From: Propionibacterium ruminifibrarum
GTDB lineage: Bacteria; Actinomycetota; Actinomycetes; Propionibacteriales; Propionibacteriaceae
Reading direction: 5' to 3'
Assembly (NCBI RefSeq): GCF_900289195.1
Contig: NZ_OMOH01000002.1
Span: 61,206 to 93,205 of the forward strand
Length of the DNA: 32,000 bases
Part shown: piece after piece, positions 1-32,000 of the stretch
Layout of the letters: each line of letters starts with the position of its first letter
How positions within the stretch are numbered: the first letter of the stretch is position 1
Made by a program: the position numbers and the translations under genes
The notes under the pieces: generated by a model
The model's input: the letters and a program-made list of their open reading frames with translations, nothing else
What the model was told of the DNA's origin: nothing
Database searches by the model: none

Positions 1-1
1 A

Positions 2-1333
2 ACCGACATCTTCAGCGAGGACTCCTGCATCGAGTCATGGCTGTGCGTCGAACGGGCACTGGCCACGGCACAGGCCTCGCTGGGCGTCATCGAACAGTCC
101 GACGCCGAGGCCATCGTCCGAGCGGCCCGGATCGAGAACATTGACCGCGATCAGTTGTGGGAGGACGCCAAGAACGTCGGGTATCCCATCCTCGGGCTGG
201 TCCGTCAGATCTCGGCCCACTGCCCCGCGGGCCCCGACGGGCGGGTGCACTACGGCGCGACAACACAGGACATCATGGACACCGGCCTGGCGCTCCAGAT
301 GTCCCGCTCTCTGGTGGCCCTGGACGCCCAGCTCCAGCGGCTGGGGGATGCTCTCGCCCGACACGTCGCTGAGCACGCCCGCACCGTCATGCCCGGCCGC
401 ACTCATGCCCAGCAGGCCGTACCGACGACCTTCGGTGCGACACTGGCCACCCTGCTCGGTCAGGTCCAGCGGCAGCGTGTCCGGCTGCAGCAGGCTCAGG
501 AACGGATCGCTGTCGTGTCACTCTTCGGTGCGGGCGGAACCAATGCAGCCGAGGGGCCGCGGTCCGTCGAGATCCGCACCCGGATGGCCGCCGAGCTCGG
601 CCTGGCTGACACGGCCGTGCCCTGGCACGTCGATCGCGACGTGCTCAGCGAGTACGGCTGGGTCTGCGCCGCCATCTGCGGTAGCTGCGCCAAGTTCGGA
701 CGGAACATCGTTGATCTGTCGCGCACCGAGGTCGGCGAGGTCTTCGAACCCTTCAACAGCCATCGCGGCGCCTCGTCCACCATGCCGCAGAAGGTCAACC
801 CGATCAGCTCGGAACTCATGATCGGCATCGGCGCGGTCGCCGGATCGCTGACCTCGGGCCTGGTCAGGATCCAGGAGGCCGGTCATGAACGGGCAGCCGG
901 TGAGTGGCAGGCCGAGTGGTTCCTCGTCCCCACCCTGGGTTGCCTGGCGGGGGCCGCTCTCGGTGAGGCCATCGTCGTTGCCGAAGGCCTGCGGGTGGAC
1001 CCGCAGCGGATGTTAGACAATCTGGATCTTGATGGCGGGCTGATCATGGCCGAGGCGATGATGATCCAGCTGGCGCCCGCGATGGGCCGTGAGCACGCCC
1101 ATGACTTGGTGTACGAGGCGGCCGAGCGGGCACGGGCACAAAAGCGGACGCTGCACGAGATCATGCCGGTCGTTGCGGCCGAGCAGGGCAAGTCCGAACT
1201 TCTGCCCGAGCATCTGATCAGACCGGCCGAGTACGTCGGCGAGGCCGAGCACACCGTCGCGACCGCCATCAGTCAGTGGGAGTCCACGCGTCCCCTGCCC
1301 GAACCCCCGGCGATCACGGATCTGAGCAGGTGA
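2..1333 (+). CDS. Fumarate-lyase superfamily enzyme (adenylosuccinate lyase / 3-carboxy-cis,cis-muconate cycloisomerase-like), 5'-truncated by the window edge
   Basis: Frame 2 is open from nt 2 (TDIFSEDSCIESW...) to TGA 1331-1333, so the true start lies upstream of the window. It carries superfamily hallmarks PGRTHAQQAVPTTFG and the signature-like GASSTMPQKVNP. The subfamily cannot be decided by eye. Confidence 0.85.
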   Translation, partial: TDIFSEDSCIESWLCVERALATAQASLGVIEQSDAEAIVRAARIENIDRDQLWEDAKNVGYPILGLVRQISAHCPAGPDGRVHYGATTQDIMDTGLALQMSRSLVALDAQLQRLGDALARHVAEHARTVMPGRTHAQQAVPTTFGATLATLLGQVQRQRVRLQQAQERIAVVSLFGAGGTNAAEGPRSVEIRTRMAAELGLADTAVPWHVDRDVLSEYGWVCAAICGSCAKFGRNIVDLSRTEVGEVFEPFNSHRGASSTMPQKVNPISSELMIGIGAVAGSLTSGLVRIQEAGHERAAGEWQAEWFLVPTLGCLAGAALGEAIVVAEGLRVDPQRMLDNLDLDGGLIMAEAMMIQLAPAMGREHAHDLVYEAAERARAQKRTLHEIMPVVAAEQGKSELLPEHLIRPAEYVGEAEHTVATAISQWESTRPLPEPPAITDLSR

Positions 1334-1338
1334 ATGCC

Positions 1339-2829
1339 ATGACCGCATCAGTCTCACCGCAGGCGGACCAACAACAGCAGGCCGTCGAGCAGATGGGCGG
1401 TCTGCACCCCGTGTCCCTCCTGCGCATCCTGGTCCCGCTCGTCGTCGGTGCCGTGATCTGGTTCATCCCGCCGCCCGGCGGGGTCACGGCCCAGGCCTGG
1501 CACATGCTCGCGATCTTCCTGGCCACCATCGTGGGGATCATCGCAAAACCCCTGCCCATGGGCGCGGTGACCATCATCGGCACCGTCGTGTGCGTCCTCA
1601 CCGGCGTCGTTCCGCTGACTGCCGAGAACGCCGGGGACCCAACGGCCCTGATGGGCTTCGCCAACTCCACCATCTGGCTCATCGTGATGGCGTTCCTCAT
1701 CTCGAGGGGCTTCATCAAGACCGGGCTCGGGCGGCGGATCGCGCTCTTCTTCGTCTCGAAGATCGGCGGCCGGATGCTGGGGGTCAGCTACGGTCTGGCC
1801 CTGGCCGACCTGGTCCTGGCCCCCGCGATCCCCTCGGCAACGGCCCGCGGTGGCGGCATCATGGCGCCGATCATGCGCTCGGTGGCGCTCACCTACGACT
1901 CCACTCCGGGGCCGACAGCCCGCCGCGCTGGAGCCTTCCTCGCGATCAACGTCGGTCAGGTGAATGCGATCACCTGTGCCATGTTCATGACGGCGATGGC
2001 CGGCAATCCCCTCATCGCCTCCCTCGCATCGTCACAGGATGTGACGCTCAGCTGGACGTCTTGGGCCCTGGGCGCCATCGTGCCCGGCTTGTGCGCGCTG
2101 CTCGTGGTGCCGTTCGTCGTCTACAAGGTCTACCCGCCCGAACTCAAGGAAACCCCTGAGGTCGTCGCCATGGCCAAACGCGAACTGGCCGGGTTGGGCC
2201 CGACCAGTGCCGCGGAGAAGGTCATGGGCGGCACCTTCGTCTTGCTCCTGCTGCTGTGGACGGTCGGCGACATCGTGCTCGGCATCAACGCCACCACGAC
2301 GGGGTTCATCGGCCTGGTCGTTCTGCTGCTGAGCGGCGTCCTGACCTGGGAGGACGTCGCCCGGGAGAAGGCCGCCTGGGACACCATGGTGTGGTTCGCG
2401 GTCCTCTATATGATGGCCACGGCGCTTGGCAAGTACGGGCTCATCGGCTGGCTGGCCGACATGATCGCCGGCTCGCTCGGCGGCATGAGCTGGCAGCTCG
2501 CATTCATCACCCTGACCCTGGTCTACTTCTTCAGCCATTACCTGTTCGCCTCGGCGACGGCGCACATCTCGGCCATGTACGTCGCCTTCCTCGCGGCCGC
2601 CATCGCCGTCGGGACGCCACCACTCATGGCCGCCCTCGTGCTGGGCTACATATCCAATCTGTTCACCTCGATCACCCAGTACGCGGGAGGCGCGAGCCCG
2701 GCCCTGTTCGGCACCGGCTACAACAGTGTCGGCGCCTGGTGGCGAGTCAGCTTCATCGCGGCTCTTGCCTCGATCGCCGTCTGGATGATCATAGGCGGCG
2801 GCTGGATGAAACTGATCGGATACTGGTGA
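1339..2829 (+). CDS. DASS-family (divalent anion:Na+ symporter / CitT-TtdT-like) anion permease
   Basis: This is the ORF-track frame 1276..2829. I prefer ATG 1339 (MTASVSPQ...); the alternative GTG 1330 overlaps the upstream TGA as GTGA. The product is about 496 aa and highly hydrophobic with many TM segments, with the typical DASS N-terminal context (WFIPPPGGVTAQAWHMLAIFLATIVG). Substrate is unknown. Confidence 0.85.
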   Translation: MTASVSPQADQQQQAVEQMGGLHPVSLLRILVPLVVGAVIWFIPPPGGVTAQAWHMLAIFLATIVGIIAKPLPMGAVTIIGTVVCVLTGVVPLTAENAGDPTALMGFANSTIWLIVMAFLISRGFIKTGLGRRIALFFVSKIGGRMLGVSYGLALADLVLAPAIPSATARGGGIMAPIMRSVALTYDSTPGPTARRAGAFLAINVGQVNAITCAMFMTAMAGNPLIASLASSQDVTLSWTSWALGAIVPGLCALLVVPFVVYKVYPPELKETPEVVAMAKRELAGLGPTSAAEKVMGGTFVLLLLLWTVGDIVLGINATTTGFIGLVVLLLSGVLTWEDVAREKAAWDTMVWFAVLYMMATALGKYGLIGWLADMIAGSLGGMSWQLAFITLTLVYFFSHYLFASATAHISAMYVAFLAAAIAVGTPPLMAALVLGYISNLFTSITQYAGGASPALFGTGYNSVGAWWRVSFIAALASIAVWMIIGGGWMKLIGYW

Positions 2830-2839
2830 GGAACGAACG

Positions 2840-3739
2840 ATGAGCACCCGGGACGAGGATTTCCACGGCATCTACCCCTATCTCGTGTCCCCTATGGACG
2901 AACGGGGGCGAGTGGACGAACTGGCCCTGCGCCGCCTCGTCCGGCACCTGCTGGACGAGGGGGTGCACGGGCTGTCCCCGCTGGGTTCGACCGGCGAGGT
3001 GATGTACCTGACGCCAGGACAGCAAGAAACCATCGTCAGGACAACCATCGAGGAGGCCGCCGGACGGGTGCCTGTCGTGGCCGGGGTGGCCGCCTACGCC
3101 AGTGCGGCGGCGGCCACCCAGGCTGCCGCCATGACCTCGTGGGGGGTCGACGGGGTCATCGGCATTCAACTGGTCTACGGCCCGCCCCCGCTTGACGGTG
3201 TCGTCGACTACTTCCACGCACTGGCCACGGCAACAGACCTTCCGGTCGTGCTGTACACGAATCCGCGACTGGGAGCGGACATCCCTCTGACGGCCCTGGA
3301 ACGGATCGTCGCCGACGACAATGTGCGCTACCTGAAGGATGCCTCCGGGGTGACTGGCAAGTTGCTGTCCATCCAGTCCGTGCTGGGCGAGAGGCTGAAA
3401 TTCTTCGCCGCTTCCGCCCATCTGCCCACCGCCGTCCTCGACCTCGGCGGGGTGGGCTGGATGGCCGGGCCGGCCTGCGTCGTGCCGGCCGCCGCAACCG
3501 CCCTGTGGGACGCGCACCTGCGCGGCGACCTTGCCCGCCGGGCAAGACTCCAGGCTGAGATCTGGCCGTTGAACGCGCTGTTCACCCGTCATGGTCTGGC
3601 CCCGCTCATCAAGCTCGCGCTGGACGAGATCGGGTACCCCTGCGGTGATCCGGTGCGTCCCCAGCTACCGGCTCCGGACGAGGTGAGGCCAGAACTCCGA
3701 AAGGTCTTGGCTGGAATCGCGGAAGCAGTGGCGAGCTGA
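2840..3739 (+). CDS. Dihydrodipicolinate synthase / N-acetylneuraminate lyase family aldolase
   Basis: 299 aa, starting 10 nt after the transporter stop. Family motifs are present: GSTGE, VLYTNP, and a Schiff-base lysine context VRYLKDASG. Confidence 0.85.
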   Translation: MSTRDEDFHGIYPYLVSPMDERGRVDELALRRLVRHLLDEGVHGLSPLGSTGEVMYLTPGQQETIVRTTIEEAAGRVPVVAGVAAYASAAAATQAAAMTSWGVDGVIGIQLVYGPPPLDGVVDYFHALATATDLPVVLYTNPRLGADIPLTALERIVADDNVRYLKDASGVTGKLLSIQSVLGERLKFFAASAHLPTAVLDLGGVGWMAGPACVVPAAATALWDAHLRGDLARRARLQAEIWPLNALFTRHGLAPLIKLALDEIGYPCGDPVRPQLPAPDEVRPELRKVLAGIAEAVAS

Positions 3740-3786
3740 CAGTCTGGGCCCGACGGCACATCACTGTTCCGTGCTACACCGGATGC

Positions 3787-4137
3787 ATGGAAATCGCCAT
3801 CAAGCGCGTGTACGAACGCCCTGACGCCGGTGACGGCTATCGGGTGCTCGTCGACCGGCTGTGGCCGCGTGGCGTGTCGAGGGCCCGGGCCGAACTCGAC
3901 GAGTGGTGCAAGGACGTCGCCCCCAGCAGCGAGCTGCGGACCTGGTTCGGGCACCGGCCGGAACTCTTCGAGGAGTTCGGGCAGCGCTACACCACCGAGC
4001 TGGAGTCCTCGAGTGCCCCGCAGGCCCTGATCGAGCGCGCCGCCGGCGCAGACCGGCTCACGCTCGTCTACGCGGCGAAGGACCCCCAGGTCAACCATGC
4101 GCTCGTCCTCGCGGACTATCTGCGACGGTTGACCTGA
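3787..4137 (+). CDS. DUF488 family protein
   Basis: 116 aa. The pattern IKRVYERP..DGYRVLVDRLWPRG......DEWCKDVAPSSELRTWFGH.PE.F.EF matches my memory of the DUF488 (YeaO-like) consensus. Confidence 0.75.
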   Translation: MEIAIKRVYERPDAGDGYRVLVDRLWPRGVSRARAELDEWCKDVAPSSELRTWFGHRPELFEEFGQRYTTELESSSAPQALIERAAGADRLTLVYAAKDPQVNHALVLADYLRRLT

Positions 4138-4160
4138 GGGTCCTGCGGCGTGCTCTGCGG

Positions 4161-6115
<1,955 letters not shown>

Positions 6116-6144
6116 CGCGGGCCCCGTCCGTCCTGAGGGGTTTG

Positions 6145-7647
6145 ATGGTCATCATGAGACTTCGCAATGCGAGGATGGTCGATCTGGTGACCGGTACGGC
6201 CGGCCGGCCCCATGACATCGTGGTCAGCGGCCCCCGCATCTACCGCTCCGATGTGGCCGCGACGGGTGCCGATGACGACGGATCCGAGATCGATCTGCAG
6301 GGCAGGTGGGTCATGCCCGGTCTGTGGGACGCGCACGTTCACTTCGACCTGTGGGCCATGGCCTGCCGATGGCCCGATGCGGGCAGGGCGGACAGTGCGG
6401 CCGAGCTGTGCGCACGGCTGGGCGGCATCACCGAGCAGAGGACCGACGACGAACCGATCATCGCAATGGGCGCCCAGCCCTGGACCTGGCCCGACACACT
6501 GGCCGGTGCGATGCTCGATGCGATCAGTGCCACCCGCCCCATCGTCGTTGTGGCCGCGAACCTGCACACCGCATGGACGAATGGTGCCGCCCGGCGCCAC
6601 TGGGGCATGGACCGGGAGGACCTTGCCGACGGCGTCCTCCACGAGAAGGACGCCTTCAGGCTGGAGGACAGGTTCAGCGTAGTCGACGAGACCATGCTCG
6701 ACGAGTGGGTGGCCCGGGCGCAGGAACTGGCGGCCTCGCGGGGCATTGTGGGCGTGACCGACATGCAACACGGTCCCGGGCGGATCCGCACGTGGCGCCG
6801 CCGCGCCGCCCGCCCCGACCAGCTGCTGCGGGTCGTCATCGCCTGCTGGGGCGACAACCTCGACGAGGCCATCGCATCGGGGATGCGCACCGATCATCCC
6901 CTCGACGAGGCGGGGTGGCTGCGGGGAGGGCCACTCAAGATCATCAGCGATGGTTCGTTCACCGCCCAGACGGCCTGGTGCTCCCGCCCCTACGGCGATC
7001 CCGGCGACGGGCTCGATCCGCACGGCGCGCCGAGCATCACCCGCGAGAAGCTCGCCACCTTGATGGGCCGCGCGGAGTTGCACGGTCTGCAGACCGCCGT
7101 GCACGCCATCGGTGACAGGGCGATCACCATGGCGCTGGACTGTTTCACCGAGACCGGCGCCACCGGAAGCATCGAACACGCCGCCGTACCGAGCCCATCG
7201 GACATCTCCCGCATGGCCGAACTCGGTTTGCGCGCCAGCGTGCAGCCCGTGCACATGCTCGCCGATCGCGGACTCGTCGAGGAGCGCTGGCCGGCGGAGA
7301 CCGACCGCTTCTTCCCCCTGCGCTCGATGCTCGAGGCAGGGGTGCCGCTCAGCTTCGGCACGGACGCCCCGGTCGCACCGGTCGATCCCTGGCTGACGAT
7401 TCAGACCGCCGTGCTGCGCGCCCTGCCGGGCCAGGAGGCGTGGCACTCCCGCGAGGCGCTGAGCATCGCTCAGGCGCTGCGCGCCTCGACAGGACGTATC
7501 GGTGCGCTGGTGCCGGGCGGGTACGCCGATCTCATCGCCCTCGACGAGAACCCGTTCGCGACCGAGCCCGACCGCCTCGGACGGACCGAGGTCTTCCTGA
7601 CCATGGCGAACGGAAGGATCACCTGGTGGGCGGACGCCGCTGACTAG
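6145..7647 (+). CDS. Amidohydrolase-family metal-dependent hydrolase (Amidohydro_3-like)
   Basis: Metal-binding HxH context PGLWDAHVHF, with later HAIGD and GTDAPV motifs. The ORF-track start 5887 was trimmed to ATG 6145 (MVIMRLRNARMVD...), which follows GAGGGG by 4 nt. ATG 6154 is an alternative. Confidence 0.85.
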   Translation: MVIMRLRNARMVDLVTGTAGRPHDIVVSGPRIYRSDVAATGADDDGSEIDLQGRWVMPGLWDAHVHFDLWAMACRWPDAGRADSAAELCARLGGITEQRTDDEPIIAMGAQPWTWPDTLAGAMLDAISATRPIVVVAANLHTAWTNGAARRHWGMDREDLADGVLHEKDAFRLEDRFSVVDETMLDEWVARAQELAASRGIVGVTDMQHGPGRIRTWRRRAARPDQLLRVVIACWGDNLDEAIASGMRTDHPLDEAGWLRGGPLKIISDGSFTAQTAWCSRPYGDPGDGLDPHGAPSITREKLATLMGRAELHGLQTAVHAIGDRAITMALDCFTETGATGSIEHAAVPSPSDISRMAELGLRASVQPVHMLADRGLVEERWPAETDRFFPLRSMLEAGVPLSFGTDAPVAPVDPWLTIQTAVLRALPGQEAWHSREALSIAQALRASTGRIGALVPGGYADLIALDENPFATEPDRLGRTEVFLTMANGRITWWADAAD

Positions 7648-7752
7648 ACCGCGGCCGGGCACCATCTGGTCAACGCGAGCGGATGCGGCGGCCGGCCAGG
7701 AGTCGACGGGGTCGAGTCACCCGCTCGGGTTCGCGGACCACCGGACGAGGTT

Positions 7753-7782
7753 GAGGGGCCGGCCCAGGTGGGCCGGCCCCTC
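7753..7782. terminator. GC-rich stem-loop between convergent genes (probable bidirectional terminator)
   Basis: Perfect 13-bp stem GAGGGGCCGGCCC / GGGCCGGCCCCTC with a 4-nt loop AGGT. On the plus strand it is followed by ACCGATTTCGTCG. It lies between the amidohydrolase stop (7647) and the small minus-strand ORF stop (7837). Confidence 0.6.
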
Positions 7783-7836
7783 ACCGATTTCGTCGTGTCC
7801 ACGGTCAGGCGGTCCGGCCGCCCCCGGAACGGGTCC

Positions 7837-8034
7837 TCAGACGTCTTCGCCGTCGCCCGTGCCGGGGCGTCCGAGATAGGCCAGGGCCCCGACGACACCG
7901 CCGACGAGAACGGTGCAGACCAGCAGCTTGCGCAGGCAACGGCCGAGGAATGAACCCTTCTTGGCCTGCTTCTTCGCAGCCTTGGCGGCCTTCTTCTCGG
8001 CCTTCTTGGCAGCGCGCTTCTTACAGATCGCCAT
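7837..8034 (-). CDS. Small (65 aa) Lys/Ala-rich, C-terminally membrane-anchored protein, function unknown
   Basis: A strong SD, AGGAGG, lies 4 nt upstream of the ATG (minus sense GCACTAGGAGGCGATATG). The sequence is MAICKKRAAKKAEKKAAKAAKKQAKK, then one hydrophobic segment LLVCTVLVGGVVGALAYLG, then the acidic tail GTGDGEDV. Confidence 0.6.
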   Translation of the reverse strand: MAICKKRAAKKAEKKAAKAAKKQAKKGSFLGRCLRKLLVCTVLVGGVVGALAYLGRPGTGDGEDV

Positions 8035-8077
8035 GATCGCCTCCTAGTGCATTGTGCTTTTCCATCGTCTCATGACC

Positions 8078-8110
8078 GGCCCGTGTCCCGCTGACTGGCC
8101 CGTTGTCCCG
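8078..8110. repeat. Direct repeat GGCCCGT(T)GTCCCG x2 upstream of the small ORF
   Basis: ggcccgtgtcccg at 8078-8090 and ggcccgttgtcccg at 8097-8110, with a 19-nt period, 44-76 nt upstream of the 8034 start. Possibly a regulator binding site. Confidence 0.3.
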
Positions 8111-8137
8111 CCCGATTGGGGCGTCGAGGAATCGGGA

Positions 8138-8743
8138 TCAGCGCTCGTTGGCGTCCCTCATGAAGTCGGTGACACGGTAGCGGATCCCCTGGTCTATGCC
8201 CGACAGCAGGGCATCCTCACCCGGAACGCGAACCGCCGTCAGGGCGCCTTGTTCGCTGGAGGCGATCTGCTCGTCGGCGATCGTGTACCTGCGGCGCAGT
8301 ACCCCGTCGAGCGTCCAGGTGATGGTCGTGGGCTCCGTCCAGGCGAAAACCGCCTCGTGCTGCTCGCCGGTGATCTCGTCGATCATCGTGCACTCGATCG
8401 GGGCGTGCTCGGGCTTGTCTGCCAGGTAGTGCGCAATGCCGTACTCGGCCCAGACGGGCACGCAGGGGCTGGGCATGTCGGTGGTGCGTTGCAGGTCGTG
8501 GAGCCTGTCGTCGATCCGGGTCAGGGCGTGCGTCCAGGTGAAGGGGTTGGCGTTCTTGCACTCGATGCGTGAACTCACCTCGACGAGCTTCCCGTCGGCG
8601 GGCATCACCGCGAACGTCAGGATGTTCGTGGCGCCGAGGTCGTGCACGACCGCGCCCACTGTCGCCCCCTGCGCATTGGTGAGACGCTCGAAGATCCGCC
8701 GGACACCGAATGCGGTACGGCGGTCGCCTCCAGAAAGTGCCAT
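8138..8743 (-). CDS. Hypothetical protein (201 aa) immediately downstream of era
   Basis: ATG 8743 is preceded by GAGGA, which abuts the era stop codon (minus sense TGAGAGGACCGTCATG). The gap to era is 10 nt. I recognise no motif. Confidence 0.7.
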   Translation of the reverse strand: MALSGGDRRTAFGVRRIFERLTNAQGATVGAVVHDLGATNILTFAVMPADGKLVEVSSRIECKNANPFTWTHALTRIDDRLHDLQRTTDMPSPCVPVWAEYGIAHYLADKPEHAPIECTMIDEITGEQHEAVFAWTEPTTITWTLDGVLRRRYTIADEQIASSEQGALTAVRVPGEDALLSGIDQGIRYRVTDFMRDANER

Positions 8744-8753
8744 GACGGTCCTC

Positions 8754-9698
8754 TCAGAATCCCAGTCGGTTCAGCTGTTTCGCGTCGCGCTGCCAGTCCT
8801 TGACCACCTTGACCCTGAGGTCAAGGTGCACGGGAGTGCCGAGCAGCGAGGAGATCTGGCGGCGCGCGCGGGTGCCGATGCGTTTGATGCGTTCACCACC
8901 CCTGCCCACCATGATGCCCTTCTGCGAGTCGCGTTCGACGATGAGGCTGGCGTAGATGTCGAGCAGCGGGTGACGCTCGTCGCGGCCATCGCGCAGGCCC
9001 ATCTCGTCGATCGACACCGTGATCGAGTGCGGCAATTCGTCGCGAACCTCCTCGAGCGCTGCTTCGCGGATGAGTTCGGCGGCCAGGGTCTCGTCCGGCT
9101 CATCGGTGATCTCGCCGTCGGGGTAGAACGGCGGGCCCGGTTCCATGAGGTCGAACAGCACGTCGGCGACCTCGTTGACCTGGTCGCCGTTGAGCGCCGA
9201 GCAGGGCACGATCTGCTCGAAGGAGACACCGACCTCGGCCTGCAGGGCGTCGATGCGACTCAGGTGCTGCGCGAGTCGCTCGGGTCTCACCAGATCGGTC
9301 TTGGTGGCGATGGCCATGATCCTGGGGCCGTTGCGCAGACCGGCCAGTTGCCTGGCCAGGAAGACGTCGCCGGGGCCGATGCGTTCATTGCTGGGCAGCA
9401 CCAGGGCGACGACGTCGACCTCGGACCAGGTGTCGCGGACGAGGTCGTTGAGACGGGTCTGCAGCAGCGAGCGGGGTTTGCTGACGCCGGGCGTGTCGAT
9501 GATGACCAGCTGACCGTCGGGGCGGTGGACGATGCCGCGCACCGTGTGACGAGTGGTCTGCGGCTTCGAGCTGGTGATGGCGACCTTGCTCCCGACGAGG
9601 GCATTCGTCAGTGTCGACTTGCCGGCGTTGGGGCGGCCCACGAAGCACACGAAGCCACTGCGGAAGTCCTCGGGGATGCTCATGATCTCACTGCTCAT
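8754..9698 (-). CDS. era: GTPase Era
   Basis: G1 motif GRPNAGKSTL, DTPG, TKTD, and a C-terminal KH domain. The ORF-track start 10013 was trimmed to ATG 9698 ([12 protein letters not shown]...), which is preceded by AGGAGC. It overlaps the upstream gene by 11 nt. ATG 9683 is an alternative. Confidence 0.93.
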   Translation of the reverse strand: MSSEIMSIPEDFRSGFVCFVGRPNAGKSTLTNALVGSKVAITSSKPQTTRHTVRGIVHRPDGQLVIIDTPGVSKPRSLLQTRLNDLVRDTWSEVDVVALVLPSNERIGPGDVFLARQLAGLRNGPRIMAIATKTDLVRPERLAQHLSRIDALQAEVGVSFEQIVPCSALNGDQVNEVADVLFDLMEPGPPFYPDGEITDEPDETLAAELIREAALEEVRDELPHSITVSIDEMGLRDGRDERHPLLDIYASLIVERDSQKGIMVGRGGERIKRIGTRARRQISSLLGTPVHLDLRVKVVKDWQRDAKQLNRLGF

Positions 9699-11007
9699 CG
9701 GTGGGCTCCTGTTCGTCGCCGGCCGGTTCAGGCAGCGACGAGACGACGATGGTGTCGATCTGGTGACGTCGGCCGGTGGCTCGTTCCGCGGTGAACTCCA
9801 AACCCTGCCACTGCACGTGCGCCCCCGGGATCGGGACACGGTTGAGGAGCTTGGCCATGAGGCCGCCCGCCGTGTCGACGTCCTCGTCCGCGAGGTCGAG
9901 GCCGAACAGGTCGCCGACCTCGCCGAGGGACATGCGGGCCGAGACGCGCCAGCGGTCGGGTTCGATCCGCTCGGCCAGGTCGGGTTCGGCGTCGTACTCG
10001 TCGGTGATCTCACCGACGATCTCCTCGACGAGGTCCTCGATGGTGGCCAGACCGGCCGAGCCGCCGAACTCGTCGACGACGACGACCATGTGATTGCGGC
10101 TGGCCTGCATCTCGGTGAGCAGTTCGTCGACCGGCTTGGAGTCGGGGCAGAAGGCCACCGGGCGCATGTGCTGGTCGACCGTCTCGGCGCGCTCGGCGTC
10201 CGGGTCGTCGAAGATGCGTTGGGTGATGTCCTTGATGTACATGACGCCGCGGACGTCGTCGAGGTTCTCCCCGATGACGGGGATCCGGCTGAACCCCGAC
10301 CGCAGGGCCAGGCTCATGCCCTGGCGCAGCGTCTTGCCGGACTCGATGAAGACCACGTCGGTGCGGGGCACCATGACCTCGCGGACGAGGGTGTCCCCCA
10401 GCTCGAAGACGGAGTGGATCATCTCGCGTTCGCCGTGTTCGATCGCATCGGCCTGCTCGGCGATGTCGACGAGCTGGCGCAGTTCCTCCTCGGAGGCGAA
10501 GGGCCCGTCGGCGTAACCGCGGCCGGGGGTCACGGCGTTGCCGACGAGGATGAGTGCGCTGGTCAGCCAGCCGAACAGTGCGGTGCACAGGCGCAGCGGA
10601 CCGGAGGCGCGGACGGCGACGGTCTCGGCCCGCTGCCGGCCGAGGGTGCGGGGCATGACGCCCCAGAGGATGAAGGCGATGACGGTGAGGACGAGCACGG
10701 GGACGGCGAACCGCACCCAGGTACCGTCCAGGTGCTCGAAGAGCACCCAGAAGACGACGCAGGCGGTGACCATCTCGCACGCGGTACGCAGGAGCATCGC
10801 CGTGTTGATGGCCGGCGCGGGGTCCGCCTCGATCTCGGCGACACGCGCGGCGCCGCGCACGCCGTCATCGACCATGTGCTGGGCACGGGAGGGGGTGATC
10901 ACCTGCAGCGCGGTCTCCCCGGCGGCGAGCAGACTGGCGAGAATCGTTGCGACGAGCGCGACGGCCAGCGCGATCCATTGGCCGCTGGTCACCTGGCCGC
11001 CCGCCAC
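9688..11007 (-). CDS. CNNM/hemolysin-family membrane protein (DUF21 + CBS pair + CorC_HlyC)
   Basis: N-terminal TM region, then [12 protein letters not shown] and [26 protein letters not shown], which are typical of TlyC/CorC-like proteins. The start is ATG 11007, or GTG 10992 forming a GTGA overlap with the ybeY stop. Confidence 0.88.
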
Positions 11008-11434
11008 CCGGCGATGATCCGGTCGTTGAGACCGAACATGACGGCCTTCTCCTCGGGTTCGGCGTGGTCGTGGCCGAGCAGGTGGAGCAGCCCGTGAATG
11101 AGCAGGTACTCCATCTCCTCCTGGTTGGTGCGGCCATTGCCCGGGGCCTGGGCACCGGTGAAGGCCGGGCAGATGACGATGTCACCGAGCAGGCCCTGCG
11201 GCGGCTCCTCGTCGGCGGCGGGCGCACGCAGTTCATCCATGGGGAAGCTCATGACGTCGGTCGGACCCTCCAGGTCCATGAACCGCTTGTGGTAGACGGC
11301 CATGGTGTCCTCGTCGACCAGCAGGATCGACAGGTCCGACTGGGGGTGAATGCGCAGCTCCTGGAGGGCGTAGCGCGCCAGACGGACGAGCGCCTGGGTG
11401 TCCACCTGTTCACCGGATTCGTTGTTGATGTCGA

Positions 11435-11438
<4 letters not shown>
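10989..11438 (-). CDS. ybeY: rRNA maturation endoribonuclease YbeY
   Basis: Zinc motif [11 protein letters not shown]. There is an ATGA overlap with the phoH stop (11435-11438). Confidence 0.93.
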
Positions 11439-12460
<1,022 letters not shown>

Positions 12461-12556
12461 GCTGCTCAGAACAAGGCCTTTCGCGGGATCGTTTCGTCTT
12501 CGACCGATGGTGTTGACTCCGATCCTACGCGCACGCCCCAGAACCCCTCCACGACT

Positions 12557-12595
12557 GGCACGCCCACGCCCGGACCGGTCCGGCGTGGGCGTGCC
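12557..12595 (-). terminator. Long GC-rich hairpin downstream of the MFS gene
   Basis: ggcacgcccacgcccggacc / ggtccggcgtgggcgtgcc forms a stem of about 19 bp with one bulge, 13 nt after the MFS stop. There is no clear U tract. Confidence 0.5.
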
Positions 12596-12607
12596 GATGA
12601 TCGGGTC

Positions 12608-14029
12608 CTAGACCCTCACTGCCTCGACGGCCGGGGCCTCGTGGGCGCTCATGGTGTCCAGGTCGATGCCCTTGGTCTCCTTCATGGTGACCAGGGAGGC
12701 GAGCGTGCACAGAGCCATGGCGATCAGGTAGAGGCCGACCGATCCGGGGCCGAAACGGCTGGCGAGCCAGGCCGCGATGAAGGGGGCCACCGAGGCGCCG
12801 AGGATCGAGGCCACGTTGTAGCTGATGGCCGAGCCCGTGTAGCGCACGTTGGTCGGGAACAGTTCGGGCAGCAGAGCCGACTGGATCCCGAAGGTCAGCC
12901 CCATGAGGGCCATGCCGATGAGCATGAAGACAGTCATGCGCACCAGGTTGGCGTCCGTGCCGGTGCCGATCTTGTCGGGGGCGAGGAAGAAGCCGAAGCT
13001 CGCGCCGAAGACCACGATGGCGCAGGTCACGATGGTCAGGAAGCGTTTGCGGCCCCACCGGTCGCCGAGGATGCCCGAGACGGGAATGGTGAGGGCGAAG
13101 GCGCAGATCGTGATGAGCTGGACGATCAGGAAGTCGTGGTAGGGGATGCCCAGGAAGCCGGAGCTGACCTTCCCAATCGAGTAGGACAGGATCCAGGTCG
13201 TCATGAGGTAGAAGAGCGTGTAGGTGGCGACCATGAGGAAGGTGCCGCGGACCAGGGGGCCCCACGATGTCCTGAAGACCTCGATGACCGGCGCCTTCAC
13301 CACATCCCCCTGCTTCTGCGCCTTCTTGAAGCTCGGGGTCTCGTCCAGCTTGAAGCGCACCCACAGGCCGAGGACGACGATGACCGCGGAGAACAGGAAG
13401 GGCAGACGCCAGCCCCACGTCAGGAAGGTGTGGTTGGTGGTGGCCGTGGTCGAGTCGTAGGCCATCACCGCGGTGAGGAGGAGGAAGAATCCGTTGGCCA
13501 TGAGGAAGCCGATCGGGGCGCCCAGCTGGGGCCACATCGAGTCGAAGCCGCGTTTGCCAGGGCGGGAGTTCTCACCGGCCAGCAGCGAGGCGCCGGACCA
13601 TTCGCCGCCCAGGCCCAGGCCCTGGCAGAAACGCATCAGGGCGAGGAAGGCCGGCGCGGCGATGCCGACGGCCTCGTAGGTGGGCAGCAGGCCGATGATC
13701 ACGGTGGCGACGCCCATGGTGAGCAGTGAGGCGACAAGGGTGGCCTTGCGGCCGGCACGGTCGCCGAAGTGCCCGAAGAGCACGGACCCGATGGGCCGGG
13801 CGACGAACGCGACGCCGAAGGTGGCCAGTGAGGCCAGGAGCGCGCCGGTGTCGGTCGCGGTCGTGAAGAACAGCAACGGGAAGACCGAGATGGCGGCCGT
13901 CGCGTACGCGTAGAAGTCGTAGAACTCGATGGTCGTCCCGACCAGCGAGGAGACGATGATGCGCCACTTCGGGTTGGCGGCGCTGGTGCCGCCGGTGGCG
14001 GTTCGAGTGATATCGGATGAAGTTGTCAC
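12608..14029 (-). CDS. MFS transporter, metabolite:H+ symporter (MHS) type
   Basis: 473 aa and multi-TM. It has the N-terminal TIEFYDFYAYA and the GHFGDRAGRK loop typical of ProP/KgtP/ShiA-like transporters. Confidence 0.88.
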   Translation of the reverse strand: MTTSSDITRTATGGTSAANPKWRIIVSSLVGTTIEFYDFYAYATAAISVFPLLFFTTATDTGALLASLATFGVAFVARPIGSVLFGHFGDRAGRKATLVASLLTMGVATVIIGLLPTYEAVGIAAPAFLALMRFCQGLGLGGEWSGASLLAGENSRPGKRGFDSMWPQLGAPIGFLMANGFFLLLTAVMAYDSTTATTNHTFLTWGWRLPFLFSAVIVVLGLWVRFKLDETPSFKKAQKQGDVVKAPVIEVFRTSWGPLVRGTFLMVATYTLFYLMTTWILSYSIGKVSSGFLGIPYHDFLIVQLITICAFALTIPVSGILGDRWGRKRFLTIVTCAIVVFGASFGFFLAPDKIGTGTDANLVRMTVFMLIGMALMGLTFGIQSALLPELFPTNVRYTGSAISYNVASILGASVAPFIAAWLASRFGPGSVGLYLIAMALCTLASLVTMKETKGIDLDTMSAHEAPAVEAVRV

Positions 14030-14177
14030 GCAGTCAGGCTAGGTTTTTCTCATGAAGCAAGACAGTCGTCTTTGGATTTGAGACGCCATGGTGCGCGAGG
14101 CTTGGAGCAGCCGGTCGCGGCCCATCTGCCGCGCGGCACTGCCGCTCCGGCCGGGACACCGGCCTCGGGTCCCGGTG

Positions 14178-14669
14178 TCAGCCGGGGGCCTGGCCCGCGG
14201 TGCCCGCGGGTTCGTTGTCCTCGTCGCCGTGGCGGGCGAGGTCCTCCTCGTTGATGATGTGCATCGCGGCCTCCTCGGCGCTCGCCGCGCCCCCGGAGAT
14301 GCCCACGTCTGAGGCGACGGCCTGGGACTCGGTGTCGGCGCTCATGGCGTCGCCGGGTGCCACGAGGCGTCCGGCTCGCGTCGACCCGACCTGGCGCTGC
14401 TCGCCGTTGGGGTTCCAGTCCGGCTCCGGGTCACTGCTCGGTTCTGGCTCCTCCTGCGTCACGCGCTGGTCGATGGTCTCGCCCTGGGCCATCTCGGCGG
14501 GCGTGTTGCCGAAGCGCTGGGCCGCCGACCAGTGGTCGGGGGCGACGAAGCCCTCGTCCAGGGGATCGGCGACACCGCGGTCGATGAGCGAATCCGCCTG
14601 GGAGAGCTGGGCCAGGTCGCTGTTCTCCACGCCCTCATCGAGGGGCAGATCCTCGTTGATCTCACTCAT
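14178..14669 (-). CDS. Acidic conserved actinobacterial protein (DUF5709-like, family name from memory)
   Basis: 163 aa, very Asp/Glu-rich (MSEINEDLPLDEGVENSDLAQL...), with AGGA upstream. The family assignment is not verifiable here. Confidence 0.6.
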   Translation of the reverse strand: MSEINEDLPLDEGVENSDLAQLSQADSLIDRGVADPLDEGFVAPDHWSAAQRFGNTPAEMAQGETIDQRVTQEEPEPSSDPEPDWNPNGEQRQVGSTRAGRLVAPGDAMSADTESQAVASDVGISGGAASAEEAAMHIINEEDLARHGDEDNEPAGTAGQAPG

Positions 14670-14768
14670 GTCTCGATCCTGCCATGACTGGGGCGCCCAT
14701 GGGAGGATTGCGCGGCGGAACCAGGGGGATCTGTTCTGGGCGCCGGACCGATGGGGGCCCGGGGCGGT

Positions 14769-16016
14769 TCACCTCGTGCTCGCGGCGGAGCGATAGCGTC
14801 CCAGCCACTCGGCGCGGAAGTCCTCGAAGCTGCCGTCCTCCATGGACCGGCGGATCTGGTCGACGAGACGAACGGTGAAGCGTTCGTTGTGGATCGTGGC
14901 GAGCACCTTGCCGTCGATCTCGCGGGCCTTGAACAGGTGGTGCAGGTAGGCGCGTGTGCAATGCGTGCAGGTGTAGCAGTCACAGCCTTCCTCCAGGGGG
15001 ACGAAGGCACGGCGGTTGGCGGCCGTGGTGACGTTGTAGCGGCCGTCGGCCGTGTAGATCGCCGCGTTCCTGGCCACTCGGCTCGGGTTGACGCAGTCGA
15101 AGGTGTCGGCCCCCGCGGCGCAGGCCGCGAACAGGTCCTCCGGCTCGCTGATGCCGAGCAGGTGCCGGGGCCGGTCCTCGGGCAGTTCGTCGGCGCACCA
15201 GCCGACGATCTCCCCCAGCCTGGCCTTCTCGATGGCGCCGCCGATGCCGTAGCCGTCGAAGGGGCGGTCCCCGTCGGCCGAGCGCATCGCCGACAGGTCG
15301 CGGCAGGCCCTGCGGCGCAGGTCCTCGTACTGGGCCCCCTGGATGACGCCGAAGAGAGCCTGGTAGGGCCGGTGCCGGCGCGAGCCGGTCAGGCGCACGT
15401 GCTCGTCGAGGCAGCGCTGGGCCCAGCGCCGGGTGCGTTCGAGGGCCTCGACCTGGTACTCCCGGGTGTTGAACAGTGTCGTCAGCTCGTCGAAGGCGAA
15501 CATGATGTCGGCACCCAGGCCGTGCTGGACCCGCATGCTCACCTCGGGTGTGAAACGGTGCCTCGAGCCGTCCAGGGGGCTCTTGAAGTTCACGCCGTCC
15601 TCGTCGACGTGGGCCTGCCGTTCGTGGCCCTCGGCGATGACGTCATCGTTCTGCAGCCCGGTGACGTCCATGGCGAGGGTCTTCTTGAACCCCGAGCCGA
15701 GGCTCATCACCTGGAAGCCGCCCGAGTCGGTGAAGGTGGGCCCGGTCCAGCCCATGAAGGAGCCGAGACCGCCTGCCTCGTCGACGATGTCCGCACCCGG
15801 CTGGAGATACAGGTGGAAGGCGTTGGCGAGCACGGCCTGACCGCCGACCGCGGCGACCTGGTCGGGCAGCATGGCCTTGACGGCGGCCTTCGTGCCGACG
15901 ACGACGAACGCCGGGGTCCTGATCGTCCCGTGGGGCGTGGTGATCACGCCCGTCCTGCCCCGCCCGTTGGGCAGTCTCGTGCGCACGGTGAACCCGAAGT
16001 CATCGGAAAAGGCCAT
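14769..16016 (-). CDS. tgt: tRNA-guanine transglycosylase (queuine tRNA-ribosyltransferase)
   Basis: TPAFVVVGT, TDSGGFQV, AFDE and a zinc site CDCYTC...H are present. The ORF-track start 16331 was trimmed to ATG 16016 (MAFSDDFGFTV...). The product is 415 aa. Confidence 0.92.
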   Translation of the reverse strand: MAFSDDFGFTVRTRLPNGRGRTGVITTPHGTIRTPAFVVVGTKAAVKAMLPDQVAAVGGQAVLANAFHLYLQPGADIVDEAGGLGSFMGWTGPTFTDSGGFQVMSLGSGFKKTLAMDVTGLQNDDVIAEGHERQAHVDEDGVNFKSPLDGSRHRFTPEVSMRVQHGLGADIMFAFDELTTLFNTREYQVEALERTRRWAQRCLDEHVRLTGSRRHRPYQALFGVIQGAQYEDLRRRACRDLSAMRSADGDRPFDGYGIGGAIEKARLGEIVGWCADELPEDRPRHLLGISEPEDLFAACAAGADTFDCVNPSRVARNAAIYTADGRYNVTTAANRRAFVPLEEGCDCYTCTHCTRAYLHHLFKAREIDGKVLATIHNERFTVRLVDQIRRSMEDGSFEDFRAEWLGRYRSAASTR

Positions 16017-16217
16017 GGGGACGATTGTGGCAGGGGCCGGCGCCCCCAGTGCGGTCCTCAGCCTTGGGATGGAACACCAACACCGGCTCTCCACCCGGCG
16101 CAGGATCAAAGAACTGGGGCGTTCCTCGCACGGAGGGAGAGAAATGGTGGCGAAACTCCCCGTCTCGCACGATGTTTGTCGAGTCATTTGAAACGTAATC
16201 TTTCTCGACGTGAACGC

Positions 16218-16230
16218 AGAACCCGGTTCT
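16218..16230. promoter_or_regulatory. 13-bp perfect palindrome AGAACC-C-GGTTCT in the tgt/lipoprotein divergent region
   Basis: It lies 70 nt upstream of the lipoprotein ATG 16301, next to an AT-rich stretch (16170-16210). It is an operator candidate only. Confidence 0.3.
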
Positions 16231-16300
16231 CGTCCACCAGCCAATGCACTGCCGTCGTCCCTCTGCGGACGCCGCGAACTCTGAAAGGGAGCCTGCCCGC

Positions 16301-17833
16301 ATGATGAGAACGTCCACCCCAGCACCTTCACTCACGCGCCGTTCCGTCTTGGCGGCCATGATGGGCACGGCTCTTCTGTCCCCGCTGGTCGCTTGCACCC
16401 GCGGCGGAGGTGACGGCACGAGCGGCGCCCAGAATCCCGGAGACGGCTCTGCGGGCGGTTTGCAGGATCAGCTCGGCGGGCTGGGCGGGAACGCACCCTC
16501 GCTGTCGCCCGAGGAGTACGAGGCCATTGTCGACGGTCTTGCCGAATGGGTGTCCCGCGTCTGGCCTCTCATGGGTTCGGTGTGGCCTGACGCCGACTAC
16601 AACCAGCACCGGATCGTCGCCATGCAGGTGGGTGATGATTTCAAGGCGACGCGGGCCTGGGTGGTCTCCACCGACGGGCACCGAGAGCTCAGGAACGACG
16701 AATACGCCGACATCACCCCGCCCTCCTCCTATGACAAGATCACCTTCGAGGGCTATCCGTCCATCACCTTGAACCTCGGCTCGGCCGTCACCCTCAGCAA
16801 GGGGCAGGGGCAGGATGAGCAGAATGCCTCGTCCGGCACGTCCCCCGCCTCGGCCGGGGCAGCCGGCGATGCGGCCGACCTGACCGACCCGGCCACCTTC
16901 GCCTTCGCCCTCATGACCCATGAGCTGGTGCACTTCTACTACCAGGGCGAGATCAACGTGACCGCCGAGAGCAGCCGCGACACCCCGTACCCGTTCGAGG
17001 TGCGCCCGCGCACCCTGCGCCGGATGCTGCTGCACAGCCTCTACCTGGCGGCGACCGAGCAGAACAAGCAGCAGGATCACCTGGGGCATGCCCGCTACTG
17101 GCTCGACACCTGGAAGAAGGAGGCCGAGCAGGAGGCGCAGGACATCCACCACTACGACATCGCCGAGGGCGTGGCGCGGTACGTCGAGTACATGGCGTTG
17201 TCGATCGAGTCCGACCAGTCCGCCGAGCAGCTGCGCAGTCGCCAGGCGCCTCTGCTCAAGGAGGGCCTGACCGTCGACCTGTCGGTGGACGCCGAGTCCT
17301 ACGCCCTGGGTTTCACCACCGGTGTCCTGCTCGACTCCCGCAAGCCGGGCTGGAAGGACGGCTTCTACGCCGGCGGCACGACCTTGACCGAACTGCTCCT
17401 GGAGGACGTGGCTCCCATTCCCGAAGACGTCGACGAGCAGGTGCAGGCGGAGGTCGACAAGCAGGCCGCGGAGTCCGAGGAGAACACGGGGCCGCAGATC
17501 AAGAAGATCGACTCCGCCGAGGCCGACACCGGCACCGCCTACCTGCGCTTCCTCACATTCGGCGAGATCGCCTACGCCGGCTCGTTCGCGTACAAGGACA
17601 AGGTGGTACTCACCACCACCATCCTGAACGTGAACAACGAGGGTCAGAGTCTTCAAATCTTCGGCACCCCGAGCTTCACCGGCACCGACCGCGAGATCCT
17701 CAACGTCCCGCTGATCGACGCGACCCACCGCTACGACAACGGGGTGCTGACGGTCACCGGCGACGCCATCAACGGGACCGTCAAGGCCGAACGCACCACC
17801 GAGAACGGAAGGGAGGTCTTCATCGTCGAGTAA
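16301..17833 (+). CDS. Tat-signal lipoprotein with an HExxH...EGxAxY motif (putative MA-clan zinc metallopeptidase)
   Basis: ATG 16301 follows GAAAGGGAG. The N-terminus MMRTSTPAPSLTRRSVLAAMMGTALLSPLVAC carries a twin-arginine motif and a lipobox Cys. It also has MTHELVHFYY, and IAEGVARYVEY about 95 aa downstream. Confidence 0.75.
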   Translation: MMRTSTPAPSLTRRSVLAAMMGTALLSPLVACTRGGGDGTSGAQNPGDGSAGGLQDQLGGLGGNAPSLSPEEYEAIVDGLAEWVSRVWPLMGSVWPDADYNQHRIVAMQVGDDFKATRAWVVSTDGHRELRNDEYADITPPSSYDKITFEGYPSITLNLGSAVTLSKGQGQDEQNASSGTSPASAGAAGDAADLTDPATFAFALMTHELVHFYYQGEINVTAESSRDTPYPFEVRPRTLRRMLLHSLYLAATEQNKQQDHLGHARYWLDTWKKEAEQEAQDIHHYDIAEGVARYVEYMALSIESDQSAEQLRSRQAPLLKEGLTVDLSVDAESYALGFTTGVLLDSRKPGWKDGFYAGGTTLTELLLEDVAPIPEDVDEQVQAEVDKQAAESEENTGPQIKKIDSAEADTGTAYLRFLTFGEIAYAGSFAYKDKVVLTTTILNVNNEGQSLQIFGTPSFTGTDREILNVPLIDATHRYDNGVLTVTGDAINGTVKAERTTENGREVFIVE

Positions 17834-17867
17834 TCGGATGTGATGAGGTGGGCTCACACCCATGGTC

Positions 17868-17891
17868 CCGCCGATCACGAGTGGTCGGCGG
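17868..17891 (+). terminator. Hairpin downstream of the lipoprotein gene
   Basis: CCGCCGATCA-CGAG-TGGTCGGCGG forms a 10-bp stem including one G-U pair, 35 nt after the stop. There is no U tract. Confidence 0.35.
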
Positions 17892-18343
17892 GGCCATGCC
17901 GTCCTCGGGAGTGGGAGAACCCGGTTGGCCCGCCCGCGCGTCGACGCGGGCCGCGCATCGCTCCGACGCTGCCTCGTGGCGGCGAGCACTGGGGCATGTC
18001 GGCCAGGATGATGATCCCACTGCCAGTCCGGGGACCTGCACGATGGCGTTCGGCGCGTTCACTGCCTCCTTCGAACCCGGAACGATTCAGCCGGGCTGAC
18101 ATCTTCCGGGGCTCGGGGTGTCATGACTCAAGGTGCATGCTGTACGGCTACCCCGCATGCACCCCTTCACGACACGCACATCCCCTCGCCATCTCGCCGA
18201 TCCCCCGGGCTTTTTCGCCCTCAATCCCCGGGAAAGATTCACTGTGTGCATCGCATTCGGCAACGGATAATTCAGATGCAGATCCACCGTGGAAACGACC
18301 CCAGGGGCACCTGCACTGACGCTGAGCCGAGGACCAGCACGGC

Positions 18344-18853
18344 TCAGTCGCCGTGCTCCTGCTCGCGCTTGCGCCGGTAGTTCTCACAACGACGGGCATT
18401 GCGCTCCTGCCGCTTCAACTCCGCCTCATAACCCGTGCGCAGCCAGTCCGGGATGAACTCATCATCACGCGGATAGCGCTTCAACTCATTCCAGCAATCC
18501 CCAGGGCCGGGGCGTATGTCGCCGGAAGCCTGAGTGAATACAGGCTCGCGCATCCAGTCGCACTCCTGGCGCAGCACCCCGTCAGCGGCAGCCATCCACA
18601 AACGACACCACGTCCACGCACCACGATCAGGCAACGCCTGCGCAGTGCGAAGATCCCCCTGCGGGGAACCCAGCTCCCACGGGATCCTCGACCACTCTTT
18701 GACCCCGTCGCGCATGAGCCAAGCGACATTATCCTGTACGCGTCCAATGCCGTTGACCTCTATGTGAGCGCTGTCCGCACCGGTCTCGTCCAACCACACC
18801 CGAAACTCACGTTCCACGCGCTCCAGTAGTTCGTCTGGGTCTAACTGCCTCAT
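18344..18853 (-). CDS. Hypothetical Trp-rich protein (169 aa), immunity-protein-like
   Basis: GAGGAG lies 8 nt upstream of ATG 18853. The sequence is MRQLDPDELLERVEREF..., with GAWTWCRLWMAAADGVLRQECDW in the second half and a basic K/R/E-rich tail (KRQERNARRCENYRRKREQEHGD). Similarity to YezG/DUF600-type immunity proteins is only an impression. Confidence 0.65.
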   Translation of the reverse strand: MRQLDPDELLERVEREFRVWLDETGADSAHIEVNGIGRVQDNVAWLMRDGVKEWSRIPWELGSPQGDLRTAQALPDRGAWTWCRLWMAAADGVLRQECDWMREPVFTQASGDIRPGPGDCWNELKRYPRDDEFIPDWLRTGYEAELKRQERNARRCENYRRKREQEHGD

Positions 18854-18882
18854 CGCTCACGCTCCTCACTACGACTATATTG

Positions 18883-19146
18883 CTACGGATTGATGTTATT
18901 GAAGTTTCGAGACCGCCCTACGCCGTTCTCATCCACCCACTTGGCTTCGAGCTGAGTTGGTACTCGATCACTCGGGTTGACGTCACTGAGGCGGTTGACG
19001 GAGCCGGCGCTGGCTGGTGGGCCGTCGTACTCGATGCGGATGTCGATGTTCCTGTAGTTGTCAGGGTTAGCGGCGATCTGGTCCTCGAACTTCTCATAGC
19101 TATCCGAGTGGGCGTCGTTCGTTCCACGGTTGAGGTCCTTGTGCAT
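18883..19146 (-). CDS. Small ORF (87 aa from the ATG), orphan toxin C-terminal-module-like
   Basis: There is a strong G/C third-position bias in this frame despite AT-richer DNA. GAGG lies 5 nt upstream of ATG 19146. The frame is open up to 19215, adding FATQPPPQPAPTTAGPEDPNEVP directly after the TAG of the upstream gene. The sequence is N/D-rich with no recognised motif. Confidence 0.5.
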   Translation of the reverse strand: MHKDLNRGTNDAHSDSYEKFEDQIAANPDNYRNIDIRIEYDGPPASAGSVNRLSDVNPSDRVPTQLEAKWVDENGVGRSRNFNNINP

Positions 19147-19215
19147 GGGGACCTCGTTGGGGTCCTCGGGCCCAGCCGTTGTTGGTGCGGGTTGTGGCGG
19201 GGGCTGAGTGGCGAA

Positions 19216-19818
19216 CTACGCCTCCTCCTCTTCTTCCTCGAAGTAGCGGCGTTCGGCCTCGGCCGCACGGTTGGCGGCAGGCGAGTCCACGGTGGCGCTG
19301 AGGACTCGCCCGACGGCGCCGAGTTGAAGTGAGGCTCCGCTCGGCAGGGTCCACGTGGTGGACTCCTGGGGGCCGTTGCGCCCCTGGGAGTGCTTGGTGG
19401 TGCCGGCGCCGTACAAGTCAGTCAGCACTTGGACGTACTGGGTGTATGCCTGGCGCACCAGATCAGGCGCTTCCGGCGGCGTACTGGCCTTAGGAATACG
19501 CGAAGCCAATTCCATGTGAAAGGAATTTGCCTGACCTTTGAGATCTATGAAGTATGCGTCTTTTCCACCCAGATCGTGACCGGTAGTAAACATCATCTCG
19601 TCTGTTGGTGACGGCTGCCAGCCGAGACGGTCACGCAACTCCAGACCCTCCTGGACACTCATAGGCCAATCATGCTCCAACCACAGCCGGATCACCGGCA
19701 CACCCACCTCGGGCGGAACCACCCGAAAGGTAGTGCCGCCCGGAAGTCCAAGCTCGTATGAAATACCGTCATTCTCCTGCTTGTCATCACTCACACGATC
19801 ACTCCAGACCACTAACAT
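19216..19818 (-). CDS. Hypothetical protein, paralog B of a tandem pair (about 200 aa)
   Basis: It shares RVVPPEVGVPVIR.WLEHDWPM and STTWTLP..AS.Q.G..G.VLS...DSP.AN with the upstream gene and has the acidic tail EEEEEEA. The start is uncertain: ATG 19818 abuts AGGAGG, and GTG 19812 has better spacing. Confidence 0.72.
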   Translation of the reverse strand: MLVVWSDRVSDDKQENDGISYELGLPGGTTFRVVPPEVGVPVIRLWLEHDWPMSVQEGLELRDRLGWQPSPTDEMMFTTGHDLGGKDAYFIDLKGQANSFHMELASRIPKASTPPEAPDLVRQAYTQYVQVLTDLYGAGTTKHSQGRNGPQESTTWTLPSGASLQLGAVGRVLSATVDSPAANRAAEAERRYFEEEEEEA

Positions 19819-19848
19819 CCTCCTACGAGACCGGATCGCCAGGAGCAC

Positions 19849-20442
19849 CTACTCGTCCCCGTCCTCTTCTGCAGCCTCCCACTCCAGCAACTCCGCCTCA
19901 GCCGCAGCCGCATAATTCGCATCAGGAGAATCGATGTCGCAGCTCAGCACACTTCCGATCGTACCGACTTGAACTGATGCGTGATTCGGTAGTGTCCAAG
20001 TGGTCGAATCTACATAACCACTCCGGGTTTTACTTCGCGACACCTCACCTTCACCGTACAAGCCGGACAACCTGCTGGTGTAAGCAACGTATGCCGCATG
20101 CGTCAGCGGTGTGGTGTATACATCAAGCTCTATTGGCGCATACGACGCCAAGCTGATACGAAATGAGTTCACTCTATTCTTGATGATGGTGATTGACGCG
20201 TCCTTGGGCATACCCGAGCCGAGGTTGGTGGTGACCAGTGTTTCCTTCCTCGGCGAAGGCGTCCAGCCGAGTTCGTCGCGCAGCGCAAGCGCCTGCTGGG
20301 CGGTCATGGGCCAGTCGTGTTCAAGCCACTTGCGGATGACGGGTACCCCGACCTCTGGTGGGACCACCCGGTAGACGGTGCCATCGGGAAGCTCGCGCTC
20401 GTAGGTGGGGTCCGTGTGTTGGCTCCTGGTGCCGTCGGTCAT
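19849..20442 (-). CDS. Hypothetical protein, paralog A of a tandem pair (197 aa)
   Basis: ATG 20442 is preceded by AGGAG at a 6-nt spacing. It has the same conserved N- and C-terminal blocks as paralog B and the acidic tail EAAEEDGDE. Confidence 0.78.
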   Translation of the reverse strand: MTDGTRSQHTDPTYERELPDGTVYRVVPPEVGVPVIRKWLEHDWPMTAQQALALRDELGWTPSPRKETLVTTNLGSGMPKDASITIIKNRVNSFRISLASYAPIELDVYTTPLTHAAYVAYTSRLSGLYGEGEVSRSKTRSGYVDSTTWTLPNHASVQVGTIGSVLSCDIDSPDANYAAAAEAELLEWEAAEEDGDE

Positions 20443-20663
20443 CGCGTGCTCCTGGCCGGTGCCCGGTCGTTGGCCTGTTCACGTACATGGTAGGCGAGGT
20501 GTGTGACATCAATCTGCGCGCCGTGGGGAGTCGTCGTTCGCTCTACGGCGTGGGGCTGCGGACTCTGGGCGCGGATCTCACCGACTCTCATCACGTCCCT
20601 GAAGCATCGGCCGCGGACCCCAACCGTGGGTCCTGGGGAGTCAACACCGCTGCTCATCCAAGC

Positions 20664-22073
20664 ATGGTCGCTCGGCCTTCGCGCACGAGAACAGCCAGAC
20701 GGCTCGGCCCGTTCACCCCGGCATGGGACGCGGCATGCTCGCCCGCTCTGAGGTACTCTCGGCCCGTGCCGAAGCGCTTTCTGGCGACCGATCTCGAGGT
20801 CCTCACCGTCACCCCCACCAGCGCGGTGATCAGCTGGATCACGCGCCGCATACGCCACGGCCGGCTCGTCCCCGAGCCCTACCCCACCGACGCCCGGGTC
20901 TGGCTGGGCGCCGCAGGCAGCCATCTGAGGCTGGTCCACGAGAGCAGCAGGCAGACCGCCTTCCACAAGGTGACGATCACCGGCCTGGAGCCCGGGCGCG
21001 AGTACCACTTCCGCGCCATGTCGGGCGATCAGCAACCGACCCCGGGTATGGCGATCACGAATCGGCGCCACAGCCCGGAGCGCACTCACCGCTTCATGAC
21101 GCTCACCCCTCCGCCGGGACGCTACGTGGAGACGATCGTGCTGGCGAACGACTCGCACCTGGGAGAGAAACGCCAGGGCATCGTCCTCGGCCCGCTGCCC
21201 ACCTCGGTCAAACCGGGGCCGGGACAGAAGGACTACGCTCAGGCGATGTTCACGACCATGCTCGACGAACTCGCCGTGCGCCATGGGCGCCCGTTCCTGG
21301 TGCTCGGCGGCGACGTGACATCCACGGGCACGGCAGAACAGGCCGCCTGCGCACGGGCCCTGCTGGACGGTTACGGCGTCCGGCACGAGTCGTGGCTGGC
21401 CGTGCGAGGCAACCATGACAGGCCGCAGCGGGACGGCACCGATCCGTTCGCAGAGCACTTCACGGACTACCAGGCGATGTGTTCGGCCACGACCGCCTCG
21501 GGTCTTCGCATCGTCGGCCTGGACACCACGCGCGGCAGCGGCGGAGGCTGGATCACCCCCGAGCAGATGAGTGACTTCCGGGCCCTGCTCGCCGAGAACC
21601 ACGACCACCCCACCATCGTCACCGCCCACCACCCCGCGACCAACGACGCCGCCATGACCTACCCGTCGGGCCCGCAGTTCATGCTGCGGCTGCGCGACCG
21701 CATCGAGTTGCAGCATGCCGAGCGGAAGGCTCACGGGCTGTTCCTGCACCATGCCGGCCACACCCACCGCATGCGCCGCGACCGGGCCGACGTGCAGGGA
21801 GCCGGAGCCGAGTACCTCGAGGTGGCTGCCTGCTCGTCCTATCCGGCCGGCTACGCGCTGCTGCACCTGTACGAGGGCGGCTACCTGGTGAACTTCTGGC
21901 GCATCGGCGGCGACGACGCCGCCGCCTGGCAGATGCGCAGCCGCTGGCAGGCCATGGGCCTGGGCCCCCTGTTCACCGTCGGCTCCACGAACGACCGCAA
22001 CCACGTCGTCCTGAAGGACCTGTCCGGCCTGCGCCCCTCCGGCATGCCAGTGCCGCCCGAGCTACGGGTGTGA
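20664..22073 (+). CDS. Metallophosphoesterase with a purple-acid-phosphatase-like N-terminal domain
   Basis: Motifs LGGDVTSTG, VRGNHD, HHP and GHTHR are present, with an N-terminal beta-domain (LEVLTVTPTSAVISW...YHFRAMSGD). The start is uncertain: ATG 20664 is used here, GTG 20766 is plausible, and the ORF-track start 20358 is rejected. Confidence 0.8.
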   Translation: MVARPSRTRTARRLGPFTPAWDAACSPALRYSRPVPKRFLATDLEVLTVTPTSAVISWITRRIRHGRLVPEPYPTDARVWLGAAGSHLRLVHESSRQTAFHKVTITGLEPGREYHFRAMSGDQQPTPGMAITNRRHSPERTHRFMTLTPPPGRYVETIVLANDSHLGEKRQGIVLGPLPTSVKPGPGQKDYAQAMFTTMLDELAVRHGRPFLVLGGDVTSTGTAEQAACARALLDGYGVRHESWLAVRGNHDRPQRDGTDPFAEHFTDYQAMCSATTASGLRIVGLDTTRGSGGGWITPEQMSDFRALLAENHDHPTIVTAHHPATNDAAMTYPSGPQFMLRLRDRIELQHAERKAHGLFLHHAGHTHRMRRDRADVQGAGAEYLEVAACSSYPAGYALLHLYEGGYLVNFWRIGGDDAAAWQMRSRWQAMGLGPLFTVGSTNDRNHVVLKDLSGLRPSGMPVPPELRV

Positions 22074-22129
22074 GCAAACACCCGGCCCGGGCGGCACTGG
22101 ACTGATTCGTTCGCGGTACCGTCGCCGAC

Positions 22130-23434
22130 TCACTCGCCGTACACGGTGTCCTCCTGGTCCGGCACCACCTGACCGTCATCGTCGGTGAGCGGCCCGCTGC
22201 CGCCGTCGGGCAGGATCAAGCCCTCCGTGGAGCACGGGTAAGGCTCGGCCTGCTGACCCTTCGGGTCGATGAACATCGGGTTGACGATCCACTTGCCGTC
22301 GGCGTTGAAGTAGGCCTGGCACATCAGCTCGGTCTTGTTCCGGTTGATCGCCAGGCGCAGCCCGGTGGCGTCCGACATGAAGGAGACGTCTGTGTCGGAG
22401 TCGCCCGCGGCGAACGCGGCACGCGCCGGCTCATCGGCCACCTCGAAGGCGTCCGACGAGTCGATCCCGAAGACCTCCTCGTTGACCCGGCAGCGTTTGC
22501 CCTCGATGTAGGGCATCGACGCCTCGTCCCCTCCGCAGGAGGAGAGCGTGGTGGTCAGCGTCCCGCCGTCACCGGGTGAGGTGACGACGCCCATCACCTT
22601 GTCTGCTCCGAAGTCGAGAGCCTCACCCCAGACCTCGGCGACCGGCTCGGCCGAGGCAGAGATGATCCTGACGTCGAAGCCGTTGGCCCGCAGTGTCTCG
22701 ATGAGGTCGACGACCTGGTCGTAGTAGCGGACCCATCCGGTGACCTCGGTGGTGCCGACCACCTGGGTGGCGCTCTCGGCGGCGTTGAGGTTCTGCTCCC
22801 TGGCCGATGCGGCGAACTCCTTGACCTCCTCGGCGGTCCAGCCGGCCAGCAGCTGCGCGGCGAAGGCGTACTGGGGTTCGATGCGGCGTGCGTTGAACCC
22901 GGTGAAGGCCTCCTCGCCGGTCGTTGTGGTGCCCTCGGAGTAGACCGACAGGATCTCGTCGGCGCATGCCGCACCGTCCTGGGACGCGGTGTCCATGGGC
23001 TCGCCAGGCTCGGCGAGTGCGTCGCAGGTCCCGGACAGGGCGCGGGCGGCCTCGTCGGTGATCCACGGCGACACCGTGCGCCAGTCCCGGCCGGCGGGCT
23101 GACGAACCTTGCCGTTCGCGAGCATCCAGAACGTCTGGGCGTCGCCGATGTCGTTCTTGACCACGGTGTTGTCCCAGTCGAAGAGAGCCACCGGGGCGCC
23201 CTCGGCGTACTCGCCGGAACCGCCGCACTCCCCCACCTCGGCGATCAACTCGTCGATCGCGGTGAGGTTGTCGCCGAACCAGTCGAGCGAGGAGTCCATC
23301 GTCCGGCACGACTGTGTGACGGAGGACTGTTGGGTGGACGATTCCGATGCGGTCGACTGGCCGGCGGAACACGCACTGAGAGTGAGAGCGCCCAGGACGA
23401 GGGGCGCCGCCAGAACGAGACTCGACTTCTTCAT
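22130..23434 (-). CDS. Secreted HAD-superfamily phosphatase lipoprotein (HAD-IB/SerB-like)
   Basis: Signal peptide plus lipobox MKKSSLVLAAPLVLGALTLSAC, HAD motif I FDWDNTV and motif IV GDSDTDVSF. GAAGGAG lies upstream of the ATG. Confidence 0.85.
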   Translation of the reverse strand: MKKSSLVLAAPLVLGALTLSACSAGQSTASESSTQQSSVTQSCRTMDSSLDWFGDNLTAIDELIAEVGECGGSGEYAEGAPVALFDWDNTVVKNDIGDAQTFWMLANGKVRQPAGRDWRTVSPWITDEAARALSGTCDALAEPGEPMDTASQDGAACADEILSVYSEGTTTTGEEAFTGFNARRIEPQYAFAAQLLAGWTAEEVKEFAASAREQNLNAAESATQVVGTTEVTGWVRYYDQVVDLIETLRANGFDVRIISASAEPVAEVWGEALDFGADKVMGVVTSPGDGGTLTTTLSSCGGDEASMPYIEGKRCRVNEEVFGIDSSDAFEVADEPARAAFAAGDSDTDVSFMSDATGLRLAINRNKTELMCQAYFNADGKWIVNPMFIDPKGQQAEPYPCSTEGLILPDGGSGPLTDDDGQVVPDQEDTVYGE

Positions 23435-23619
23435 GGAAACTCCTTCAGGAGACGAGAGACGGTGAAGGCAAGGACACTAGCGGCACCGCTCGTCGAGGTC
23501 GCCGGTTCGGGCGCACCACCAGAAGAAAAGATCACTATCCGAAAAAAGGATCAGCGCAGGACTCCTCCGCCGGGCCTCACCGCAACGGCCAACCAGGACG
23601 TACCCGCCGGAGCGGTGGT

Positions 23620-24354
23620 TCAGCGGCCGGCCAGGGCCCGCAGCTGGGCGAGCGCCACGACGCCGGCGGTCGAGGTGCGCAGCACCGCGTCACTGACCAG
23701 GACGGTCGCGGCGCCGGCGCGGGTGAACGCCTCGAGTTCGGCCGGGGCGATGCCGCCCTCGGGGCCGATGACCATGACGACCCGCCCCGAGGCGGGGACC
23801 GGGAGGGCCCGCAGCGGCTGCGCGGCCTCCTCGTGCAGGACGAGCGCCAGGTCCGCGCCGGCCAGCAGCCCGGCGACCTGTCCGGTGTCGGCCAGTTCGA
23901 TCCGCGGCACGCGCAGGCGGCGTGACTGCTTGGCGGCGTTGGTGGCGCTCGTCCGCCACTTGGCGAGTCCCCTTGCGGCCTTGGCGTCCCAGCGCACGAT
24001 GCTCCGCGCCGCCTGCCAGGCGACGATGCGGCCCACACCCATCTCGGTCATGGCCTCGATCGCTATGTCGGAGCGGGCGCCCTTGGCGAGGGCCTGGACG
24101 GCGACGATCTCCAGGGGGTCGGCCGGGGCCCGGAGCAGCTCGGCGGTCCGCACCTCGATCGTGGACTTGCCGACCGCGGTCACGGTCCCGCGCACGCCGC
24201 AGCCGGCGCCGTCGGCGAGCATGACGGACTCCCCCACGCGCAGGCGCCGGACGGTGGCCGCGTGACGTCCCTCGTCACCACCAACGGTGATGGTGCTTCC
24301 CGGGCGTGCCGCGGCGATGTCGCCCGGGTCGGCGAGGAAGAGCGGGTCGGTCAT
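23620..24354 (-). CDS. rsmE: 16S rRNA (uracil1498-N3)-methyltransferase
   Basis: N-terminal PUA-like region (GDEGRHAATVRRLRVGE) and C-terminal VIGPEGG. There is an ATGA overlap with the dnaJ stop. Confidence 0.9.
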   Translation of the reverse strand: MTDPLFLADPGDIAAARPGSTITVGGDEGRHAATVRRLRVGESVMLADGAGCGVRGTVTAVGKSTIEVRTAELLRAPADPLEIVAVQALAKGARSDIAIEAMTEMGVGRIVAWQAARSIVRWDAKAARGLAKWRTSATNAAKQSRRLRVPRIELADTGQVAGLLAGADLALVLHEEAAQPLRALPVPASGRVVMVIGPEGGIAPAELEAFTRAGAATVLVSDAVLRTSTAGVVALAQLRALAGR

Positions 24355-25562
24355 CCGTTGAAGGCGTCGCGCAGCCGGTTGAAGAAGCCCTTGTCGGCGC
24401 CCGATCTGACACCGACGTTCTCGCCGTCCTCGCCACGCAGCTGCGCCAGCCGGTTCAGCAGTTCGCGCTGCTCGTCGGTCAGCCTGGTGGGGGTCTCGAC
24501 GACGACGGTCACGCCCAGGTCACCGCGCCGGCCCTTGTCGCGTCCGCGGAGGGCGGGAACGCCCCTTCCCTTGACGACGAGCCGGGTGGCGGCCTGGGTA
24601 CCGGGCGGGATCGTGAGTTCGACCCTCGCGTCCTCGTCGGAGGTGCCGTCGAGCTCGGCCTCGAGGGTGGTGATCGGCACGGTGCAGCCCAGGGCGGCGG
24701 CCGTCATCGGGATGGTCAGGACCATCTCGAGATTGTCGCCGTCGCGGCGGAAGACCTCGTGCTCGGCGACCAGGACCTCGACGTACAGGTCTCCCGCGGG
24801 CCCGCCTCCGGTGCCGACCTCGCCCTGGCCGTGCAGCTGGATGCGGTTCCCGCTGCTGACACCGGCGGGCACCTTCACCGAGATCTCGCGGCGGGTGCGC
24901 ACCCGGCCCTGCCCGGAGCACTCGGGGCAGGGGTTGGGGATCGTCGAGCCGTAGCCGTCGCAGGTGGGGCAGACGGTCGTGGAGCGGATGTCCCCGAGGA
25001 AGGAGCGCTGCACCTGCGTCACCGAACCGGAGCCATGGCACTGGACGCAGGTGACCGGTTCGGAGCCGGCGGCCGTGCCCTTGCCCGAGCAGGTCGGGCA
25101 GACGACGTAGGTGTCGAGGTTGAGCTTGGTCGTGGTGCCGAACGCGGCCTCGGCCAGGCTCAGCCGCAGGCGCAGCAGCTGGTCCGAGCCCTGGTGGACG
25201 CGCGAGCGCGGTCCCCGGCTGGCGGCGCCGCCACCACCGAACATGGCGCCGAGCAGGTCACCGACGTCGAAGCCGCCGGCGCTGGAGAACCCGCCGAAAC
25301 CACCCATACCGGCGAAGGGGTCGGCGTAGCCCGCGCCGCCGCCGTTGTGCATTGGGTCGCCGCCGCGGTCGAAGACCGCCTTCTTCTGCGGGTCGGAGAG
25401 CACCTCGTAGGCCTCGTTGACGGCCTTGAACTTCTCCTCGGCATCCGGATCGTCGGTGACGTCCGGGTGCACGCGCATGGCCTGCTTGCGGTAGGCGCGT
25501 TTGATCTGCTCGGGGGTGGCGTCGCGCGGGACGCCGAGGACCTCGTAATAGTCAGTACTCAT
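24351..25562 (-). CDS. dnaJ: Molecular chaperone DnaJ
   Basis: J domain DYYEVLGV...HPD, a G/F-rich region, and four CxxCxGxG zinc-finger repeats. Confidence 0.95.
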   Translation of the reverse strand: MSTDYYEVLGVPRDATPEQIKRAYRKQAMRVHPDVTDDPDAEEKFKAVNEAYEVLSDPQKKAVFDRGGDPMHNGGGAGYADPFAGMGGFGGFSSAGGFDVGDLLGAMFGGGGAASRGPRSRVHQGSDQLLRLRLSLAEAAFGTTTKLNLDTYVVCPTCSGKGTAAGSEPVTCVQCHGSGSVTQVQRSFLGDIRSTTVCPTCDGYGSTIPNPCPECSGQGRVRTRREISVKVPAGVSSGNRIQLHGQGEVGTGGGPAGDLYVEVLVAEHEVFRRDGDNLEMVLTIPMTAAALGCTVPITTLEAELDGTSDEDARVELTIPPGTQAATRLVVKGRGVPALRGRDKGRRGDLGVTVVVETPTRLTDEQRELLNRLAQLRGEDGENVGVRSGADKGFFNRLRDAFNG

Positions 25563-25574
25563 CGGTGACGTTGA

Positions 25575-26585
25575 TCAACCTTCTGTCAGGAACTGTCCGA
25601 CGTAACGGGCGACGGCTCGCACGGTGGCCATCGTGGATGGGTAATCCATGCGAGTGGGACCGACGATACCCAGATGGGCCGGTGAATCGGAGGGGCCGTA
25701 GCTGCTTGCCACGACCGATGCCGTCCGGAGCGGTTCGTAGGGGTTCTCCTGGCCGATGCGCACGGCGACGTCACCGGGCGGTTCGGTGGCCGCTGCGCCG
25801 AGGAGCTTGAGCAGGACGACCTGTTCCTCGAGCGCCTCGAGCATCGGTTTGACCGTGGTCTCGAACTCGGCGCCGAAACGCGACAGGTTCGGCACGCCGC
25901 CGACCGCGATGCGGGGGGCGGCGTCGGCGACGAGCATCTCGCCGATGACGGTGATGATGTCCTCGGTGAGGTCCGGCAGGCCCTGACGGTCCAGATCGCG
26001 GAGCGCCTCCGCGGCGGCCGGCGTGGGCTGGGCGTCGACCGCGGCGTTGATGCGCTCCCGGAGCACGGTCAGGTCCTCCGCCGAGTGATCCGGCACCTGC
26101 AGGCTGCGCTGGTAGATGGCGCCGACCGAGGTGATGAGGATCACCATGATGGTCTGCGGCGCCAGGGAGACGAGTTCGACGTGCCGGACGCGGGTGGAGC
26201 TGACGGCCGGGTACTGCACGAGGGCGACCTGGTGGGTGACCATGGCGAGCAGCCGCACCGTGCGCGAGACGATGTCGTCGAGGTCGACAGCCCCGTCCAG
26301 GAACGTCGAGATGGCCCGGCGTTCGGCCGCCGACAGCGGCTTGACCTGCGCGATGCGGTCCACGAAGAGACGGTAGCCCTTGTCAGTGGGGATCCGCCCG
26401 GCACTGGTGTGCGGCTGGGTGAGATAGCCCTCCTCCTCCAGGGCCGCCATGTCGTTGCGCACGGTGGCCGGGGAGACCTTCATGTGGTGGCGTTCGACGA
26501 GGGCCTTGGAGCCGACGGGTTCGCGGCTCGAGACGTAGTCGGTGACGATGGCCTTGAGCACGTCCAGCTTGCGATCGTCGATCAT
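25575..26585 (-). CDS. hrcA: Heat-inducible transcriptional repressor HrcA
   Basis: N-terminal wHTH VGSKALVERHHMKVSPATVRNDMAALEEEGYLTQPHTSAGRIPTDKGYR. The ORF-track start 26936 was trimmed to ATG 26585 (MIDDRKLDVLK...), which is preceded by AGGAGG at a 5-nt spacing. Confidence 0.93.
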   Translation of the reverse strand: MIDDRKLDVLKAIVTDYVSSREPVGSKALVERHHMKVSPATVRNDMAALEEEGYLTQPHTSAGRIPTDKGYRLFVDRIAQVKPLSAAERRAISTFLDGAVDLDDIVSRTVRLLAMVTHQVALVQYPAVSSTRVRHVELVSLAPQTIMVILITSVGAIYQRSLQVPDHSAEDLTVLRERINAAVDAQPTPAAAEALRDLDRQGLPDLTEDIITVIGEMLVADAAPRIAVGGVPNLSRFGAEFETTVKPMLEALEEQVVLLKLLGAAATEPPGDVAVRIGQENPYEPLRTASVVASSYGPSDSPAHLGIVGPTRMDYPSTMATVRAVARYVGQFLTEG

Positions 26586-26706
26586 CGTGACCTCCTGTCC
26601 TGCTGGCCGTCCAGGCTGGATCCGAAGCCGGCGGCGACTCGGGCGTGTCCGCCTCACGCCACCGTGGCGACGCGGCGTCGCAGGACCGTTCGGGCACTGC
26701 ACCGGC

Positions 26707-26733
26707 CTGGCACTCCCAGGTGCCGAGTGCCAG
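26707..26733 (-). promoter_or_regulatory. CIRCE operator (HrcA binding site)
   Basis: CTGGCACTC-N9-GAGTGCCAG is a perfect inverted repeat matching the core of the CIRCE consensus TTAGCACTC-N9-GAGTGCTAA. It lies 122-148 nt upstream of hrcA. A -10-like TATGCT (minus sense, 26738..26733) abuts it. Confidence 0.8.
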
Positions 26734-26787
26734 CATAGCGCGTCGTCGGGAGGCGCCGGCCCGTCCCCGCGGCGGCCATGACGGGGG

Positions 26788-27564
26788 TCATGGCCGGGCG
26801 GGCCACAGGGCGCCGACCCGTCTGGCGGTGTCCAGGTCACGGCTGCTGATGATCGGGGCGTCCTCGTCACCGGGGGCCCAGAGGCTGCCGTCGGGGTGGA
26901 CGATGCCGCCGCCCAGCTCGGCGAGCATGAGGCCACCGGCCAGGTGATCCCAGGGCTTGGGGTGGCGGTAGGCGATGAAGTCGAACCGGCCTGTCATGAC
27001 GTGGGGGTAGTCGATGCCGGCGCAGTGCGCGGACTCGCGGACCGGGGAGATGCGCCCGGCTGCGTCGAAGTCCCGCCACGCCCGCTGACCTGCCGCGCCG
27101 GTCGGCCGCGGATGGGTCGGGGTCGGTGCGATGGGCTCCCCGTTGCAGGTGACTCCCCCGCCGACGCTGGCCTGGTAGGCGCGGCCGTGGCGGGGCTGCC
27201 AGATCCATCCGGCCACGGTCCGGGGGCCGCGCATCTCTGCGACCATCACGGCGAAGTCGTCCTTGCCGCGGACGAAGTTGCCGGTGCCGTCGACCGGGTC
27301 GACGACGAAGCAGTGCTCTGCGACACCGATCGCCCCCAGCAGCGACGGGTCGGCGTAGCAGCTCTCCTCGCCGATGACGACGGCATCGGGGAAGGCCTGC
27401 CCGAGCCTTGCGATGAACTCGGCCTCGGCCTCGCGGTCTGCGATGGTGACGAGGTCGCCCAGCCCCTTGGAATGCACGTCGGACCGGCCGAGTGCGCGAA
27501 AGCGCGGCTCGATGATGCGTGCGCTGACGTCCTTGATCAGACTCATCACGTCGTCGGGATTCAT
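26788..27564 (-). CDS. Inositol monophosphatase family protein
   Basis: Motifs DLVTIADREAE and DPVDGTGNF are present. I prefer ATG 27564 (MNPDDVMSLIK...), which is preceded by AGGAGA. The ORF-track start 27606 would overlap the upstream gene by 14 nt. Confidence 0.85.
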   Translation of the reverse strand: MNPDDVMSLIKDVSARIIEPRFRALGRSDVHSKGLGDLVTIADREAEAEFIARLGQAFPDAVVIGEESCYADPSLLGAIGVAEHCFVVDPVDGTGNFVRGKDDFAVMVAEMRGPRTVAGWIWQPRHGRAYQASVGGGVTCNGEPIAPTPTHPRPTGAAGQRAWRDFDAAGRISPVRESAHCAGIDYPHVMTGRFDFIAYRHPKPWDHLAGGLMLAELGGGIVHPDGSLWAPGDEDAPIISSRDLDTARRVGALWPARP

Positions 27565-27592
27565 GGCGTCTCCTGTCGGATTCGTGACCTGT

Positions 27593-28468
27593 TCAGTCCA
27601 GCTCATCCAGGTGGTCCTGGGTGACGAAGTCGATGAGCTTCTCCACCTCGCGGACGAAATCGATGTCGAGGTCCTTGTAGGTGCGCACGCGGGCGAGCAT
27701 GGCCTGCCAGGCCCTGCCCACGTCGTCCTGGTCGATCTGCTCGTAACGCTTGCCCCTGGGGATGCCCAGGCGTGCCAGGGTGCCCTTCTTCCAGTCCTGG
27801 TCGAGCGGCACCTCGGGCCAGGTCTCGAATCCGAGCAGGCGCGGGTTGATGGTCTGCCAGATGTCGATGAACCGGTGTCCGGTGATCATGACGTGGTCGC
27901 CGTACCCGGCGTGACGCACCTGCGCGGCGATGCGCGACTCCTTGGTGTTGGCGACCATGTGGTCGATGAGCACGCCGAGCCGGCGCCCCCTCTCGGGCCG
28001 GAACTCGGCGACGATGCCGAGCAGGTCGTCCATGCCGCCCATGTACTCGACGACGACGCCGACGTGGCGCAGGTCGGCGCCCCAGATCTTCTCGACGAGT
28101 TCCGCGTCGTGGCGGCCCTCGACGTAGATACGGCTGCCGAGGGCCTTCTTGGCGTCCTCACGCGGCCCGGCCAGCGAGCCGGACGCGGTGTACCGTGTCG
28201 ATCCCTGGCGGGGAGGGATGCGCAGCGCGACGGGCCTGCCCTCGACGAGGTAGCCGTTCTCGCCGACGGGAAAGGCCCGTCGACGGCCCGTACGGTCCTC
28301 GAGGATGACCAGGCCGTTCTCCCAGCCCATGACCTCGCCGCAGTAGCCGTCGGACCCCACCTCGACGATGAGCCCGAGTTGGAGGGGCATGTCGACCGTC
28401 CTCGGCCTGCCTCCGCGCCTCCAGTCCCCTGAGAGCACGTCCGTGCCGTAGCGATCCCGACCAGCCAT
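27593..28468 (-). CDS. Conserved actinobacterial protein (DUF3097-like, family name from memory)
   Basis: 291 aa, located between hemW and the IMPase/hrcA genes as in other actinobacteria. I recall no catalytic motif. Confidence 0.75.
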   Translation of the reverse strand: MAGRDRYGTDVLSGDWRRGGRPRTVDMPLQLGLIVEVGSDGYCGEVMGWENGLVILEDRTGRRRAFPVGENGYLVEGRPVALRIPPRQGSTRYTASGSLAGPREDAKKALGSRIYVEGRHDAELVEKIWGADLRHVGVVVEYMGGMDDLLGIVAEFRPERGRRLGVLIDHMVANTKESRIAAQVRHAGYGDHVMITGHRFIDIWQTINPRLLGFETWPEVPLDQDWKKGTLARLGIPRGKRYEQIDQDDVGRAWQAMLARVRTYKDLDIDFVREVEKLIDFVTQDHLDELD

Positions 28469-28520
28469 GTCCCCAGCCTAGTGTCCCGCCATTCGGTGAC
28501 CGGCCCGGCGCCCCTGCGGT

Positions 28521-29714
28521 TCAGCCGAGAATCTCGAGCGTGACGGCGTCGCCGAGCAGGCGTCCGGCCAGTGTCAGCCGCACCGCGCCCTCACGCACCT
28601 CGACCAGCCCGCGCCCGGCCAGGCCGGGCAGTGCGGAGCGTTCGGCGCGGGTCAGTTCGGTCATCCTCACACCGTCACGCAGCCTCAGCCCCAGCATGAC
28701 GACCTCCTCATGGCTGGTCGCCTCGTCGAGGATCTCATGACCGGCCCGCGGGCCGGTGCCGGCGGCGAGCATGGCCGCGTAGCGGCGCGGGTGCCTCACG
28801 TTCCACCACCGGGCCGCTCCGACATGGCTGTAGGCCCCCGGGCCGATCCCCCACCAGTCGTCGCTTCGCCAGTAGGCCATGTTGTGGGCTGCCTCGCGCC
28901 CTGGCCTGGACCAGTTGCTGATCTCGTAGTTGGCCAGGCCGGCCGCCCCCAGACGTTCCTCGGCGAGCAGGTACTTGTCGGCCTCGAGGTCCTCGTCGGG
29001 CTCGGGCAGCCGGCCGTGCGCGATGTGCCTGGCCATTGCGGTGCCGTCCTCGACGATGAGGCTGTAGGCGCTGACGTGCTCGGGGTCCGCCTCCAGCGCG
29101 GTCTCGAGCGAGACACGCCACTGGTCCATCGTCTCCCCCGGCGCGCCGTAGATGAGGTCGAGCGAGACGTTGTCGAACCCGGCCCGGTGCGCCCAGCGCG
29201 CCACCTGGACGGCGCGGCCGGGCGTGTGGTGGCGTTCAAGGGTGGCGAGCACCTGCTCATCGCCGGACTGCATGCCCAGGCTGAGGCGGTTGAACCCGGC
29301 GTCGAGCAGCCGGTCCAGGCGCTGCTCGTCGAGGGTCTCCGGGTTCGCCTCAGTGGTGATCTCGGCGCCGGGCGCCAGGCCGAAGGCCTGACGCAGGTGG
29401 TCCAGCAGCCCGGCGAGCTCGTCGTCCGCGGCCATCGTCGGGGTGCCGCCGCCGAAGAAGACCGTGGCCAGGGGCCTGCCGTCGTCCAGTTCGTGTCGGG
29501 CCCGTTCGATCTCGCGGTGGGCCGCCTGCACGTAGTCGCGGGTCGTCATGCCCGTCAGCTGGCTCGGCGTGTAGGTGTTGAAGTCGCAGTAACCGCAGCG
29601 GGTCGCGCAGAAGGGCACGTGCACGTAGCACGACAGCGTCCGGCCGGGCACGGTGACGAGGGCCCCGGGTTCGATGGGCGTGTCGGCCGCGTCGGCGCGG
29701 AGCGTCAGCGGCAC
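28521..29714 (-). CDS. hemW: Radical SAM heme chaperone HemW (HemN-like, oxygen-independent coproporphyrinogen oxidase family)
   Basis: CxxxCxxC cluster motif CATRCGYCDF. The start was trimmed to GTG 29714 (VPLTLRAD...), which lies 2 nt after the lepA stop. The ORF-track start 29870 would lie inside lepA. Confidence 0.9.
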   Translation of the reverse strand: MPLTLRADAADTPIEPGALVTVPGRTLSCYVHVPFCATRCGYCDFNTYTPSQLTGMTTRDYVQAAHREIERARHELDDGRPLATVFFGGGTPTMAADDELAGLLDHLRQAFGLAPGAEITTEANPETLDEQRLDRLLDAGFNRLSLGMQSGDEQVLATLERHHTPGRAVQVARWAHRAGFDNVSLDLIYGAPGETMDQWRVSLETALEADPEHVSAYSLIVEDGTAMARHIAHGRLPEPDEDLEADKYLLAEERLGAAGLANYEISNWSRPGREAAHNMAYWRSDDWWGIGPGAYSHVGAARWWNVRHPRRYAAMLAAGTGPRAGHEILDEATSHEEVVMLGLRLRDGVRMTELTRAERSALPGLAGRGLVEVREGAVRLTLAGRLLGDAVTLEILG

Positions 29715-29716
29715 CG

Positions 29717-31594
29717 CTACCTCTTCTTCTCGGCCGTGTCGGCACTGGTGAGGGCGGCGACGAAGGCCTCCTGGGGCACCTCGACGTGCCCGACAGTCTT
29801 CATGCGTTTCTTGCCCTGCTTCTGCTTCTCGAGCAGCTTGCGTTTGCGGGTGATGTCGCCGCCGTAGCACTTGGCCAGGACGTCCTTGCGGACGGCGCGG
29901 ATGGTCTCGCGGGCGATGACGCGGGCGCCGATGGCGGCCTGGACGGGCACCTCGAACTGCTGGCGCGGGATGAGCTTGCGCAGCTTGTTCGTCATCTCGA
30001 CGCCGTAGCTGAAGGCCTTGTCGCGGTGGACGATCGCGCTGAAGGCGTCGACGGGTTCGCCGCTCAGCAGGATGTCGACCTTGACCATGTCGGCGCGCTG
30101 CTCACCGCCCGGCTCGTAGTCGAGGCTGGCGTAGCCCCTGGTGCGGGACTTGAGGGCGTCGAAGAAGTCGAAGACGATCTCGCCGAGCGGCAGCTCGTAA
30201 CGCATCTCGACGCGGTCCTCGGACAGGTAGTCCATGCCGAGCTGGGTACCGCGCCGGCTCTGACACAGCTCCATGACGGGGCCGATGAACTCGGCCGGGC
30301 ACAGGATCGTGGCGCGCACGACCGGCTCGTAGACCGCCTCGATCCTGCCGTCGGGGAACTCCGACGGGTTCTGCACCCAGTGCTCGGAGCCGTCCTCCAT
30401 GACGACGCGGTAGTTCACGCTCGGCGCCGTGCTGATCAGGTCGAGGCCGAATTCGCGTTCGAGGCGTTCCTGGATGATCTCCATGTGGAGCAGGCCGAGG
30501 AAGCCGGCGCGGAAGCCGAGCCCGAGGGCGCCGGAGGTCTCGGGCTCGAAGGTCAGGGAGGCGTCGTTGAGCTGGAGTTTCTCGAGTGCCTCGCGCAGTT
30601 CCGGGAAGTCACCGGCCTCGATCGGGTACAGGCCGGCGAAGACCATCGGCTTGGGGTCCTTGTATCCTGCCAGCGGCTCCCCGGCCGGGCTGGTGGCCAG
30701 GGTCACGGTGTCACCGACGCGCGACTGGCGCACGTCCTTCACCCCGGTGATGAGGTAGCCGACCTCGCCCACCGACAGGGCCTGGCAGGTGGCCGGTTCG
30801 GGTGAGTGGACACCGATCTCCAGCACCTCGTGGGTGGCGCCCGTGGACATCATGCGAATGCGGTCCCGGTGGCTCAGACGCCCGTCGACGACGCGCACAT
30901 AGGTGACGACACCGCGGTAGATGTCGTAGACGGAGTCGAAGATGAGGGCGCGGGCCCTGCCGTCGGCGTCCCCGGTTGGCGCGGGCACCTGCTCGACGAT
31001 CGCGGTGAGCAGTTCGGGGACTCCCTCGCCGGTCTTCGCCGAAACGCGCAGGACGTCCGAGGGATCGCAGCCGATGATGCCGGCGATCTCGTCGGCGAAC
31101 TTGTCGGGCTGCGCGCCGGGCAGGTCGATCTTGTTGAGCACCGGGATGATCGTCAGGTCGGCCTCGAGCGCCAGGTAGAGGTTCGCCAGGGTCTGGGCCT
31201 CGATGCCCTGGGCCGCGTCGACGAGCAGGACCGCCCCCTCGCAGGCCTCCAGGGAACGGCTCACCTCGTAGGTGAAGTCGACGTGGCCAGGGGTGTCGAT
31301 CATGTTGAGGACGAATTCCTGGTCGCCGACGGTCCAGGGCATCCGCACCGCCTGGGACTTGATGGTGATGCCGCGCTCACGTTCGATGTCCATCTTGTCG
31401 AGGTACTGGGCACGCATCTCGCGTTCCTCGACGATGCCGGTCAGCTGCAGCATCCGGTCGGCCAGCGTCGACTTGCCGTGGTCGATGTGTGCGATGATGC
31501 TGAAGTTGCGGATGACTGCCGGGTCGGTGGCTCCGGGCTGGACGGTCAAGCTCGTTGACTCCTCGATCGATCGTGCGTCTGCTCGTGGCGCCAT
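29717..31594 (-). CDS. lepA: Translation elongation factor 4 (LepA)
   Basis: Motifs [20 protein letters not shown] and NKID are present, plus the LepA C-terminal domain. ATG 31594 (MAPRADAR...) is preferred; ATG 31648 is possible. Confidence 0.95.
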
Positions 31595-31697
31595 GACGCC
31601 GGATCGCTGGAGCGCCGGTGCATCGGTGGGGCCGCAGGCGAGTCCCATTGTCGCACGCCGCTGAAACAGGCTGGATCCGGCGCGACGCAGCGGATGG

Positions 31698-31726
31698 TTT
31701 GGGACCGTCGGGCTCGAATGGTAAGA
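31698..31726 (+). promoter_or_regulatory. Candidate sigma-70-type promoter of rpsT
   Basis: TTGGGA, a 17-nt spacer, then TAAGAT (with TGG just upstream), about 77 nt upstream of the rpsT GTG. Confidence 0.4.
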
Positions 31727-31802
31727 TCATTCGCTGTGTTTGCGCGGCACCGCTGGTTCCGCCGGACACGAAATCACCCAGGAACGGACCAGAGGTTTTC
31801 AC

Positions 31803-32000
31803 GTGGCAAACATCAAGTCGCAGAAGAAGCGCATCAAGACGAACGAGAAGGCTCGCCGCCGCAACAGGGCCGTGAAGTCGGCGCTGCGCACGCATGTGCG
31901 TCACTTCCGCGAGGCCGCTGCCGCCGGTGACAAGGAGAAGGCGCTCGAGCTGGCGAAAGTCGCCAACCGCGCCCTCGACAAGGCCGCCTCCGCAGGGGTC
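31803..32000 (+). CDS. rpsT: 30S ribosomal protein S20, 3'-truncated by the window edge
   Basis: It is absent from the ORF track because the frame is open at the window end. GTG 31803 follows AGAGG. Hand translation gives [66 protein letters not shown], which matches the S20 N-terminus. Confidence 0.9.

Follow-up and report, generated by a model that had tools for sequence, protein, structure and literature searches.

A probable orphan-immunity island derived from an Actinomyces ESX toxin array in Propionibacterium ruminifibrarum

The pairs EsaD/EsaG (EssD/EssI) of Staphylococcus aureus and YeeF/YezG of Bacillus subtilis each combine a nuclease toxin of the T7SSb with an immunity protein of the DUF600 (Imm36) family. 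The C-terminal fragment of EsaD alone is inactive (PMC9616950), and orphan esaG genes or arrays occur in S. aureus strains without the toxin (PMC9484751). Clusters of acquired immunity genes in gut Bacteroidales are directed against effectors of type VI secretion, according to work cited in PMC9484751. The Tox-NucA domain was described by Zhang et al. in 2012 as a nuclease that has the HNH/EndoVII fold and GH...N motifs, which Actinobacteria export by T7SS (WXG/LXG) and which is paired at poly-immunity loci with a BH3703-fold immunity protein (Imm36) that carries conserved tryptophans (PMC3482391). Antibacterial activity of an actinobacterial T7SS was demonstrated recently and so far only in mycobacteria, where the Eat locus encodes an arabinanase toxin secreted by ESX-4 and its inhibitor EatI; nuclease-type payloads are predicted to be widespread in Actinomycetota (PMC13444075). 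An ESX system of Schaalia restricts an epibiont by a route that was not identified (PMC13622651). Orphan immunity genes are already known; what is new in the locus described here is that they are ESX-associated, lie within Actinomycetota and cross orders.

Here we describe a segment of the Propionibacterium ruminifibrarum genome that is in all likelihood an acquired, toxin-less fragment of an Actinomyces ESX toxin array with orphan immunity as its most likely function. Within the window (the whole stretch of 32,000 nt that was analysed), positions 17848-20752 are a true insertion relative to P. australiense. Homology to the orthologous locus of that species (L008) stops at window position 17847 and restarts at 20753, just 13 nt before the phosphoesterase start, and the gap between the lipoprotein and phosphoesterase genes is about 205 nt there vs 2,905 nt in the window. 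The same 2.9 kb were missing at the orthologous site in P. acidifaciens and in one Propionibacterium MAG, so that the comparison of related genomes proposed in the preliminary description bore out its view of an accessory island.

The segment had also been described as richer in A and T, and its profile was indeed not flat, as sliding-window GC and GC3 both fell well under the flanks. The GC content of the whole insert was 0.619 vs 0.676 for the window; in a 400-nt profile it ranged from 0.54 to 0.62 across 18.4-20.4 kb and from 0.66 to 0.72 on either side. When the 32 kb were scanned in windows of 2,100 nt, the eight lowest started within 18001-18701, and the lowest (0.596) lay about 3.3 standard deviations under the mean (0.676, sd 0.024). 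GC3 values of the four ORFs of the segment were 0.677, 0.683, 0.750 and 0.718, vs 0.85-0.94 in 13 backbone genes. The homologous cassettes are equally low inside the Actinomyces genomes (0.50-0.77 vs 0.83-0.92), so the low-GC composition travels with the cassettes. As three related species lack the island at the corresponding position, as its composition is atypical and as its closest relatives are in another order, we attribute it to horizontal acquisition. The earlier statement that integrase, tRNA and direct repeats are lacking was upheld: no tRNA gene was found within the 32-kb window, no convincing direct repeat flanked the island and no integrase or transposase Pfam domain was present in the window ORFs scanned. 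Searches of the island and its surroundings for Rfam families, promoters and terminators gave nothing significant. The features of the segment, which include the four co-directional minus-strand ORFs reported previously (here A to D), are as follows:

17848..20752, minus strand: whole insert, 2,905 nt, with bounds set against P. australiense
17848..18236, no strand assigned: left filler of unknown origin, including a hairpin; GC 0.66, no gene called in public assemblies
18237..18293, minus strand: weak trace of another nuclease-domain cassette, limited to its start, STVDLHLNYPLPNAMHTVN vs TTVNPDLKDPLPNATYTVD
18344..18853, minus strand: gene D, 169 aa, predicted EsaG-like immunity protein against EsaD-like nucleases; no Pfam model for the family
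18883..19173, minus strand: ORF C and the in-frame stretch upstream of it, vestige of an EsaD-like (Endonuclea_NS_2/Tox-NucA) C-terminal fragment
18883..19146, minus strand: ORF C proper, a hypothetical protein in public records
19172..19215, minus strand: former 3' tail of B, then the junction with the nuclease vestige (19172-19179), FATQPPPQPAPTT
19216..19818, minus strand: gene B, second DUF6301 gene and paralogue of A (52% identity), 198-200 aa
19849..20442, minus strand: gene A, DUF6301, 197 aa, predicted immunity against the C-terminal domain of an ESX-locus large protein
20544..20579, minus strand: vestige, final 12 codons of the ESX-locus toxin gene that lay upstream, EIRAQSPQPHAV, stop codon lost
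20580..20752, no strand assigned: right filler of unknown origin, probably holding divergent promoters (of gene A and of the phosphoesterase), a role that is inferred

Among named organisms, all other homologues of the island genes were from Actinomyces, a member of a different order (Actinomycetales). DNA identity to the Actinomyces loci was 74-87% and spanned A, B, C and D. The homology to A. succiniciruminis (L011), A. qiguomingii (L006) and A. ruminicola (L016) begins in each case at position 20579, a point that falls within the last 39-48 nt of the genes encoding proteins of 977, 991 and 1106 aa, respectively. The translation EIRAQSPQP of 20544..20579 matches the end of the Actinomyces toxin (...MIDEIRAQGQQPPTP*), and since the DNA homology reaches no further into the toxin gene than its final 12 codons, the upstream toxin was cut away. 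In all five Actinomyces species examined, one or more DUF6301 genes lie directly 3' of a protein of 925-1106 aa in an ESX/type VII locus, in contexts that include EccB, EccD, mycosin and EspC-like genes. The order toxin-DUF6301-...-Endonuclea_NS_2-D is common to A. ruminicola and A. succiniciruminis. The full-length Actinomyces toxins matched an N-terminal secretion domain weakly (WXG100_2, E 2e-4), and for the C-terminal 299 aa of the large A. succiniciruminis toxin, a search of PDB sequences gave nothing meaningful. A stretch of the orphan nuclease of A. succiniciruminis is 98% identical to residues 459-663 of its main toxin, which is the hallmark of a swappable cassette. Three related contigs, from strains or metagenomes, carry the segment itself at 99.7% identity; one of them, the near-identical copy L001, comes from the same metagenome sample (3300023712) as the A. 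succiniciruminis locus. As dS to the nearest Actinomyces homologues is about 0.5-0.6, no direct donor was identified.

No family had been named beforehand for any of the four ORFs, a judgement that fails for A and B, which belong to DUF6301 (PF19818); C and D have no Pfam match. A and B both cover positions 1-136 of the 137-position model and score above its gathering threshold of 27.2 bits (A: E 2.8e-24, 86.2 bits; B: E 4.9e-27, 95.2 bits). The product of gene A shares 87% identity with that of the A. succiniciruminis gene immediately 3' of the one for the 977-aa protein, and a tandem pair of A-type and B-type genes also lies 3' of the A. qiguomingii toxin. From this gene position we predict that DUF6301 proteins are the immunity proteins for the C-terminal domain of the large ESX-locus toxin. 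No paper on DUF6301 came up in a literature search, and in the catalogue of PMC3482391, as far as it is searchable, DUF6301 and a partner toxin domain were not found. The structure model was mediocre (pLDDT 70), and Foldseek gave weak PsbP/Apa/DcrB-like matches only (best E 6e-3, TM below 0.3), here regarded as uninformative.

Gene B starts at ATG 19818 or, as in public gene calls, at GTG 19812, and it is with the former that the previously reported spacings between the ORFs hold (30, 69 in frame and 29 nt). It carries a premature TAG, 13 codons ahead of the ancestral stop, through a GAG-to-TAG change relative to L006 and L007. It is intact in the window and in the related contig L002, and a 1-nt deletion shifts the frame in L001 and L003. 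In view of the premature stop here and the frameshift in two related contigs, at least one island gene may be decaying. In the DNA alignment, DUF6301 homology to L007 reaches about 19179 and nuclease homology to L011 begins at 19173; the in-frame 69 nt between B and C can thus be read as the former tail of B joined to the nuclease vestige.

By homology, ORF C is the vestige of a toxin domain and neither a real gene nor an active family member, so that of the four genes originally proposed, A, B and D stand. It is 51% identical to residues 81-163 of an Endonuclea_NS_2 fragment of A. procaprae and 70% identical to the orphan toxin of A. succiniciruminis. An exhaustive phmmer search with C retrieved 21 relatives, and PF13930 was present in all ten of the longer ones scanned; the 110-aa translation of C itself gave no PF13930 match even at E 10. 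A profile of the C family matched S. aureus EssD/EsaD (8GUO_B, E 4e-10). The alignment of C begins right after the GGHLxGxxFGG motif, the sequence upstream being the tail of gene B, and its apparent ATG is the conserved methionine of the ...NVVPM motif. It holds only the C-terminal third to half of the nuclease domain and lacks the N-terminal fragment together with the histidine of the GGH motif, equivalent to catalytic H528. No WXG100-, LXG- or PPE-like N-terminal domain was found upstream of it. These losses, with the 12 toxin codons retained upstream, agree with the original suggestion of a remnant polymorphic-toxin locus, and an ORF that is publicly annotated as a hypothetical protein is here shown as a toxin vestige. 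Silent cassettes that serve the swapping of sub-domains, which would share one recurrent breakpoint, were considered for the truncated copies and rejected, as the breakpoints differ between the window, the repeats of A. procaprae L004 and L014; given these differences and the internal stop in one L004 nuclease cassette copy, we read the truncated cassettes as vestiges.

Gene D has 34 homologues, all those with an organism name being from Actinomyces, with several copies per genome. In A. procaprae L004, 10 nuclease cassettes are interleaved with 11 copies of D beside eccC/eccD. A D-family gene lies 3' of every nuclease cassette in that locus and likewise in L011 and L016, and here gene D follows the vestige. 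The AlphaFold model of D (pLDDT 84) had as its top Foldseek matches EsaG (8GUO_A, 8GUP_A) and the DUF600 protein BH3703 (E 5e-5 to 8e-4); all six matches at E of 1e-3 or below were EsaG or BH3703, with probability 1.00 and moderate TM scores (0.34-0.46). Pfam searches at E 10 across 28 D-family members gave no match, DUF600 included, and a D-family profile found nothing among PDB sequences at E 10, so the link to EsaG comes from the fold search. Scans of C and D with Pfam, NCBIfam, PADLOC and PHROGs were equally without matches. We thus predict that D is an immunity protein which resembles EsaG at the level of the fold, with TM scores of 0.43-0.46. Judged by eye, A, B and D carry no evident signal peptide and no evident membrane helix, either in their N-terminal sequences or in the structure models.

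The stretches without credible ORFs noted earlier on either side (17834-18343 and 20443-20765) are real. The left filler (17848-18236) showed no similarity to fetched loci and includes a hairpin (I4, 17861-17898, 18-bp arms, 89% complementary) just after the lipoprotein stop. The trace at 18237..18293 is weak both as protein (tblastn, 10 of 19 residues identical, E 0.001 in a one-sequence search) and as DNA (74% identity to A. procaprae L004 over 54 nt). The right filler (20580-20752) was similar neither to any fetched locus nor to P. australiense.

We considered whether the island might be a decaying, functionless relic in which all four ORFs are becoming pseudogenes and give no protection. 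The dead vestige C, the premature stop of B with its frameshift in two of four related sequences, the flanks of unrecognisable filler with their faint trace of a further cassette, and a consensus scan in which nothing promoter-like was found are all in keeping with such a relic. It is nevertheless unlikely, because A and D are intact and 99-100% identical in the four strain or metagenome sequences and are under purifying selection, with pairwise dN/dS values, which include time in the donor lineage, of 0.11 (A against its A. succiniciruminis homologue) and 0.14 (D against its Actinomyces homologue); the value for B is 0.27. The deletions, moreover, removed every toxic part and spared all immunity frames, as expected if selection keeps immunity. 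An active toxin-antitoxin or phage-defence module formed by C and D, with A and B as unrelated housekeeping genes, is largely refuted and highly improbable. Small ORFs that lie side by side in one direction, separated by short gaps, have a superficial likeness to a type II toxin-antitoxin pair, but C is without the catalytic histidine and the entire N-terminal fragment and would be inactive by homology to the EsaD C-terminal fragment. PADLOC and PHROG matches were absent for all four ORFs, and the absence of the island from sister species argues that A and B are not housekeeping genes.

The genome could also carry its own type VII system and toxins elsewhere, the cluster then being a satellite immunity array for self-protection. 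Arrays remote from or downstream of the toxin are common, as in toxin-positive S. aureus (PMC9484751), and the analysis covered 32 kb of the genome, within which there are no secretion genes, along with about 20 kb of related contigs. Against this, the toxin genes were visibly cut away at the locus, and among named genomes relatives of D and DUF6301 were found only in Actinomyces and this Propionibacterium species. A word-indexed search with C returned C itself and one 84% relative and no intact nuclease from P. ruminifibrarum, and we regard self-immunity as very improbable. Acquired orphan immunity, which the preliminary description had put forward, is favoured by the insertion, the Actinomyces homologues, the fold match of D to EsaG and the position of DUF6301 genes.

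Under acquired orphan immunity, the source would be a polymorphic-toxin array at the 3' end of the ESX loci of ruminant-associated Actinomyces, arranged as a large secreted toxin, one or more DUF6301 genes, an orphan EsaD-like nuclease cassette and a D-family gene. The window retains this order without the toxins, as 12 toxin codons, A, B, the inactive nuclease half (C) and D. The immunity genes thus stand at a locus from which the cognate toxins are gone, the large toxin being reduced to 12 codons and the nuclease to an inactive half. In the manner of EsaG, D may bind EsaD-like DNases once they arrive in the cytoplasm, with the nuclease domain split and the His-Me finger disordered, and A and B may each neutralise one variant of the C-terminal domain of the large ESX-locus toxin. 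The three predicted immunity genes probably protect the cell from toxins of its neighbours, and together they would shield Propionibacterium from co-resident Actinomyces. That Propionibacterium captured them specifically against ESX toxins of Actinomycetales sharing its rumen community is a tentative proposal, to which we give slightly less than an even chance. If true, Actinomyces ESX systems deliver toxins, DNase among them, to bacteria of other genera and orders, DUF6301 and the D family are two previously unrecognised immunity families, the partner of DUF6301 is an unrecognised toxin domain, and interbacterial defence is acquired across taxa in Gram-positive Actinomycetota as it is against type VI secretion in Bacteroidales. 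Two families without a function, DUF6301 and D, gain testable predicted functions, and the island is indirect genomic evidence for type VII antagonism between actinobacterial genera in the rumen. As a natural case of orphan immunity, such an island would be handy for experiments on Actinomyces toxins.

Compared with EsaD/EsaG, the toxin domain of the island belongs to the same Pfam family, PF13930, and its profile matches EssD; the immunity gene lies directly 3' of the toxin and the model of D has EsaG and BH3703 as its best PDB matches, whereas D has no detectable sequence similarity to DUF600/EsaG and the source loci are of the actinobacterial ESX type (EccB, EccD, mycosin) rather than firmicute T7SSb. 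Like esaG arrays, the Actinomyces immunity genes are multi-copy, in tandem and at the end of a secretion locus (PMC9484751), and as with orphan esaG in S. aureus, immunity genes were kept though the toxin is missing. Unlike those arrays, the island sits in a different bacterial order from the toxin-bearing genomes, within a housekeeping region and away from a secretion locus. The six invariant tryptophans of the D family recall the Tox-NucA/Imm36 pair (PMC3482391), although the current DUF600 model misses the family. The Eat locus (PMC13444075) is alike in that it encodes a substrate of an actinobacterial T7SS, preceded by small helical partner genes and followed by an immunity gene; it differs in toxin activity and in that the Eat immunity protein is secreted, and the account of it describes no orphan immunity in a foreign genus. 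Bacteroidales orphan immunity clusters and orphan CdiI/Rhs cassettes of Proteobacteria are, like the island, horizontally acquired and without cognate toxins (here seen at the locus). Some Bacteroidales immunity clusters sit on mobile elements with a dedicated integrase, unlike the island, which has no associated recombinase, tRNA or repeat. It shares with these clusters and cassettes the stacking of several specificities, the setting of a dense gut or rumen community and the 5'-truncated toxin vestiges ahead of immunity genes.

The preliminary description had reported an AT-richer island carrying four minus-strand ORFs, and the computed GC and GC3 profiles confirmed the drop in composition. 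In 400-nt windows the GC content was 0.54-0.62 at ~18.4-20.4 kb as against 0.66-0.72 on both flanks, and the eight GC-poorest 2,100-nt windows in the 32 kb all started within 18001-18701 (lowest 0.596; mean 0.676 and sd 0.024 for the whole 32 kb). GC3 was 0.68-0.75 in the four ORFs of the island and 0.85-0.94 in 13 surrounding genes. The ORFs and their spacing were reproduced as described:

A: 19849-20442, minus strand, ORF
B: 19216-19818 (or 19812), minus strand, ORF
C: 18883-19146, minus strand, ORF
D: 18344-18853, minus strand, ORF

The backbone is of housekeeping character as had been claimed, with gene names being our reading of Pfam domains: lepA, hemN-like, DUF3097, inositol monophosphatase, hrcA, dnaJ, RNA methyltransferase, HAD hydrolase and phosphoesterase genes lead up to the island, and lipoprotein, tgt, DUF5709, MFS transporter, phoH, ybeY, CNNM/CorC and Era-type GTPase genes follow it. 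An integrase, tRNA or flanking direct repeat had been found missing by eye; likewise, no tRNA genes were detected across the window, no significant flanking repeats around the island and no recombinase or transposase domains in the window ORFs scanned.

Protein A is PROPJV5_0482 of Propionibacterium ruminifibrarum (100% identity). We compared the presence of the island between orthologs of the lipoprotein and phosphoesterase genes, as had been proposed, using the phosphoesterase as probe and one genome per species. The island was missing in P. australiense, where ~205 nt separate the two genes, and in P. acidifaciens and a Propionibacterium MAG tgt directly adjoins the phosphoesterase gene. 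Nucleotide homology to P. australiense stops at 17847 and restarts at 20753, so that 2,905 nt are extra in the window. As it restarts just 13 nt upstream of the phosphoesterase start, the right end of the island probably supplies the promoter of this gene. Three public contigs match positions 8342-23554 at 98% identity, and among the four within-species sequences the island is 99.7% identical, like the remainder of the region; its acquisition is therefore older than the divergence of these strains.

Other variation was also observed around this spot. Synteny of the related contigs L001 and L002 (positions 1-5301) with the window is lost at 23554, just beyond the HAD gene, where IS fragments (Transposase_mut in two pieces, DDE_Tnp_1) and a glycosyltransferase are present in the related strains and RNA methyltransferase, dnaJ and hrcA genes in the window. 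The divergence between the window and the 98% identical L002 is packed almost wholly into ~800 nt at 16000-16800, which cover the tgt 5' end, the tgt-lipoprotein intergenic region (just 77% identity) and the N-terminal third of the lipoprotein gene; differences per 200 nt were 39-45 within this tract and 0-1 between 16800 and 18000. It looks like an imported recombination tract separate from the island. The lipoprotein gene (16244-17833, plus strand, 529 aa) encodes a lipobox-like LVAC near the N-terminus and an HELVH (HExxH-type) motif, and had no match in Pfam, NCBIfam, PADLOC and PHROG scans. It is missing in P. acidifaciens and the Propionibacterium MAG, where tgt adjoins the phosphoesterase gene, and its identity to the P. 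australiense counterpart is just 82.5%, as compared to 95-97% for neighbouring genes. An earlier insertion into this same variable site may account for the lipoprotein gene.

None of the four ORFs had been assignable to a family by eye; this held for D, which belongs to no Pfam family, and failed for A and B, which both match DUF6301 (PF19818; E 3e-24 and 5e-27) and share 52% identity. A literature search returned no paper mentioning DUF6301. The same tandem of A-type and B-type genes is shared with Actinomyces qiguomingii. In B, a GAG-to-TAG change lies 13 codons ahead of the ancestral stop, which itself is gone at the junction where B-type homology (to ~19179) meets nuclease homology (from 19173), and hence C follows 69 nt in frame behind B. 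B is intact in the window and in L002, and a 1-nt deletion at 19405 frameshifts it in L001 and L003 (metagenome-derived); this could reflect either real decay of an immunity gene or a mistake in assembly.

C itself had no Pfam match. The 110 aa translated in frame share 51% identity with residues 81-163 of an Endonuclea_NS_2 fragment of A. procaprae, exhaustive phmmer searching gave 21 relatives, all ten longer ones scanned carry PF13930, and a profile of C-type domains matches the Staphylococcus aureus nuclease toxin EssD/EsaD (8GUO_B, E 4e-10). In the alignment C begins at PEDPNEVPM, just past the invariant GGHLxGxxFGG motif, which it lacks. The inactive crystallisation mutant 8GUN is changed at exactly the GGH-motif histidine missing from C; H528 of EsaD, this histidine, is catalytic, and the nuclease domain's C-terminal fragment is inactive by itself (PMC9616950). 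With the catalytic histidine missing and the apparent start codon being the conserved internal Met of the ...NVVPM motif, C is the vestige of an EsaD-like nuclease domain rather than a real gene.

For D we found 34 homologues, all organism-named matches being Actinomyces with several copies per genome; no member of the family matched any Pfam family and D had no sequence-level match among PDB sequences. Its AlphaFold model (pLDDT 84) gave six Foldseek matches at E <= 1e-3, every one to the immunity protein EsaG (8GUO_A, 8GUP_A) or the DUF600 protein BH3703, with probability 1.00 and TM 0.34-0.46. A second stand-alone cassette was seen on an ENA metagenome contig (k141_59613, 2390-3126), flanked by DUF817 and AAA-ATPase genes and with leuS in the same region; it consists of a ~45-codon nuclease vestige and, after it, a D homologue 85% identical to that of the window, a further case of an orphan D gene away from a secretion locus.

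A matching arrangement was found in Actinomyces. Homology to four Actinomyces loci (74-85% nucleotide identity) starts at 20579 in all four, within the last 12 codons of a toxin gene (EIRAQSPQP versus ...DEIRAQGQQPPTP* in A. succiniciruminis), and continues through A and B; beyond D a faint trace of the start of a further nuclease domain lies at 18293-18237. Similarity searches with 17848-18236 and 20580-20752 gave no match. We examined five ESX loci, from A. qiguomingii (two), A. succiniciruminis, A. ruminicola and one Actinomyces sp. In all five, a DUF6301 gene immediately follows that of a 925-1106-aa protein, whose N-terminus gave weak WXG100_2 and PPE matches. Three of the loci are embedded in an ESX cluster (L011 of A. 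succiniciruminis, L016 of A. ruminicola and L015); eccD, eccB and a YbaB-like gene are found in each of these three, and a mycosin gene in L015 and L016. In L007, L015 and L016 the large protein is preceded by a small EspC/WXG100-like gene. The order of large toxin, DUF6301, orphan Endonuclea_NS_2 protein and D homologue in A. succiniciruminis and A. ruminicola is that of the window; the nuclease domains lie at 11665-12753 in L011 and 9707-10786 in L016. The initial stretch of the A. succiniciruminis orphan nuclease shares 98% identity with the main toxin over residues 459-663, which is the classic handle for recombination among polymorphic-toxin cassettes. GC3 of the cassettes is low within Actinomyces too (0.50-0.77 versus 0.83-0.92), so AT-richness is a property of the cassettes and not of a donor genome.

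The large proteins (L006 of A. qiguomingii 6307-9282, L007 7024-9858, L011 6964-9897, L015 5073-7850, L016 4577-7897) share the motifs YARDHL[LI]TDPR[FY]AQYF and HYRVISTRTP in their C-terminal ~250 aa, for which no Pfam family or PDB sequence match was found. By position this region is the partner of DUF6301, and it may be an undescribed toxin domain. In A. procaprae (SPQV01000014.1), 11 D copies alternate with 10 EsaD-like cassettes beside eccC, eccD and a YukD-like gene; the domain is complete in five cassettes, and the other five are truncated at the 5' end, with an internal stop in one. Four of the five truncated cassettes (within 1690-12300) have an identical junction, with the D-family stop and then in frame VVWVVSLPLVLMPDPANGSHPGSFYELEQ..., which indicates that a ~830-nt block of nuclease C-terminal fragment plus D was tandemly amplified; the last ~20 nuclease residues are of two alternating types.

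The island is thus a fragment, stripped of its toxins, of an ESX polymorphic-toxin array of the Actinomyces type that was transferred into a same-habitat Propionibacterium, the two genera belonging to different orders. Metagenome sample 3300023712 yielded both the A. succiniciruminis locus and a nearly identical copy of the window; dS to the nearest homologues is ~0.5-0.6, so no direct donor was identified. All toxic parts are gone and all immunity frames have been spared, in keeping with the remnant toxin locus or orphan-immunity cluster suggested earlier, and orphan immunity is the best reading of its function. D would act on incoming EsaD-like DNases as EsaG does, which in 8GUO is sandwiched by N- and C-terminal nuclease fragments, and the targets of A and B would be variants of the large toxin's C-terminal domain. 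A functionless relic, to which the vestigial C would conform, is less likely; dN/dS against the nearest Actinomyces homologue of each ORF was 0.11 for A, 0.14 for D, 0.27 for B and 0.33 for C. Satellite self-immunity is also less likely in an island devoid of toxic parts, as is a toxin-antitoxin or phage-defence module, PADLOC and PHROG scans being without match.

Orphan immunity islands as a kind and EsaD/EsaG-type pairing are already known. Precedents in the literature are the orphan esaG genes carried by S. aureus strains without esaD (PMC9484751) and the catalogued Tox-NucA/Imm36 pairing (PMC3482391). The immunity roles predicted for DUF6301 and for the D family, which has no Pfam model, are new, as are the actinobacterial ESX setting and the cross-order location of the island. 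For the T7SS of actinobacteria, antibacterial use has to date been demonstrated in mycobacteria only (PMC13444075), and a Schaalia ESX system restricts an epibiont by a route left unidentified in that study (PMC13622651).

Follow-up and report, generated by a model that had tools for sequence, protein, structure and literature searches.

A probable displaced toxin tip and immunity gene of an EsaD-like nuclease system in Propionibacterium ruminifibrarum

The question raised by this locus is whether an 87-aa ORF, whose reading frame opens directly after the stop codon of the upstream DUF6301 gene (paralog B), encodes a complete toxin domain, the remnant of one, or nothing at all. The original prediction, made on the 32,000-nt stretch of DNA analyzed here (referred to as the window), took the ORF for an orphan toxin C-terminal domain (toxin-CT) placed behind a Pro/Thr-rich linker and in front of its cognate immunity gene. 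Re-reading of the letters agreed with the underlying layout (Table 1): the TAG of paralog B (19218..19216, minus strand) is in the same frame as the 87-aa ORF, the 23 codons between this TAG and the ATG (FATQPPPQPAPTTAGPEDPNEVP) are free of stops, a GAGG is present 5 nt 5' of the ATG, and the 169-aa ORF begins 29 nt 3' of the stop codon of the 87-aa ORF. Further, the G+C content by codon position in the 87-aa frame is 0.57, 0.39, and 0.75; the bias at the third position is that of coding DNA. We note that the open frame directly after the upstream stop is not itself beyond chance, as at least 23 stop-free upstream codons are found at 71% of the 878 ATGs in the window, the stop frequency of 0.0176 per triplet gives 14 open codons a chance of 0.78, and the chance of sharing the frame of the upstream TAG is about 1 in 4. 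What does lie beyond chance is the homology of the 110-aa translation (the 23 codons and the 87-aa ORF), for which phmmer returned E-values down to 2e-19.

Table 1. Features of the island that holds the 87-aa ORF, in window coordinates
Feature	Position	Strand	Basis or remark
Low-G+C island	18000..20450		G+C 0.56-0.65 vs ~0.68 in flanks (composition profile)
DUF6301 paralog A	19849..20442	(-)	Pfam PF19818, E 3e-24; first gene of a 4-ORF same-strand cluster
DUF6301 paralog B	19216..19848	(-)	Pfam PF19818, E 5e-27; intact in the window
14 in-frame stop-free codons, FATQPPPQPAPTTA	19174..19215	(-)	Between the TAG of paralog B and the toxin remnant
Putative orphan toxin tip, GPEDPNEVPM to stop codon	18883..19173	(-)	phmmer, PF13930 relatives, alignment A1, L019 DNA homology
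87-aa ORF	18883-19146	minus strand	Annotated; inside the toxin-tip remnant 18883..19173
29-nt spacer between tip and immunity gene	18854..18882	(-)	GGAG Shine-Dalgarno-like motif 5' of ATG
Putative 169-aa immunity gene, EsaG/DUF600-like fold	18344..18853	(-)	Homologues, alignment A2, AF2, Foldseek, synteny

An exhaustive phmmer search with the 110-aa translation gave 21 matches, 19 of which contain the nuclease motif and have E-values of 2e-19 to 1e-4; the other two, P0016 and P0020, are long repeat proteins without this motif and were treated as spurious. The matches are located at the C terminus of proteins of 129-553 aa, and the matched proteins belong to PF13930 (Endonuclea_NS_2), with E-values down to 7e-16 and above the gathering threshold. 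The PF13930 membership of the window tip is transitive, via these homologues: scans of Pfam, NCBIfam, and PADLOC with the tip itself gave no direct match, and a word-indexed homologue search with it returned only itself and one 84%-identical allele. A profile of the tip family matched the nuclease structures of EsaD (8GUO_B, E 4.7e-9; 8GUN_A, E 1.1e-7). Structure prediction and Foldseek, which had been suggested for the 110-aa translation, yielded a poor AF2 model (pLDDT 63) and no match at E <= 0.001.

The phmmer matches begin at residue 14-16 of the 110-aa translation, i.e. 5' of the ATG, and the homology sets in 9 codons before the ATG, where GPEDPNEVPM is aligned to GGPPEDINVVPM. In alignment A1, the window sequence PEDPNEVPMHKDLN stands opposite PE(E/D)INVVPM...VN, and GGH is absent from the window. 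The tip spans the last ~95 of the ~190 residues of the PF13930 domain and is without the ~90 N-terminal residues, strands beta1-5 among them; correspondingly, the Pfam matches in full-length relatives open ~90 residues before the homology onset of the window. This onset falls 8-10 residues past the position of the catalytic histidine of the His-Me finger (GGH; EsaD H528), which is absent, and the equivalent of the Mg-binding asparagine is kept, with N6 of the 87-aa ORF (MHKDLN) in the VN(Q/R) column that corresponds to EsaD N551. In EsaD, H528 is catalytic, N551 binds Mg, and the C-terminal fragment alone has no nuclease activity yet binds EsaG (PMC9616950). By homology, the tip would correspond to this immunity-binding "C-terminal fragment," i.e. 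helix alphaB and strands beta6-8. Because the N-terminal half and the catalytic GGH histidine are missing, the tip is very probably non-toxic, and we predict that expression of the 87-aa product is unlikely to be toxic. We conclude that the 87-aa ORF is, as judged by its homologues, what remains of the C-terminal third of a secreted, EsaD-like DNase toxin, without the catalytic histidine.

These alignments confirm the core of the original prediction and revise much of its detail. That a toxin-CT remnant is followed by a cognate immunity gene is borne out by the homologues and by synteny, and the homologues expected at the C terminus of larger proteins were found with the 110-aa translation, in proteins of 553-1103 aa with WXG100-like N-terminal domains. 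The 23 codons do not form a Pro/Thr-rich linker: the last nine (GPEDPNEVP) belong to the conserved motif of the nuclease, and no toxin or locus compared contains a homologue of the first 14, which are disordered in the AF2 model and which we read as a non-homologous spacer. The supposed boundary between linker and domain is a junction in the middle of the nuclease domain, and a self-contained toxin domain is contradicted by the missing N-terminal residues and histidine. The GAGG-ATG, put forward as a start site, consists of codons from the interior of the toxin (N-E-V-P-M), which an intact toxin gene has as well, and is not an evolved start.

The 169-aa protein has 34 Actinomyces homologues, many of them encoded in tandem, and the family displays a variable N-terminal stretch of ~70 residues, an invariant GAWTWCxLWM...DWMREP core, and a basic C-terminal helix (alignment A2). 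It has no Pfam or NCBIfam match at E <= 1 and none in PADLOC, and the A2 profile gave no match to PDB sequences at E <= 10. Its AF2 model (pLDDT 84) has six Foldseek matches at E <= 0.001, all of them to EsaG or DUF600 (BH3703), with the EsaG structures 8GUO_A and 8GUP_A at E 3.6e-5 and 4.9e-5, a probability of 1.0, and TM-scores of 0.44-0.46; as the TM-score is moderate, the likeness to EsaG is supported at the level of the fold only. A homologue of the gene lies directly 3' of every full-length toxin examined, and we infer from synteny and fold that the 169-aa protein would bind and neutralize the cognate nuclease.

In related genomes, full-length toxins of 746-1103 aa were found in L005, L006, L021-23, L025, and L026, and the N terminus of a further family member, P0019 (553 aa), is WXG100-like. 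The toxin gene of L019 is cut off by the contig end. The larger proteins are encoded next to ESAT-6-like genes and a gene for an FtsK/SpoIIIE-type ATPase of the EccC type, and the immunity genes in these genomes encode EsaG-like proteins of 167-182 aa. Tight spacing of toxin and then immunity gene is common to all related loci, and the pairing is seen in 21 units, in which the identities of the tip C terminus and the immunity protein N terminus co-vary (Mantel r 0.41, p 2e-4; 21 units, uncorrected for phylogeny). Arrays of tip and immunity genes follow the full toxin in L005, L006, L021, and L026. For example, L005 (Actinomyces sp. CP027862) has an ESAT6-like gene, a DUF6507 gene, an 808-aa toxin gene, and then immunity-tip-immunity-tip-immunity-tip-immunity, with an FtsK/SpoIIIE (EccC-type) ATPase nearby; all three of its tips begin at ...GVPPEDINVVPM. 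Its sister strain L006, which is 98% identical, has one unit fewer, and its toxin ends in the orphan-1 tip of L005, followed by the same immunity gene. GGH is absent from 12 of the 13 orphan units mapped, and orphan tips in other loci begin at tip positions 1, 17-18, 25, and 48, i.e. without a conserved start.

The window cassette is not in an array 3' of a full toxin and is isolated, as are the units of L020 and L004. Isolated tip and immunity units were seen in this window and also in Propionibacterium australiense. The intact toxin of L019 has a tip 74% identical to that of the window and an immunity gene 89% identical, and the DNA homology between the two loci covers exactly 19173-18341, with 84% DNA identity over the whole 87-aa ORF. 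The 87-aa ORF is intact and identical in at least nine contigs and intact in all 16 contigs that carry it, also in the diverged allele of the sister strain L001. In L001, a strain seen in three sequencing runs, the intact tip ORF is followed by an immunity gene that is frameshifted and stop-containing (a pseudogene), and a tip that persists beside a dead immunity gene argues that the tip is harmless. The dN/dS of the 87-aa ORF against L001 is ~0.2, from which the ORF could be under selection in place. We rejected this use of the ratio because the window and L001 diverge in a mosaic fashion (0.6% upstream, 21% in the 3' end of the tip, and ~12% in the 5' part of the immunity gene), a pattern that speaks for the import of alleles and not for evolution in place.

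The island lies between a metallophosphoesterase gene and a gene for a 529-aa protein of unknown function, in otherwise housekeeping surroundings according to Pfam searches with the neighbors. The four same-strand ORFs of its cluster are probably co-transcribed. Paralog A is kept in all sister contigs; paralog B has a 1-nt deletion at 19404 in seven of eight sister contigs and an internal deletion of ~420 bp in L001. Elsewhere, DUF6301 genes are located 3' of toxins of 944 and 991 aa that are WXG100_2-like, and the toxin associated with DUF6301 has a C-terminal domain that matches nothing in PDB or Pfam. Paralogs A and B are thus likely to be orphan immunity genes directed against another T7SS toxin; we found no mention of DUF6301 in the literature searched. 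The 32-kb window has no trace of coding sequence for a toxin N terminus, WXG, EccC-type, or other T7SS component, and ESAT-6-like genes and the EccC/EssC-type FtsK-SpoIIIE ATPase are absent, in contrast to L005. In the 500-nt gap downstream, no additional remnant of a toxin or an immunity gene was found, the flanks of the island show no signatures of mobile elements, and a promoter and terminator scan, Rfam, and a repeat search around the island gave nothing informative.

Several other explanations for the 87-aa ORF have to be weighed against that of a displaced remnant. One could regard it as a chance ORF or as non-coding DNA between two genes, given that the fragment has no direct family match and that spurious ORFs are abundant in high-GC genomes; the homology to 19 family members, however, refutes this reading, which is also at odds with the third-position G+C bias and with the DNA identity to an intact toxin gene across the whole ORF, and we find it scarcely credible. 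The in-frame TAG followed by 23 stop-free codons would fit with stop-codon readthrough or with a former fusion, in which case the tip would be a C-terminal extension of paralog B. We give this next to no credence: an open in-frame stretch is expected by chance, paralog B is frameshifted or internally deleted in the sister contigs described above with the tip unchanged, and among the homologues there is no fusion of DUF6301 and nuclease, nor does the immunity-toxin order of such a fusion have a precedent in the loci examined.

A complete, compositionally foreign toxin domain behind a Pro/Thr-rich linker, potentially toxic when expressed from its internal ATG and restrained by the 169-aa protein, would account for the toxin-then-immunity order, the 29-nt gap, the homologues at the C termini of larger proteins, and the GAGG-N5-ATG. 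Nevertheless, we consider it very unlikely, as the homology is confined to the second half of the nuclease domain, without the catalytic histidine and strands beta1-5, and the 14 Pro/Thr-rich codons have no counterpart in full-length toxins, in which this position is mid-domain; moreover, L001 keeps the ORF beside a dead immunity gene, and the lone C-terminal fragment of EsaD is inactive as a nuclease (PMC9616950). A further explanation is that the ORF is translated into a small protein that acts as an immunity-binding decoy or chaperone or as a half that reassembles in trans with an N-terminal nuclease half. The two fragments of EsaD, NFL and CFL, each bind EsaG and reassemble into an active enzyme in vitro (PMC9616950), many database proteins are stand-alone fragments of 77-132 aa, one of which (P0011) begins at the same conserved methionine, and the low dN/dS, an ORF that is intact in every contig that has it and also in the diverged allele of L001, and the usable GAGG-N5-ATG are consistent with translation. 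But the start codon and the "RBS" were inherited as codons from the interior of the toxin gene, orphan tips elsewhere have no conserved start, mosaic import of alleles with a history inside functional toxins accounts for the low dN/dS, and the AF2 model of the fragment is poor; a translated small protein therefore seems improbable to us.

The displaced remnant is the explanation that we favor: it is highly likely that 19173-18341 (minus strand) of the window is an orphan tip and immunity cassette that belongs to an EsaD-like system of Actinomyces in which polymorphic DNase toxins are secreted by the type VII route. In the window, this reading draws on the observed homology, breakpoint position, loss of the catalytic histidine, immunity-protein fold, and cassette boundaries and, in relatives, on the observed arrays and gain and loss of units. 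In related genomes, the system consists of a large toxin with a WXG100-like N terminus, a long linker, and a C-terminal Endonuclea_NS_2 domain, then an EsaG-like immunity gene, after which alternating toxin-tip and immunity-gene units often follow. Recombination would occur inside or just past the best-conserved stretch of the nuclease gene, the beta-beta-alpha-metal motif ...GGH...GGPPEDINVVPM...N, and its other end would lie in 3' blocks that are conserved among the immunity genes; the exchange would swap or displace just the C-terminal ~70-95 toxin residues and the matching immunity gene. That recombination moves or swaps cassettes is indicated by the whole-unit difference between L005 and L006, the mosaic divergence from L001, and the sharp boundaries against L019.

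The window would then represent one displaced unit, far from any toxin gene and behind two probable orphan DUF6301 immunity genes. The 169-aa protein may protect the cell against this nuclease allele when delivered by neighbors, and this would be the selected function of the island. The 87-aa ORF would be a non-toxic passenger whose only likely roles are those of a homology arm or silent cassette for tip switching and of a translated leader coupling into the immunity gene. As the window has no full-length toxin or T7SS gene, a role as a recombination reservoir would be hypothetical for this genome. A more tentative proposal, which we put forward as possible though doubtful, is that the tips are not debris but working parts of a specificity-switching system, with the isolated units portable between actinobacterial families; recombination in the active-site motif would swap the immunity-binding C-terminal subdomain together with the immunity gene and leave the catalytic N-terminal half constant. 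In a bolder extension, the 87-aa product could be translated and could bind the immunity protein or reassemble with an N-terminal half, like split EsaD.

Orphan tip and immunity units are a familiar type of relic in bacterial toxin loci, and the cassette of the window is one more case. Under our reading, three gene families of rumen and oral Actinomyces that lack an annotation would gain a function: the 87-aa ORFs as nuclease-toxin tips, the 169-aa family as an EsaG-like immunity protein outside the Pfam and NCBIfam models, and DUF6301 as a likely immunity family for an uncharacterized T7SS toxin domain. It suggests that antagonism of the EsaD/EsaG type, known from work on Firmicutes, is matched in Actinomycetaceae by a diversified version in an ESX-like export context, and breakpoints that fall within the catalytic motif give an indication of the region of the nuclease that determines immunity specificity. 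In genome annotation, small ORFs of this kind are best labeled as toxin remnants and not as hypothetical proteins or toxins.

The closest known system is EsaD/EsaG (EssD/EssI), the nuclease toxin-immunity pair of the T7SSb of Staphylococcus aureus, which has tandem arrays of esaG paralogues (PMC9616950; PMC9484751). The relatives of the window share with it the toxin-domain family PF13930, with the GGH histidine and the asparagine conserved in full-length proteins, strings of non-identical immunity paralogues with conserved homology blocks, gain and loss of units by homologous recombination, and orphan immunity genes in toxin-less genomes, and the window immunity protein has the EsaG/DUF600 fold. 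The host here, however, is actinobacterial; the context in relatives is ESX/T7SSa-like (ESAT-6-like, DUF6507, and FtsK/SpoIIIE EccC-type ATPase genes); the toxin N terminus in relatives is WXG100-like, whereas EsaD is exported with EsaE and small partner proteins; and the window immunity protein has no detectable sequence similarity to DUF600. Further, esaG arrays are described as consisting of immunity genes only, whereas the arrays of the relatives interleave truncated toxin tips.

Imm36/DUF600 proteins, which have the BH3703-like fold, are paired primarily with NucA-type nuclease toxins, in Actinobacteria too (PMC3482391), and the pairing of such a fold with a NucA-type nuclease toxin is repeated here, except that the window immunity protein lies outside the DUF600 Pfam model. 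The island also resembles poly-immunity loci in that different immunity genes are tightly spaced on the same strand without a toxin; by definition, such loci are never interrupted by toxin cassettes (PMC3482391), whereas the island holds one toxin remnant. Orphan cdiA-CT/cdiI and rhs-CT/rhsI units and "solo toxin cassettes" (Zhang et al. 2012, PMC3482391) show the same toxin-then-immunity order. Like the tips, orphan CTs of this kind are 5'-truncated toxin 3' ends without a trafficking domain or proper start that lie, as in the relatives, 3' of full-length toxins, and they are regarded as products of, or material for, recombination events in which a toxin end is replaced along with its immunity gene; the window cassette differs in being isolated from any toxin locus. 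Classical orphan CTs usually comprise a whole toxin domain that is joined at a conserved pre-toxin motif (VENN, PxxxxDPxGL). Here, in contrast, the junction falls within the catalytic domain itself, between its active-site histidine and the Mg-binding asparagine or just after, and the orphan would therefore encode just the immunity-binding C-terminal subdomain, which is predicted to be non-toxic alone.

The 110-aa extended translation of the 87-aa ORF (the ORF plus its 23 upstream codons; the toxin-derived part of it is hereafter the tip) gave nothing in Pfam, NCBIfam, or PADLOC, and a word-indexed protein search with the tip returned only the ORF itself and one 84%-identical allele. An exhaustive phmmer search with the 110-aa translation (1.84 billion representative proteins) gave 21 matches (E 2e-19 to 8e-4), two of which were unrelated repeat proteins and were set aside. 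The remaining 19 have in common the motif GGH..G..FGGPPE(E/D)INVVPM...VN(Q/R), and the matches begin at query residue 14-16, i.e. upstream of the ATG. As the original prediction had anticipated, homologs of the tip form the C terminus of larger proteins: in the longer matched proteins (181, 221, 238, 272, and 553 aa) the matching region is the extreme C terminus, and PF13930 (Endonuclea_NS_2) scored above its gathering threshold in all 10 longer matches tested. Further, a tip-family profile matched crystal structures of the nuclease domain of Staphylococcus aureus EsaD (EssD), namely 8GUO_B (E 4.7e-9) and 8GUN_A (E 1.1e-7). The catalytic histidine of EsaD is H528, and N551 binds Mg2+ (PMC9616950). 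In the alignment, PEDPNEVPMHKDLN of the window pairs with PE(E/D)INVVPM...VN, the start Met of the ORF is the conserved Met of the motif, and residue N6 is the counterpart of EsaD N551. The window lacks the GGH histidine together with the whole region N-terminal of it, and has FATQPPPQPAPTTA in their place. The tip thus belongs to PF13930 by homology but lacks the catalytic features that define the family.

We note that the breakpoint can be placed by comparison with L019, a locus from a MAG of a related Actinomyces. It carries an intact toxin gene, the end of which is 74% identical to the tip; the immunity gene that comes next shares 89% identity with the 169-aa ORF. DNA homology with the window (84% identity) extends exclusively from 19173 to 18341, i.e. 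from GG(G/C) CCC GAG GAC to 3 nt beyond the stop of the 169-aa gene. At the junction, the intact gene has ...GGT GGC CAT ATA GCT GGT TCG CAG AGC GGA GGG GGC CCC GAG GAC CTC AAC GAG GTC CCC ATG CAC..., and the window reads ...CCA ACA ACG GCT GGG CCC GAG GAC CCC AAC GAG GTC CCC ATG CAC.... The in-frame TAG of DUF6301 paralog B, the 23 stop-free codons that follow (FATQPPPQPAPTTAGPEDPNEVP), the GAGG 5 nt before the ATG, and the 29-nt gap to the next gene were all accurately described, as was the G/C bias at the third codon position (G+C of 0.57/0.39/0.75 per position in the 87-aa frame). Their interpretation changes. The last 9 of the 23 codons are nuclease core and the first 14 an unrelated spacer, so the proposed Pro/Thr-rich linker is no linker and the ORF covers just part of a toxin domain; the GAGG-N5-ATG, proposed as a start signal, is the same in the intact gene and therefore represents inherited internal toxin codons (N-E-V-P-M). 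The open frame after the upstream stop is present but uninformative, as 71% of ATGs in the window have at least 23 stop-free codons upstream, and an ORF falls in frame with the stop before it in roughly one case out of four.

The 169-aa partner has 34 homologs, all in Actinomyces and often several per contig, in which the N-terminal ~70 residues are variable, the core GAWTWCxLWM...VLHQECDWMREP is invariant, and the C-terminal helix is basic. It has no Pfam match and no sequence match in the PDB. A Foldseek search of the PDB with its AlphaFold model (pLDDT 84) gave exactly six matches at E <= 0.001, all to EsaG or the DUF600 protein BH3703, the EsaG matches being 8GUO_A and 8GUP_A (E 3.6e-5 and 4.9e-5; TM 0.44-0.46). 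The protein is therefore predicted to adopt the EsaG/DUF600 fold, although it does not match the DUF600 sequence model. The tip, by sequence, and its partner, by fold, independently indicate an EsaD/EsaG pair.

Features of the island and of related loci
Locus	Feature	Position	Strand	Remark
Window	DUF6301 paralog A	20442..19849	minus	
Window	DUF6301 paralog B	19848..19216	minus	TAG stop in frame with the 87-aa ORF
Window	87-aa ORF	19146..18883	minus	
Window	169-aa ORF	18853..18344	minus	start 29 nt after the 87-aa ORF stop
Window	529-aa ORF	16244-17833	plus	convergent with the island
L005	three orphan tips	9647-11762		
L005	array-end immunity member	12842-13282		
L006	array-end immunity member	11933-12373		
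L021	array-end immunity member	6903-7265		
L022	array-end immunity member	5989-6351		
L023	array-end immunity member	5742-6176		
L016	944/991-aa protein type with DUF6301 gene	7024-10636		
L018	944/991-aa protein type with DUF6301 gene	6307-10609		
L020	decayed tip and immunity gene	4583-5507		P. australiense NZ_RCIV01000003.1
L004	decayed tip and immunity gene	2390-3126		related metagenomic contig

Units of this kind form an array in Actinomyces sp. CP027862 (L005), where WXG-like, ESAT6-like, and DUF6507 genes and an 808-aa toxin with a C-terminal Endonuclea_NS_2 domain precede an array of the order imm(167)-tip(101)-imm(170)-tip(100)-imm(168)-tip(100)-imm(182), with a 1333-aa EccC-type FtsK/SpoIIIE ATPase nearby. 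All three tips begin ...GVPPEDINVVPM, which is the breakpoint of the window. Its sister strain L006 (98% identical) is without one unit: its 812-aa toxin ends as orphan tip 1 of L005 does and is directly followed by the same immunity gene; a second unit is absent further downstream, between immunity paralogs. Thirteen of the 21 tip-immunity units mapped in the fetched loci are orphans, starting at tip position 1, 17-18, 25, or 48, and 12 of the 13 are without GGH; one longer A. naeslundii orphan keeps it. Identities of the last 35 tip residues and the first 75 immunity residues correlate (Mantel r 0.41, p 2e-4, uncorrected for phylogeny). DNA matches between the window and distant units are confined to the mid-tip and the 3' half of the immunity gene. 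The tip 3' end and immunity 5' part form a hypervariable core flanked by conserved blocks, an arrangement reminiscent of the blocks of homology behind esaG recombination (PMC9484751). The three L005 orphan tips also share an identical 5' stretch, VVAADERLGVPPEDINVVPMKESVNGNHPGSFYELE, with the same departures from the main toxin, suggesting that unequal crossing-over or gene conversion has homogenized the orphans separately from the expressed copy. Most arrays (L005, L006, and L021-L023) end in a distant, ~30% identical immunity-family member of 146 aa without the basic C-terminal helix, followed in L005 and L006 by a MamF/MmsF-like membrane protein.

Is the tip itself functional? Toxicity is opposed by the missing catalytic histidine and half of the fold, and by sister strain L001, which combines an intact tip ORF with an immunity gene bearing a 1-nt deletion and a stop (three independent sequencing runs). 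Further, even with the His-Me finger included, a C-terminal fragment of EsaD has no activity on its own (PMC9616950). Some role is favored by the ORF always being intact and by a dN/dS of ~0.2 against L001 (dS 0.42). Divergence from L001 is mosaic: a single difference was counted in the 178 nt upstream, compared with 21% over the final 120 nt of the tip, ~12% across the 5' part of the immunity gene, and ~4% downstream. This implies that the differences probably arrived by recombination, from alleles whose evolution took place within functional toxins; the dN/dS thus says little about selection in place. We favor a model in which the selected function would be that of the immunity gene, protecting against the toxin of neighbors, and the tip would be a passenger usable as a homology arm or silent cassette, or perhaps a translated leader for the immunity gene.

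The island (18000-20450) comprises four tightly packed ORFs and has a G+C content of 0.56-0.65 versus ~0.68 in the flanks; third-position G+C is 0.68-0.75 versus 0.85-0.94 in flanking genes. This is consistent with acquisition from elsewhere; the edges of the island showed no repeats, tRNA-like sequences, or mobile-element signatures. Housekeeping genes surround it (lepA, a hemN-like radical SAM gene, the hrcA, dnaJ, and rsmE-like ORFs, phoH, era, and leuA), and the 32-kb window contains no WXG gene, toxin N terminus, or EccC-type ATPase. At least 8 further contigs (rumen-type metagenomes, MAGs) carry this island between the same flanks, and their 87-aa ORF is identical. The convergent 529-aa ORF, for which the call in sister contigs is 559 aa, has a lipoprotein-like N terminus and a HELVH (HExxH) motif, matches nothing in Pfam, NCBIfam, or PADLOC, and may be an uncharacterized secreted metalloprotease.

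The closest homologs of the DUF6301 (PF19818) genes are in A. succiniciruminis and A. ruminicola. In other Actinomyces, such genes lie directly downstream of 944/991-aa proteins, whose N-terminal ~230 residues are WXG100_2-like and 39% identical (E 2e-43) to the N terminus of the 553-aa nuclease toxin, and which are preceded by an EspC/WXG-like small gene. This position indicates that DUF6301 is probably an immunity family for a second, uncharacterized T7SS toxin domain; the C-terminal putative toxin domain has no Pfam or PDB match, and we found no mention of DUF6301 in the literature searched. The window and L012 (GCA_040307615.1) have an intact paralog B, whereas seven of eight otherwise ~99.7%-identical contigs (L008-L015) carry a 1-nt deletion in it at 19404, and the more distant L001 has lost ~420 bp from its interior. 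Paralog B is thus being lost, while its neighbors (paralog A, the tip, and the immunity gene) are retained intact. The island reads as two orphan immunity genes for one toxin followed by one orphan nuclease tip-immunity unit.

An isolated, further-truncated tip accompanies an immunity gene 82-85% identical to that of the window in Propionibacterium australiense, as well as in a related metagenomic contig, which suggests transfer between families. Beside this cassette lie an AAA ATPase gene and an ORF (…LGFKLPESYRTLLLAANGW…) that, by eye, resembles an SMI1/KNR4-type putative immunity protein, suggesting that the cassette spread horizontally within immunity islands.

Overall, the cassette has the properties expected of an orphan polymorphic-toxin/immunity module but does not lie beside any toxin here. 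The category is known, and the family-level pattern is of somewhat more note than the locus itself. Pairing of DUF600 (Imm36, BH3703-like fold) with NucA-type toxins, Actinobacteria included, was catalogued by Zhang et al. 2012 (PMC3482391). In its mode of action, the system would resemble EsaD/EsaG as well as the orphan CT/immunity modules known from CDI, Rhs, and LXG systems. Less usual are the actinobacterial, ESX-like context, the related immunity gene with a decayed tip in P. australiense, and breakpoints inside the active-site motif, such that only the predicted immunity-binding C-terminal subdomain is exchanged.

Follow-up and report, generated by a model that had tools for sequence, protein, structure and literature searches.

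Two adjacent DUF6301 genes in a 2.2-kb island

The window, i.e. the whole stretch of 32,000 nucleotides of Propionibacterium ruminifibrarum DNA that was analyzed, carries two adjacent genes, A and B, that lie between the relics of two toxin genes (Table 1). Gene A matches P. ruminifibrarum PROPJV5_0482 with 100% identity. The maximal open reading frame of gene B covers 19216-19848 (210 aa), and its true start is likely either the GTG at 19812, which lies six nucleotides further on from an AGGAGG at 19824-19819, or the GTG at 19794 used in NCBI protein P0008, which would yield a protein of 192 aa. Since the TAG stop of gene B stands where the ortholog at locus L011 (labels of this form denote our surveyed loci) has GAG, the tail of B is truncated.

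Table 1. Features of the island, from left to right on the minus strand
Feature	Position in window	Strand	Description
Toxin gene 3' stub	20543..20579	minus	Last 12 codons (..EIRAQ..PTP) and stop of an Actinomyces toxin; 2-nt deletion
Toxin-immunity intergenic region	20443..20542	minus	Contains the ribosome-binding site of gene A; conserved
Gene A	19849-20442	minus	197 aa; DUF6301, 'A-type'
Gene B	19216-19812	minus	198 aa from GTG 19812; DUF6301, 'B-type'
Toxin remnant, predicted dead	18883..19215	minus	C-terminal ~94 aa of an orphan Endonuclea_NS_2 toxin module
Third putative immunity gene	18344..18853	minus	169 aa, no family

DNA homology between the window and Actinomyces is restricted to 18344-20579 (2.2 kb), with the 37-nt toxin stub as the left breakpoint of the island and the third putative immunity gene as its right end, where homology stops exactly at 18344. 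On the left, blastn homology to loci L003, L007 and L002 reaches window position 20579 (equivalent to L003 9859), and base-level alignment revealed that it begins abruptly at GAGATCCG and includes a conserved TAG at 20545-20543. The stub was seen by blastn only, as tblastn of full toxins against the window recovered no toxin remnant at the protein level. The adjoining intergenic region aligns to L003 9898-10000 with few mismatches, including the CAGGAG..ATG, and the block of stub, A and B is collinear with Actinomyces qiguomingii, the two sharing 74% identity in an alignment of 1377 columns. Because the toxin itself is missing from the window, A and B would here be orphan immunity genes.

Behind the stop codon of gene B, the nuclease-toxin remnant is joined in frame, with 70% identity to residues 268-361 of a 362-aa PF13930 protein of L003. 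Homology begins at 19173, past the DGGH motif, which is consequently absent from the remnant. We take this motif of the Endonuclea_NS_2 module to carry the catalytic histidine, and the remnant, which alone has no Pfam match, is predicted to be catalytically dead. The third putative immunity gene displays 60-74% identity to the gene that immediately follows the Endonuclea_NS_2 module in L003 and L007, suggesting that it is the putative cognate partner of this module; it matched neither Pfam nor NCBIfam models.

The cassettes differ from their surroundings in composition (GC 0.58-0.62 versus 0.67-0.70 in the flanks), and the flanking genes are housekeeping genes. No ESX gene was found in the 32-kb window. 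Searching for island borders and mobility signals, we detected no tRNA genes, Rfam matches, meaningful flanking repeats, integrase or mobile-element gene, and no promoter or terminator consensus.

The DUF6301 family and its linkage to ESX-associated toxins

Both proteins belong to Pfam family PF19818 (DUF6301): hmmscan scored A at 86.2 bits and B at 95.2 bits, each over model positions 1-136 of 137, against a gathering cutoff of 27.2 bits. DUF6301 is a small family of ~108 clusters, centered on Actinomycetales, rather than a characterized enzyme or regulator family, and our literature search retrieved no paper naming it and no function. When 48 diverse family members were compared with Pfam, they matched DUF6301 alone. 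The SUKH or Imm membership proposed in the first-pass annotation was not borne out, as none of the 48 proteins matched a SUKH or Imm model at E <= 10. Likewise, none of them matched the DUF600 (EsaG) profile in Pfam, such that the likeness to EsaG is confined to gene organization. NCBIfam gave no match for the toxins, immunity genes or neighbors, and sequence and profile searches of the PDB with DUF6301 returned noise only.

Structural modeling with AF2 from 48 sequences (pLDDT 93) revealed an alpha+beta protein of ~190 aa; an earlier model from 16 sequences had reached a pLDDT of 71 and gave no useful Foldseek match. Searching the PDB with the pLDDT-93 model, Foldseek returned nothing at E <= 1e-3, its top matches being CyanoP/PsbP (E 0.01, TM 0.28-0.31) and BLIP (E 0.027), and a search of BFVD identified no significant neighbor. 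Reading the DUF6301 translations by eye, we noticed neither a signal peptide at the N-terminus nor any long hydrophobic segment, which would fit a cytoplasmic target.

Among 17 distinct homologous loci, mostly from Actinomyces, the first DUF6301 gene lies 9-232 nt 3' of the stop codon of an open reading frame ending in a conserved C-terminal domain, the putative toxin domain hereafter called Tox_C, at 13. The partner is a large ESX/type VII-linked protein, and directly upstream L003, L004 and L007 encode WXG100 (two copies), EccD, EccB, a MycP-like subtilase, YbaB and EspC-like proteins, while L011, L020 and L023 have partial ESX gene sets and L018 an FtsK/EccC-type ATPase. The toxin N-terminus gave a WXG100_2 match below the Pfam cutoff (E 2e-4, 21.8 bits against 27) in one of the two proteins compared. 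Thus, the first-pass suggestion of immunity or adaptor proteins linked to WXG100 or other secretion-associated toxins gained support, with homologs directly 3' of ESX/T7SS-linked polymorphic toxins.

The copy number of DUF6301 genes is also telling for the immunity proposal. Actinomyces sp. oral taxon 448 encodes arrays of 8 and 7 tandem copies behind single toxins, and three tandem copies follow the toxin in L016 and L020. Orphan DUF6301 genes occur in L014, in L021 and in the window, and A. qiguomingii has an extra B-type copy. In L003, an orphan module shares its first 61 aa, at 95% identity, with a segment of the main toxin. Separately, an unrelated orphan module in L016 matches Tox-REase-5 in Pfam.

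Comparison of 11 Tox_C sequences (29-73% identity to the reference row) identified the invariant elements IGExGG, D105, E120-x-K122-G, Q143-G and Y148 (P0024 numbering), displaying the E ... D ... (D/E)xK pattern of PD-(D/E)xK catalytic sites. The residue pattern E, D, ExK, Q, Y is also that of Tox-REase-6, a domain linked to T7SS (WXG) and to Actinobacteria (Zhang et al. 2012, PMC3482391). None of 13 Tox_C sequences matched a Tox-REase Pfam model at E <= 10, and hhalign of Tox_C against the Tox-REase-5 protein of L016 gave a probability of 0.2. Tox_C had no match among Pfam and NCBIfam models, and its sequence and profile searches of the PDB produced noise only; a word-indexed protein search returned two partial proteins and missed the parent protein of the query itself. 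Judging from its invariant residues, Tox_C is probably a PD-(D/E)xK nuclease, and the toxin may thus act through nuclease activity.

Across 14 loci, Tox_C and the immunity proteins next to it are strongly correlated in pairwise identity (Mantel r 0.97, permutation p 2e-4), a co-divergence that fits cognate pairing but falls short of proof, since physical linkage alone also yields such a correlation. The identity grouping tracks toxin type rather than species: the two A. qiguomingii loci share 57% identity in the toxin and 46% in the immunity protein, whereas locus 2 and A. glycerinitolerans share 86% and 84%, respectively. Gene A is 87% identical to an A. succiniciruminis protein encoded directly behind a 977-aa ESX-linked toxin, and gene B is 79-88% identical to the genes behind the toxin variant of L011, L012, L013 and L023. 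A is therefore predicted to be the immunity protein for the C-terminal domain of the L003-type toxin, and B for the L011-type toxin subtype. Given the position of their Actinomyces counterparts downstream of toxins, A and B are most likely borrowed antidote genes.

A and B could, instead, protect P. ruminifibrarum against a toxin encoded elsewhere in its own genome, as the full locus of a toxin and three DUF6301 genes in a Propionibacteriaceae MAG (L020) might suggest. We consider this unlikely: the local toxin is reduced to a 12-codon sequence with a frame-breaking deletion, the second toxin at the locus is also truncated, the 32 kb are devoid of ESX genes, and the nearest relatives of both A and B are Actinomyces genes.

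The adaptor role named as an alternative in the first-pass annotation would make DUF6301 a secretion adaptor or chaperone of the ESX toxin, similar to the Lap/Tap targeting factors, EsaE or EspG, and it would account for the tight linkage to, and the co-divergence with, an ESX substrate. Several observations render it quite improbable. The known targeting factors take the form of small helical hairpins whose genes lie upstream of the effector gene, whereas DUF6301 is an alpha+beta protein of ~190 aa and is encoded downstream of the toxin. Moreover, a chaperone role could hardly explain arrays of 7-8 diverged copies behind a single toxin, copies persist without a toxin (in the window, in L021 and as the extra B-type gene of A. 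qiguomingii), and the co-divergence concerns the C-terminal toxin domain and not the N-terminal secretion domain.

Divergence, selection and recombination

The two proteins are diverged paralogs, with 52% identity across 162 residues (BLASTP, E = 3e-44), a similarity far above chance. As described in the first-pass annotation, they have in common an N-terminal block, RVVPPEVGVPVIR(K/L)WLEHDWPM, and a C-terminal block, STTWTLP..AS.Q.G..G.VLS...DSP.AN, and both end in acidic tails. The 13-codon strings quoted there from the N-terminal block were correct to the letter: A and B use different codons at nine of the 13 positions, every change being synonymous, such that the block is kept at the protein level only. 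Across the full pair, identity at codon positions 1, 2 and 3 is 0.65, 0.59 and 0.36, pN spans 0.13 (N-terminal block) to 0.56 (center), and pS is ~0.79. At this value synonymous sites are saturated and dN/dS of A versus B cannot be computed; we therefore turned to orthologs, among which the best Actinomyces proteins reach 87% identity for A and 88% for B.

Among the orthologs, omega is 0-0.1 in the N-terminal block, indicating strong purifying selection, and 0.3-0.86 in the center, where dS jumps abruptly; no sliding window exceeded an omega of 1. The dN is strongly non-uniform along the protein. At about codon 90, dS rises together with dN, which points to a recombination mosaic, and the variable center indeed looks like one. 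Across the eight copies of the L008 array, third codon positions are 0.93-0.97 identical in the 5' block. Of the earlier proposal of purifying selection on the termini and rapid change in the center, the former thus holds for the N-terminal block, and the latter does not reflect positive selection. Similarly, the proposed old duplication is old, with two old subtypes, but not local, as Actinomyces carries closer orthologs of each gene.

The adjacency, common strand and strongly diverged centers of A and B might appear to testify to a recent tandem duplication within this genome, with positive diversifying selection then acting on the center. Our results contradict this reading, which is highly improbable given the saturated synonymous sites, a longest common DNA word of 9 nt, the much closer orthologs of each gene in other species, the same A-B tandem in the collinear block of A. 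qiguomingii, an A-B fusion protein in A. ruminicola (P0017), and the lack of any sliding window with omega above 1.

Proposed function and comparison with known systems

Taken together, we favor, with a probability of roughly three in four, the explanation that A and B are DUF6301 immunity proteins that form a horizontally acquired orphan island against the type VII toxins of neighboring cells. The partner toxin would consist of a WXG100/PPE-like helical N-terminal secretion domain, a long disordered linker and the ~230-aa Tox_C. In the producer and its kin, the downstream DUF6301 protein would most likely bind and block Tox_C, with A and B acting as cytoplasmic immunity proteins. The A-type and B-type proteins would each pair with one of two toxin subtypes, which share ~50% identity. 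Their N-terminal block and C-terminal W...SP block may represent a common scaffold or a contact with the conserved catalytic face of the toxin, while residues ~85-145, comprising a beta-hairpin, a long helix and a strand, may set subtype specificity. The island would have arrived by horizontal transfer from rumen Actinomyces-like donors, its toxin having been lost except for the sequence of the last 12 codons, which would have left the present order of toxin stub, A, B, dead nuclease-toxin remnant and third immunity gene. In the rumen, such an orphan island could guard the cell from the type VII toxins of its neighbors.

We further propose, more tentatively, that DUF6301 may be a structurally new immunity fold directed against an uncatalogued REase-like ESX toxin domain of Actinomycetaceae, and that the island may be an interbacterial defense cassette acquired across orders. 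To our knowledge, no such type VII acquired-defense island is known for Actinomycetota. If this is true, ESX-mediated warfare would shape the actinobacterial communities of the rumen and mouth. If the immunity role is borne out, it would provide a function for DUF6301 and reveal a partner toxin domain unseen by Pfam and NCBIfam.

The closest parallel is the EsaD/EsaG (DUF600) system of the Staphylococcus aureus T7SSb, an EsaD nuclease toxin and its EsaG partner reportedly described by Cao and colleagues in 2016. Here, too, an immunity gene comes after that of a type VII toxin, in our case one for which both secretion and nuclease activity are predicted. As with EsaG, there are non-identical tandem immunity paralogs, copies of which are kept in toxin-less strains (Garrett et al. 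2022, PMC9484751), and conserved blocks surround variable segments in a recombination mosaic, which in our data is seen in the eight-copy L008 array. Unlike EsaG, DUF6301 is a distinct family without a Pfam cross-match, the toxin domain is Tox_C, and secretion is of the actinobacterial ESX/T7SSa type with EccB, EccD and a MycP-like subtilase. Also unlike EsaG, the conserved block is no recombination substrate between A and B, as their longest common word is 9 nt.

The architecture predicted here, of WXG-type trafficking domain, linker, variable C-terminal toxin and downstream immunity gene, also characterizes the polymorphic toxins of Zhang et al. (2012, PMC3482391), who also reported polyimmunity loci and an excess of immunity genes in oral Actinomyces. 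Orphan cassettes with a recombination 'handle', represented here by the L003 module, are a further likeness to polymorphic toxin systems. Unlike polymorphic Tox-REase toxins, Tox_C is unmatched by the Pfam Tox-REase models, and the immunity families of REase toxins (Imm49, Imm-PA2201, Imm23, Imm54, HEAT and SUKH) were matched by 0 of the 48 DUF6301 proteins.

Gut Bacteroidales are said to harbor acquired clusters of orphan immunity genes against T6SS toxins (work of Ross and colleagues, 2019). The island resembles this acquired interbacterial defense in its toxin-less immunity genes, its small horizontally acquired extent and a habitat in common with the producers; it differs in that the substrates are those of an Actinomycetota ESX/T7SS, the island has three genes and the protection is putative.

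Among actinobacterial systems, EatA/EatI resembles the predicted ESX toxins described here in pairing an Actinomycetota ESX substrate, built of a helical N-terminal domain and an effector at the C-terminus, with a downstream immunity gene (Benedict et al. 2026, PMC13444075), and AesB of the Schaalia AesA/AesB system shares the long disordered linkers (Wang et al. 2026 preprint, PMC13622651). EatA differs in being a cell-wall arabinanase with a secreted inhibitor and AesB in having no folded toxin domain, and the sections consulted mention neither DUF6301 nor Tox_C. EatA is the first mycobacterial ESX/T7SSa antibacterial toxin, published in 2026 (PMC13444075), and, according to the preprint, Actinomycetaceae Esx effectors had no earlier experimental identification (PMC13622651). 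As ESX/T7SSa antibacterial toxins are only now emerging, a ready set of toxin-immunity pairs should be useful, and the present one covers two subtypes of specificity, includes naturally occurring poly-immunity arrays and extends to an orphan island in a different order. It thereby provides material for studying ESX-mediated competition in the rumen and mouth, the encoding of specificity by a scaffold versus a variable center, and the horizontal spread of immunity. The principle is not new, for the organization mirrors that of EsaD/EsaG and other polymorphic toxin systems.

Two diverged members of a small family

The proteins encoded by genes A and B share 52% identity (E = 3e-44) and both match Pfam DUF6301 (86 and 95 bits, respectively, against a cutoff of 27). 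An AGGAGG motif at 19824-19819 favours the GTG at 19812 as the start of gene B, yielding 198 aa; the NCBI annotation starts at 19794 (192 aa). Gene A matches PROPJV5_0482 (Propionibacterium ruminifibrarum) at 100% identity, and its closest relatives are found in Actinomyces succiniciruminis (87%), A. ruminicola (74-75%) and A. qiguomingii (67%). The shared blocks and the 13-codon comparison described in the first-pass annotation were reproduced exactly, with 9 of 13 codons changed and every change synonymous. Across the whole pair, third codon positions are only 36% identical, pS is saturated (~0.79) and the longest common DNA word is 9 nt, whereas pN ranges between 0.13 (N-terminal block) and 0.56 (centre). 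Selection on the protein, and not gene conversion, has therefore maintained the N-terminal block, in line with the proposal that it is conserved at the protein level only.

Omega was taken from ortholog comparisons, in which dS is unsaturated, and amounted to 0.11-0.28 overall; it was 0-0.1 across the N-terminal block, reached 0.3-0.86 in the centre and nowhere exceeded 1. The purifying selection proposed for the N-terminus was thus borne out, while the centre gave no sign of positive selection. Between the A. succiniciruminis and A. ruminicola genes of the same subtype as gene A, dS rises from ~0.1 in codons 1-90 to >1 in codons 91-165, a jump typical of a recombination mosaic and not of rapid point mutation.

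A profile search run exhaustively against 1.84 billion representative proteins recovered only 108 DUF6301 clusters at E <= 1e-3, and the name DUF6301 appeared in no paper of the literature searched. An AlphaFold model built from 48 sequences (pLDDT 93, pTM 0.86) confidently predicted an alpha+beta fold that opens with two short strands and a pair of helices, continues with three strands, a long helix and a further four strands, and closes with an acidic C-terminal helix that is also long. Foldseek identified no significant neighbour of this model in the PDB, where CyanoP/PsbP (E 0.01, TM ~0.3) and BLIP (E 0.027) ranked highest, or among viral models. Since all 48 diverse members tested match DUF6301 alone in Pfam and the model has no significant structural neighbour, the SUKH and Pfam Imm families, suggested earlier as candidates, were ruled out.

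In alignment, close relatives divide into two subtypes, A-type and B-type, to which genes A and B respectively belong. The two types are naturally fused in a single 384-aa polypeptide in A. ruminicola (P0017) and stand in tandem in A. qiguomingii, which shows that the A-B pairing is old. The pair is not a local duplication, and a recent duplication under diversifying selection is likewise the less likely origin. A 297-aa JGI metagenome protein (P0016) matches gene B for the first ~140 of its residues, after which the frame shifts; this metagenome thus holds either an almost identical island or a sequencing error of one.

Homologous loci and a candidate partner toxin

We collected 23 homologous loci, representing 17 distinct places, onto which reference proteins were mapped by tblastn. 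In 13 of the 17, the first DUF6301 gene begins 9-232 nt beyond the stop codon of a large ORF (called at 418 to ~1000 aa, the open frames of L008 and L009 being longer). Pfam detected no significant domain in these ORFs, which end in a homologous ~230-aa domain, Tox_C. In A. succiniciruminis and A. ruminicola, the large ORF is the last gene of a complete ESX cluster (two WXG100 genes, EccD, EccB, a MycP-like subtilase, a YbaB-like gene and an EspC-like gene); in four other loci (L011, L018, L020 and L023) it comes after an incomplete ESX set or an FtsK/EccC-type ATPase. Toxin linkage of homologs had been put forward as the test of the first-pass proposal of diversifying immunity proteins, which these neighbourhoods support. 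The large protein has three parts, namely a conserved N-terminal region of ~270 aa with a weak, below-cutoff WXG100_2/PPE-like match (E 2e-4), a long low-complexity linker and Tox_C. The linker of L003 (~470 aa, with an equivalent in L002) is rich in S/T/G/D/H and carries a repeated SYHGIDPIHGD motif conserved between species; it may serve in processing or to span the cell wall.

In eleven Tox_C sequences (29-73% identity to the reference row), the elements IGExGG, D, ExKG, QG and Y are invariant, and a D.R motif is also common to them. The same E / D / ExK / Q / Y pattern is listed for restriction-endonuclease-fold toxins such as Tox-REase-6, which is linked to T7SS (WXG) and Actinobacteria (Zhang et al. 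2012, PMC3482391). Since Pfam and NCBIfam models and PDB sequence and profile searches gave no match to Tox_C, and hhalign against a Tox-REase-5 protein returned nothing, Tox_C is a putative nuclease of the PD-(D/E)xK kind by its motifs, rather than by demonstrated membership.

Pairwise identity of Tox_C correlates with that of the adjacent DUF6301 protein (Mantel r 0.97, p 2e-4, 14 loci), with grouping by toxin type and not by species. A-type immunity genes lie behind the toxin type of L003, L007 and L002, and B-type genes behind that of L011, L012, L013 and L023, which is ~50% identical to the former; A. qiguomingii carries both. Linkage alone would also yield such a correlation, which is thus supportive, not decisive, evidence that Tox_C and the adjacent DUF6301 form cognate pairs. 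A secretion adaptor, the other role considered for DUF6301, is less likely.

Copy number varies, with three DUF6301 genes behind one toxin in L016 and in a Propionibacteriaceae MAG, and long arrays at two separate toxin loci of one oral Actinomyces genome (table). Orphan toxin modules occur downstream of DUF6301 genes; in a 362-aa Endonuclea_NS_2 protein of L003, the first 61 aa match a segment of the main toxin at 95% identity, which is the recombination handle usually seen in polymorphic toxin loci. In the metagenomic L016, further orphan modules matching Pfam Tox-REase-5 (26.5 bits, just over cutoff) and Tox-REase-2 are interleaved with DUF6301, unannotated small genes and an IS3-type transposase. 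Two toxin-less copies, one intact and one frameshifted, indicate that orphan DUF6301 genes are recurrent and that some are decaying.

The island in P. ruminifibrarum

Features of the window and of homologous loci (window positions unless a locus is named)
Feature	Position	Strand	Remarks
Gene A	19849-20442	minus	197-aa ORF
Gene B	19216-19848	minus	maximal ORF, directly 3' of gene A
Toxin 3' stub	20579-20543		last 12 codons (..EIRAQ..PTP) and stop, 2-nt deletion; homology begins abruptly inside toxin gene
169-aa gene	18344-18853	minus	60-74% identical to gene 3' of Endonuclea_NS_2 module in Actinomyces
Gap	17834-18343		510 bp, between island and upstream gene
529-aa protein gene	16244-17833	plus	borders island
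Toxin linker	L003 7774-9183		equivalent in L002
Orphan modules	L016 9926-11056 and 15090-15947		Tox-REase-5 and Tox-REase-2
Toxin locus	L008 9998-15155		Actinomyces sp. oral taxon 448; 8 tandem DUF6301 paralogs behind the toxin
Toxin locus	L009 9965-14536		Actinomyces sp. oral taxon 448; 7 tandem DUF6301 paralogs behind the toxin
Toxin-less DUF6301	L021 8001-8594		Actinobaculum sp. 313; solitary, intact, among housekeeping genes
Toxin-less DUF6301	L014 10001-10541		A. ruminis; B-type, frameshifted

The GC content of the window, 0.65-0.73 as in high-GC actinobacterial DNA, dips to ~0.60 at 18-20.4 kb; here, as in Actinomyces, the cassettes are GC-poor relative to their own flanks. DNA homology to the Actinomyces loci is limited to 18344-20579, and the flanks consist of housekeeping genes including tgt, era, phoH, dnaJ, hrcA, a hemN-like gene and lepA. 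The toxin stub is followed by the conserved intergenic region and the ribosome-binding site of gene A. Opposite the TAG stop of gene B (19216-19218, minus), the A. glycerinitolerans ortholog (L011) has GAG, and past the stop 13 codons (19173-19215) retain a recognisable native tail, FATQPPPQPAPTT, which runs in frame into a nuclease-toxin remnant. Without the nonsense change, gene B would thus be an immunity-toxin-fragment fusion. At ~19173-19179 the B cassette joins the last ~94 codons of an Endonuclea_NS_2 module (70% protein and 87% DNA identity to L003) without the DGGH motif, which we take to carry the catalytic histidine. The 169-aa protein had no Pfam or NCBIfam match and its Actinomyces homologs always lie behind an Endonuclea_NS_2 orphan toxin module; it probably represents another uncatalogued immunity family. 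Two diverged copies of its homolog occur in A. gerencseriae (L010). Taken together, the stub, genes A and B, the truncated module and the 169-aa gene make the island a mosaic of three predicted immunity cassettes with two toxin stubs.

In a 1377-column alignment, the stub-A-B portion is collinear with A. qiguomingii at 74% identity, and individually gene A is nearest A. succiniciruminis (85% nt) and gene B nearest A. glycerinitolerans (87% nt). These species belong to a different order (Actinomycetales) from P. ruminifibrarum (Propionibacteriales), and several of all the species compared are rumen isolates. The island is most simply explained by horizontal acquisition. The gap beside it contained no convincing ORF, tRNA gene, Rfam match or homology to the Actinomyces loci. 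The 529-aa protein had no Pfam or NCBIfam match; its hydrophobic N-terminus ends in a cysteine, resembling a lipoprotein signal, and it contains an HELVH (HExxH) motif. It is possibly an unclassified zinc peptidase that is secreted.

Proposed orphan immunity and known systems

Most likely, a DUF6301 protein would bind Tox_C stoichiometrically in the cytoplasm and block it, by means of a scaffold that is conserved and a variable region that sets specificity. The 32 kb contain neither a toxin nor an ESX gene, and here genes A and B would confer orphan immunity to the toxins that neighbouring Actinomyces make; self-immunity, directed at an unseen toxin encoded elsewhere in the genome, is less likely. 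DUF6301 is a predicted new immunity family and Tox_C a predicted new toxin domain, and the kind of system itself is well known. In the eight-copy L008 array, variant segments are shuffled among paralogs and conservation of the 5' block extends to third positions (0.93-0.97), the same pattern as described for esaG (Garrett et al. 2022, PMC9484751). Shuffled segments and a 5' block kept in the DNA mark both oral taxon 448 arrays, L008 and L009, as esaG-like recombining immunity arrays in an oral actinobacterium, whereas genes A and B are too diverged in DNA for mutual recombination.
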